Shown here: piece by piece, positions 1-32,000 of the stretch
How the letters are laid out: the number at the start of each line of letters is the position of its first letter
How positions within the stretch are numbered: position 1 is the stretch's first letter
NCBI RefSeq assembly: GCF_001465295.1
Contig: NZ_CP011034.1
Location: 810,001 to 842,000 of the forward strand
Length of the DNA stretch: 32,000 nucleotides
Direction of reading: 5' to 3'
DNA from: Pseudoalteromonas translucida KMM 520
Lineage (GTDB): Bacteria > Pseudomonadota > Gammaproteobacteria > Enterobacterales > Alteromonadaceae
Made by a program: the position numbers and the translations under genes
Notes under the pieces: generated by a model
The model's input: only the letters and a program-made list of their open reading frames with translations
Databases searched by the model: none
What the model was told of the DNA's origin: nothing

Positions 1-498
1 GACGAGCCGGTAATACGCTTTAAAACCCCAACAAAAGTAACCGGCGATAATAACGGTATTGTGGTTGACGGCGTAGGCAGCTTAATGAGTCATGTTGCTA
101 AATGTTGTCGTCCGGTTCCGGGGGATGAAATTATTGGCTATATAACGCAAGGGCGCGGTATTGGTGTACATCGTGATGATTGCGACTCGTTTAATAATTT
201 AAAAACTCAGCACCCAGAGCGAGTTATTTCAGTAAGCTGGTCAGACGATATTCATAACTCCTATGCGCTAAGTATTAGAATAGAAGCCAGCGACCGCTCA
301 GGTTTAATTCGCGACATAAGTGTAGTGTTAGCCAACGAAAAAGTGAATGTGCTAAATATGAATGTAAATACCGTTGATGATAATCAAATTGCTATATTTA
401 CCATGCAAATAGAGGTACACGATCTGTCGGGTACTAATAGAGTGCTTTCTAAGTTACACCAAATTGAAGGTGTACACAGTGCAAAGCGAGGGCAATAA
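1..498 (+). CDS. relA: GTP pyrophosphokinase RelA, C-terminal part (5' end outside window)
   Basis: Frame 1 is open from base 1. VVDGVGSLMSHVAKCCRPVPGDEIIGYITQGRGIGVHRDDC and the ACT-like tail (RIEASDRSGLIRDISVVLANEKVNVL) match the E. coli RelA C-terminus as I remember it. It is followed by mazG, as in enterobacteria. Confidence 0.9.
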   Translation, partial: DEPVIRFKTPTKVTGDNNGIVVDGVGSLMSHVAKCCRPVPGDEIIGYITQGRGIGVHRDDCDSFNNLKTQHPERVISVSWSDDIHNSYALSIRIEASDRSGLIRDISVVLANEKVNVLNMNVNTVDDNQIAIFTMQIEVHDLSGTNRVLSKLHQIEGVHSAKRGQ

Positions 499-500
499 AT

Positions 501-1298
501 ATGACAGATAACGCAGCGCTTGCGCAACTACTAAATATAATGAAAACGCTAAGAGATCCTGAGATTGGTTGCCCCTGGGATCGTAAGCAAACCTTTAGCT
601 CAATAGTGCCACACACTATTGAGGAAGCGTTTGAAGTGGCAGATTGCATTGAATCGGGCAATTTAGGTGAGCTTAAAAATGAACTTGGCGATTTACTCTT
701 TCAAATTGTGTTTTATGCTCAACTTGCTAATGAGCAAAAGTTATTTGATTTTAACGATATAGTGGCACAATTAAACGCTAAACTTACGCGCCGTCATCCT
801 CATGTGTTCGACCAGCAAACAGCGCTAAGTGATGATGAGCTTGCTACGCAGTGGCAAGCAATTAAGGCACAAGAGCGCAGCGCCAAAAGCGCAGATGCTA
901 CGCCTTCGCTGTGGCAAGATATTCCCGTTAATATGCCAAGCTTAAGTAAAGCTAAAAAAATTCAGCAGCGGGTGGCAGCGCTTGGTTTTGATTGGCCAAG
1001 TTACCATGGTGCATTGGATAAAGTGAGCGAAGAGGTAGACGAAGTAAAAGAAGCACTCGCTCACAATCCGTATTCAGATCACAGCGCAGAAGAGCTGGGC
1101 GATTTACTGTTTGCTACAGTAAACGTTGCGCGCCATATAAAGCGCGACCCAGAGCAATTACTGCGCAGCGCCAGCGACAAGTTTTCAACCCGCTTTGAAA
1201 AAGTACAAGCTTATTTAAATGCCCAAGGTAAATGTTTAGAGTCGGCCACGCTTGATGAGATGGATGCAGCATGGGATGAGATCAAAAAAGTCAAATAG
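501..1298 (+). CDS. mazG: Nucleoside triphosphate pyrophosphohydrolase MazG
   Basis: 265 aa with two MazG repeats (EEAFEVADCIE...ELGDLLFQIVFYA and EEVDEVKEAL...ELGDLLFATVNVA). It sits in the conserved position directly after relA. Confidence 0.9.
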   Translation: MTDNAALAQLLNIMKTLRDPEIGCPWDRKQTFSSIVPHTIEEAFEVADCIESGNLGELKNELGDLLFQIVFYAQLANEQKLFDFNDIVAQLNAKLTRRHPHVFDQQTALSDDELATQWQAIKAQERSAKSADATPSLWQDIPVNMPSLSKAKKIQQRVAALGFDWPSYHGALDKVSEEVDEVKEALAHNPYSDHSAEELGDLLFATVNVARHIKRDPEQLLRSASDKFSTRFEKVQAYLNAQGKCLESATLDEMDAAWDEIKKVK

Positions 1299-1443
1299 TG
1301 TGTAGTAAAATTATGGCTGTTTTTTGTGCTTACAATTTCTAATTTTAGCTGGATTGATTGGCTATGCTTTGGTACAATTTCTCCCCGTCCTGTTTATATT
1401 CCAAAATCACTTGTTTGGGTATTATATTCCTTTTAATTCCTGA

Positions 1444-3093
<1,650 letters not shown>

Positions 3094-3102
3094 TATTAAT
3101 AG

Positions 3103-3132
3103 GCCGTGCATATTGCACGGCTTATTTGTTTT
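3103..3132 (+). terminator. Rho-independent terminator after pyrG
   Basis: GCCGTGCA / TGCACGGC stem (3103-3110 / 3114-3121) followed by TTATTTGTTTT. Confidence 0.7.
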
Positions 3133-3160
3133 AAATGCCAACCAAATTAGTTTAAATTAA

Positions 3161-4501
<1,341 letters not shown>

Positions 4502-4532
4502 TTCTTTAATTAGAATATGATGTTAAGCTTAT

Positions 4533-4561
4533 AAATCCTCACTTTGGTGGGGATTTTTTTT
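4533..4561 (+). terminator. Rho-independent terminator after eno
   Basis: 10-bp stem AAATCCTCAC / GTGGGGATTT (one G-U pair), loop TTTG, followed by a T-run. Confidence 0.75.
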
Positions 4562-4786
4562 GCCTGAATAAAAATAGGGAAAGGCAGCTGAAGCAGCTGA
4601 TAAAGATAGTTGTAGGCGCAGAGCTTGCTCGCGCGCGCACGAAGTGCGAAAAGTTATTTACCACAGAGTTTAAGCGTTTTTAGAGTTGTAATTAAAATTT
4701 AAAAATCAAACGAAATAACTAAGCTCGGTAGTGAAATAGTGGTTACTTAGTTTATTCGCAGATCATTAGCTAATCGCTTTAGAAAA

Positions 4787-5458
4787 TTAAAGTTGAAACT
4801 GCTGTTTTAAAATTTCGCCAGTAAAGCTGGTTTTTAAATAAAAGCCACGGGGCAGGGTTTTAATAATTTTACCATTAGGGCCAATAGCATCGGTTACTAT
4901 TTTACTGTGCGCGGCTTTAGGGCGAATTTGAATTGCGTCACCTAAATGCCCCGATATTTCATCAATACGCCCTAGGGCAATAAGCTCCATTTGTTCTTCC
5001 CAATCGCGTTGCAGTAAGGCGTCTTGCTCAGGCGTAGGTTGCCATAAAAAGCCGCTGCCTATGGTTCTATCAAACGGGGCTATGTCGCGCTCACTTAGTA
5101 TAGGCAACCAAAGTACATGGTTAAGTTTTTTACGTACGCTGCTTGCGTGCCAGGTCATGCCAGTAACGTTAATGAGTGGGGTTACCGACACAAAGGTGGT
5201 TTCTAGCGGCTTGCCTTTATAAGAAATTGGCAGTGTTTTTAGTTCTATGCCTAAATCTTCAAAATCGGGCAGTGGTTTTGAGCCAGCAGTTGCGCCTAAT
5301 ACATATTCAATTAATTGCCCCGTCCAGCCTTTTTCACGGAGTAAATCATCAGGCGTTTTAAAGTTATATTCATTGGCTAATTGGCCAAGGGTAAGCCCGG
5401 CAATATTATTAACACGCTGCATTAAGTCATTAATTGAATGTGGTTTTATAGGTCGCAT
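4787..5458 (-). CDS. mutH: DNA mismatch repair endonuclease MutH
   Basis: 223 aa of the right length. LTLGQLA...KGWTGQLIEYVLGATAGSKPLPDFEDLGIELKTLPI resembles the MutH/Sau3AI-like catalytic core. It is divergent from rppH, as in E. coli. Confidence 0.88.
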   Translation of the reverse strand: MRPIKPHSINDLMQRVNNIAGLTLGQLANEYNFKTPDDLLREKGWTGQLIEYVLGATAGSKPLPDFEDLGIELKTLPISYKGKPLETTFVSVTPLINVTGMTWHASSVRKKLNHVLWLPILSERDIAPFDRTIGSGFLWQPTPEQDALLQRDWEEQMELIALGRIDEISGHLGDAIQIRPKAAHSKIVTDAIGPNGKIIKTLPRGFYLKTSFTGEILKQQFQL

Positions 5459-5884
5459 ACTGTTTATTTAAGTTGAATAAATACCATCGCCATGATAGCA
5501 AATCAGTTCAGCCGTGGATATCTTTGCCTTTGGGTGTTTTTTGTGCACCTTGGGGTTGGTGCAATTTTGCACACATTAATAAACAGTTAAATAAATATAA
5601 CTCCATGAATTATAATGTAATTTAAAAATAAACTGTTCAGTTTTTATTAAGTGACACTAAGGTTGTTTGAATGAGTACACATATATAAACATGTTTATCC
5701 ACAGAATCTGTGGAGAAAGCCAGTTTTTCGATCTTACATTGTGGATTTGTTTGCTAAATGAGCGTGTTTTACAAAAGTTATGCACAAGCTGTGAGTAACC
5801 ACAGTAAATATTCCAATATTGTTTGCCGTAAAGCAGGTAATGTGGAACAATCATTAAAAATCGACTTACAAATGAGGCACTAAG

Positions 5885-6403
5885 GTGATTGATGCCGAAG
5901 GTTTTCGTGCCAATGTCGGAATTGTAATTTGCAATAACCAAGGACAAGTGTTTTGGGCTAGACGTTATGGTCAACATTCTTGGCAATTTCCTCAAGGCGG
6001 TGTTGACGATGGTGAAACGCCAGAGCAAACCATGTACCGCGAATTACACGAAGAAGTAGGCTTGCGACCAGAAGATGTAGAGATAGTTGCAAGTTCTAAA
6101 CATTGGTTACGCTATAAGTTACCCAAACGATTAATACGCCGAGACTCAAGTCCGGTATGTATTGGGCAAAAACAAAAATGGTTTTTACTAAAACTACGCT
6201 GTAAAGATGAGGATGTAAATTTACTTAAAACCCACCATCCTGAATTTGATGATTGGCGCTGGGTAAGTTATTGGTATCCGGTAAGGCAGGTGGTGTCGTT
6301 TAAACGCGATGTTTATCGGCGTGTAATGAAAGAGTTTGCTCCTTTTGCTATGCCTTTTAACAAACGCGAACAGCAAAAAGATCATTGGCGAAATAAAAGG
6401 TAG
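5885..6403 (+). CDS. rppH: RNA pyrophosphohydrolase RppH (NudH)
   Basis: GTG start with GAGG 7 nt upstream. It is near-collinear with E. coli RppH as recalled ([12 protein letters not shown]...HSWQFPQGG..., Nudix box, [28 protein letters not shown]). Confidence 0.92.
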
Positions 6404-6422
6404 TAAATTAAAGGAGCAGGAC

Positions 6423-8687
6423 ATGCTGGCAACACTTAGGTCTATTGCAGAGTCGGTTTCGCAACAAGCGAATTTAGACAGTGCTTTAGCGTGCTTTGTG
6501 ACAATGGTTAAAGAAGCCATGCAAACCCAGTGCTGCTCTATTTATTTTGCTGACTACAGCCAAGATAACTTTGTACTTATGGCCACCGAAGGATTAAACC
6601 CCGATGCGGTGGGTAAGTTTAGAATTGGCTTTACCGAAGGCCTAGTAGGGCTGGTGGCACAGCGCGAGGAGGCAATTAATATTGCCTTTGCCAAATCTCA
6701 TCCTCGCTTTAAGCTTTCCCCAGAAGTTAACGAAGAAGGCTATAACGCATTTTTGTCTGTGCCTGTGGTGCATCAAAAAAAAGTACTGGGCGTTATTGTA
6801 GTACAACAAAAAATGGCGCGCGTATTTAGCCAAGATGAAGAATCATTTTTAATTACTTTGTCGGCGCAACTTGCCTCACAATTAGCGCATGCTGAAATAA
6901 AAGAAGTATTGCGTCAAGATGAGTCCTCTCATCAAACCTCGGTATTAAAAGGGGTGTCGAGTGCTCCGGGTATTAGTATTGGCCATGCATTTGTAGTTAT
7001 TCCTAAAGTTAACTTTAAATCAATTGAGCTGGAAAAAGAAAGTGATGTAAATGAGCAACGACGCTTATTTACCCAAGCAGTGGCGGCAACCCGAAAAGAA
7101 TTTAATACACTATCAATGACACTAAGCGACTCTATTCCGCATGAGGCTTTGGCTGTTTTTGATGTTTATCAGCAATTACTCGATGCTAAAAGCTTAGGCC
7201 ATAACGTTGAGATGGAGTTGCAACAAGGATGGTGTGCAAAAAGCGCCTTAAAAATAGTAATTGAGCGTTTAATCGCTCAGTTTAATGCCATGCAAGACCC
7301 ATACATAAAAGAGCGCGCGGTTGATGTTAAAGACATTGGCCTGCGAGTGTTGCACCACCTTGTTAATACCGAATTCGCAATCAAAGATTATCCACCCAAT
7401 ACCATACTTATAGCGCATACACTTACTCCTGCCATGCTGGCTGAGGTGCCTAACGATCGTTTAGTGGGTGTGGTGAGCATAAATGGCTCGGCAAATAGTC
7501 ATGCGTCAATACTAACCCGTGCTATGGGCGTGCCTGCTATTTGGGGCATCGAAGATATTCCATTACTGCAATTAAATAGTAAGCCAATGATTTTGGATGC
7601 GTTTTCGGGGCGGTTATATATTTCCCCATCGCAAATGCTAATTGATGAATACACCGAATTACAGCACCAAGACAACTTACTTAATAATCGTTTTTTAGCC
7701 GAGCAAAACTTTACAGCGGTTACCCTTGATGGTGAGCACATAAGTTTACTACTCAATGCGGGATTAGAGTTAAACACGCAGCAAAATAGCGCCCATATTT
7801 GTGATGGCGTTGGCTTGTACCGCACCGAAGCTTGGTTTATGCAAAAAGGGCAGTTTCCATCGCAATCTGAGCAAGAAACCTGGTACCGAGAAGTACTTAA
7901 CAGTTATTACCCTAACCCGGTAGTAATGCGAACGTTAGATATTGGTGGCGATAAAGTTCTCGATTATTTTAATATTACCGAAGAAAACCCCTTTTTAGGT
8001 TGGCGCGGTATTCGTATTAGTTTAGATCACCCTGAGCTATTTTTAGATCAGCTCAAAGCCATGCTAAAAGCAAATATAGGCTTAGGTAATTTAAAAATAA
8101 TGCTGCCGATGATCAGTGGTACAGAAGAAGTAGACGAATCATTAGCACTTTTTGAGCAAGCGTATTTTGAGCTTAACGAGCAATACCCAGAGCAAACAAT
8201 TGAACGACCCGATATAGGTATTATGCTTGAAGTACCGTCGAGTGTATTTATGCTGGCAGACTGGTCTAAAAAAGTCGATTTTTGCTCTGTAGGCAGTAAC
8301 GATTTAACGCAATACCTGCTCGCTGTAGACAGATCAAACGCCCGGGTTGCAGAACTGTTTAACCCGTATCATCCTGCAGTGCTCAGAGTATTAAATAAAG
8401 TGGCTCGTGAGTGCCAGCAGTACGAGCTACCGTTTAGTTTATGCGGCGAGCTTGGCGGCGATCCTGAAGGCGCAATATTACTTATTGCCATGGGGTATCG
8501 TCGTTTAAGTATGAACTTGTCATCACTAAATAAAGTTAAATGGGTGCTTAGGCGCTTACATGTCAGCGAAATGGAAGCATTACTTAAAGAGTGCTTAGCG
8601 CAATCGTCGGCTAAGCAAGTATTGCGTTTAACTCGCAGCTTTATGATAGAGCATGAGCTGGGTAACTTATTTTATACCCCCAAATAA
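6423..8687 (+). CDS. ptsP: Phosphoenolpyruvate-protein phosphotransferase PtsP (EI-Ntr, GAF + EI domains)
   Basis: The track ORF begins at 6336 inside rppH. The ATG at 6423 is preceded by AGGAG and gives 754 aa (E. coli PtsP is about 748 aa). An N-terminal GAF-like region is followed by EI motifs (GSANSHASILTRAMGVPA, GLYRTE, SVGSNDLTQY). Confidence 0.9.
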   Translation: MLATLRSIAESVSQQANLDSALACFVTMVKEAMQTQCCSIYFADYSQDNFVLMATEGLNPDAVGKFRIGFTEGLVGLVAQREEAINIAFAKSHPRFKLSPEVNEEGYNAFLSVPVVHQKKVLGVIVVQQKMARVFSQDEESFLITLSAQLASQLAHAEIKEVLRQDESSHQTSVLKGVSSAPGISIGHAFVVIPKVNFKSIELEKESDVNEQRRLFTQAVAATRKEFNTLSMTLSDSIPHEALAVFDVYQQLLDAKSLGHNVEMELQQGWCAKSALKIVIERLIAQFNAMQDPYIKERAVDVKDIGLRVLHHLVNTEFAIKDYPPNTILIAHTLTPAMLAEVPNDRLVGVVSINGSANSHASILTRAMGVPAIWGIEDIPLLQLNSKPMILDAFSGRLYISPSQMLIDEYTELQHQDNLLNNRFLAEQNFTAVTLDGEHISLLLNAGLELNTQQNSAHICDGVGLYRTEAWFMQKGQFPSQSEQETWYREVLNSYYPNPVVMRTLDIGGDKVLDYFNITEENPFLGWRGIRISLDHPELFLDQLKAMLKANIGLGNLKIMLPMISGTEEVDESLALFEQAYFELNEQYPEQTIERPDIGIMLEVPSSVFMLADWSKKVDFCSVGSNDLTQYLLAVDRSNARVAELFNPYHPAVLRVLNKVARECQQYELPFSLCGELGGDPEGAILLIAMGYRRLSMNLSSLNKVKWVLRRLHVSEMEALLKECLAQSSAKQVLRLTRSFMIEHELGNLFYTPK

Positions 8688-8754
8688 ATTCTCGTGTTAA
8701 CTGTAATCAGAATCCATTAAGATACGCGCATAATAAAAGGTATATGGGATAACT

Positions 8755-9564
8755 ATGTATGATCTAGGATTATTGGTTGCAAGTTGCGCGCTACTAGGCT
8801 GTGTTGTCGGATTTTTAGCCGGGTTACTCGGAATTGGTGGCGGCTTAATTATTGTGCCCGTATTAAGTGCCTTATTACTCGCTTTTAATGTAACGGCTGC
8901 TGAAAATGTATTAGTTATTGCCATTGCAACATCGCTTGCCTCTATTTTGTTTACCTCTACATCTTCAGCGCTGGCTCATCATAAAAATGATAACGTGCCT
9001 TGGGTTATTGCACCTTGGGTTATGTCGGGCGTGGCCGTTGGCGCGCTAATTAGTGGCTTTGCTGCAAGCTTAATACCCGAGCAAATATTACGCACGGTAT
9101 TTGCTGTAAGCGTGGTATTTATTGCTTTAAGAATGGTGTTATCAGCTCGTAATAAACCTTTGTCAGAAAAACCTTTACCGTCGGGTCCTATTCTAGGCAG
9201 CTTATGTGCCATTATGGGGGCACTATCTGGGTTAATAGGTATAGGCGGTGGCGCATTAATTGTGCCTTTACTGCATTATTTTTCGGTTGATATTAAAAAG
9301 GCCATAGGCTGCGCTGCAGCATGCGGAATTGTTATCGCCTTTTTTGGCTCTATTGGTTATATCAGTGCCGGATGGCAGGTTACCGATTTAGAACACGGCT
9401 TTGCAGGGTTTGTATATTTACCTGCATTATTTGGGATTGTAATTACCTCGTGGTTTATAGCGCCTATTGGTGCTAAAGCAACCCACTATTTACCGGTTAA
9501 TACAATAAAGAAAGTTTTCGCGGTGTTACTTGTTATCATCGCAATTAAAATGGTTTTTAGCTAA
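8755..9564 (+). CDS. TSUP (TauE/SafE, YfcA-like) family inner-membrane permease
   Basis: 269 aa and highly hydrophobic, with two LLGIGGG / LIGIGGGALIVPLL repeats typical of TSUP transporters. Confidence 0.8.
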   Translation: MYDLGLLVASCALLGCVVGFLAGLLGIGGGLIIVPVLSALLLAFNVTAAENVLVIAIATSLASILFTSTSSALAHHKNDNVPWVIAPWVMSGVAVGALISGFAASLIPEQILRTVFAVSVVFIALRMVLSARNKPLSEKPLPSGPILGSLCAIMGALSGLIGIGGGALIVPLLHYFSVDIKKAIGCAAACGIVIAFFGSIGYISAGWQVTDLEHGFAGFVYLPALFGIVITSWFIAPIGAKATHYLPVNTIKKVFAVLLVIIAIKMVFS

Positions 9565-9576
9565 AGGTTTATTTTT

Positions 9577-10380
9577 ATGGCACTGGAATTTCCTGTAATC
9601 GATCCGATCATATTTTCTGTCGGGCCACTAAGCGTACGTTGGTACGGATTAATGTATTTAATAGGTTTTGCATTTGCAATGTGGTTTGCAAATCGCCAAG
9701 CGGCAAAACCAAATTCAGGTTGGACTAAAGACCAAGTAGGCGATTTCCTATTTTACGGCATGCTAGGAGTAATTCTTGGTGGGCGTATTGGTTATGTATT
9801 ATTTTATCAATTTAGCTATTTTATAGAAAACCCCCTATATTTGTTCAGGATAGATCAAGGTGGAATGTCGTTTCATGGTGGCACTTTAGGTGTGATCACC
9901 GCAGTTGTTATTTTTGCTTGGACACGTAAAAAGTCAATACTGCAAGTAGGCGACTTTGTTGCACCGCTTGTACCGGTAGGTTTATTAGCGGGACGTATAG
10001 GTAACTTTATAAATGGTGAGCTTTGGGGTCGAGTAAGCGATGTACCATGGGCTATGGTATTTCCAACCGGCGGGCCGTTAGCACGCCATCCATCGCAGCT
10101 ATACGAAGCATTTTTTGAAGGCTTAGTATTATTTTTAATTTTACAGTGGTTTATTAAAAAGCCTCGCCCTGCTGGGAGTGTAGCGGGTGTGTTTTTACTA
10201 GGTTACGGCATATTTAGATTTTGCATTGAGTACTTTCGCCAACCAGATGCACAGCTGGGTTTATTTGCCGATTTTATCTCGATGGGGCAAATACTCTCGC
10301 TGCCTATGATAGTAGGCGGGTTAGGCTTATTAATTTGGGCTTATAAGCAAGCACCACAAAAAACAGCGGTAAAGGGTTAG
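9577..10380 (+). CDS. lgt: Prolipoprotein diacylglyceryl transferase
   Basis: 267 aa. [34 protein letters not shown] and [16 protein letters not shown] are Lgt signatures. lgt-thyA adjacency matches E. coli. Confidence 0.93.
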
Positions 10381-10390
10381 AATAAATACC

Positions 10391-11242
10391 ATGAAACAAT
10401 ATTTACAATTATGTCAGCGTATTGTTGATGAAGGCCAGTGGGTAGAAAACAAACGTACAGGCACACGCTGTTTAACCGTGATCAACGCCGATTTAGAATA
10501 CGATGTGGCGAATAATCAGTTTCCGATGATCACTACGCGTAAAAGCTATTACAAAGCAGCTATTGCTGAATTGCTCGGTTACTTGCGTGGTTACGATAGC
10601 GCTGCACAGTTTCGCGAAATAGGCTGTAAAACCTGGGATGCAAATGCAAACGAAAATAGCGCTTGGCTTAATAATCCGCACCGTAAAGGTGAGGACGATA
10701 TGGGCCGTGTTTATGGCGTACAAGGGCGTGCTTGGCAGCGCCCAGATGGCTCAACGCTAGACCAGCTAGCAAAAGTAATTAATAACTTAAAAAATGGTAT
10801 AGACGATCGCGGTGAAATAATTAGTTTTTACAACCCAGGCGAATTTGAGCTTGGCTGTTTACGCCCGTGTATGCACACGCACACGTTTTCATTATTAGGT
10901 GACACACTTTATTTAACGTCAATTCAGCGTAGCTGCGACGTACCGCTAGGGCTTAATTTTAATCAAATTCAGTGTTTTGTATTACTGGCATTAGTGGCGC
11001 AAATTACTGGGCATAAAGCGGGTAAGGCGTATCATAAAATAACCAACGCGCATATTTATGAAAACCAGCTTGAGCTAATGCGCGATGTGCAGTTGAAACG
11101 CGAGCCGTTTGCATCGCCGCAGTTAAAAATTAATCCAAACATTAAATCACTAAACGATATAGAAACCTGGGTAACACGCGATGACTTTGAAGTGACAGGT
11201 TATGAGTGTCACGAAGCCATTCAATACCCATTTTCGGTATAA
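10391..11242 (+). CDS. thyA: Thymidylate synthase
   Basis: 283 aa. [15 protein letters not shown]...RTGT, an active-site-like CMHTHTF region and [12 protein letters not shown] resemble ThyA. Confidence 0.93.
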
Positions 11243-11265
11243 CAAAACAGATTAAGGAAAACACC

Positions 11266-12144
11266 ATGAAAGCAGTGATCCCCGTAGCGGGCCTCGGAAC
11301 TCGCATGTTACCAGCCACCAAAGCAATTCCAAAAGAAATGCTACCGGTTGTTGACCGTCCACTAATTCAATACGTAGTTAACGAAGCCGTTGCTGCAGGT
11401 ATTAAAGAAATAGTACTGGTAACGCATTCAAGTAAAAACTCAATAGAAAACCACTTCGACACTAGTTTTGAGCTTGAAGCCACACTAGAAAAACGAGTAA
11501 AACGACAGCTACTTGCCGAAATACAGTCTATTTGTCCTAAAGATGTAACTATTATTCAAGTACGCCAAGGCGAAGCCAAAGGCCTAGGGCATGCAATTAA
11601 CTGTGCAGCGCCAATTATAGGTAACGAACCATTTGTGGTTATTTTACCCGATGTAATAATTGATGATATGGAAAGCGATCTTAGTAAAGATAACTTAGCC
11701 GAAATGATCAGCCGCTTTGAGCAAACTCAACATAGCCAAATAATGGTAGAGCCAGTACCAATGGCTGAAGTTGATCAATTTGGTGTTGTTGACTTGGGCA
11801 GTGTTGAGCTAAAACAAGGCGAAAGCTCGCCAATTCATAACATGGTAGAAAAGCCACCAGTTAACGAAGCACCATCAAACCTTGCTGTAGTAGGGCGCTA
11901 TGTATTAAGTAAAAATATTTGGCCATTACTCGCTAAAACACCGCAAGGTGCTGGTAACGAAATTCAGCTTACAGACGCTATTGCCATGCTAATGCAGCAC
12001 GAAACTGTTGATGCATACGCAATTAAAGGGCGTAGCCACGACTGTGGTAGTAAAATTGGTTATCTTAAAGCAACTATTGAGTTTGCACTACGTCGTGAAG
12101 AATTTGCTGACGAGTTAAAAACGTTTATTAAAACATTAATTTAA
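11266..12144 (+). CDS. galU: UTP-glucose-1-phosphate uridylyltransferase
   Basis: The track ORF (11206) overlaps the thyA end. The ATG at 11266 follows AAGGAAA and yields [28 protein letters not shown], the canonical GalU N-terminus. Confidence 0.93.
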
Positions 12145-12170
12145 CATTCCTGCTTTTTATAAAAGTAACT

Positions 12171-12201
12171 AAAAGACGCCTATATGGCGTCTTTTTTGTT
12201 T
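12171..12201 (+). terminator. Rho-independent terminator after galU
   Basis: AAGACGCC / GGCGTCTT stem (12173-12180 / 12186-12193), loop TATAT, then TTTTGTTTT. Confidence 0.8.
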
Positions 12202-12301
12202 TATAGTCGTTAATATCGTTGTATTTGGCGATAAAAAAATTATAACTGCAGACACGCTGTAAATTATGATGTAATGTTTGTGTTAACTATTGTTTAATTT
12301 A

Positions 12302-12330
12302 TTGACTGCTAAGCTAAAAAGCACATTAAT
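12302..12330 (+). promoter_or_regulatory. Candidate sigma70-type promoter upstream of the envelope locus
   Basis: TTGACT (12302-12307), a 17-nt spacer, then ATTAAT (12325-12330), within an AT-rich 260-bp intergenic region. Confidence 0.35.
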
Positions 12331-12463
12331 TGCTTCAGTAATTATTGGTATAAAATAAACTAGGTAATATATCCAAGCACAATTAATAAAGTTAAACGCT
12401 TACTTATAAGAATGTTTAACTGAAATGTAAGTGTACTTACACTACTTTCAGGGCCGCGAATGC

Positions 12464-13141
12464 ATGTTTAAATATAAAAAAAATAATACTTTAATATTGA
12501 GTTTGCTTATACTCTTGTTTAGTACTGCTTGTGCAACTGCGCCCAACAAAACGGTATTAGTAGAGCCAATAAACGACTCGCCTGAATATGTGTCTATTAC
12601 TGCATTAGAGCTGGCGCAACTAAAAGATGCCGCAATGCAATGGCAGCAAGCCCGCTCTGGGATTGAACGACTTTTAAAGCTAGAAAAAGATATTACCTAT
12701 TTGGTAAACCATATAGATATTATAAATAGCAAAGCAATTGCGCAGTCTAGTCAAAAAGCTCGCAATCATTATAATCGCCCCACGCGCAAACAACGCTACT
12801 CGAGCACTGCTCAGCAAGCAATTAAACCAGCTTATAGTACAAAACCAACGGTAAAATTAAATACTCCAAAGCAAGTTTTTGCATTACAAGTTGCGTCGCT
12901 CGATTCCGAAAAAGACTTAGTTAAAGCATGGCAAGAACTCAATGAGCAAGCCGCGCCGTTATTTAGAGATAAAATTCGCACCAATGTTGAAACAGCAAAT
13001 GTTAATAATAAAACCTACTATCGATTAAAGTTAGGCGTGTATCAAAACTTTAAAAATGCCCAAGCCGATTGCGACGTGTTTAAACTTTATAAACTCGACT
13101 GCATAGTAAGTAACTACACAGATAAACCGGTAAAGCTGTAG
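12464..13141 (+). CDS. Lipoprotein with SPOR-like C-terminal domain (paralog A)
   Basis: The ATG at 12464 gives MFKYKKNNTLILSLLILLFSTAC, a signal peptide with a lipobox (the track GTG at 12431 is less likely). The C-terminus FALQVASLDSEKDL...NNKTYYRLKLGVYQNFKNAQADCDVFKLYKLDCIV fits a SPOR-type beta-alpha-beta-beta repeat pattern. It is clearly paralogous to 18884-19546. Confidence 0.6.
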   Translation: MFKYKKNNTLILSLLILLFSTACATAPNKTVLVEPINDSPEYVSITALELAQLKDAAMQWQQARSGIERLLKLEKDITYLVNHIDIINSKAIAQSSQKARNHYNRPTRKQRYSSTAQQAIKPAYSTKPTVKLNTPKQVFALQVASLDSEKDLVKAWQELNEQAAPLFRDKIRTNVETANVNNKTYYRLKLGVYQNFKNAQADCDVFKLYKLDCIVSNYTDKPVKL

Positions 13142-13215
13142 TTATAATTTTATTTAATTTTGTGGTATATTTTTTGCTTTATAGTTTGTAAGTAAATTAA
13201 TATGGCTGAATAAAA

Positions 13216-13803
13216 TTGAACAGACTGTTTTTAATATGTATTTTAGTTATTTTAGTTGCAGGGTGTAGTAATCAAAATACTGACGCCACACAGTTAAATG
13301 ACATAGTACGCATGGAAGAAATAAAACCTTACCTAGAACAATGGGACGCTAATAAAGATAAAATAACGCGTTTAAGCGAAATTGAAAGTGAGCTATTAAT
13401 GTTAGTTCAAGCGCTATCCCTACAAGCAGATTTAGAGACAGTACCTGAAAATATGCGTACAGGTGTTAAATTAGTTGAACATGGTACAAGTGAACAGAAT
13501 ATACAAGAAACAGCCCAAACAACTTTAACTACCCCACAGCAATCTACTTATGCCGTGAATTTAGGTAGTTACTTAAAAAAAGATTTAGCAATACTTACTT
13601 CGCAAAGGCTTCAAAAAGCATACCCTTTAATTTTTAAAGCGTTTCAATATAAAGTAAACACTCTTTCAAAGCCCAACATAGTGTTGCATCAGTTAATCGC
13701 TGGGCCATTTAATAATAAGCAAGATGCCATCATTTTTTGTCGAATCTTATCTAAAATAGACCTAGCCTGTAAGTTATCTCCTTTTGCTGGAGAAAATGTT
13801 TAA
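13216..13803 (+). CDS. Lipoprotein with divergent SPOR-like C-terminal domain (paralog B)
   Basis: A TTG start is the only one that retains the signal peptide MNRLFLICILVILVAGC (lipobox LVAGC), and the SD is weak. The C-terminus is YAVNLGSYLKKDLA...LHQLIAGPFNNKQDAIIFCRILSKIDLACKL. It shares a helical QW...RL..IE..L motif with paralogs A and D. Confidence 0.5.
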   Translation: MNRLFLICILVILVAGCSNQNTDATQLNDIVRMEEIKPYLEQWDANKDKITRLSEIESELLMLVQALSLQADLETVPENMRTGVKLVEHGTSEQNIQETAQTTLTTPQQSTYAVNLGSYLKKDLAILTSQRLQKAYPLIFKAFQYKVNTLSKPNIVLHQLIAGPFNNKQDAIIFCRILSKIDLACKLSPFAGENV

Positions 13804-13946
13804 TAAACAATAAGCTGTATTTATTGAATTAAAAAAGCGATTTTATAAATTTTTTAAAAAAGTATGAAATAATCCTAAACATATAATGATTTTGGTCGAT
13901 AATTAATTTAACCTAAATGTAAGGTTTATGAAAACATATCTAAGGA

Positions 13947-14543
13947 ATGAATATGAAAAAATTATTAACTAAAACTACACTGGCTGCATCTGTTGCTTTA
14001 CTTGCTTTTGGTGCTTCGGCAGAAACTGCGACATTTAACGCAGGTGTAACTGTTCAAAATGCATTTACTTTTCAAAGTACTGCAGATTTAGATTTTGGTA
14101 CTATTCGTGCTACAGCAGATACAGCTACAACCGATACAGCGACGCTTGTTCTTGCAGCCAACCCTGCAACATCATCAAAAACAGCTGCTTCAGGTGCGGG
14201 CGCAGAAATTGCAGTACTTACAGCAGGTACGCCAGCTTCTTTTTCAGTGTCTGGAGTTTCTCCTTTTGCAACACTAACAATTGATGCGACAGGTGTAACG
14301 GGTGCTATTTCTCCGGTAACAGCTCCTGCAGGTACTGCAGGCTTTACACTTAGTACTCCTACTTACTACGTATTAACAGGCGCAAACCCAAATAGTGCAG
14401 CAACAACAGCTATTCAAGTTGACTCTACAGGCGCTGCTACATTTAATATGGGTGCAACATTAACTACAGATGCAACAACCCCTTCAAGTGATTACATTGA
14501 CGGCGATTACAGTGGTACATTCACATTAATATTAGATTATTAA
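13947..14543 (+). CDS. Secreted fibre (pilin-like) major subunit, DUF4402 / spore-coat-U-like
   Basis: Signal peptide KKLLTKTTLAASVALLAFGASA|E. The start may be the ATG at 13953, which lies 6 nt after AAGGA. It has an N-proximal LDFGTI motif, very high Thr/Ala/Ser/Gly content, no Cys, and a C-terminal strand DGDYSGTFTLILDY ending in Tyr. That strand resembles archaic chaperone-usher subunits. The gene lies upstream of a PapD-like chaperone. Confidence 0.6.
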   Translation: MNMKKLLTKTTLAASVALLAFGASAETATFNAGVTVQNAFTFQSTADLDFGTIRATADTATTDTATLVLAANPATSSKTAASGAGAEIAVLTAGTPASFSVSGVSPFATLTIDATGVTGAISPVTAPAGTAGFTLSTPTYYVLTGANPNSAATTAIQVDSTGAATFNMGATLTTDATTPSSDYIDGDYSGTFTLILDY

Positions 14544-14551
14544 TAGTATTT

Positions 14552-14570
14552 GCCTGCCTTAATGGCAGGC
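14552..14570 (+). promoter_or_regulatory. Intercistronic GC-rich stem-loop after the major-subunit gene
   Basis: GCCTGCC / GGCAGGC 7-bp stem with loop TTAAT. Only a short T-run (TTT) follows. The 3' arm overlaps the only purine-rich SD-like sequence (AGG) before the GTG at 14576. Confidence 0.5.
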
Positions 14571-14575
14571 ACTTT

Positions 14576-15022
14576 GTGCTAAAACTTATTTTATTACTGA
14601 GTGCTTTTTTTTGCGTTCAGGCACTTGCTCAGGTGACCGTTCTTGAACCTCTAAACTTCGGTACGATTGTTGTCGTAAAAAATACACCTAGTAGCTCAAT
14701 CACTCTTTTACCAAGTGGCAGTAGTTCGACAACCAATATACATTTAATGCAAAGTGGACATCCTGCAGAATTGCTTTTTGAGGGATTCGGGGCACGAGTA
14801 CAATTAAACATAAGTGATACAGGTGTATATCCATCCCTTAGTAGAGTGAATGGTGGAAACGCTTTTATACTTAACAGTGTCATTTATGCTTCTTCTGTAA
14901 CAACAAACGCATATGGCATGGGGGTTTTAAAGGTTGGGGGGCAGTTAAGCACCAGTGGCGACGGGCAACCATATATAGACGATAACTACAGCACCACAAT
15001 TGAACTAACAATTTCGTATTAA
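14576..15022 (+). CDS. Secreted fibre minor subunit, DUF4402 / spore-coat-U-like
   Basis: GTG start and signal peptide MLKLILLLSAFFCVQALA|Q. It has the same N-proximal LNFGTI motif and C-terminal DDNYSTTIELTISY strand as the upstream subunit. Confidence 0.55.
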   Translation: MLKLILLLSAFFCVQALAQVTVLEPLNFGTIVVVKNTPSSSITLLPSGSSSTTNIHLMQSGHPAELLFEGFGARVQLNISDTGVYPSLSRVNGGNAFILNSVIYASSVTTNAYGMGVLKVGGQLSTSGDGQPYIDDNYSTTIELTISY

Positions 15023-15035
15023 GAGCAATTTCACA

Positions 15036-15866
15036 ATGAATTTATTTAAACTTTTTTTTATACTTGCGTGTGCCAGCCAGCTATTCATAAGCTTTAATAG
15101 CCAAGCCAATTTACTTATCTCCCCAACTCGTATTTCTTTTGATGAACGCCAACGCGTTGCCAAAGTGATCGTTATAAACAATGGCGATGAATATCAGACA
15201 TACCGTTTAGAATGGCAGGAAAAAACAGCAAAACCAGAAGGTGGATACATTACCCTAACTGATGGGCAGACACCTTCTTCATCATTGAGCAATATGGTAC
15301 GTATGAGCCCGTCACAGGTGCGCCTAGCTCCTGGTGAGCGACAAATAGTAAAGCTTGCACTTAGGAAACCTAGAGGCTTAGACGATAAAGAGTATCGTTC
15401 GCATTTATTATTTAAAGCCCTACCTAATGAAACTAAAAGTAATAAACAAGGAATGGGTATCACAATTAATATGATTTTGAGTTACTCCATACCAATTATA
15501 TTACGCCAAGGGGCTAAAATACCTGAAGTAGATATTGAATCTGTTGAAGTAATAAAAAATCAAAAAAATAGCGCATTACTTGTTTCGCTTGCGAAAACAG
15601 GAAATTATAGTGCTTTTGGTAAAGTTGAAGCTTTTTACCAAGCAAGTAATAGTAGTGAAGAAATTAAAGTGTCTATGATTAACGACTATAGTATTTACGC
15701 TGAAGTACCATTGGCTAGATTGACGTTAAGTCTATTTGAAAAAAATACAATTAAAGGGCCTGGTAAATTGCGTATCGTGTATTCCGGTTTAAAAGAATAT
15801 CAAGGTACCAAGTTTGCCGAGAAAATAGTTAATATTAATGTAGGATCATTAGGACTATTAAACTGA
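15036..15866 (+). CDS. PapD-like periplasmic pilus chaperone
   Basis: Signal peptide, then LLISPTRISFDERQRVAKVIVINNGDEYQTYRLEW. This fits the PapD_N pattern (i.PtRv.f ... v.v.N.g). MSPSQVRLAPGERQIVKL, EYRSHLLFKALP and SYSIPIILR also fit the Ig-like chaperone fold pattern. Confidence 0.62.
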   Translation: MNLFKLFFILACASQLFISFNSQANLLISPTRISFDERQRVAKVIVINNGDEYQTYRLEWQEKTAKPEGGYITLTDGQTPSSSLSNMVRMSPSQVRLAPGERQIVKLALRKPRGLDDKEYRSHLLFKALPNETKSNKQGMGITINMILSYSIPIILRQGAKIPEVDIESVEVIKNQKNSALLVSLAKTGNYSAFGKVEAFYQASNSSEEIKVSMINDYSIYAEVPLARLTLSLFEKNTIKGPGKLRIVYSGLKEYQGTKFAEKIVNINVGSLGLLN

Positions 15867-15874
15867 TTTTAAAA

Positions 15875-18865
15875 ATGCATTTCACATGGAGTGTAAGCTT
15901 AATTTTACTTGTATTAGGTTTTGGTGTGCAGGCATCTGTAAATAAAACAGATGCTGTGTATAACACTTTAGTTAATATTGAAAAAAAATGGCAAGCTTTA
16001 ACTTCTGAGCAGGTTAATACTGTTCACAGTAAAGAGCAAGCCACACTAATTAATAGTAGTGGTGATAAAAACGCAGGAATTCCTGTGGGAGAACTGTTGT
16101 TTTTTTCAGCGTACTTACGTCAATATTATTTAGGTGAATTAATTGCTATAAAAAGCGATAAAGGCGCTTGGCTTGAGCTTAATAGCTTGTTTGAGCAACT
16201 TAATTTTGCCATAGCAATTAATAACGAAAATTTAACTGCAAAAGGTTGGTATATTTCACAAAACAATCGTTTTGAGCTGGATTTAACTAATAAAACAGTC
16301 GTTATAAAAGGCGAGCTTTACCCACTATCTGAGCAAGATTACTACCTTGATGCTGGTGATATATTTATTGATTCAGCGCTTTTAAATAATTGGTTTGAGT
16401 TAAATTCAAAGCTAAACTTTAGTTCCTTGGAGCTTAGGCTTTCTCCTAAACAACAATTACCAATCGAGCAAAGACTACAGCGCGAAGAGAGAAAAATATC
16501 AAAAAATACTGATAGTTTAGAGCCCACATTACCTTGGAAAGCCAGTCCTTACCAAGCAGTATCTGCACCTGTAGCTGATTTCCAGCTTAGTTATTCTGCA
16601 ACTAAATCGAATAGTTCTTTAAATTACTCAATTTTAGGCTCGCAAGATCTCGCTTATTTAAAAAGTGAATACTACCTTGCTGGACAAAATGGCGATGATA
16701 TTAGGGATTCACGTTTATCTTTTAGCCGTGAAGATACAAGCGCAAGCTTATTAGGGCCATTAAATGCCACTAGTATAGAGTTTGGTGATGTACTTTCTAC
16801 GCAAATAGGAAGTAATTTTACTAGTAACTACGCACGTGGAGTTAAAGTAAATAACAAACCGTTGTATAAAAAGGTAAATAGTAATCAAATAAACTTAACC
16901 GGTGCAATACAGGCTGGTTGGGATGTAGAGCTATATCGGAATAAAATTTTAATTGATCAGCAGCTTAGTTTACCTGATGGGCGCTATCTTTTTGAAAATA
17001 TAGATTTACTGTTTGGGACTAATACGTTTGAGCTTATATTTTACGGGCCACAGGGACAAGTAGAGCGCAAAGTTGAAGAGTATTTAATTGACGGTAATAG
17101 CTTAAATGAGGGAGAAGGCTTTTATGAACTTTCATTAACCCAAGAGGGCGAGCAGCTCCTCACAACTCCCAATTACTTCAACGATCAACAAGGCTGGTTG
17201 TTAGCAGGTCGCTATGAGCAGGGGGTAACTGACTATTTTTCTGTTTATGCGGGGATATCGGCTCTAAAAAGTGATAACGCAGAGAGTCAAAATAATTATG
17301 CGTTTGGCTCTAATTTAAGTATTTTTAATCGTGTATTAATTAATTTAGATTATGAAAAAAGTAATGACAGTGAAAAAGAGCTTGAACTTGCAGCCAGAAC
17401 TGAGCTTGCCGGACAATCTGTGCGCTTTAGTATGCGAAAAGCATCATTATTAAATGCTAGCCAGCAGAGTAATTTATATAACGATATAGACGCTTATGAG
17501 TTATTTGTATCGGGTAATGTTATGCAAAATAATTATGGCCATTTAAGTTATCAAAACACGGCGTCACATATAAGTAGTGATACTCAACAAAGCATTCTTA
17601 GATTTGGAAATAGCTTAAACTACTATAATAGCGGCTATTCGTTTAATAATAATTTACAGTGGTCAGATAATGATACCTTTTTTGGTAGTAGCCGGTTGCA
17701 AAAACGTTTTGGACGATTGAGCACGCGTTTCGGTGTTAACTACGAAATTAAACCAGAAAGTGAAGTTACGAGTTACGAAACGGAGTTTAGCCGTAACCTA
17801 AGCTCTAATTTACAAGCAGAATTAAAATTAACACACCAGCTAGAAGATAACATTAAGTTTGTTGAGTTAGGATTAAATTGGCAAGCTCAGCTGTTTAGCT
17901 TAAATAGTAATTTTAATTACGATAGTGAGGATAATTGGCGTATCGGTTTATTTGGTCGCTTTAGCCTAGGGTATGACACTAAAAACAACAACTACTTTGT
18001 TAATAACCGCAGTTTAGTTCAGTCGGGCTCTTTAATGGTACATGTTTATCTTGATGAAAATAATAATGGTATTTATGACGATGGTGAGCAAAATTTAGAA
18101 GGGATCAAAGTTAAAGGGCTACAAAATTACCGAAGAGCGATAACTGATGAGCACGGTATCGCTTTATTATCGGGTATGCCAGCCAATTTAACCACTGATA
18201 TAGTGATTGAGCCCGGTAGCATTAACGAGCCTTTTTTAGTTGCCGCTAACGATGGTTTTTCAATAACACCGCGTGCGGGCTTTGTTGAATACATGGAAAT
18301 ACCGCTTAACAATAGTAGTGAAATAGAGGGCACGGTATATAAACAGCATGATGGTAAGCCCAGCGAAGTGCAACCATTCGCCACAATTAAGTTACTTGAC
18401 CAGCAGGGCAAACAAGTGGCGCAAACACAAGCTGCTTACGACGGTTATTATTTATTTACTGATTTACGCCCTGGTGAATATAAAGCCGTAATTGATGATG
18501 AGTTTAAAGAGCGTAAAGCACTTAAAGATACACAACAAATTATGGTGAACTTACCAGCGCAAGGTGAAGTAGTAATGGGCGTAGACTTTGAGCTTAAAGA
18601 AAAAGCCAAAAAGCCAGCTTATATTGCTAACGCGGGGCGTTTTTCATCGTTACCTATAATGAAAGCGTATTACCAGTTAATAAAACAGCACTTGCCTGCT
18701 GCGTCAAAGCGAGAAGCATTTTACATAAAGGATAAACAGCAAAAACGTTATATATTAGCTATAGCATACGCAGATTCAGAACAAGGTAAACTCGAGCAAG
18801 TATGTAATGAACTGCAAATTAAAGGCTTAAGCTGCGAAGTGCAAGCACAACTAATTAGCCATTAA
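15875..18865 (+). CDS. Usher-like outer-membrane protein with C-terminal beta-sandwich modules and SPOR-like tail
   Basis: 996 aa with signal peptide MHFTWSVSLILLVLGFGVQA. An usher-type motif is present: GWDVELYRNKILIDQQLSLPDGRYLFENIDLLFGTNTFELIFYGPQGQ (nt 16901-17085). A long region of alternating beta-barrel-like sequence follows. Next come an SdrD-B-like VHVYLDENNNGIYDDGEQNLEGIKV and a carboxypeptidase-regulatory-like IEGTVYK...DGYYLFTDLRPGEYKAVI (about 18035-18560). The protein ends with a SPOR-like YIANAGRFSS...RYILAIAYADSEQGKLEQVCNELQIKGLSCEV (about 18611-18862). The position after the chaperone fits an usher. Confidence 0.5.
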   Translation: MHFTWSVSLILLVLGFGVQASVNKTDAVYNTLVNIEKKWQALTSEQVNTVHSKEQATLINSSGDKNAGIPVGELLFFSAYLRQYYLGELIAIKSDKGAWLELNSLFEQLNFAIAINNENLTAKGWYISQNNRFELDLTNKTVVIKGELYPLSEQDYYLDAGDIFIDSALLNNWFELNSKLNFSSLELRLSPKQQLPIEQRLQREERKISKNTDSLEPTLPWKASPYQAVSAPVADFQLSYSATKSNSSLNYSILGSQDLAYLKSEYYLAGQNGDDIRDSRLSFSREDTSASLLGPLNATSIEFGDVLSTQIGSNFTSNYARGVKVNNKPLYKKVNSNQINLTGAIQAGWDVELYRNKILIDQQLSLPDGRYLFENIDLLFGTNTFELIFYGPQGQVERKVEEYLIDGNSLNEGEGFYELSLTQEGEQLLTTPNYFNDQQGWLLAGRYEQGVTDYFSVYAGISALKSDNAESQNNYAFGSNLSIFNRVLINLDYEKSNDSEKELELAARTELAGQSVRFSMRKASLLNASQQSNLYNDIDAYELFVSGNVMQNNYGHLSYQNTASHISSDTQQSILRFGNSLNYYNSGYSFNNNLQWSDNDTFFGSSRLQKRFGRLSTRFGVNYEIKPESEVTSYETEFSRNLSSNLQAELKLTHQLEDNIKFVELGLNWQAQLFSLNSNFNYDSEDNWRIGLFGRFSLGYDTKNNNYFVNNRSLVQSGSLMVHVYLDENNNGIYDDGEQNLEGIKVKGLQNYRRAITDEHGIALLSGMPANLTTDIVIEPGSINEPFLVAANDGFSITPRAGFVEYMEIPLNNSSEIEGTVYKQHDGKPSEVQPFATIKLLDQQGKQVAQTQAAYDGYYLFTDLRPGEYKAVIDDEFKERKALKDTQQIMVNLPAQGEVVMGVDFELKEKAKKPAYIANAGRFSSLPIMKAYYQLIKQHLPAASKREAFYIKDKQQKRYILAIAYADSEQGKLEQVCNELQIKGLSCEVQAQLISH

Positions 18866-18883
18866 AATCAACAAGGTTTAACT

Positions 18884-19546
18884 ATGCAAAATGTTAATTT
18901 TTACAAACGATTTTTAATTATAATAGTATGTATAGGCACTGCTTTTATATCGGGTTGTAGTAGTACTGAGCAAAAAGTGGAAACGTTAGATAAAGTTACT
19001 ACTCAAACCGAGGTTACTATTTCAGCTGAAGAATTAGATCAATTAAAAGCCTCGTCACAGCAGTGGCAGCAAGCTAAAGCGGGCGTAGAGCGTCTATTAA
19101 TTATAGAGCAAGACCTAAAGTTATTAATAAGCCAATTGAATGCGGTGGCACAAAGAGAATCGGCAGTAAACAGTAGCAATGTAAGTCAACCAGTAATAAC
19201 AGCAGAGGCTGAAGCTAATAAAGCAACTGCAACAGATGCAGTTGCTCCAGTGGAACAAATAGAGGAATACACGCAACCTCTTTTTTCTTTACAAGTTGCA
19301 GCGGTAACTGAACATGCGCGACTAGTTCAAAGCTTTAATGAAATAAAAGCAAATGCAGCTGAGTTATTTCACGGGGAATTTATTGCAAATGTAGAAACGA
19401 TAAAAATTAACGGTGTTACTTATTATCGTTTAAAGCTAGGTGCATACCAATATCAAAAAAATGCGAACATAGATTGCAATAAGCTTAAGCTACAGCAAGT
19501 TAATTGTATTGTTAGTCATTACACAGATCAGCCACTAAAGTTATAA
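18884..19546 (+). CDS. Lipoprotein with SPOR-like C-terminal domain (paralog D)
   Basis: AAGG SD and lipobox FISGC. SAEELDQLKASSQQWQQAKAGVERLLIIEQDLKLL parallels TALELAQLKDAAMQWQQARSGIERLLKLEKDITYL of 12464-13141. The C-terminus LFSLQVAAV...NGVTYYRLKLGAYQYQKNANIDCNKLKLQQVNCIVSHYTDQPLKL is near-collinear with paralog A. Confidence 0.6.
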   Translation: MQNVNFYKRFLIIIVCIGTAFISGCSSTEQKVETLDKVTTQTEVTISAEELDQLKASSQQWQQAKAGVERLLIIEQDLKLLISQLNAVAQRESAVNSSNVSQPVITAEAEANKATATDAVAPVEQIEEYTQPLFSLQVAAVTEHARLVQSFNEIKANAAELFHGEFIANVETIKINGVTYYRLKLGAYQYQKNANIDCNKLKLQQVNCIVSHYTDQPLKL

Positions 19547-19608
19547 ATAGATAAAGGGGCGGCACAGTACTTGCTTTATCTTTTGTATGTTTTTTGAGGA
19601 TGGCAACT

Positions 19609-20202
19609 ATGCGCCTTTTATTACCGTTATTATTAGTAAACTTAGCAGCATGTAGCTTAACACCACAGCCTGAGCCAAGTGTAAGCACAACTGCGCGTAA
19701 AGCAGCCATGGCACCTTATACGGTTAACGACTACGTAAATAACTTAACTTATCAGCTTAGTCACTTTAAAGGACCTTTAAGCGGTAATTCTCGCATTGGG
19801 GTAAGCAGCTTTTATTACGCAAACGCGCTAGATTCAAAGCTTCCCAGCGGCCAAGCTGAAGGTTTAAGCCAACAAATTCAAGAAAGCCTGCTAACGCAAT
19901 TCACTCAATTGGGATATAACACCGTTGAGTACCGTTTAAGTAATAATATAAATTTAGCATCTAACGCCGATAGCGTGCTTAGCAGAGATATAACTCAACT
20001 GCGCGAACGTCAGAATATTGACTTAATTATTACCGGCACAGTTACACGCCAGCAACACGCTTATATTGTTAATGCCCGACTGGTTAATATTAACAATAAA
20101 CACGTTTTATCAGCTGGCAGTACCGAAATCCCGATTAATGTAATGTGGGGCAGTGAAAAAGTTCAGCAACGCGATAATAACTTATATCGCAGCGAATACT
20201 AA
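19609..20202 (+). CDS. FlgO-like lipoprotein 1
   Basis: The ATG at 19609 lies 8 nt after GAGGA and gives MRLLLPLLLVNLAAC (lipobox). The core is RIGVSSFYYAN...LSQQIQESLLTQFTQLGYNTVEYRL...SVLSRD...DLIITGTVTRQQHAYIVNARLVNINNKHVLSAGSTEIP. This fits my recollection of the FlgO family pattern, whose fold may resemble CsgG/LpoB. Confidence 0.5.
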   Translation: MRLLLPLLLVNLAACSLTPQPEPSVSTTARKAAMAPYTVNDYVNNLTYQLSHFKGPLSGNSRIGVSSFYYANALDSKLPSGQAEGLSQQIQESLLTQFTQLGYNTVEYRLSNNINLASNADSVLSRDITQLRERQNIDLIITGTVTRQQHAYIVNARLVNINNKHVLSAGSTEIPINVMWGSEKVQQRDNNLYRSEY

Positions 20203-20215
20203 TTAGGAGCACAAA

Positions 20216-20908
20216 ATGAAAAAGCTATTACTTACATTATGTTTGCCATTGGGCTTTGGGTGCTCACAAATGCTAACAGGCATGAACTCAGACACCACAC
20301 AAAAAAATAAAAACAACTCAGTACAATTGGCTAATGGCGAGCGCGCAGTGGCAGCTCCAATGACCGACAACCAGGTATATCAGTCGGGGTTAATGCAACA
20401 TACTAATTATTCAAAATCGAGCACGCCATCGCGTAAAAATATTAATCATTATGTGCGTGGCATAATGCAAAATATGGTAGAAAACCTACAATATGTGAAC
20501 GAAAAAACACCACTGGCAGTTTCAAGCTTTGTGTTTTTAGATGATGATTACAACGACGCAAGTTTGTTAGGAAATCAAATTTCCGAAAGTTTCATGCATG
20601 AACTACACAGCTTTGGCATACCAGTTATCGACTTTAAAACTACCGATTATATGCGCGTAACTCCAAGCGGCGATTTTGTATTTAGCCGCGACTACCTTGA
20701 GCTCAACCAAGATCAAAACTTTAACTATGTTTTAGCCGGCACTTTAGTAAGCCATCAAGGTGGTGTGCTTGTAAATGCACGTATTATTGGCTTAGCCAGT
20801 AAAGCCGTAGTAGGAACAGCACAAGGCTTTATTCCTCAGTCAGTGGTAGATGCACTTAATAGTAGTTACAGAACCGATGGCATTATGCTTAAACAAGTAG
20901 GTAAGTGA
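20216..20908 (+). CDS. FlgO-like lipoprotein 2
   Basis: AGGAG SD and lipobox LGFGC. The core is LAVSSFVFLDD...LGNQISESFMHELHSFGIPVIDFKT...GDFVFSRD...YVLAGTLVSHQGGVLVNARIIGLASKAVVGTAQGFIP. It is paralogous to the genes on both sides. Confidence 0.5.
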   Translation: MKKLLLTLCLPLGFGCSQMLTGMNSDTTQKNKNNSVQLANGERAVAAPMTDNQVYQSGLMQHTNYSKSSTPSRKNINHYVRGIMQNMVENLQYVNEKTPLAVSSFVFLDDDYNDASLLGNQISESFMHELHSFGIPVIDFKTTDYMRVTPSGDFVFSRDYLELNQDQNFNYVLAGTLVSHQGGVLVNARIIGLASKAVVGTAQGFIPQSVVDALNSSYRTDGIMLKQVGK

Positions 20909-20915
20909 GGTAGTT

Positions 20916-21563
20916 ATGCAGCATAATTTAAATTTCATTATTATTACTTTACTATTTTTAGTTGGTTGCTCATCAAGTCGAACAGAAGTTAACCCCTCGA
21001 CTAACGATAATATAAGTTATGATTTAAATGAAATGCTTAAAGTAGTGCAAACAGAAACGGTTCATACCGAGGTTGATAGCACTCAATTTACCCCCCTTAA
21101 ACACCATAAAACTTTGGTTAATTATGTAGAGCAAATGGCGCTTGATTTAGTCGACACTCTAGAGTCTGGCAGTGAGCTTGAGGAGAGCATAAATATAGCG
21201 GTAACAAGCATAGTCGATTTAGATGCCACCTTAAATAACAGCAACCAGCTGGGTAACCAAATATCAGAAACACTCATTCATCAACTACAAAAGTTTGGTT
21301 ATGGGGTGGTTGATTTTAAAACGAGTGATGCAATAAACGTAAATCGTCGCGGCGACTTTGTTTTTTCACGAGACATAAAAAATCTCAGCAAAAAGCATAT
21401 GGCAAGCCATGTACTTGGTGGTACGTTAATATACCGCGCTAATGGCGTTACAGTGAATACCCGAGTTATAAACGTAAATAATAAAAAAGTCGTTGCCAGT
21501 AGCCGAAAATTTATACCAAGATACGTTTTAAACAAAGAAGATATCTACTTATCAAGTAATTAA
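20916..21563 (+). CDS. FlgO-like lipoprotein 3
   Basis: GAGG SD and lipobox FLVGC. The core is IAVTSIVDLD...LGNQISETLIHQLQKFGYGVVDFKT...GDFVFSRD...HVLGGTLIYRANGVTVNTRVINVNNKKVVASSRKFIP. Confidence 0.5.
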   Translation: MQHNLNFIIITLLFLVGCSSSRTEVNPSTNDNISYDLNEMLKVVQTETVHTEVDSTQFTPLKHHKTLVNYVEQMALDLVDTLESGSELEESINIAVTSIVDLDATLNNSNQLGNQISETLIHQLQKFGYGVVDFKTSDAINVNRRGDFVFSRDIKNLSKKHMASHVLGGTLIYRANGVTVNTRVINVNNKKVVASSRKFIPRYVLNKEDIYLSSN

Positions 21564-21576
21564 ACACAGTTTGCAC

Positions 21577-21606
21577 TTGATCCAAAAAAGACAATGCCGT
21601 TATAAT
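21577..21606 (+). promoter_or_regulatory. Candidate sigma70 promoter for tRNA-Arg
   Basis: TTGATC (21577-21582), an 18-nt spacer, then a perfect TATAAT (21601-21606), ending 15 nt before the tRNA 5' end. Confidence 0.4.
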
Positions 21607-21621
21607 TTTAGCTTCAGTTTA

Positions 21622-21696
21622 GGCCTCTTAGTTAAATGGATATAACGGCCCCCTCCTAAGGGGCAGTTGCAAGTTCGATTCTTGCAGGGGCTACCA
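21622..21696 (+). tRNA. argW: tRNA-Arg (anticodon CCU), argW-like, CCA encoded
   Basis: Hand-folded cloverleaf. The acceptor is GGCCTCT/AGGGGCT (G1-U72 and U5-G68 wobble pairs). The D arm is GTTA-AATGGATA-TAAC. The anticodon arm is GCCCC-CTCCTAA-GGGGC, giving anticodon CCT. The variable loop is 4 nt, the T arm is GCAAG-TTCGATT-CTTGC, and the discriminator is A followed by CCA. It is nearly identical to E. coli argW as recalled over the D arm. Confidence 0.88.
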
Positions 21697-21994
21697 ATGA
21701 AATCAATGAGTTATGATTTACCCCGTTGACCTTTCTGTTTCTGTGTAGCACATATGTAGCAGTGCTAACTCAGGCATTCAATTTAATAGAGCTTATTAAT
21801 ACTTCTGTATTTTCAACATCTAATTAAATTTAAGTAAAAATCCTTATATTGTGAGTGATTATCTTTCACTCTAAGCTAACCATAAAACAGAATGTAAATG
21901 TGATGCTAACTGACTGCGGTTATTCACAAATCTAAAGTAAGGCTTTAACTTTTTAGTGAGTGATTTTCTAAAAGTACTTTACCTGCAATGCGCA

Positions 21995-22026
21995 ATAAAA
22001 AAGCGAGTAAACGTAAATTTACTCGT
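21995..22026 (-). terminator. Rho-independent terminator of the DHH-family gene
   Basis: CGAGTAAA / TTTACTCG stem (22004-22011 / 22018-22025). An A-run on the plus strand gives a T-run downstream on the minus strand. Confidence 0.6.
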
Positions 22027-22049
22027 TTAAAGTCAGCAGAACCTAGAGC

Positions 22050-22982
22050 CTAGCCATCATTTGTAATTGTTTCAATTAGTTCACTCAATACAGTATCGGC
22101 TTTGCTGGTTTCTACTTGGCAGGTGCCGGCATTTAAGTGGCCGCCGCCATTGTATTTAAGGCATAGTTCGCCGACGTTGGTGTTTGAGCTACGATTAGTG
22201 ATTGATTTACCAATGGCGTAAACCACATTTTGCTTTTTAAGTCCCCACATTTTATGAATTGAGATATTGCAGTTGGGGTACATGGCATAAATAACAAAGC
22301 GGTTGGTGGCGTATATTGTTTCTTCTTGCGTTAAATCAAGGATCACTAAGTTGTTGTGAACTTTGGCGCAGCGGGCTATTTGTTGCTTAGCTTGCTCGTT
22401 ATGCTCATTATATAAAGCAACACGTTCGGCTACGTCTTCCATTTGTAATATTTCATCAATGCCTTGGTCTTTACAGGCATCAATTAGTTTCATCATTAGT
22501 TGGTAGTTCGAAATTTTAAAGTCACGGAAGCGACCAAGTCCGGTACGTGCATCCATAATAAAGTTCATAAGTACCCAGTCGCTTGGGTTGAGTATTTCGT
22601 CTTTTGAAAATTGTGCGGCATCGCCTTTATCTACTGCGTCCATCATTTGGGCTGAAATAGTAGGGAATTTTTCTGCGCCGCCATAATAATCATAAACAAC
22701 ACGGGCTGCCGATGGTGCTTGTGGGTCAATAACATGATTTTTAATGTTGCTTGCATTACGCACTGTTTCACTAAGGTGGTGATCAAACGCTACATGGCAG
22801 CCTGCGACGTAGGGAAGGTTGGTGGTGATATCGTTGGCGGTGATAGCTATTTTACCATCTTGCATGTCTTTAGGATGTACAAATAAAATGTCATCAATTA
22901 GGTCTAAGTCTTTTAACAATACGGCGCATACTAGGCCGTCAAAATCGCTGCGGGTGACGAGTCTAAATTTATTATTGCTCAT
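22050..22982 (-). CDS. DHH-superfamily phosphoesterase (NrnB / phosphodiesterase-like)
   Basis: 310 aa. The N-terminus has LVTRSDFDGLVCAVLL (DxD motif) and VAFDHH (DHH motif), and the C-terminal region has GGGH. Confidence 0.72.
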   Translation of the reverse strand: MSNNKFRLVTRSDFDGLVCAVLLKDLDLIDDILFVHPKDMQDGKIAITANDITTNLPYVAGCHVAFDHHLSETVRNASNIKNHVIDPQAPSAARVVYDYYGGAEKFPTISAQMMDAVDKGDAAQFSKDEILNPSDWVLMNFIMDARTGLGRFRDFKISNYQLMMKLIDACKDQGIDEILQMEDVAERVALYNEHNEQAKQQIARCAKVHNNLVILDLTQEETIYATNRFVIYAMYPNCNISIHKMWGLKKQNVVYAIGKSITNRSSNTNVGELCLKYNGGGHLNAGTCQVETSKADTVLSELIETITNDG

Positions 22983-23072
22983 TGTTTTTCCATTTTTTTA
23001 TTGATTTATCAACAGAGTGTAACAGTTTAAAAAGTTTTGTTGATACAATTATTTAACAATGTTGGCGATATG

Positions 23073-23101
23073 AAAAAGCCAAAACAACGGTTTTGGCTTT
23101 T
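23073..23101 (-). terminator. Rho-independent (bidirectional-looking) terminator after the flavoprotein gene
   Basis: GCCAAAAC / GTTTTGGC stem (23078-23085 / 23090-23097), flanked by an A5 run upstream and a T4 run downstream. Confidence 0.7.
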
Positions 23102-23131
23102 AATAGCAAGTTTAATTTTTACGTTAGGGCG

Positions 23132-24580
23132 TTATGCCCCTGGGCCACATTCCATACAATGGTTAATAATGTCTGGGCCAAATTTTAGTTTGGCGTTTAG
23201 GTCGCGCAGCGCTGTGCGTAGCCCTTCTTCGATCACTGGGTGGTAATAAGGCATTTCTAACATTTGTGGTACGGTCATTTTGTTTTGTACCGCCCATGCT
23301 AGTAGGTGGGCTAAATGCTCGGCTTGTGGGCCGATAAATTCTGCACCTAAAAATAACCCTGTACCTTGCTCGGCATAAACACGCATGTGCCCTTTGTTTT
23401 TTAGCATTACGCGGCTGCGGCCTTGGTTTTCAAAGCTTACTTCGCCTATTTCAAAACAGTCACAACTGCCTAAGCGAGTGGTGATTTCTTTATAACTTTC
23501 GCCAACCATGGCTATTTGCGGGTCGCTAAATACGGCGGCAATTTTTGATCTGCGTAATCCTGGCTGTACATCGGGGAAGCGTCCAGCATTTTGGCCAGCA
23601 ATTAAGCCTTGATCAGATGCTTCGTGTAATAGTGGCAGCATATTACAGGCGTCGCCTGCGATAAATATATTTGAATCGCCACATTGCATTGTATAAGCGT
23701 CGGCAATTGGTACACCACGTTCATCAAGTTCAATGCCGGTGTTTTCTAAGCCGAGTTTATCTGTGTTTGGTACGCGCCCGGTTGCGGCAAGTACGTAGTC
23801 AAATTGTTCGGTGTGTTTAGCACCTTGTTTGTCGGTGTAAGTAAGCTGCGCTTTGTTGTCTACTTGCATCATGTCGGATACGTTTGAGTCGGTATCAACA
23901 AAAAATTCTTCGGCAAATACGGTGTTTGCGTAGTCTTTTACTACTGGGTCTGTAAGGGGGCCAATTGCACCACCAACACCAAATAATTTTACTTTAACGC
24001 CTAAACGGTGCAGTGCTTGGCCTATTTCAAGGCCGATAACACCTGGGCCAAATACGGCTACCGATTCTGGAAGGTCGTCCCAGTCAAATACGTCATCGTT
24101 TATAATTAATTTGTCGCCAAAATTATTAAATACGCCAGGGTATGAAGGGCGTGAGCCGGTTGCTATTACAAAGCGTTTAGCCGTAATAATGGTGTGATCA
24201 TCTATTTGTACGCGGTTTGCATCTAAAAATTTAGCATAGCCACGAATTTTGTCATCGCTTGGAAGCTCATCTACGGCTTCTACAACAAATCCGGCAAAGC
24301 GGTCGCGTTCACTTTTAACGCGCGCCATCACTTCTTTACCATTAATACGTGGTGCAGAGCTGTGTACACCAAATGCAGGTGCCATTGTGATTGAGTGCGC
24401 AGCTTCAGCAGCTGCAATTAATAATTTACTCGGCATGCAACCAACTCGTGCGCAGGTAGTGCCGTAAGGGCCTGATTCGATCATAAGTACGTTATTTGTA
24501 AATTGTTTAGCATTACGATAAGCACTTAAACCCGCAGTACCCGCACCAATAACAACAACGTCGGTTTGCAATTCTTTCAT
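23132..24580 (-). CDS. Dihydrolipoamide-dehydrogenase-like class I pyridine nucleotide-disulfide oxidoreductase
   Basis: 482 aa. It has the FAD fold VVVIGAGTAGLSA, the redox disulfide GTTCARVGCMPSK, a second dinucleotide fold VAVFGPGVIGLE, and a C-terminal interface with HP..EE. Confidence 0.85.
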   Translation of the reverse strand: MKELQTDVVVIGAGTAGLSAYRNAKQFTNNVLMIESGPYGTTCARVGCMPSKLLIAAAEAAHSITMAPAFGVHSSAPRINGKEVMARVKSERDRFAGFVVEAVDELPSDDKIRGYAKFLDANRVQIDDHTIITAKRFVIATGSRPSYPGVFNNFGDKLIINDDVFDWDDLPESVAVFGPGVIGLEIGQALHRLGVKVKLFGVGGAIGPLTDPVVKDYANTVFAEEFFVDTDSNVSDMMQVDNKAQLTYTDKQGAKHTEQFDYVLAATGRVPNTDKLGLENTGIELDERGVPIADAYTMQCGDSNIFIAGDACNMLPLLHEASDQGLIAGQNAGRFPDVQPGLRRSKIAAVFSDPQIAMVGESYKEITTRLGSCDCFEIGEVSFENQGRSRVMLKNKGHMRVYAEQGTGLFLGAEFIGPQAEHLAHLLAWAVQNKMTVPQMLEMPYYHPVIEEGLRTALRDLNAKLKFGPDIINHCMECGPGA

Positions 24581-24596
24581 TATTTTTTTCCTTATA

Positions 24597-24623
24597 AAAT
24601 AGGGGCAACCAGTGCCCCTATTT
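24597..24623 (-). promoter_or_regulatory. Intercistronic stem-loop between the Prx-Grx and flavoprotein genes
   Basis: AAATAGGGGCA / TGCCCCTATTT 11-bp stem with loop ACCAG. On the minus strand it is followed by TTTTATAAGGAAAAAAATA-ATG. That places a possible attenuator directly before the SD of the downstream gene. Confidence 0.5.
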
Positions 24624-24651
24624 ATATTTACTCATTGAGCAAAATTATTAA

Positions 24652-25380
24652 TTAAGCAAAGTATTTTTCTAAATCGTCTGAGCCGCCAATGTGCTTACCG
24701 CCAATAAATACTTGCGGAACAGTTTCACGGCCAGATACGGCTTTAAGGCTTGTTAGTGATGCGCCTGAGCCCATAACAATCTCTTCAAATGCAAAGCCTT
24801 TTTCTGTAAGAAGCGCTTTAGCTTTTGAACAGAACGGACAACCAGGTTTAGTAAATACAGTTACTGGCTCTGGTTTAGCTTGCTTAGGGTTGATGTAGTC
24901 AAGCATTGTATCAGCGTCAGATACTTCAAACGGGTCGCCTGGTAAATCTGGTTCGATGAACATTTTGTCGATCACGCCATCTTTTACAAGCATAGAGTAT
25001 CTCCAGCTGCGCTTACCAAAACCTAGGTCGTTTTTGTCTACTAACATGCCCATGCCGTCAGTAAATTCGCCGTTACCGTCTGGTAGTAAAGTAATGTTTT
25101 GCGCTTCTTGATGCTCAGCCCATGCGTTCATTACAAAGGTGTCATTTACCGATAAACATACAATTTCGTCAACGCCGTTTTGCTTAAGTACGCCGGCTAG
25201 TTCGTTGTAACGTGGTAAATGAGTAGACGAACATGTTGGTGTAAATGCACCCGGTAGTGAAAATACAACAACCGTTTTACCTTTAAAAATGTCATCTGTT
25301 GTTACTGATTTCCATTCGTCGTTTTGACGAGTTGCAAATGTAACGCTTGGGATTGTTTTGCCTTCAATATTGTTTAACAT
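24652..25380 (-). CDS. Hybrid peroxiredoxin-glutaredoxin (Prx5-type Prx fused to Grx)
   Basis: The ATG at 25380 follows AGAGGAA and gives 242 aa (the track ORF extends to 25413). The Prx5 motif is [14 protein letters not shown]. The C-terminal glutaredoxin has [13 protein letters not shown] and [18 protein letters not shown]. Confidence 0.9.
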
Positions 25381-25459
25381 AATTTTTGTTCCTCTTGATT
25401 TGTTGATAGCCATTATGGCGGTGATTTAAATATAGTTCCAATCGTTTGTTTGCATTAAA

Positions 25460-25480
25460 CTGATAGGTATAAACTATCAG
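25460..25480. promoter_or_regulatory. Candidate OxyR (LysR-type) operator: perfect palindrome CTGATAG-N7-CTATCAG
   Basis: 7-bp perfect inverted arms contain the ATAG-N7-CTAT element of the OxyR consensus. The site lies in the 107-bp divergent oxyR / prx-grx intergenic region. Extra ATAG elements occur at 25406 and 25432. Confidence 0.5.
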
Positions 25481-25487
25481 CCTGGTA

Positions 25488-26396
25488 ATGAATATGAACT
25501 TAAAAGATTTAGAGTATGTAAAAGCCATAGCGCACTTTAAGCACTTTCGTAAAGCGGCCGATGCGTGCTTTGTAAGCCAGCCTACCTTAAGTGGCCAAGT
25601 AAAAAAACTCGAACAGGAGCTAGGTGTTACTTTATTTGACCGCTCTACTAAACAGGTAACGTTAACTGCCAAAGGCGAGCGTTTATTAACACAAATTAAT
25701 ATTATTTTAGAACAAACACAAATACTTAAAGAGCTTGCTGCTACGTCAAACGAGCCGCTACAGGGTAAGTTAACTATTGGTATTATTCCAACCATTGCGC
25801 CTTATTTACTGCCGGTATTACTCACTTCAATGAAAGAAGCGTTTATTAATAGTCGCTTTTCGTTTATTGAAATGCAAACCGCTACAATTTTAGAAGCGCT
25901 AGATAACGGCGAGCTCGACTTTGCTATTTTGGCCGATGTACCCGAGCTCAAAAAGTACCATAGGGTTAATTTATACAAAGAAGATTTTGTAGTGGCTGTA
26001 TCACACGATAATTCATTAGCTCAGCAAAAAAAAGTAGCGCTGCGCGACTTACAAGGATGCAGCCTATTAATGTTAAGTGATGGCCATTGCTTTAAAGATC
26101 AAGCCCAGCAGTTTTGTTTTTCGGCAGGAGTTAATGTGTCGAGCCAGTATCAGGGCAATAGTTTAGAAACATTACTGGCGCTGGTGGCTATGGATGACGG
26201 AGTTACATTTGTGCCTAAATTGGCATGTACTGAGCGAGTGGGGGTTAATTATTTAGCTATTTACCCTAATCAGCAGCGCAATATAGTATTTGCATCTAGA
26301 AAGCATTACCCGCATTTATCGGGGGTTGAGCAATTGGGTGAATGGTTGTCGGCTCACCCTAATTTAAAGGCTAAATTAACTAAAGTCTTGAATTAA
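25488..26396 (+). CDS. oxyR: LysR-family hydrogen-peroxide sensor OxyR
   Basis: LKDLEYVKAIAHFKHFRKAADACFVSQPTLSGQVKKLEQELGV forms the HTH. LLMLSDGHCFKDQAQQFCFSAG aligns with E. coli MLMLEDGHCLRDQAMGFCFEAG, which carries the redox cysteines C199 and C208. The start may be the ATG at 25494. Confidence 0.88.
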   Translation: MNMNLKDLEYVKAIAHFKHFRKAADACFVSQPTLSGQVKKLEQELGVTLFDRSTKQVTLTAKGERLLTQINIILEQTQILKELAATSNEPLQGKLTIGIIPTIAPYLLPVLLTSMKEAFINSRFSFIEMQTATILEALDNGELDFAILADVPELKKYHRVNLYKEDFVVAVSHDNSLAQQKKVALRDLQGCSLLMLSDGHCFKDQAQQFCFSAGVNVSSQYQGNSLETLLALVAMDDGVTFVPKLACTERVGVNYLAIYPNQQRNIVFASRKHYPHLSGVEQLGEWLSAHPNLKAKLTKVLN

Positions 26397-27586
26397 AGGT
26401 TTTGGCTAACTATTTCGACTATATCGTTAATTTGCACGCCCGGAAGTGGTGCATTATTAATGCTTACCGCAATGGCGCTTTGTTGATACAACTGCTCAAC
26501 ACGAATGCTATTAAGGGTAATCACTTTATGTGGCATAGTATTGCCTAAAGCGTCTGTTAGGTAGTTGTGGTGTGCAATGCTAAGTAGTTGGCCTTTTTTA
26601 AGGCCATGCGCTTTACCTAAGTTAATCACTATGTTGCCCTGATCAAGGTGCATAATTTTTCCTTGAGTAGGCAAGCAGGCCATAGCTGATTGTAAATCGT
26701 AACTTAGCGTTTGGTTTATATCGTTTATGCTTTGCCCATAGGGCGATTGCCAAAACATACTACTGTTAACATCAACAATTGCGGTTTTTTCAAATGGCCA
26801 AATAGCTTGATTTTGATAGCTATTTTGCCAAAGCTGCTCATAAGTTGTGCCATCAAAAAGGGTAAACTCTATTTGGTAACTACGTTGATAGCTTTCGTCT
26901 TGCCAAAAGGCATAGTCGCTATTGAGCTTGTCGCTAGTTGATAGATTGGTTATTTGGCTTAATAAAACGTACTGCGCGTTACTGCGCGAAGAAATATCTT
27001 CTAATTGCGCATTAGAGTAGTCGTGTTGCTGCGAAAAATACTTATCGACCTTTATTGCGTTGTTGTAATAAGCAATTGGTACTGCGCTCATTTTTGACTT
27101 TTGCAATGCGGTATAAATATTTTTGCTAACGGCTTTATCTATGTCAAATATTTGACCCATGCGGGCTTGTTCACGATGATTAAGCTGGCTTTGGGTAACG
27201 GCCACAAACTTTTTAAAACTACTTTGTGGGCATTGCTCTGTTTGTGCAAAAATATCTAAGCGCAGTGTAATAGCTAGCTGATTATTATGACGCTCTTCGC
27301 TCACAAGCTCTATTTTTTGAATTTCGCCATGGCTGCTTATTTTAAGCTGATCTTGCATTAGCACGCCGTCTACTAAGGTTTGTACCGAGCTTACCCGCGC
27401 ACCAGAGAACACTAACGCTTGTGTAATGGCATCTTTAATTGCTGCAGATTTAGCTGCGCCTACATCGCTACTTTTAACTTGTGCATGGCCGGTCGACTCA
27501 TACCACTGCGCTGCAGTAAAAGGCGAAAACGTTAATAAAGCAGTTGCGCTTAGCCCTGCAAATACCGATGATAAAAACGAATTCAT
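26393..27586 (-). CDS. flgT: Flagellar H-ring-associated periplasmic protein FlgT-like
   Basis: 397 aa with a signal peptide ending FTAAQ|WYESTGHAQV. Length, the N-terminal pattern (AQWYE.TG.A), and a position divergent from flgP and next to flgNMA all match Vibrio flgT as I remember it. The assignment rests largely on synteny. Confidence 0.6.
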   Translation of the reverse strand: MNSFLSSVFAGLSATALLTFSPFTAAQWYESTGHAQVKSSDVGAAKSAAIKDAITQALVFSGARVSSVQTLVDGVLMQDQLKISSHGEIQKIELVSEERHNNQLAITLRLDIFAQTEQCPQSSFKKFVAVTQSQLNHREQARMGQIFDIDKAVSKNIYTALQKSKMSAVPIAYYNNAIKVDKYFSQQHDYSNAQLEDISSRSNAQYVLLSQITNLSTSDKLNSDYAFWQDESYQRSYQIEFTLFDGTTYEQLWQNSYQNQAIWPFEKTAIVDVNSSMFWQSPYGQSINDINQTLSYDLQSAMACLPTQGKIMHLDQGNIVINLGKAHGLKKGQLLSIAHHNYLTDALGNTMPHKVITLNSIRVEQLYQQSAIAVSINNAPLPGVQINDIVEIVSQNL

Positions 27587-27629
27587 ACATTTACTCCAGT
27601 TAAATTTTAGCTATTAGCGTAAGTTATAC

Positions 27630-27645
27630 AGCAAGGAGCGTACCA
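27630..27645 (-). promoter_or_regulatory. Sigma54 (-24/-12) promoter for flgT
   Basis: The minus strand reads TGGTACGCTCCTTGCT, against the consensus TGGCACG-N4-TTGCW. The -12 element ends about 43 nt upstream of the flgT ATG, with GGAG as SD. Confidence 0.6.
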
Positions 27646-27680
27646 ATGTTATTTGTGAGTAAACACCAATCAAGTGTCAA

Positions 27681-27696
27681 TGGCATTAAACCTGCA
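27681..27696 (+). promoter_or_regulatory. Sigma54 (-24/-12) promoter for flgP
   Basis: TGGCATTAAACCTGCA has correctly spaced GG and GC elements and lies about 45 nt upstream of the flgP ATG. Confidence 0.55.
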
Positions 27697-27741
27697 TAAG
27701 TATCGTATAATTATTTAATTTATTTTTTAGGGCTAGGTACT

Positions 27742-28200
27742 ATGCGAGTAATGCCATTACTTATCACGTTAGGATGCATAACTTTAAGCGGTTGTAGCAA
27801 TATGTTTGATAAGCACGTTGAATACAAATATGTAGAGCCAAACAACTACCCGGTATTAAAAGCCGTGGGTTATGCACCTATTAGCCTGCAGTCGGGTGTA
27901 AATAAGTCGCAAAAGCAGCTAATGGCTATTAAGGCTTCTAAGCTAGAAGCTTACCGAGAGCTTGCAGAGCAAGTGTATGGGCAACAAATTACCGCAGGTA
28001 CTACAGTTGCAGGTTCAATAGCACAAGACGATTACCTACAAAGCAAAGTGCAGGGCATTATTAAAGGCGCACAAGTTATAAAAGCCTACGCGGTAGACGA
28101 CACCTATATAACTGAGCTTGAACTAAACATGAAGCGCGTACACGACCTGTACATAGGCGAAATTAAACCCCGAGAAGTTAAAAAAGTAACTTATTATTAG
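27742..28200 (+). CDS. flgP: Flagellar lipoprotein FlgP (LPP20 family)
   Basis: 152 aa with lipobox TLSGC. LKAVGYAP......Q..LMAIKASKLEAYRELAEQVYG fits the LPP20/FlgP pattern. It is divergent from flgT, as in Vibrio. Confidence 0.7.
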   Translation: MRVMPLLITLGCITLSGCSNMFDKHVEYKYVEPNNYPVLKAVGYAPISLQSGVNKSQKQLMAIKASKLEAYRELAEQVYGQQITAGTTVAGSIAQDDYLQSKVQGIIKGAQVIKAYAVDDTYITELELNMKRVHDLYIGEIKPREVKKVTYY

Positions 28201-28252
28201 GGAGTCCATATAAGACTCTAGCTCCCCCTAAAAACGTTAGTAACTCTAAAAA

Positions 28253-28291
28253 CAAAAAAGCCCTAGCTGATTAACAGTTAGGGCTTTTTTA
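28253..28291. terminator. Bidirectional rho-independent terminator between flgP and flgN
   Basis: AGCCCTAGCTG / CAGTTAGGGCT 11-bp stem (one G-U pair), flanked by an A7 run and a T6 run. It lies between convergent genes. Confidence 0.8.
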
Positions 28292-28313
28292 TTATGTAGG
28301 ACGTTATTTTAAA

Positions 28314-28745
28314 TTAAGCTTTTAAATTACGCACCAAGTTATTATCGGTATTTATTACACTACCGGCTTGGTCGTAGGTCATAGAGGAGGGGGCACCAAT
28401 TAAAATATCTTTTAATTGCTTAACGCTTAATTGTGCTTGATGCGCTGCGTGGGCATTTACTTCATTTTGCTTTTGGCATTGCTCAAGCTTGCTGCGTATT
28501 AGTTTAATTAAATCGGTGATCTCGGTTGTTTGCTCATCGTTATTGGCAATCAACTTGTTGAGCTCTTTATCGAGGCTGCTTAGTGTGGTTAAAAAAGACA
28601 TTTTTTGTTGGGTAATTTCTTTTAAACCTTCACCACGGCGCGAGGCAATAGATGTTAGCTCGTCATTTAATAAAATATTAAGTGACTCTAAGCAATTGTG
28701 TTGCTCATTTAGTTTAATAGTAATTAAACTATTGTGATCAGCCAT
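28314..28745 (-). CDS. flgN: Flagellar export chaperone FlgN
   Basis: About 143 aa, helical and Gln/Leu-rich, directly downstream of flgM. The ATG at 28745 overlaps the flgM stop in the sequence ATGGCTGA, implying translational coupling. The track start at 28760 is an alternative. Confidence 0.72.
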   Translation of the reverse strand: MADHNSLITIKLNEQHNCLESLNILLNDELTSIASRRGEGLKEITQQKMSFLTTLSSLDKELNKLIANNDEQTTEITDLIKLIRSKLEQCQKQNEVNAHAAHQAQLSVKQLKDILIGAPSSMTYDQAGSVINTDNNLVRNLKA

Positions 28746-29058
28746 AAACGTTAAACTCAAATTCAGCTAGGTTTTTTGCAAGCTTTTCGCTGTCTATTTG
28801 GTATTTACCCTCAGTGATTGCTTTTTTAAGCTCTGCCACTTTATCGGTATCAAAACCAGGAGACTGCTGCGCTTTATCTTGCAGAGTTTTTAGCTGTTTA
28901 GCTTGCGGGGTTAAGCTTACAGAGTCGCTGGCAGCTTTAGGCGCCGAAGACTGTGCAGCTTGCGTATTTGCATTATCTCTTTGTATATCAACTTTTTGCT
29001 GTTTAGTGTTAGTTAACACATTTGCTTGTTGATTACCTTTATTAACTTGACCGACCAT
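28738..29058 (-). CDS. flgM: Anti-sigma-28 factor FlgM
   Basis: 106 aa with a Gln/Ala/Ser-rich disordered N-terminus. The C-terminus is DSVSLTPQAKQL...DTDKVAELKKAITEGKYQIDSEKLAKNL, typical of FlgM. Confidence 0.82.
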   Translation of the reverse strand: MVGQVNKGNQQANVLTNTKQQKVDIQRDNANTQAAQSSAPKAASDSVSLTPQAKQLKTLQDKAQQSPGFDTDKVAELKKAITEGKYQIDSEKLAKNLAEFEFNVYG

Positions 29059-29094
29059 AATAATAAACCTGTATATTACCCAACTAATGCCAAG

Positions 29095-29121
29095 TTATCG
29101 GCATATACATAAGATACTTTA
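29095..29121 (-). promoter_or_regulatory. Sigma28 (FliA) promoter for flgMN
   Basis: The minus strand reads TAAA-gtatcttatgtatat-GCCGATAA, an exact match to TAAA-N15-GCCGATAA. It lies between the flgA stop and the flgM start. Confidence 0.75.
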
Positions 29122-29134
29122 GTGTAAATTTAAA

Positions 29135-29842
29135 TTATATATTAACTTGCACAGACTCTACACCATCTACGCGTGCATTTAAAACTTTACCGGTTTTTTT
29201 GTTTTTTACTTTAACTTGCTCGCCAAGGCTGCCATCTTCAAGTGCGATACCGGTTGTTTTGACTTTTAAGCCCTTAATATTAGCATGAATATTTACAGCA
29301 TCGCCCTTACATACCATACATATTTGGCTCAATAAAAGTGGCATTCCGCTGCGTATATTTCGTTTACTACGGCTGCCTATTAATAATGCCGGGTTATCTA
29401 AATATTGTACTCTAATAAAGTGGCTTGGTCGCATTTCAATACTTAAATGCGCCGCAGTTATTACTTCGCCACGAGCTAAATTTACATTCGCAACTACAAC
29501 AGGGGCTGTTTCGGTCACTCTTACGTGTACATATTGAGCCCAGTTGTTAGTGTCGTTACATTTTATTTGTAATGTTACTTGGCGATTAAAAGGTGGATCG
29601 CTGGGGAGCAATAACTCAGGCTCTGAGTCGCAACTGCGATCGGGAGTACGCGGGTCGAGTGGTAACGCACTAAGCTGTACTTTGTTTTCATCGAGGTTGT
29701 TAATTTGCGCCGCAACGTGAGTTATGGCCATTTGTTGTAATATGTCTTTGCTAAATACTTTTGCCTCTAAAGGTAAAGTTAAACAGAGGCTAGTAAGAAC
29801 ATAAAAAACACTGTATCTTCTGATTTTTTTTAACAAACTCAT
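29135..29842 (-). CDS. flgA: Flagellar basal-body P-ring formation chaperone FlgA
   Basis: 235 aa with a signal peptide. The C-terminus GDAVNIHANIKGLKVKTTGIALEDGSLGEQVKVKNKKTGKVLNARV matches the FlgA pattern. flgA-flgM-flgN order is conserved. Confidence 0.82.
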   Translation of the reverse strand: MSLLKKIRRYSVFYVLTSLCLTLPLEAKVFSKDILQQMAITHVAAQINNLDENKVQLSALPLDPRTPDRSCDSEPELLLPSDPPFNRQVTLQIKCNDTNNWAQYVHVRVTETAPVVVANVNLARGEVITAAHLSIEMRPSHFIRVQYLDNPALLIGSRSKRNIRSGMPLLLSQICMVCKGDAVNIHANIKGLKVKTTGIALEDGSLGEQVKVKNKKTGKVLNARVDGVESVQVNI

Positions 29843-29980
29843 AATGTTTCGGCTATGCTTATAGGTTAAAACAGGGTATAAATATTTAGCGTCAAAAAGT
29901 AGACGCTCCCGTTGTATTATGTGACTTTATAAATTCAAAGCAATTATCGTTCCGTATAGTTTGTTTTTTAGGAGATTTGA

Positions 29981-30916
29981 ATGGCAGGTATTTTAGACTC
30001 AGTAAACCAACGAACCCAGTTGGTGGGACAAAACCGCTTAGAGCTACTACTATTTAAACTTAGAGGGCGTCAGCGTTTTGGGATTAATGTGTTTAAAGTC
30101 AGAGAGGTGCTGCAATGTCCTCCTCTTACTAATATGCCAAAATCAAATGCTTACATTCGTGGTGTTGCCCATATTCGCGGCCAAACTATTTCGGTTATCG
30201 ACCTTTCTATGGCTGTGGGTGGGCGTCCAATTGAAAATATTAAAGACAGTTTTATAATTATTGCTGAATATAATCGTACCGTTCAAGGCTTTTTAGTTGG
30301 CGGTGTCGAGCGTATTGTAAATATGAACTGGGAAAAAATAATGCCGCCGCCGCCAGGTGCAGGTCGTTATTCTTACTTAACTGCTGTAACTGAAATTGAA
30401 AACGAATTAGTTGAAATTTTAGATGTAGAAAAAATATTAAACGAAATTTGTCCCGTTAATACCGAAGTAAGTGCCGATGTTGCGGCTACACAAGGTGACA
30501 TTAAAAAAGATTTAGGCGAGCGAATTGTTTTTATTGCCGATGACTCAGCAGTAGCACGAAACCAAGTTAAGCGAGCATTAGAGCCACTAGGCGTTCAAAC
30601 AGAGCTTGCCAAAAATGGTAAAGAAGCACTTAAACGATTAAAAGAAATAGCCGAACACGACTGCGTAAACGATATTACAGAACGTGTAGGGTTACTTATT
30701 TCCGATGTAGAAATGCCTGAAATGGATGGCTATACATTAACCGCCGAAATAAAAGCCGACCCTAAATTGGCACCATTACATGTTATTTTACATACCTCGT
30801 TAAGTGGTGTTTTTAATCAGGCCATGGTTGAAAAAGTAGGTGCAGATGACTTTATTGCAAAATTTAATCCCGACGAACTCGCAACAGCAGTAAGAAAATG
30901 GGTTCATTGTGATTAA
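29981..30916 (+). CDS. cheV: Chemotaxis coupling protein CheV (CheW-like + receiver domain)
   Basis: 311 aa. The CheW-like N-terminus is FGINVFKVREVL...IRGVAHIRGQTISVIDL. The receiver domain is FIADDSAVARN...LISDVEMPEMDGYTL...K. Confidence 0.9.
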   Translation: MAGILDSVNQRTQLVGQNRLELLLFKLRGRQRFGINVFKVREVLQCPPLTNMPKSNAYIRGVAHIRGQTISVIDLSMAVGGRPIENIKDSFIIIAEYNRTVQGFLVGGVERIVNMNWEKIMPPPPGAGRYSYLTAVTEIENELVEILDVEKILNEICPVNTEVSADVAATQGDIKKDLGERIVFIADDSAVARNQVKRALEPLGVQTELAKNGKEALKRLKEIAEHDCVNDITERVGLLISDVEMPEMDGYTLTAEIKADPKLAPLHVILHTSLSGVFNQAMVEKVGADDFIAKFNPDELATAVRKWVHCD

Positions 30917-30936
30917 TAAACAGAGGTGTTATTGAT

Positions 30937-31766
30937 TTGAATAGTAAAGATTTACAGCAAAGTGAATACGATCAATTTCGCTTATTTTTAGAACAACAGT
31001 GCGGTATTGTATTGGGCGAAAACAAACAATACTTGGTTAAAAGCCGTTTAGCACCGTTAATGAAGCGATTTAATGTTGAGTCTTTGTCACAGCTAGTAAA
31101 TAAAACGTTGGGATTGCATGAGCGCCAATTACGCGCCGCAGTGGTTGATGCAATGACCACCAATGAAACCCTATGGTTTAGAGATCAATATCCGTTTGAG
31201 TTATTAAAAACTAAACTGTTTCCAGAGTTTAAAGGGCTTAACAGACCATTAAAAATATGGTCTGCGGCAAGTTCTTCTGGGCAAGAGCCATACTCTATTG
31301 CTATGTCGGTTGCTGAGTTTCAGGCAAGTTCTCCTGGGGTTTTACGCAGGGAGCGCAAATAGTGGCTACCGATATATCAAATACTATGCTGGATATGTGT
31401 AAACACGCAGAGTATGACGCGTTAGCACTAGCAAGAGGGCTCTCGGCCGAACGTCGTAAAAAGTTTTTTAAAGACAGCGGCAATGGCATGGCTCAAGTTA
31501 TCGACCCAATAAAAAAACAGGTTAACTTTAGACATCTTAATTTACTCGACTCATACGCGCTTATGGGCAAGTTTGATATTATATTTTGCCGCAATGTGTT
31601 GATTTACTTTGCACCAGAAGTAAAAGCAAAAATTATTGCGCAATTTTCTCAAGCACTTAATCCTAAAGGTTATTTACTTTTAGGGGCGTCGGAATCTATG
31701 AGCGGTTTAAGTAACGATTTTGATATGGTTAGATGTAACCCTGGTATTATTTATCAAAAGAAATAA
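30937..31766 (+). pseudogene. cheR: Chemotaxis methyltransferase CheR, interrupted by a 1-nt frameshift (as sequenced)
   Basis: The ORFs 30937-31362 (TTG start, CheR N-domain and SAM motif IWSAASSSGQEPYSIAM) and 31362-31766 (VATDIS...FCRNVLIYF...LLLGASE) are consecutive halves of one CheR in adjacent frames. Adding one G to the GGG run at 31349-31351 would read ...GVLRRGAQIVATDIS... and give about 276 aa. Confidence 0.8.
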
Positions 31767-31816
31767 CTGCAAGTATGGTGAAGTGCGAGCAGTTTGCACA
31801 CTTTAAGCATTATTTT

Positions 31817-31847
31817 AAACGACGCATCTAGCGTCGTTTTTCGTTTT
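31817..31847 (+). terminator. Rho-independent terminator after cheR
   Basis: AAACGACGC / GCGTCGTTT stem with loop ATCTA, then TTCGTTTT. Confidence 0.7.
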
Positions 31848-32000
31848 AGTGATCAGCAAGTAATTAGCTAAGCTTTGTATTACCAAGCACTGTTATTAGT
31901 TATAGCTTCGCACCTCCCCTTATTTAAAGCGCATTGTGCCAATATGTTTAAGCAAATATATCCACAAAAAGGTTATGAGACGCTGCGCTTTAGAGAAGAA

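Follow-up and report, generated by a model that had tools for sequence, protein, structure and literature searches.

A probable composite envelope locus of Pseudoalteromonas translucida KMM 520: a divergent chaperone–usher system beside a probably flagellar FlgO-family lipoprotein triad

Organisation of the locus

The window considered here is a stretch of 32,000 nucleotides from Pseudoalteromonas translucida KMM 520. Ten genes, designated A to J (locus tags PTRA_a0850–a0860), are located between galU and a tRNA-Arg gene and are real at the following coordinates:

11206–12144, galU; followed by a terminator-like hairpin and the left boundary of the locus
12171–12195, bidirectional terminator-like hairpin 3' of galU; 10-bp stem, T run on both strands
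12464–13141 (extendable to 12431), + strand, A, outer-membrane SPOR lipoprotein, PTRA_a0850, 225 aa
13216–13803, + strand, B, lipoprotein with a divergent SPOR-like domain; opens the variable chaperone–usher cassette
13947–14543, + strand, C, major DUF4402 subunit
14576–15022, + strand, D, minor DUF4402 subunit
15036–15866, + strand, E, PapD-like periplasmic chaperone
15875–18865, + strand, F, divergent outer-membrane usher (996 aa) with a terminal SPOR domain
18608–18859, + strand, SPOR domain of usher F, residues 912–995
18884–19546, + strand, G, SPOR lipoprotein; closes the variable cassette
19609–20202 (alternative start 19594), + strand, H, FlgO-family outer-membrane lipoprotein, H-type paralogue, 197 aa in its public form
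20216–20908, + strand, I, FlgO-family lipoprotein nearest the flagellar H-ring FlgO
20916–21563, + strand, J, FlgO-family lipoprotein, J-type
21622–21696, + strand, tRNA-Arg(CCT); right boundary, with strain-variable islands beyond

As read from the translations, lipoboxes are present in A (FSTAC), B (VAGC), G (ISGC), H (LAAC), I (GFGC) and J (LVGC), and C, D, E and F carry signal peptides of the signal-peptidase-I type. No cytoplasmic, regulatory or mobility genes occur within 12202–21563. The first-pass annotation had described ten exported same-strand genes between galU, with its own terminator, and the tRNA; the reading frames, hairpin, tRNA and export signals were all found again. It had also proposed a likely operon from 13947 onwards on account of gaps of 7–62 nt, and the coordinates confirm these gaps (32, 13, 8, 18, 47–62, 13 and 7 nt from C to J). 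This layout on a single strand, and the fact that no terminator-like site was found between F and J, favour the view that the ten genes jointly specify a single dedicated machine. In that case the FlgO triad and the SPOR lipoproteins would form an H-ring-like, peptidoglycan-anchored collar specifically around the usher and have no flagellar role. Taken with the evidence below, this is rather unlikely.

A divergent chaperone–usher system

The public name of F is "carboxypeptidase-like regulatory domain-containing protein", and the Pfam Usher family does not match it. Its AF2 model (pLDDT 84) consists of an N-terminal domain (residues 74–190), a barrel with plug (233–710) and C-terminal beta-sandwich domains (718–910). 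When the PDB is searched with Foldseek, FimD and PapC account for all of the best 18 matches, with E values between 4e-26 and 2e-13 and alignments of as many as 940 columns. By its model, F is thus a structurally clear, sequence-divergent usher. It shares the usher fold with FimD and PapC and ends in a SPOR domain. This C-terminus has a beta-alpha-beta-beta-alpha-beta topology in the model, and hhalign aligns it with the A/G-family SPOR domain (probability 99.3%, E 5e-20); the homologues P0049 and P0100 match Pfam SPOR. In other lineages, too, the usher bears a SPOR or AMIN domain. The family of F-type ushers comprises 3,280 clusters at 50% identity from more than 572 species, and no mention of DUF4402, or of any link between SPOR and ushers, was found in the literature searched.

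The chaperone E, publicly named "fimbria/pilus periplasmic chaperone", matches Pfam PapD_N above the cut-off (1.1e-7), and 28 of 31 family members also match PapD_N. The EYRSH motif of E is invariant and its R32, which is residue 8 once the signal peptide is removed, almost so. DUF4402 is matched by C (2.5e-6), by D (1e-4, slightly under the curated cut-off) and by 32 of 35 relatives of the subunits. Sequence comparison with solved chaperone–usher proteins gave no match for either subunits or chaperone. The AF2 model of C (pLDDT 87) is all-beta, and its best Foldseek matches are the chaperone–usher pilins CfaB, CS17, FimG and PapA, albeit weak ones (E 0.02–1). The fibre machine claimed in the first-pass annotation is upheld by these family and fold assignments.

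Polymers built by donor-strand exchange are characterised by an N-terminal extension outside the subunit fold and by a second subunit type without it. In C, residues 26–40 lie outside the predicted fold; this extension (...ATVTVQNAF...) is conserved, with V36, N38, A39 and F40 invariant or nearly so, and the protein ends in a C-terminal Tyr. A comparison of N-termini shows that D-type subunits lack the extension: on a crude estimate, the median distance from the signal-peptide cut to the xFG motif is 7 residues in short subunits versus 18 in long ones. D is a candidate tip or initiator subunit. An alternative would be that no fibre is formed and that F exports the DUF4402 proteins in monomeric form or as a thin surface coat, comparable to the Caf1 capsule or to spore coat U, making the system a device that secretes a surface layer or coat and not a pilus. 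Consistent with this, C and D are single-domain proteins rich in Thr, Ala, Ser and Gly, with no recognisable adhesin domain; single family members match the Pfam families Caf1 and SCPU weakly, and the structural matches to pilins are themselves weak. However, the strictly conserved extension and the second subunit type without it argue against such a device, which is highly improbable. Coats of the Caf1 type are themselves donor-strand-exchange polymers.

SPOR lipoproteins and a shared helix

A, B and G share one architecture: behind the lipobox come a conserved helix, a linker and a SPOR domain, the last divergent in B. A, publicly named "SPOR domain-containing protein", and G match Pfam SPOR (7e-9 and 7e-6) and the helix HMM (3.6e-12 and 2.8e-16). 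B has no direct Pfam SPOR match, yet the helix HMM detects it (3.9e-13) and an iterated HMM joins it to the A/G family; a C-x9-C motif is common to A, B, G and the C-terminus of F. Since Pfam misses both F and B, their labels as usher and SPOR-like protein needed structural or profile evidence, and with it both stood, as did the SPOR-like nature first proposed for all three lipoproteins.

The helix HMM, run against 9,620 ORF segments, hits only 84 ORFs of the SPOR family and 5 of the FlgO family. The J-type FlgO proteins of Paraglaciecola, Rheinheimera and related MAGs bear this N-terminal helix, and chaperone–usher loci of Cellvibrionaceae encode a lipoprotein that combines it with an FlgT_M domain. 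Both observations are evidence for a link between the chaperone–usher and FlgO genes and also count in favour of one machine, the latter together with the report by Kaplan et al. that Cellvibrio japonicus, a species other than those sampled here, has no FlgO, FlgP or FlgT candidates.

Conservation across related loci

Of 80 related chaperone–usher loci sampled, about 76, spread over several phyla, combine at least two DUF4402 genes with a chaperone gene and F. SPOR lipoproteins are found in 68–69 of the 80, and the commonest gammaproteobacterial arrangement places a SPOR-lipoprotein gene after the one for the usher. FlgO-like genes are present at 29 loci only. The 51 loci without them, which speak against a single machine, include those of Vibrio, Shewanella, Marinomonas, Glaciecola and all non-gammaproteobacterial representatives. 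The expected co-conservation of accessory lipoproteins with the chaperone–usher core thus holds for SPOR in Gammaproteobacteria, and for FlgO in a minority of the loci only.

Where FlgO genes do adjoin a chaperone–usher locus, they do so in at least four arrangements. The association persists despite rearrangement in Paraglaciecola, Alteromonas, Bowmanella, Lacimicrobium, Fluctibacter and several MAGs, and at 12 loci no FlgT or FlgP homologue was found in the flanking sequence covered, which extends to 10 kb at most and less where a contig ends early; this again speaks for such a link and for one machine.

Adjacency could also be a coincidence of neighbourhood, H–J and perhaps A being flagellar and the cassette an unrelated accessory island with no physical or functional link to them. 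The order thyA–galU, locus, flgT–flgP is syntenic in Pseudoalteromonas, Rheinheimera and one MAG, so the adjacency of FlgO and chaperone–usher genes could be inherited. Furthermore, the sampled chaperone–usher loci of Vibrio and Shewanella lack FlgO genes, and flgO sits with flgP and flgT in these genera, as in Colwellia. Coincidence leaves unexplained, however, why SPOR, FlgO and FlgT_M lipoproteins have an N-terminal helix in common and why Bowmanella and Rheinheimera have SPOR genes interspersed with FlgO genes. It is also at odds with the Alteromonadaceae, in which the block parted from flgT/flgP and the FlgO genes remained with the chaperone–usher locus. A purely coincidental neighbourhood is, on balance, distinctly improbable.

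Sister strains provide a natural allele of the site. They carry three SPOR and three FlgO lipoprotein genes there, and no C, D, E or F gene at this site. H, I and J are retained at 79–97% identity, A is 95% identical to its counterpart, and G shares only 56% identity with its own. Between the strains, nucleotide identity falls from 97% to 87% or lower and the cassette is present or absent, as an accessory island would be. Retention of both lipoprotein sets without subunits, chaperone or usher at the locus argues against the ten genes serving only one machine.

The FlgO triad and its flagellar context

As first proposed, H, I and J do belong to the FlgO family (Pfam FlgO 3e-34, 9e-44 and 5e-43). 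Identity to V. cholerae FlgO is 24% for H, 41% for I and 44% for J, the last two values being a point against a non-flagellar collar. Against the FlgO that V. cholerae has in its C58 H-ring, the family profile scores 4e-49, and I matches this protein in phmmer at 1.6e-35 (PDB 9YDS/9YFG). A rough neighbour-joining tree makes V. cholerae FlgO the sister of the I-type group, yet J is as similar to it as I is. Kaplan et al. (2019) list PSHAa0755 of P. haloplanktis, the orthologue of I as inferred from gene order, as the flagellar FlgO candidate.

A polar-flagellum cluster (flgT, flgP, flgN, flgA, cheV, cheR) starts at 26393, 4.8 kb downstream, and includes:

26393–27586, − strand, flgT; Pfam FlgT_N, FlgT_M plus FlgT_C
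27631–27645 (− strand) and 27681–27695 (+ strand), divergent sigma54-type motifs of flgT/flgP
27742–28200, + strand, flgP-like LPP20 lipoprotein; Pfam LPP20

Within the window, H–J are the sole flgO genes near flgP or flgT, which also weighs against a machine without flagellar role.

Promoter motifs and hairpins

Four further features lie within the locus:

13163–13177, + strand, sigma54-type −24/−12 motif TGGTATATTTTTTGC, 38 nt 5' of B
13876–13903, + strand, sigma70-like promoter candidate for C, TAAACA-16-GATAAT (9/12; consensus match only)
14551–14571, + strand, GC-rich hairpin 3' of C
19560–19574, + strand, sigma54-type −24/−12 motif CGGCACAGTACTTGC in the G–H spacer, one mismatch

Equivalents of TGGTATATTTTTTGC, with 0–1 mismatch, occur in loci L001–L004, L006 and L009, where they precede the B-type gene by about 37 nt. 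CGGCACAGTACTTGC is a separate, conserved candidate promoter of H–I–J, and such a promoter of their own is unfavourable to a single machine. Of 32 FlgO groups, 24 have a sigma54-type motif ahead of their first FlgO gene; of 50 internal FlgO genes, none has one (background 0.038 per 160 nt). In V. cholerae, flgOP is a class III operon that depends on FlrBC. However, sigma54-type motifs also precede 26 of 84 SPOR-lipoprotein genes and 22 of 80 usher genes, so the promoter type cannot distinguish a flagellar from a chaperone–usher role.

Many genera have a strong hairpin at the same place after C, frequently with a T tract; the one found here probably attenuates transcription or stabilises the transcript and so sets how much subunit is made relative to the machinery. 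The first-pass annotation had missed it, along with the internal sigma54-type motifs and the flagellar cluster.

A probable composite locus of two modules

Its proposal of a single dedicated ten-gene machine or operon is only partly supported and does not hold up in that form, given the scarcity of FlgO genes among related loci, the candidate promoter of H–J, the sister strains without C–F, the flagellar candidate in the I family and the proximity of flgT/flgP. We consider it reasonably probable that the locus is composite, with two separable and possibly coupled modules: an unrecognised chaperone–usher system (B–G) and a probably flagellar FlgO triad (H–J).

In the first module, C and D would be exported by Sec, held by chaperone E, and polymerised and secreted by F, whose periplasmic C-terminus is predicted to bear the SPOR domain. 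B, G and the adjoining A would each combine a lipid anchor, helix, flexible linker and SPOR domain. Most likely, it is through these lipoproteins, along with the usher's terminal SPOR domain, that the assembly platform is tied to peptidoglycan.

In the second module, H–J, at the edge of the polar-flagellum cluster and with their own putative sigma54-type promoter, most likely form outer-membrane-anchored H-ring rings of the flagellar outer-membrane complex by analogy with V. cholerae FlgO, which builds the H-ring. The early suggestion of a scaffold resembling the Vibrio H-ring is reasonable because Vibrio FlgO forms an outer-membrane-anchored C58 ring. The flagellar assignment, the most likely one, is based on homology, position and promoter type. 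The shared helix suggests that the triad may also couple to the platform of SPOR lipoproteins and usher.

P. translucida KMM 520 would thus possess a fibre system of the chaperone–usher kind whose type goes unrecognised in databases, its fibre being predicted from genes and models, next to a lipoprotein scaffold that is probably flagellar and possibly shared.

Layout and annotation of the locus

The locus A-J consists of ten plus-strand open reading frames (ORFs) at 12202-21563, whose order and spacing are as the first-pass annotation described and whose products (F, C and the rest) exactly match PTRA_a0850-a0860 of Pseudoalteromonas translucida KMM 520. It is delimited by two elements:

12171-12195, terminator-like hairpin after galU, left border of the ten-gene locus
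21622-21696, tRNA-Arg(CCT), right border of the ten-gene locus

The tRNA was the sole match of the Rfam scan. As read off the translations, A, B, G, H, I and J (n = 6) carry lipoboxes, and C, D, E and F (n = 4) carry signal-peptidase-I type signal peptides. Pfam recovered the families proposed from the sequence for most of the products, namely SPOR in A and G, DUF4402 in C, PapD_N in E and FlgO in H, I and J. The DUF4402 score of D lay slightly under the cut-off, and Pfam returned neither an usher match for F nor a SPOR match for B.

The public F protein (P0001) has 979 aa and starts 17 codons 3' of the ATG at 15875 (15875-15925 in the window). This start deletes the signal peptide present in the 996-aa ORF, which makes the longer form the plausible one. 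For D, the look-up gave RefSeq WP_058372756 and no ALS (GenBank) accession, and the numbering of the locus tags jumps over a0853, so that this gene may have been missed in the original GenBank record.

The stretch after tRNA-Arg(CCT) is strain-variable (21622-22982 in the window; about 11400-17000 in the sister-strain loci L081-L084). At this place, the sister strains carry an integrase plus AlpA, GmrSD, or YobI-type ATPases, or alternatively a retron-like pair of a reverse transcriptase and an AAA_15/SMC-like ATPase. In the window, a 310-aa ORF on the minus strand (22050-22982) has DHH-like motifs and no Pfam match.

The usher F and its SPOR domain

Classical FimD and PapC are the ushers of type 1 and P pili. 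The AlphaFold2 model of F, built from 40 homologues (mean pLDDT 84), comprises the following parts:

residues 74-190, N-terminal domain
residues 233-710, long barrel interrupted by a beta-sandwich plug
residues 718-910, two C-terminal beta-sandwich domains
residues 912-995, final beta-alpha-beta-beta-alpha-beta domain

When this model was compared with the PDB by Foldseek, ranks 1-18 were all FimD or PapC (E 4e-26 to 2e-13), with about 11% identity over at most 940 aligned columns and a target-normalised TM-score of at most 0.61. F shares with these ushers the N-terminal domain, the plugged barrel of about 24 strands and the two C-terminal beta-sandwich domains, an architecture that bears out its earlier designation as usher-like. 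It differs from them in a SPOR domain added beyond the second C-terminal domain and in that this second domain scores SdrD_B / CarboxypepD_reg; some of its relatives additionally differ in a Cu_amine_oxidN1-like or AMIN N-terminal addition.

Sequence searches did not return the usher family. Usher PF00577 gave no match to F at E <= 0.1, no usher family was assigned by NCBIfam or Pfam, and the F profile retrieved no usher from the PDB sequences. The Desulfobacter homologue P0100 reached PF00577 at a sub-threshold 0.0065. Public protein names contain no usher annotation for F and its named homologues, which are recorded as "carboxypeptidase-like regulatory domain-containing", "MSCRAMM", "SPOR domain-containing" or "hypothetical". 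An identity of F as an MSCRAMM or carboxypeptidase-like protein was rejected, the Pfam match being limited to a segment of about 60 residues.

The final domain was related to SPOR by profile comparison. Submitted in isolation, the C-terminus of F, its N-terminus and the C-terminus of B found nothing in Pfam, and BLASTP of the F C-terminus against G matched the C-x9-C stretch only. By hhalign, the C-terminal domain of F is homologous to the SPOR domain of A/G (probability 99.3%, E 5e-20). In other lineages, the usher bears a Pfam-detectable SPOR or AMIN domain, and some F homologues of about 1,330-1,350 aa (P0114, P0100) have an N-terminal AMIN or Cu_amine_oxidN1-like domain, with the C-terminal SPOR domain present or absent. 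From this variation, the peptidoglycan-binding module appears to be interchangeable on F-type ushers.

A peptidoglycan-binding domain on or near an outer-membrane channel is also known from the AMIN domain of the PilQ secretin and from OmpA/Pal-type tethers. An AMIN- or SPOR-type domain on such a channel anchors the machine in the wall or determines its position there, and SPOR recognises denuded glycan. Unlike in the AMIN-secretin machines, the channel here is an usher with SPOR as its binding module; in the usual view, ushers work unanchored to the wall.

Subunits and chaperone

That E is a PapD-like chaperone is supported by PapD_N at 1.1e-7 (32.3 bits; cut-off 23), a domain found in 28 of 31 E relatives. 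In the family, an Arg is almost invariably present at mature position 8; it corresponds to Arg8 of PapD, the anchor for the subunit carboxylate. A PDB profile search gave no significant sequence match between E and solved chaperones, CupB2 reaching only 0.29.

The pilin-like nature proposed for C and D is consistent with their DUF4402 family and with the structure predicted for C. The model of C, built with database homologues, is all-beta (pLDDT 87), and the structures closest to it by Foldseek are the chaperone-usher (CU) pilins CfaB, CS17, FimG and PapA, with weak E values of 0.02-1. The C/D profile found no pilin among the PDB sequences. A strictly conserved N-terminal segment of C (...ATVTVQNAF..., residues 26-40) lies outside the predicted fold and is missing from D-type subunits; in known systems, tip or initiator subunits also lack the N-terminal extension. 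The C-terminal residue is Tyr in most subunits. DUF4402 was detected in 32 of 35 members of the subunit family, and SCPU (PF05229) in one of the 35, at 0.047.

One further element follows the major subunit gene:

14551-14571, hairpin after the major subunit gene C

A hairpin 3' of the major subunit gene recurs in many genera. It is the usual device by which the subunit is made in excess over the machinery.

Distribution and relation to archaic pili

Two F peptide motifs located F-type ushers in more than 572 GTDB species representatives from several phyla. The F profile matched 3,280 of 1.84 billion cluster representatives at E <= 1e-30, a number that counts 50%-identity clusters. A sample of 80 CU loci with 10-kb flanks was then analysed with iterated HMMs. 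At least two DUF4402 genes, a chaperone gene and F co-occur in about 76 of the 80, and loci with this core were found in Gammaproteobacteria, Alphaproteobacteria, Desulfobacterales, Bdellovibrionales, Zixibacteria and Nitrospinaceae. The A/B/G family of SPOR lipoproteins is represented in 68-69 of the 80 loci, chiefly gammaproteobacterial ones, and FlgO-like genes are present in 29/80. Co-conservation is thus seen for the CU core and, in Gammaproteobacteria, for the SPOR lipoproteins, and only in part for the FlgO-like genes. The profile search for SPOR-lipoprotein relatives reached Pseudoalteromonas, Shewanella and Rheinheimera only.

The CU part of the first-pass annotation is thus right, and F belongs to a large unannotated usher clade with a built-in putative peptidoglycan-binding domain, which dedicated SPOR lipoproteins accompany. 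In the literature searched, there was no paper on DUF4402, PF14352 or IPR025514, none linking SPOR to an usher or the H-ring to SPOR, none linking FlgO to the chaperone-usher pathway, and nothing relevant on chaperone-usher systems in Pseudoalteromonas or on archaic CU systems with SCPU. The F-type usher family is undescribed in the searchable literature.

The closest comparison is with the archaic (sigma) pili, represented by Csu of Acinetobacter baumannii, CupE of Pseudomonas aeruginosa and Mcu of Myxococcus. The two agree in an operon logic that combines a major and a minor subunit with a chaperone and an usher, in small subunits of one domain that bear an N-terminal extension and an (L/I)xFG motif, in a minor subunit from which the extension is missing, and in a wide phyletic range beyond Enterobacteria. 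Unlike in the archaic class, the subunits here are DUF4402 rather than SCPU, the usher is missed by Pfam Usher and carries a C-terminal SPOR domain (AMIN in some lineages), helix-linker-SPOR lipoproteins are dedicated to the locus, and sigma54-type motifs precede machinery genes. Going by the titles and abstracts of the Csu and CupE papers, none of these features is known from those systems.

Strains without the chaperone-usher cassette

The orthologue of I in strains of the P. nigrifaciens / TAC125 type is 97% identical and occurs on 112 contigs. In this allele, the order is galU, SPOR(236), SPOR(203), SPOR(217), FlgO(197), FlgO(230), FlgO(224), and DUF4402, chaperone and usher genes are absent from the locus in all four distinct places returned. 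By blastn, KMM 520 is 97% identical to the CU-less allele up to the end of A; there is no similarity across 13147-19009 of the window (B, C, D, E, F and the 5' end of G), which is replaced by 1.03 kb, and identity resumes at 87-95% beyond 19009. Identity between the alleles is 97% for both H and I, 79% for J and 56% for G, and B is swapped for another SPOR lipoprotein. In P. aliena, the locus has a nine-gene form in which A is missing.

The CU cassette (B to G) is strain-variable, and a set of three SPOR and three FlgO lipoproteins is constant. Since this set persists without these CU genes, it must have a role independent of them.

SPOR lipoproteins and a shared helix module

Pfam detected SPOR (PF05036) in A at 7e-9 and in G at 7e-6; B is tied to the family by the family HMM and the common C-x9-C motif only. 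After the lipobox, A, B and G share a conserved N-terminal helix, ..EW..xKPxIERL...ExDLxxL.. A Cellvibrionaceae lipoprotein whose gene lies 3' of the usher and SPOR-lipoprotein genes has this helix as well, with FlgT_M instead of SPOR:

L019:13833-15239 (also in L018, L021 and L030), helix plus FlgT_M lipoprotein, Pfam FlgT_M at about 1e-19, weak FlgT_C

The helix is also present in long FlgO lipoproteins of the J-type from Paraglaciecola, Rheinheimera and two MAGs. Among 9,620 ORF segments of the loci, the helix HMM matched 89, of which 84 belong to the SPOR family, five to the FlgO family and none elsewhere. In Bowmanella and Rheinheimera, SPOR and FlgO genes are interleaved.

The FlgO triad and the flagellar cluster

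H, I and J proved to be FlgO-type lipoproteins, as had been suggested. They match FlgO (PF17680) at 3e-34, 9e-44 and 5e-43, have the lipoboxes LAAC, GFGC and LVGC, respectively, and their joint family profile finds V. cholerae FlgO in the PDB at 4e-49 (I alone at 1.6e-35). One public record names H LptE; this was rejected, as the FlgO score of 3e-34 far outweighs that of LptE (2e-5). V. cholerae FlgO is an outer-membrane lipoprotein that forms a C58 ring of the flagellar H-ring, as seen in situ (bioRxiv 10.64898/2025.12.02.691832). In a rough neighbour-joining tree, the sequences fall into three ancient groups of orthologues (H-, I- and J-type), and V. cholerae FlgO is placed beside the I-type; by identity, it is equally similar to J (I/J range 41-44%).

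A polar-flagellum cluster, overlooked in the first-pass annotation, begins downstream of the triad:

26393-32000, start of the polar-flagellum cluster, with flgT (-), flgP-like (+), flgN (-), flgA (-), cheV and cheR
26393-27586, minus strand, flgT, 4.8 kb 3' of H-J, a separate operon
27742-28200, plus strand, flgP-like LPP20 lipoprotein gene

H-J thus resemble the Vibrio H-ring genes in the identity of I and J to V. cholerae FlgO, with the lipobox Cys conserved, and in the nearby flgT and flgP. They differ in comprising three old paralogues instead of one, in lying outside any flgP operon, in the helix module of some family members, and in their linkage to SPOR lipoproteins and, in many genera, to the CU locus rather than to flagellar genes. 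No flgO adjoins flgP in the window. J immediately adjoins flgT in two sampled loci (L005, L012). In 12 loci, from Alteromonadaceae, Rheinheimera and MAGs, a search of the flank (at most 10 kb, some contigs being shorter) found no FlgT/FlgP homologue, and FlgO genes remain next to the CU locus in four or more arrangements.

For P. haloplanktis TAC125, Kaplan et al. 2019 named PSHAa0755 as the flagellar FlgO candidate, with PSHAa0761 as FlgT and PSHAa0762 as FlgP (PMC6375700). Judged by gene order, PSHAa0755 is probably the orthologue of I. In the same survey, flgO has flgP and flgT beside it in Vibrio, Shewanella and Colwellia, the FlgO candidates of Paraglaciecola and Alteromonas are located far from flgP/flgT, and Cellvibrio japonicus, a species different from the Cellvibrionaceae sampled here, has no FlgO, FlgP or FlgT candidates (PMC6375700).

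Sigma54-type promoter motifs

Motifs were defined as GG-N10-GC with at most two mismatches to TGGCAC-N5-TTGC. The relevant sites in the window are:

47-nt G-H spacer, 5' of H-J, -24/-12 motif CGGCACAGTACTTGC
15803-15817, within the 3' end of E and 57 nt 5' of the usher start, sigma54-type motif AGGTACCAAGTTTGC with two mismatches
27631-27645 (-) and 27681-27695 (+), divergent sigma54-type motifs in the flgT/flgP gap

Motifs similar to that in the G-H spacer precede flgT, flgP and gene B. Across the sampled loci, against a background of 0.038 per 160 nt, the motif lies 5' of the first FlgO gene in 24/32 cases and of internal FlgO genes in 0/50; the figures for the other gene types are 26/84 (SPOR lipoproteins), 22/80 (ushers), 3/76 (chaperones) and 2/94 (subunits). 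Its occurrence at like positions before the usher in 22 of the 80 loci suggests a candidate internal promoter for the usher gene. A scan for sigma28-type promoters gave nothing above chance.

The motif of their own before H-J argues against a single ten-gene operon and parallels the FlrBC-dependent class III operon flgOP of V. cholerae (PMC12607845). Promoter type cannot alone assign H-J to the flagellum, because CU machinery genes carry the motif too. In ten loci (L037, L046, L050, L051, L059, L070, L077, L053, L062 and L066), a sigma54-dependent activator (GAF, AAA+, HTH_8) is encoded 5-8 kb from the CU genes, which fits the motifs before the usher. As a part of the system, this activator was set aside, since it is not adjacent at that distance and may be coincidental.

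One machine or two

The earlier claim that the ten genes constitute one envelope fibre machine survives in part. Against it stand the separate promoter motif of H-J and their retention in strains without the CU genes; in its favour is the helix module common to SPOR and FlgO lipoproteins. The best reading is that H-J are ring lipoproteins of the flagellar FlgO type, which have a promoter of their own and are kept where the CU genes are missing. Given the common helix, the pilus platform and a ring scaffold of flagellar type may be physically linked, although we consider this rather improbable. On an equally doubtful proposal, lipoproteins composed of a lipid anchor, helix, linker and SPOR, FlgO or FlgT_M would form a peptidoglycan-anchored, H-ring-type collar, shared or exchanged between the polar flagellar outer-membrane complex and the usher. 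We infer all of the mechanistic steps, that is, donor-strand exchange, peptidoglycan binding, ring formation and sigma54 control.

If this proposal held, a pilus of the chaperone-usher type would be assembled within a periplasmic ring scaffold like that of the flagellum, or alternatively, the Vibrio H-ring would have descended from a pilus-platform scaffold. The helix lipoproteins, which join SPOR, FlgO and FlgT_M, prompt two questions, one on the origin of the periplasmic ring scaffolds of the flagellar outer-membrane complex and one on their possible use by further envelope machines. The cassette-bearing KMM 520 and the cassette-free TAC125 / P. nigrifaciens form a ready-made natural experimental pair.

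Few bacterial surface machines are understood as well as chaperone-usher pili, whose classification relies on recognisable usher sequences. In this pathway, it would be a novelty for an usher to have a peptidoglycan-binding domain of its own and to be accompanied by dedicated SPOR lipoproteins. Recognition of the family would give DUF4402 a function, and it extends the chaperone-usher pathway by a large branch that is mainly environmental.

Follow-up and report, generated by a model that had tools for sequence, protein, structure and literature searches.

The closest described relatives of the protein considered here are the FimD and PapC ushers, in which a periplasmic N-terminal domain (NTD) is followed by a barrel of 24 strands, interrupted between strands 6 and 7 by a plug of six strands, and then by two C-terminal beta-sandwiches (CTD1 and CTD2), and whose genes adjoin those of a chaperone of the PapD type and of small secreted subunits. 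The same plan, in the same order, is predicted for the product of a gene at 15875..18865 of the window, the 32,000-nucleotide stretch of Pseudoalteromonas translucida KMM 520 analysed here, and the same kinds of genes adjoin it. It differs from FimD and PapC in an NTD that is unrelated in sequence and Cu_amine_oxidN1-like in relatives, in an SdrD-B-type DxNxNG loop on CTD1, in an SdrD_B/CarboxypepD_reg-like sandwich that fills the place of CTD2, and in the addition of an N-terminal helix/linker and of a SPOR domain at the C-terminus; the subunits that go with it belong to DUF4402 and not to the Fimbrial family. This SPOR-tailed usher is a divergent version of the chaperone-usher pathway, and we consider it likely that it serves a fibre system in which the tail couples the assembly platform to peptidoglycan. 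If this is the role of the tail, then the assembly pore would be tethered to the cell wall.

Other comparisons are instructive. The archaic (sigma) chaperone-usher systems include Csu of Acinetobacter and CupE of Pseudomonas (PMC9452303, PMC10104325, PMC4654587). The cassette described here is like them in its broad phylogeny, non-classical character and small beta-rich subunits, in an operon made up of a major subunit, minor subunit(s), a chaperone and an usher, and in a likely part in biofilms or in attachment to surfaces among environmental bacteria. The Pfam Usher model recognises archaic ushers, and archaic subunits belong to the SCPU family, whereas our cassette has neither an Usher nor an SCPU match. 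No SPOR or other wall-binding tail on archaic ushers is reported in the searchable literature.

The tail itself is predicted to share the beta-alpha-beta-beta-alpha-beta fold of the SPOR domains (PF05036) of FtsN, DamX, DedD, RlpA and CwlC, and as in the first four of these the domain would be periplasmic and C-terminal. Here the domain is carried by a beta-barrel machine of the outer membrane, in place of an inner-membrane anchor or lipoprotein. A wall-binding module fused to such a machine has precedents, since the AMIN module of the PilQ secretin directs that machine to poles or to the sites of future divisions. Inverse autotransporters such as YeeJ carry a LysM wall-binding domain (PMC5595812). 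The usher tail would be a further case of a periplasmic peptidoglycan-binding module on an outer-membrane pore, although the usher is unrelated to PilQ and YeeJ in barrel family and export mechanism and has its module, a SPOR-type one, at the C-terminus.

A predicted plugged barrel remotely homologous to classical ushers

The gene and the predicted parts of its product are as follows.

15875..18865, + strand: divergent usher with SPOR tail, whole gene (996 aa, ATG start)
15947..16024, + strand: mature N-terminal helix, motif L..I.KK[W/Y]Q (aa 25-50; model DSSP, low pLDDT)
16082..16444, + strand: predicted periplasmic NTD (aa 70-190; model pLDDT ~90)
16571..16852, + strand: predicted barrel strands 1-6 (aa 233-326; model DSSP)
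16886..17089, + strand: predicted plug domain, six strands (aa 338-405; model DSSP)
17117..17977, + strand: predicted barrel strands 7-24 (aa 415-701; eighteen strands by model DSSP)
18017..18313, + strand: CTD1-equivalent beta-sandwich (aa 715-813; HHalign to E. coli CTD1)
18317..18601, + strand: CTD2-position beta-sandwich, SdrD_B/CarboxypepD_reg-like (aa 815-909; Pfam SdrD_B E 2e-10)
18608..18862, + strand: C-terminal SPOR-fold domain with the Cys pair C977/C987 (aa 912-996; Foldseek, HHalign, Pfam matches of homologs)

The product is 100% identical to a Pseudoalteromonas translucida protein, it has 235 homologs (word-filtered), and representatives of 3,437 clusters match it at E<=1e-30, so that the open reading frame is genuine and not a chance one. 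It begins with the signal peptide MHFTWSVSLILLVLGFGVQA|SV and is ~120-170 aa longer than the six E. coli K-12 ushers (826-878 aa), in line with the excess of about 150 aa in the original prediction. The strings quoted there are all present: GWDVELYRN...FYGPQGQ at aa 348-395 (nt 16916-17059, inside the proposed motif interval 16901-17085), VHVYLDENNNGIYDDGEQNLEGIKV at aa 722-746, IEGTVYK at aa 817-823, DGYYLFTDLRPGEYKAVI at aa 856-873, and C-x9-C as C977...C987. Of the domains proposed, a Pfam scan of the protein's own sequence recovers the SdrD_B type above cut-off, with CarboxypepD_reg under its cut-off, and returns neither Usher nor SPOR; PF00577, PapC_N and PapC_C all fall under their curated thresholds, and searches of NCBIfam and of PDB sequences gave no match.

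The usher assignment instead comes from structure prediction and profile comparison. In the AlphaFold (AF2) model (pLDDT 85.3), the strand order by DSSP is 6 barrel strands, a six-strand plug and 18 further barrel strands, giving the 24-strand plugged barrel by which the proposal of an usher-like N-terminal two thirds was to stand or fall. The top 18 Foldseek matches of the full model in the PDB are all FimD/PapC ushers (3rfz_B, E 2.3e-27), the barrel-only PapC/FimD translocation domains 2vqi and 3ohn are matched at E ~1e-14 to 1e-15, and the next non-usher barrel, LptD, at ~1e-6. By HHalign, the family profile aligns with the six E. coli ushers over 436 columns (probability 96.9%, E 1.4e-10), plug on plug and across strands 7-24 and CTD1, with the family plug on FimD precursor residues 300-378; sequence similarity to the E. 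coli ushers is undetectable by HHalign for the NTD, strands 1-6 and CTD2. The motif singled out beforehand as an usher feature thus corresponds to the plug between strands 6 and 7, which holds the best-conserved motif of the family, GWDVELYRN...FELIFYGPQGQ, together with the invariant residues G343, W349, F373, G381, N383 and G391-G394, and in one homolog, from Desulfobacter, the plug region matches Pfam Usher below the threshold. The model and the profile alignments together point to an usher fold and remote usher homology, and a periplasmic topology follows from the even number of strands.

Ahead of the barrel, the N-terminal helix, whose motif recurs among homologs, leads into a variable low-complexity linker that runs up to GIPxGE(E/L)L. 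The NTD-equivalent region of distant homologs matches Pfam Cu_amine_oxidN1 rather than PapC_N. Behind the barrel, the two beta-sandwiches had been taken as belonging to the part in which the protein departs from ushers, a view that we revise, since they occupy the usher CTD1 and CTD2 places and the first is homologous to the CTD1 of FimD: aligned alone with E. coli usher CTD1, it gives a local HHalign probability of 83.5% (E 8e-6). It bears a conserved DxNxNGxxDxxE loop that matches SdrD B repeats in a PDB profile search and is a candidate Ca2+ site, with D727 invariant and N729, N731 and D735 kept in at least 90% of sequences. The second sandwich has no significant sequence match to E. coli CTD2, and its equivalence therefore rests on position. 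The true additions to the usher plan are only the ~85-aa tail and the N-terminal helix/linker.

A chaperone, two DUF4402 subunits and SPOR lipoproteins

The genes in the neighbourhood of the usher gene are as follows.

12431..13141, + strand: SPOR lipoprotein 1, LQVA and YYRL motifs, C-terminal Cys pair (Pfam SPOR E 7.3e-9, above cut-off)
13216..13803, + strand: SPOR-like lipoprotein 2, lipobox VAGC (matched by an HMM built from usher tails alone)
13947..14543, + strand: DUF4402 subunit, ~198 aa (Pfam DUF4402 E 2.5e-6, above cut-off)
14551..14571, + strand: GC-rich stem-loop, 8 pairs, 6 of them G-C (terminator-like scan; directly 3' of the putative major-subunit gene)
14576..15022, + strand: second DUF4402 subunit, 148 aa, lacking an N-terminal extension (Pfam DUF4402 E 9.9e-5, just under cut-off)
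15036..15866, + strand: PapD-like periplasmic chaperone (Pfam PapD_N E 1.1e-7, above cut-off)
18884..19546, + strand: SPOR lipoprotein 3, lipobox ISGC, canonical LQVA and YYRL (Pfam SPOR E 7.2e-6, above cut-off)
19594-20202, 20216-20908 and 20916-21563, + strand: three tandem FlgO-family lipoprotein genes (Pfam FlgO E 3e-34 to 9e-44)

The chaperone profile matches six E. coli fimbrial chaperones (HHalign probability 88%, E 3e-6), its PTR aligning to their invariant TR, and PapD_N is matched by the orthologs in all five cases. The long DUF4402 subunit carries a ~15-aa N-terminal extension, ETATFNAGVTVQNA, after its signal peptide, and both this extension and the short paralog are found in each of the five loci compared. 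We infer that the long protein polymerises as the major subunit, its extension being a candidate donor strand, and the short one may be a tip or initiating subunit. Because the T-run of the stem-loop is weak, any function ascribed to it is inferred, possibly that of an attenuator governing how much subunit is made relative to the assembly machinery. Lipoprotein 1 matches the usher-tail profile (HHalign probability 84%), lipoprotein 2 has no Pfam match, and lipoprotein 3 starts 19 nt past the usher stop codon.

Relatives of the cassette were compared at 85 loci in Gamma- and Alphaproteobacteria, Desulfobacterales, Bdellovibrionales, Zixibacteria and Nitrospinaceae. The usher is adjoined by a chaperone and DUF4402 in 78 of these, and in the 7 exceptions it is near the end of a contig or its contig is short. 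At least two DUF4402 genes are present at 71 loci, and at 70 a separate SPOR-protein gene stands beside the cassette. The usher itself is SPOR-tailed at 77 of the 85 loci and in ~112 of 118 homologs, and relatives are encoded in at least 580 species genomes, so that what had looked like a peculiarity of this one protein is the rule in a large and widespread family, common in nature, which databases do not mark as ushers. The searchable literature yielded no description of this family, and to that extent the claim that no usher with a SPOR fusion has been described holds.

An alternative would be that the plugged barrel exports or imports a cargo other than a fibre, for instance polysaccharide or lipid in an LptD-like manner, or anchors a surface protein, the DUF4402 proteins then being ordinary proteins of the periplasm or surface and not pilins. 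LptD and Occ barrels do occur among the weaker Foldseek matches, the NTD is not recognisable as PapC_N, the subunits have no Fimbrial or SCPU match in Pfam, a PDB sequence-profile search with the subunits and the chaperone matched no pilus proteins, and the searchable literature holds neither papers on DUF4402 nor experimental evidence of DUF4402 fibres. The usher matches are, however, ~20 orders of magnitude better than LptD, the predicted plug falls precisely between strands 6 and 7, and homology to CTD1 can be detected. A PapD-like chaperone is an obligate neighbour (81 of 85 loci), and a long extended subunit paired with a short unextended one is the expected chaperone-usher logic. We therefore regard a non-fibre role as improbable.

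The FlgO genes, which belong to the same tightly spaced gene string as the usher, raise a further possibility, in which the operon would be an accessory to the apparatus of the polar flagellum, associated with its H-ring or sheath, and not an independent adhesive fibre system. A flgT/flgP-like/flgN/flgA/cheV/cheR cluster begins ~5 kb downstream, with no flgO of its own beside the flgP-like gene. Yet of the 85 loci only 34 have two or more FlgO genes next to the cassette, variously arranged and oriented, while chaperone and DUF4402 are near-universal. FlgO-family genes travel with the cassette, which in Paraglaciecola, Thalassomonas, Marinomonas and Desulfobacter lies amid unrelated housekeeping genes. 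To a flagellar function we accordingly give very little weight.

The SPOR-fold tail and its possible link to the cell wall

Modelled alone, the tail has a pLDDT of 90 and the element order beta-alpha-beta-beta-alpha-beta, and its best PDB match in Foldseek is the SPOR domain of CwlC (1x60, probability 1.0, TM 0.67), with those of DedD (6ztg, 0.97) and RlpA (6i09, 0.94) in the top 11. The best of these E-values is a weak 6e-3, and the SPOR matches are interspersed with generic ferredoxin-like folds. HHalign of the tail profile against the SPOR domains of FtsN, DamX, DedD and RlpA gives a probability of 93.2% (E 2.9e-7), Pfam SPOR matches 13 of 28 homologous tails (best E 7e-15), and distant homologs have C-terminal Pfam SPOR domains above threshold, some in two copies beyond long linkers. 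By model and profile, the tail is thus a SPOR-fold domain homologous to SPOR domains, as the original prediction of an RNP-like fold ending in C-x9-C had it.

Both cysteines of that motif occur in all 28 aligned tails, without exception, and in 105 of 118 homologs, which is consistent with an oxidising periplasmic location. The FtsN SPOR domain is said to have a stabilising disulfide, a finding of Duncan and colleagues from 2013; there the cysteines are in strands 1 and 4, and in the usher tail they fall in helix 2 and strand 4. The tail also differs from E. coli SPOR domains in lacking their conserved Q and R and in scoring under the Pfam threshold. At the position of FtsN Q251 it has N919, in a column that varies in the family, and at that of R285 it has Y959, a conserved aromatic in the family alignment; most Alteromonadales homologs likewise lack a Q and R aligned to these. 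Because the Q and R are missing, direct binding of denuded glycan by the tail is uncertain.

From the operon and the model, fibre formation, donor-strand exchange, peptidoglycan binding and localisation may be pictured as follows. DUF4402 subunits would be exported via Sec, captured by the PapD-like chaperone and delivered to the periplasmic domains of the usher for polymerisation, with the ~15-aa extension of the long subunit probably serving as donor strand, and the growing fibre would thread the 24-strand barrel gated by the plug. The SPOR-fold tail, beyond both C-terminal sandwiches, would sit in the periplasm and most likely couple the platform to the peptidoglycan layer, either by binding glycan strands directly or by docking the canonical SPOR lipoproteins encoded on either side of the operon. 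In either case the pore would be mechanically anchored, placed at sites rich in denuded glycan (septum, new pole), or both.

It is also possible, if rather less probable, that the protein is an usher whose tail is a degenerate SPOR domain reused for protein contacts and not for peptidoglycan binding, docking SPOR or FlgO lipoproteins or regulating the chaperone-subunit sites of CTD2 and the NTD intramolecularly. This would suit a tail with no Pfam SPOR match of its own, with N919 and Y959 where the flanking SPOR lipoproteins (with their LQVA and YYRL) and E. coli SPOR domains keep Q and R, with a conserved family-specific surface motif (F-S-S-L..LK.YW), and with an invariant Cys pair absent from canonical SPOR domains; the separate SPOR genes at 70 loci would fit wall binding delegated to them. 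SPOR domains nevertheless bind septal peptidoglycan despite poor sequence conservation, and the tails of distant homologs are canonical SPOR domains (YRV/YRL, Pfam E as low as 5e-21), frequently on linkers that are long and flexible, like those of a wall tether. Coupling of the usher to peptidoglycan remains the reading that we prefer, and one homolog bears, in place of SPOR, an AMIN domain, another septal-peptidoglycan-targeting module and the kind found in PilQ, which suggests that wall targeting is the selected function.

A remote usher beyond the standard family models

The open reading frame at 15875-18865 on the forward strand, predicted from its sequence to encode an usher, exists as described, and its 996-aa product opens with a plausible Sec signal peptide. 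All of the sequence strings quoted in that prediction are found in the protein, the long one at aa 348-395 (nt 16916-17059), and the C-x9-C pattern at the C-terminal end is that of C977 and C987. The NCBI model of this usher (P0001) has 979 aa and places the start 17 codons after the ATG adopted here (window 15875-15925); since that start would remove the signal peptide, the 996-aa reading is the more plausible one for an outer-membrane usher. A 100% identical Pseudoalteromonas translucida database entry is named “carboxypeptidase-like regulatory domain-containing protein,” and other family members go by “hypothetical,” “MSCRAMM family,” “carboxypeptidase regulatory-like,” “sporulation protein,” or “SPOR domain-containing,” with “usher” never among the names.

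A Pfam scan of the protein's own sequence returned SdrD_B (E 2e-10) and a sub-threshold CarboxypepD_reg match and neither Usher nor SPOR; PF00577 (Usher) was absent even at E<=1, which leaves the protein outside this family at the curated threshold. An NCBIfam scan returned nothing, and searches of the PDB, by phmmer and by family profile, gave either nothing or SdrD B repeats, and in no case anything usher-like. The sole trace of PF00577 came from a distant homolog, P0100 (E 0.0065, 15.8 bits against a cut-off of 27.1).

An AlphaFold2 (AF2) model built from an alignment of 60 homologs with 25-87% identity has a mean pLDDT of 85.3 and is divided as follows.

Predicted architecture of the usher (amino acid positions; AF2 model, secondary structure by DSSP)
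N-terminus: signal peptide, then a helix at 25-50 (low confidence) and a linker (AF2/DSSP)
70-190: beta-rich N-terminal domain (NTD; AF2, pLDDT about 90)
233-326: long barrel strands 1-6, strand 6 at 319-326 (DSSP)
338-405: plug, a compact six-strand module (DSSP)
415-701: eighteen long barrel strands, 7-24, strand 7 at 415-424 (DSSP)
715-813 and 815-909: two beta-sandwiches (AF2/DSSP)
912-996: C-terminal tail, a beta-alpha-beta-beta-alpha-beta unit (AF2/DSSP)

The 6 + 18 antiparallel strands make up a predicted 24-strand barrel, and the module inserted between strands 6 and 7 completes the layout of an usher. The usher-type barrel and plug that the original prediction called for are thus both present in the model, and Foldseek ranks 1-18 in the PDB are exclusively ushers, among them FimD (3rfz_B, E 2.3e-27 over 918 columns) and PapC (7lhg_C, E 8.5e-24). 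The translocation domains of PapC and FimD alone (2vqi, 3ohn, 3fip) matched with E-values of 1e-15 to 2e-13 and a target-normalised TM of 0.53-0.57, and the next barrel family, LptD, is weaker than the ushers by about 20 orders of magnitude.

Remote homology of sequence was seen only at the profile-profile level and was significant only against a reference profile of six Escherichia coli K-12 ushers (FimD, SfmD, YehB, HtrE, ElfC, and YraJ), with which HHalign aligned the family profile over 436 columns (prob 96.9%, E 1.4e-10); against FimD alone the comparison was negative (prob 1.5%). The six-usher alignment pairs plug with plug, strands 7-24 with strands 7-24, and the first C-terminal domain (CTD1) with its counterpart, and within the plug GRYxFxDV stands opposite GxFxIxDL of FimD and FELIFYGPQGQ opposite LxVTIxEADGS. 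Model and HHalign identify the stretch noted earlier as an usher-like motif as the plug, the most conserved part of the family. In comparisons of single domains with E. coli ushers, no significant match was found for the NTD, strands 1-6, the plug, or the second C-terminal domain (CTD2). The NTD is folded and beta-rich in the model and sits at the position of PapC_N, with a sequence unlike the E. coli NTD; in distant relatives, the equivalent region matches Cu_amine_oxidN1 in Pfam, not PapC_N. As judged from the predicted fold and the profile alignments, the protein truly belongs to the usher superfamily, though as a very distant member that PF00577 does not reach.

The two beta-sandwiches stand in for CTD1 and CTD2

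The two beta-sandwiches had been taken for modules added to an usher, an idea that does not survive the model, in which they fill the positions of CTD1 and CTD2 of FimD and PapC. The first sandwich aligns with E. coli usher CTD1 by local HHalign (prob 83.5%, E 8e-6) and is the sole domain significant by itself; the second (aa 815-909) is SdrD_B/CarboxypepD_reg-like and equivalent to CTD2 by position only. What makes the protein longer than E. coli ushers is instead the tail (about 85 aa) and the N-terminal helix and linker (about 50 aa). We also considered that the sandwiches might be adhesin-like insertions, as the “MSCRAMM” entries would have it, and rejected this for their periplasmic CTD1/CTD2 positions and the CTD1 homology.

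The CTD1-equivalent carries a DxNxNGxxDxxE loop of SdrD-B type (window 18053-18088, aa 727-738), in which D727 is invariant and N729, N731, and D735 are kept in at least 90% of sequences in the 60-homolog alignment. Ca2+-binding SdrD B repeats carry the same motif, which suggests that calcium may stabilise this periplasmic domain in the bacteria concerned, most of which are marine.

Operon context

The usher gene lies in a string of same-strand genes separated by gaps of 8-144 nt.

Features of the usher operon (window coordinates)
12431-13141, forward: SPOR lipoprotein (Pfam SPOR)
13216-13803, forward: SPOR-like lipoprotein
13947-14543, forward: DUF4402 protein, 198 aa
14551-14571, forward: GC-rich stem-loop directly 3' of the long DUF4402 gene, 8 pairs (6 G-C), weak T-tract
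14576-15022, forward: DUF4402 protein, 148 aa
15036-15866, forward: PapD_N chaperone (Pfam PapD_N above cut-off)
15875-18865, forward: usher
18884-19546, forward: SPOR lipoprotein (Pfam SPOR)
19594-21563, forward: three tandem FlgO-family lipoproteins

The chaperone profile aligns with E. coli fimbrial chaperones by HHalign (prob 88%, E 3e-6). No pilus proteins came up when profiles of the DUF4402 subunits and of the chaperone were searched against the PDB, and at relaxed Pfam thresholds the subunits match DUF4402 only, with no SCPU even at E<=5 and no Fimbrial signal. In all 5 loci compared, the long DUF4402 protein has a conserved N-terminal extension of about 15 aa after the signal peptide, with alternating residues (for example, ETATFNAGVTVQNA), which the short protein lacks in the same 5 of 5. 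We infer that the long protein would polymerise by means of a donor strand and that the short one, which has none, would be a tip subunit, the pattern expected of such a system. A chaperone-usher pathway assembling DUF4402 fibres is the most likely function, with the extension of the long subunit as the candidate donor strand for donor-strand exchange.

The stem-loop at 14551-14571 resembles the attenuators known after major pilin genes in classical fimbrial operons. At the other end of the operon, a 310-aa ORF on the reverse strand (22050-22982), without a Pfam match, converges on the gene string.

Upstream genes are housekeeping (mazG, pyrG, eno, mutH, ptsP, lgt, thyA, and a galU-like gene), and a polar flagellar cluster (flgT, a flgP-like gene, flgN, flgA, cheV, and cheR) starts about 5 kb downstream, where flgT (26396-27586, reverse strand) is divergent from an LPP20/FlgP-like gene (27742-28200). 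No flgO was found beside the LPP20/FlgP-like gene of this cluster. Either the flagellar FlgO is supplied by one of the operon's three paralogs, or FlgO-like lipoproteins serve a second purpose, connected with fimbriae. The FlgO genes could also mark the operon as a flagellar accessory locus, an interpretation we rejected on the grounds that the cassette of usher, chaperone, and DUF4402 genes elsewhere sits away from flagellar genes.

The SPOR tail

That the C-terminal segment adopts a SPOR fold, as originally proposed, is borne out by the topology of its model, Foldseek, Pfam matches of orthologs, and HHalign. Modelled alone, the tail (pLDDT 90.1) has the SPOR order beta-alpha-beta-beta-alpha-beta, with elements E8-19, H22-35 (+H37-41), E45-49, E54-62, H66-78, and E84-91. 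The Foldseek PDB ranking places the SPOR domain of CwlC first (prob 1.0, TM 0.67), DedD third, and RlpA eleventh, with weak E-values and generic ferredoxin-like folds interleaved among the SPOR matches. Across 28 aligned tails, the consensus is GYxxxxGxFSSLxxLKxYW ... FY ... YxL...F ... A...C..L......C.V, both cysteines are invariant, and 13 tails match Pfam SPOR (PF05036; best E 7.3e-15). Distant homologs have above-threshold C-terminal SPOR domains, some duplicated and some placed after linkers of 300-400 aa. HHalign pairs the tail profile with four E. coli SPOR domains, those of FtsN, DamX, DedD, and RlpA (prob 93.2%, E 2.9e-7), and the probability rises to 97.1% once the two Pfam-positive neighbouring lipoproteins are included. 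A PDB sequence-profile search with the tail gave noise only, mainly SH2 domains and antibodies. Both the predicted SPOR fold of the tail and its probable homology to SPOR domains are thus supported.

The binding of glycan by the tail calls for more caution. In FtsN, residues Q251, S254, W283, and R285 are said, in the 2013 work of Duncan et al., to be conserved glycan-contact residues on the sheet. HHalign sets N919, R922, K957, and Y959 of the usher opposite these four, and in the family alignment the columns at Q251, S254, and W283 are variable and that at R285 is a conserved aromatic. The Q is present in all 4 E. coli SPOR domains and the R in 3 of the 4 (not DamX), and both flanking Pfam-positive lipoproteins retain Q and R. 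By alignment, then, the usher tail does not keep the conserved glycan-contact residues, and because the Q and R positions are lost, direct binding of denuded glycan by the tail carries real uncertainty.

Distribution of the family

The original prediction knew of no described usher with a SPOR fusion, and the database searches show that the fusion is not confined to this gene. Among 118 full-length homologs, 105 carry the Cys-pair tail and 7 more a canonical SPOR tail. Searched against 1.84 billion cluster representatives (50% identity), a profile matched 3,437 proteins at E<=1e-30, of which some in the lower part may match through the beta-sandwich domains alone; the best 150 of the 3,437 are all near full length and score above 750 bits. 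With one genome per species scanned, at least 580 species have a relative. Among them are Pseudoalteromonas, Paraglaciecola, Glaciecola, Alteromonas, Marinomonas, Psychromonas, Vibrio, Shewanella, Cellvibrionaceae, and Rheinheimera, and further relatives occur in Alphaproteobacteria, Desulfobacterales, Bdellovibrionales, Zixibacteria, and Nitrospinaceae.

Scoring every stop-to-stop ORF of 85 related loci with HMMs from our own alignments placed a chaperone in 81 and at least one DUF4402 gene in 79 (at least two in 71); the two occur together in 78, and the 7 exceptions lie near a contig end or on short contigs. The usher has a SPOR tail in 77 of the 85, a separate gene for a SPOR protein is present in 70, and at least two FlgO genes accompany the cassette in 34, Paraglaciecola among them. 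The locus points to a large clade missed by standard usher models, whose ushers as a rule bear a SPOR-type, candidate wall-binding domain and whose subunits are of a DUF family. In one locus (L011; MAG contig JAUUZL010000161.1), the 1330-aa homolog P0114 is without SPOR and has an AMIN domain near its N-terminus (aa 151-230), an apparent swap of septal-peptidoglycan-targeting modules. Four or five tandem DUF4402 genes lie upstream of chaperone and usher in a Nitrospinaceae MAG (L090) and in Alteromonas facilis (L038), which suggests subunit diversification or antigenic variation.

Probable coupling of the usher to the cell wall

Few bacterial adhesins are understood as well as chaperone-usher pili, and to our knowledge their ushers are generally regarded as pores that stand free in the outer membrane, unconnected to the cell wall. 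The present system resembles those of FimD and PapC in its predicted 24-strand barrel, the plug between strands 6 and 7, CTD1 and CTD2, and its chaperone and subunit neighbours, but differs from known chaperone-usher systems in an usher outside PF00577, DUF4402 subunits, a different NTD, the candidate wall-binding SPOR tail, and dedicated SPOR and FlgO lipoproteins. The archaic (sigma) clade is generally marked by SCPU-family subunits and a PF00577 usher; neither is matched here, and these features set the present system apart from it. In the open-access literature, none of the papers found mentions DUF4402 or PF14352, and we found nothing linking ushers to SPOR or other peptidoglycan-binding domains and nothing relevant on usher-like proteins or ushers with SdrD or carboxypeptidase regulatory-like domains.

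Since the number of barrel strands is even, both termini of the usher would be periplasmic, and the SPOR tail would therefore lie below CTD2 in the periplasm, a location that would let its invariant cysteine pair be oxidised. The recurrence of SPOR (or AMIN) on ushers and the long linkers of some relatives lead us to argue that coupling to the sacculus is probably the selected function of the tail, and such coupling could serve load-bearing anchorage, septal or polar placement, or both. The main rival, that the tail docks the co-encoded SPOR lipoproteins instead of glycan, owes its standing to the Alteromonadales-type systems, where canonical SPOR lipoproteins are encoded beside an usher with a degenerate tail.

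A wider and more doubtful proposal can be framed, which we offer tentatively: that these operons are an unrecognised, broad class of chaperone-usher-like machines with an usher hard-wired to the sacculus through SPOR (in one homolog, AMIN), a wall-anchored basal structure, and polar DUF4402 fibres. The dedicated SPOR and FlgO-family lipoproteins would form a periplasmic, wall-anchored structure around the usher, in effect giving a chaperone-usher pilus a basal body. SPOR and AMIN domains recognise septal peptidoglycan, so the machine could be pre-positioned at division sites and inherited at new poles, which would yield polar DUF4402 fibres in marine bacteria. If the clade of SPOR-tailed ushers itself is confirmed, DUF4402 would gain a function, PF00577-based surveys would undercount chaperone-usher systems, especially in marine and environmental bacteria, and a SPOR domain would have a natural case on an outer-membrane machine. 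It would also become a testable question why a pilus assembly pore needs a sacculus anchor; as candidate reasons, the anchor might bear load, place the pore at septal or polar sites, or coordinate it with the growth of the envelope.

Two smaller features of the usher and its neighbouring lipoproteins deserve mention. LQVA and YYRL, the canonical motifs lost from the usher tail, are retained by two of the operon's three lipoproteins of SPOR or SPOR-like type. The mature N-terminus of the usher (window 15947-16081, aa 25-69) has a short helix, in which an L..I.KK(W/Y)Q motif is loosely conserved, and then a low-complexity linker that varies greatly before the NTD (GIPxGEEL); we know of no classical usher with this helix and linker element. 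In all three lipoproteins the N-terminal region is helical and holds a W-Q motif (QWQQA, EQWDANK) that recalls KKWQAL of the usher helix, and a helix-helix interaction between the SPOR lipoproteins and the usher N-terminus is possible.

Follow-up and report, generated by a model that had tools for sequence, protein, structure and literature searches.

The window analysed here is a stretch of 32,000 nucleotides from Pseudoalteromonas translucida KMM 520. It contains three consecutive lipoprotein genes, which we call O1, O2 and O3 (together, the trio), lying between a chaperone-usher locus and the flagellar genes flgT and flgP (Table 1). As the initial annotation had described, the three genes at 19609-21563 are co-directional, begin with lipoprotein signals (LAAC, GFGC and LVGC) and are closely spaced, with gaps of 13 nt (O1-O2) and 7 nt (O2-O3) and an AGGAG or GAGG Shine-Dalgarno sequence in each. 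In all three lipoboxes, which were read from the sequence by eye, the residue at +2 is Ser and not Asp (LAAC-S, GFGC-S and LVGC-S). Ser at +2 of the lipobox Cys is the usual outer-membrane sorting signal. Alignment also bore out the proposed collinear core, in that LGNQISE, V(I/V)DFKT, GDFVFSRD and VNA/TR are common to all three proteins. The C-termini are distinct: O1 ends in W..KVQ.RD..LYR.EY, of which RD..LYR is related to the FlgO tail type, the O2 tail ..DGIMLK aligns with the V. cholerae FlgO tail ..DGVLIR in a tail comparison, and O3 has a short C-terminus without a DG tail.

Table 1. Features of the FlgO-family trio and its neighbours in the window
Feature	Position	Strand	Evidence or detail
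SPOR-domain lipoprotein, the first of three SPOR lipoprotein paralogues around the chaperone-usher genes	12431..13141	+	Pfam SPOR E 7e-9
Sigma-54-type site TGGTATattttTTGCT, upstream of the first chaperone-usher gene	13163..13178	+	Window scan
SPOR-like paralogue lipoprotein, 195 aa, first gene of the chaperone-usher unit	13216..13803	+	Lipobox LVAGC
Two DUF4402 secreted proteins, presumed fibre subunits	13947-14543, 14576-15022	+	Pfam DUF4402
PapD-like periplasmic chaperone	15036..15866	+	Pfam PapD_N E 1.1e-7, 32 bits vs cut-off 23
Divergent usher, 996 aa	15875..18865	+	AF2 model (pLDDT 84) and Foldseek
SPOR-domain outer-membrane lipoprotein, between the usher gene and O1	18884..19546	+	Pfam SPOR; lipobox ISGC
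Predicted sigma-54-type promoter CGGCACagtacTTGCT, GG-N10-GC	19560..19575	+	33 nt before the start codon of O1
O1, FlgO-family lipoprotein gene	19609..20202	+	197 aa; lipobox LAAC; linker ~22 residues
O2, FlgO-family lipoprotein gene	20216..20908	+	230 aa; lipobox GFGC; linker ~59 residues
O3, FlgO-family lipoprotein gene	20916..21563	+	215 aa; lipobox LVGC; linker ~48 residues
Sigma-70-like promoter	21577-21606		Upstream of tRNA-Arg(CCU)
tRNA-Arg(CCU), downstream end of the FlgO operon	21622..21696	+	ARAGORN; Rfam 61.9 bits
flgT (H-ring)	26393..27586	-	Sigma-54-type site 27645-27630 on the minus strand
flgP (H-ring lipoprotein)	27742-28200	+	Pfam LPP20; sigma-54-type site 27681-27696

The genes upstream of the trio had been proposed to encode a pilus-type machine, and the structural model of the 996-aa protein agrees with this. 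The model shows an N-terminal domain, a large beta-barrel with a plug, Ig-like domains and a C-terminal alpha/beta element, and its top Foldseek matches are the FimD and PapC ushers (E 1.8e-26, ~920 aligned columns). Some databases name the protein an SdrD/MSCRAMM adhesin; we rejected this assignment because a single Ig-like domain gives the match and the whole fold is that of an usher. As in pili built by FimD/PapC and PapD/FimC, the usher fold is present in full, a gene for a PapD_N chaperone lies directly upstream, and two secreted subunit genes precede it. The system nevertheless differs from classical chaperone-usher pili in several respects. The usher is only ~11-12% identical to FimD, is not detected by the Pfam Usher models, and carries extra C-terminal Ig-like and SPOR-like domains. 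The SPOR-like alpha/beta pattern was read by eye only in this protein; usher homologues in Colwellia sp. and Psychrosphaera loci have a Pfam-detected C-terminal SPOR domain. The subunits, both with signal peptides and with the ends ..LDY and ..ISY, are DUF4402 proteins instead of Fimbrial or SCPU proteins. SPOR lipoproteins flank the locus, and its promoter is of the sigma-54 type. An orthologue of the 195-aa lipoprotein on contig L004 gives a weak SPOR match. Neither the usher nor the DUF4402 protein has a sequence-level match in the PDB, and our literature search found no description of a DUF4402 chaperone-usher system with a SPOR-like usher. Overall, the chaperone-usher system encoded here is real but very divergent.

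The initial assignment of O1, O2 and O3 to the FlgO family holds for all three proteins. Against the Pfam FlgO model (PF17680, gathering cut-off 22.6 bits), O1 scores 118.3 bits (E 2.7e-34), O2 148.9 bits (E 8.9e-44) and O3 146.5 bits (E 5e-43), and the matches span profile positions 1-6 to 129 of 130; no NCBIfam model matches any of the three. The solved V. cholerae FlgO (PDB 9YDS/9YFG) is matched by O2 (E 1.6e-35), O3 (E 3.6e-29) and O1 (E 5.7e-12), and the alignment of O2 with 9YDS FlgO extends into the C-terminal tail. The match of O2 to Vibrio FlgO reaches 126 bits over 154 aa. This divergence is comparable with that of the FlgP of the window from V. cholerae FlgP (83 bits over 112 aa) and of its FlgT from Vibrio FlgT (139-150 bits over ~380 aa), and therefore fits orthology.

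The trio shares with FlgO of V. cholerae and V. alginolyticus (VC2207) the Pfam family, predicted lipidation at the N-terminus with placement in the outer membrane, and the proximity of flgT and flgP, and O2 has the same C-terminal DG(I/V) tail. The promoter predicted upstream of O1 resembles the sigma-54 class III type. In contrast to the single Vibrio gene, which lies between flgT and flgP and is co-transcribed with flgP, here three old paralogues appear to occupy an operon of their own. Moreover, V. cholerae FlgO has few residues after the lipid anchor, compared with linkers of 48-59 residues in O2 and O3. Over the domain, O2 and O3 are 38-51% identical to V. cholerae FlgO, and O1, which has another tail type, is 25-30% identical.

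The three genes had been interpreted as a tandem triplication in which genes 2 and 3 are closest to each other. The latter part is correct, as O2 and O3 share ~34-35% identity and O1 is 26-34% identical to either. A recent tandem duplication was rejected because the paralogues share only 26-35% identity and all three have orthologues of their own in other genera. In neighbour-joining trees the O1 clade was recovered in 100/100 bootstraps, and the three-way split of O2, O3 and the Vibrio type gave pairings with 27, 16 and 9 of 100 bootstraps, which single out neither O2 nor O3 as the ortholog of Vibrio FlgO. Among related loci, which were gathered with O2 alignments, all three genes were detected in 74/80 species-level genome loci and O2 directly followed O1 in 144/145 cases. 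The position of O3 varies by genome: it can precede O1, follow O2 or lie on the far side of the usher locus. O1 and O2 are an invariant pair, and O3 is a mobile third member.

The predicted promoter of the trio is the sole exact match to GGCAC-N5-TTGCW and the top-scoring sigma-54 site in the window; sites upstream of flgT (second-best) and flgP rank next. It lies in the 62-nt gap that separates the upstream SPOR lipoprotein gene from O1 on the same strand, and no terminator-like site was found in this gap. A comparable site occurs within 170 nt upstream of O1 in 78/81 loci, against a background of 5.5% of random 200-nt windows. Such sites also precede flgT in 38/42, flgP in 40/42 and flgA in 30/31 loci. 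Among nine control genes, seven had a site at 0-5% of loci and the other two at 7-9%. Class III flagellar promoters of V. cholerae are sigma-54-dependent. In V. cholerae, flgOp is one of the class III FlrBC promoters, and flgOP and flgT belong to the FlrBC regulon (PMC12607845). The trio can be read from its sequence as a transcription unit of its own with a predicted sigma-54-type promoter, and the presence of that promoter upstream of O1 led us to reject co-transcription with the usher gene as its only mode of expression. The promoter type is not decisive between a flagellar and a pilus reading, because the usher unit carries sigma-54-type sites as well (upstream of its first gene in 28/32 loci), and we rejected it as a discriminator. 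Taken together, the trio appears to be a self-contained sigma-54-type operon of three anciently diverged FlgO-family lipoproteins, predicted to reside in the outer membrane.

The initial annotation had described the trio as attached to the pilus operon and not to the flagellar genes. The adjacency itself recurs. FlgO genes adjoin the usher locus on one or both sides in Pseudoalteromonas, Bowmanella, Psychrosphaera, Paraglaciecola and Colwellia sp., as well as in 24/35 metagenome contigs with flanks of 5 kb or more (12/18 of those with both flanks). At least five gene orders were seen, including O1 O2 > usher locus > < O3, and other genomes have the two units in convergent or divergent orientation. 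Such frequent adjacency in varied arrangements usually signals a functional link. Attachment, however, does not describe the locus. Besides the trio having its own conserved promoter, the usher locus is present at this site in 39/71 Pseudoalteromonas loci and absent from 32/71. In 27/27 Pseudoalteromonas species without it there, O1, O2 and O3 are uninterrupted and keep their promoter; P. distincta is polymorphic for the usher locus. The trio also occurs without the usher locus in Thalassotalea, Algicola and others. Conversely, a usher locus of the same composition is found in Desulfobacter, Marinomonas, Thalassomonas and Catenovulum, the four genera sampled via the usher, and in all four (4/4) no FlgO gene lies within 10 kb of it. 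The trio is not an obligate component of the chaperone-usher system, given that each occurs without the other nearby (4/4 genera; 27/27 species). The usher locus is a separate accessory unit, itself of the sigma-54 type, that is often co-located with the trio and not required for it.

One explanation of this co-location is that the trio serves the neighbouring pilus as an accessory module and would form a ring or collar around the SPOR-bearing usher, on the periplasmic side of the outer membrane. By analogy with PelC around PelB and with CsgG for curli, such a ring may aid subunit delivery, usher placement or anchoring. PelC encircles the PelB barrel as a dodecameric ring, and CsgG is the channel lipoprotein of curli. 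The AF2 model of O1 (pLDDT 76) adopts a TolB-N/LpoB/PelC/CsgG-type fold by Foldseek, a small alpha/beta lipoprotein fold, and matches PelC and CsgG at E 1e-4 to 1e-3; the 9YDS/9YFG chains are absent among the Foldseek matches listed for this model. O1 also marginally exceeds (25.9 bits vs 23) the Pfam cut-off for LptE, the lipoprotein inside the LptD barrel. PelC and CsgG are ring-forming outer-membrane lipoproteins encoded beside a fibre or polymer export barrel, much as the trio lies next to an usher. The trio has, however, no sequence-level similarity to them, and the likeness concerns a possible mode of action and not family membership. CsgG, moreover, forms a membrane pore, whereas V. cholerae FlgO forms none (preprint 10.64898/2025.12.02.691832). 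The recurrent adjacency and the sigma-54-type sites on both units are also consistent with a pilus module. The persistence of the trio and its promoter in 27/27 Pseudoalteromonas species that lack the usher locus at this site, the usher loci with no FlgO gene within 10 kb in four genera, and the trio's own predicted promoter, by which it would not be co-transcribed with the usher gene by design, argue against it. In addition, the adjacency could largely be inherited synteny, as the same thyA-NTP-transferase flank recurs in the distant contigs L096 and L147. We therefore regard a pilus accessory module as unlikely.

On the flagellar side, the trio ends 4.8 kb from flgT, and flgP starts 6.2 kb after O3, in line with the 6-8 kb given in the initial annotation. 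No flgO occupies the Vibrio-type position: flgT and flgP are 155 bp apart without a flgO in between, and tblastn maps gave no FlgO-family match between the two genes in any locus showing both. The trio does not form part of a flgT-flgO-flgP cluster. In 23 species its distance to flgT is under 1 kb, with the trio on the far side of flgT and never between flgT and flgP, and in 20 further species O3 is 1-8.4 kb from flgT. Outside Pseudoalteromonas the trio is next to flagellar genes in 2/35 contigs.

Part of this picture is known already. Consecutive flgT and flgP tags with a FlgO candidate elsewhere are tabulated for Pseudoalteromonas, Alteromonas, Idiomarina and Paraglaciecola (Kaplan et al. 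2019). In P. haloplanktis the best FlgO homologue is PSHAa0755 (Kaplan et al. 2019, Table 4). O2 is the ortholog of PSHAa0755 by synteny, and its closest cluster, at 97% identity, includes CAI85838 of strain TAC125. The trio as a set goes beyond that table, and our literature search on the trio found nothing further. FlgO-family candidates track genomes with Na+ motors and H-rings. None was found in the 6 single-stator species tabulated (0/6), and Chromohalobacter is the one exception among 13 dual-H+-stator species (Kaplan et al. 2019). Colwellia psychrerythraea, which has a syntenic flgO, is absent from the best 120 matches to O2 of Colwellia sp. C1TZA3. Among the genes discussed here, flgP is the sole one that has been deleted in a Pseudoalteromonas (PMC10634453).

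We favor the hypothesis that the trio is the FlgO complement of the H-ring of the polar motor, and give it about an even chance of being right. In Pseudoalteromonas and related Alteromonadales, where flgT adjoins flgP without a flgO between them, the trio would supply FlgO and build the outer part of the H-ring. V. cholerae FlgO is a lipid-anchored C58 ring outside FlgP, which its C-terminal loop and second beta-sheet are reported to contact (preprint 10.64898/2025.12.02.691832). O2 would be the likeliest FlgP-facing ring because it shares the DG(I/V) tail, the end of V. cholerae FlgO that touches FlgP, and O1 and O3 may form further rings or alternate with it within rings. By this reading the trio would assemble into rings and contribute to motility. 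The initial annotation had offered two alternatives, namely that one copy is a displaced flagellar flgO or that the family was recruited and expanded for a non-flagellar envelope machine. The displaced flagellar flgO is the better of the two and recruitment is less favored, but the data point to all three genes as one old set and not to one displaced gene with two extras.

Alternatively, the trio may serve an envelope function apart from both flagellum and pilus, such as LpoB-, TolB-N- or LptE-like upkeep of peptidoglycan or the outer membrane, and its position would then be accidental. The fold class common to LpoB, TolB-N and LptE, the marginal LptE match of O1, the Thalassotalea trio standing alone between housekeeping genes, and the 1764 clusters of the FlgO family at 50% identity, which suggest roles beyond Vibrio-type motors, are compatible with this. 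The resemblance is at the fold level only, however, with FlgO scores five to six times higher, and the trio lacks both the TolB beta-propeller and an LptD partner gene. O2 and O3 are far closer to H-ring FlgO than to any LpoB, TolB or LptE. Furthermore, housekeeping envelope genes do not typically have a conserved sigma-54 promoter, and FlgO candidates follow H-ring genomes in Kaplan's tables. A separate envelope function is very improbable.

The motor and the pilus may also be served together. A ring platform formed by the trio at the flagellated pole would serve the motor and, where the usher locus is present, also position or regulate the pilus, coupling motility and attachment under one sigma-54 programme. 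Two unrelated arrangements place the trio between the usher locus and flagellar genes, one in Pseudoalteromonas (usher locus > O1 O2 O3 > < flgT flgP >) and one on the metagenome contigs L132 and L133 (flgP < flgT > O3 O1 O2 > < usher locus). All three units have sigma-54-type sites, and the trio belongs to the core whereas the usher locus is accessory. SPOR domains have a known role in peptidoglycan binding, so those of the usher and of the three flanking lipoproteins would be compatible with targeting to septal or polar peptidoglycan. This dual role is drawn from gene order only, though, and is less parsimonious than either single role, and in four genera no FlgO genes lie near the usher locus; we consider the dual role improbable. 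A related idea, which we put forward tentatively, is that in Alteromonadales O1 and O2, with or without O3, form a periplasmic-face ring platform that is shared by, or first evolved for, a sigma-54-type chaperone-usher pilus with a SPOR usher. In analogy to PelC and CsgG, it would surround a secretion barrel, and it would couple pilus assembly physically or regulatorily to the polar flagellar motor.

Descriptions of the H-ring so far come from Vibrio, where it has a single FlgO ring and two outer densities without an assigned protein. A widespread group of marine bacteria with the same accessory set of the Na+ motor (FlgT, FlgP, MotX and MotY) instead carries three old FlgO paralogues in an apparent sigma-54-type operon. 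If the trio builds the distal H-ring, a multi-ring or mixed-subunit disk is predicted, and comparative tables that list a single "FlgO candidate" need correcting. The neighbouring chaperone-usher system escapes the standard usher models, and its repeated placement with FlgO genes suggests a possible link between the machines of motility and attachment. If the platform reading is true, the FlgO family would not be only flagellar, which may hint at the origin of the Vibrio H-ring protein.

Three consecutive FlgO-family lipoprotein genes lie in the window, O1, O2 and O3 (197, 230 and 215 aa; together, the trio), and their layout agrees with the initial annotation, including the gaps of 13 and 7 nt, the Shine-Dalgarno sequences and the lipoboxes. 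The family assignment made there was also borne out, as the three proteins scored 118-149 bits against a Pfam FlgO cut-off of 22.6 bits. Moreover, the FlgO chain of the V. cholerae in-situ H-ring was matched by O1 (E 5.7e-12), O2 (1.6e-35) and O3 (3.6e-29), and the AF2 model of O1 (pLDDT 76) belongs to the TolB-N/LpoB/PelC/CsgG lipoprotein fold class, as had been guessed. This close similarity to a solved H-ring FlgO favors an H-ring function for the trio, and an unrelated envelope role would be very unlikely. V. cholerae FlgO is lipidated at Cys16 and forms a C58 ring immediately outside the FlgP ring, and two more peripheral ring densities of that H-ring have no assigned protein (10.64898/2025.12.02.691832). 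The linker after the lipid anchor spans about 22 residues in O1, 59 in O2 and 48 in O3. The C-termini also differ: O2 ends in a ..DG(I/V).L tail resembling the V. cholerae FlgO C-terminus, O1 carries W..KVQ.RD..LYR.EY, and O3 has neither.

Features of the window in order (strand entered where recorded)
Feature	Position	Strand	Remark
relA (end), mazG, pyrG, eno			
mutH		-	
rppH, ptsP, tauE, lgt, thyA			
NTP-transferase	11206-12144		listed start is a GTG within the thyA end
SPOR lipoprotein	12431-13141		
sigma-54-type site	13163-13178		TGGTATattttTTGCT; upstream of first usher-unit gene
SPOR-like lipoprotein	13216-13803		
two DUF4402, PapD-like chaperone			
996-aa protein	15875-18865		
SPOR lipoprotein	18884-19546		
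sigma-54-type site	19560-19575		33 nt ahead of O1 start codon; exact match 19561-19575
O1	19609-20202		ORF with lipobox
O2	20216-20908		ORF with lipobox
O3	20916-21563		ORF with lipobox
tRNA-Arg(CCU)	21577-21696		with sigma-70-like promoter; directly after O3
DHH-like gene, disulfide oxidoreductase, Prx-Grx hybrid		-	
oxyR		+	
flgT		-	
flgP		+	
flgN, flgM, flgA, cheV			
cheR	30937-31766		two ORFs sharing one base
cheR, first ORF	30937-31362		CheR_N and start of SAM domain
cheR, second ORF	31362-31766		remainder

Two gene models deserve comment. Relatives of the NTP-transferase have 292-293 aa, so its true start is probably near 11260. The P. luteoviolacea cheR is one 284-aa ORF; in the window the gene is split, either through a sequencing error or because it is a frameshifted pseudogene.

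A recent origin of the triplication was not supported, since each position has its own orthologues and O1, O2 and O3 form an old three-member set. Across five loci, orthologues shared 30-66% (O1), 48-71% (O2) and 35-50% (O3) identity, and paralogues 21-48%. The O1 group was set apart in 100 of 100 bootstraps, and O2, O3 and Vibrio-type FlgO formed a three-way split without branching order. When 1.8 billion representatives were searched with a profile, 1764 clusters fell in the FlgO family; among the best 150 of these, 68 were O2-like, 75 O3-like, 3 O1-like and 4 Vibrio-like. All three genes were seen in 74 of 80 species-level genome loci. O2 directly follows O1 in 144 of 145 cases, and O3 varies in position, lying after O2, before O1 (Thalassotalea and loci L111, L125 and L132) or beyond the usher locus. 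Bowmanella carries four FlgO-family genes in one locus (L083 9372-13553), namely O1 and O2 and a further pair of O2-like and O3-like genes; the pairs are parted by an unrelated 228-aa ORF and a SPOR gene, with an inverted usher locus alongside. Alteromonadales-type O1/O2/O3 (50-69% identity) also appear in a 'Phenylobacterium' MAG (L073) and the 'Flavobacterium sp. W21' assembly (L075), both probably mis-binned or contaminant contigs.

The trio borders the flagellar cluster, which also favors the H-ring reading. In 23 species the distance between O3 and flgT is under 1 kb, and in another 20 it is 1-8.4 kb. The 4.7-kb stretch separating the tRNA-Arg(CCU) gene from flgT in the window, which holds the DHH-like, disulfide oxidoreductase, Prx-Grx hybrid and oxyR genes, is absent from the 23 species where O3 abuts flgT and is thus a variable insert. 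In tblastn maps, the loci showing both flgT and flgP had no FlgO-family match in the interval separating them, and this lack of a flgO in every flgT-flgP interval examined likewise favors an H-ring function. In Kaplan et al. 2019, the FlgO candidate is PSHAa0755, and flgT and flgP are PSHAa0761 and PSHAa0762; the genes are likewise split in P. tunicata, Idiomarina, Alteromonas and Paraglaciecola, and are arranged as flgT-flgO-flgP in Vibrio, Photobacterium, Shewanella and Colwellia psychrerythraea. By gene count PSHAa0755 corresponds exactly to O2, which is 97% identical to the cluster containing CAI85838 of strain TAC125. The similarity of O2 and O3 to Vibrio FlgO is on a par with that between the FlgP of the window and Vibrio FlgP. 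The sole one of these genes deleted in a Pseudoalteromonas is flgP, and swimming was reduced (PMC10634453).

The trio has a putative promoter of its own. The exact motif GGCAC-N5-TTGCW occurs once in the window, ahead of O1, and in a weighted scan this predicted 16-nt sigma-54-type site ranked first; the next best are found between flgT and flgP, one directed at each gene, and further sites precede flgA and the usher unit's first gene. Conservation was assessed in the first 84 retrieved loci (four neighbourhood sets and a genome scan), counting sites that scored 17.5 or more in the 170 nt upstream. Sites were present before O1 in 78/81 loci, flgT in 38/42, flgP in 40/42, flgA in 30/31 and the first usher-unit gene in 28/32, against 0-9% for nine control genes (thyA, lgt, tauE, NTP-transferase, oxyR, O2, O3, DUF4402a and PapD) and 5.5% of random 200-nt windows. 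O3 has a site of its own when it comes first or occurs singly. The first chaperone gene is preceded by a similar site (TGGTTTACTTTTTGCA) in other genera. Class III FlrBC promoters are sigma-54-dependent. V. cholerae flgOp is a promoter of this class, and the FlrBC regulon includes flgOP and flgT (PMC12607845). The promoter type common to the trio and the flagellar genes may be a further point in favor of the H-ring, though the usher unit carries such sites too.

The locus upstream of the trio is, by its predicted fold, a genuine but highly divergent chaperone-usher system. Modelled with AF2 (pLDDT 84), the 996-aa protein resembles the ushers FimD and PapC along about 920 aligned columns (E 1.8e-26); Pfam Usher models did not detect it. 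Database names for this protein ('carboxypeptidase-like regulatory domain', 'MSCRAMM family' and 'SdrD B-like') were set aside, the predicted fold being that of an usher. Past the usher core, the model shows Ig-like domains and a C-terminal beta-alpha-beta-beta-alpha-beta domain, and Pfam detected a C-terminal SPOR domain in the usher homologues of the Colwellia sp. and Psychrosphaera loci. The two DUF4402 proteins, which have signal peptides, are the presumed fibre subunits. The three lipoproteins flanking the chaperone-usher genes are paralogous; they have a common motif at the N-terminus and a SPOR or SPOR-like domain at the C-terminus. SPOR-lipoprotein genes still adjoin O1 in many species from which the usher core has been lost. 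Usher homologues extend to Marinomonas, Desulfobacterales and Rhodospirillales. In Psychrosphaera and Catenovulum, an HD-GYP-type response regulator and a large hybrid histidine kinase adjoin the usher locus (L079 4812-9123, L088 109-5737); they may be its regulatory pair, possibly with a c-di-GMP tie.

The initial annotation tied the trio to this pilus-type operon rather than to the flagellar genes. The usher locus occupies the thyA-O1 interval in 39 loci and is missing from 32, with P. distincta polymorphic, and all three FlgO ORFs were uninterrupted in 27/27 Pseudoalteromonas species without it and 39/39 with it. Algicola, two Alteromonadales MAGs and Thalassotalea carry the trio without nearby usher genes; conversely, FlgO genes are missing within 10 kb of the usher loci that were reached via the usher protein in Desulfobacter, Marinomonas, Thalassomonas and Catenovulum. 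This separability in both directions suggests that the trio functions without need of the pilus, and the pilus without need of the trio. Outside Pseudoalteromonas, the usher locus nevertheless lies beside or between FlgO genes in Bowmanella, Psychrosphaera, Paraglaciecola and a Colwellia sp., and among metagenome contigs with 5 kb or more of flanking sequence it does so in 24/35, in at least five gene orders, whereas flagellar genes adjoin FlgO genes in just 2/35. Inherited synteny may account for part of the adjacency, as the thyA-NTP-transferase flank is also seen in two comparison loci (L096 and L147). Its persistence through rearrangements is left unexplained by the flagellar reading. The recurrent adjacency upholds one part of the earlier claim, and the trio's own promoter motif, its separability and its location within 1 kb of flgT in 23 species speak against the other. 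A dedicated pilus accessory seems unlikely, and a dual or bridging role, which would join the trio to both systems, quite unlikely.

The FlgO family, its fold and the 'FlgO candidate' status of O2 are already known. In the literature searched, we found no description of a conserved three-paralogue FlgO operon with its own sigma-54-type promoter, of such a trio taking the place of the syntenic flgO across a large marine bacterial group, of a chaperone-usher system whose usher has a SPOR-like C-terminus, or of the recurrent adjacency of FlgO trio and usher system. FlgO-family presence tracks H-ring genomes in published tables, which again favors the flagellar reading. Judged from these sequence comparisons, we put at about even the chance that the trio would serve the H-ring.
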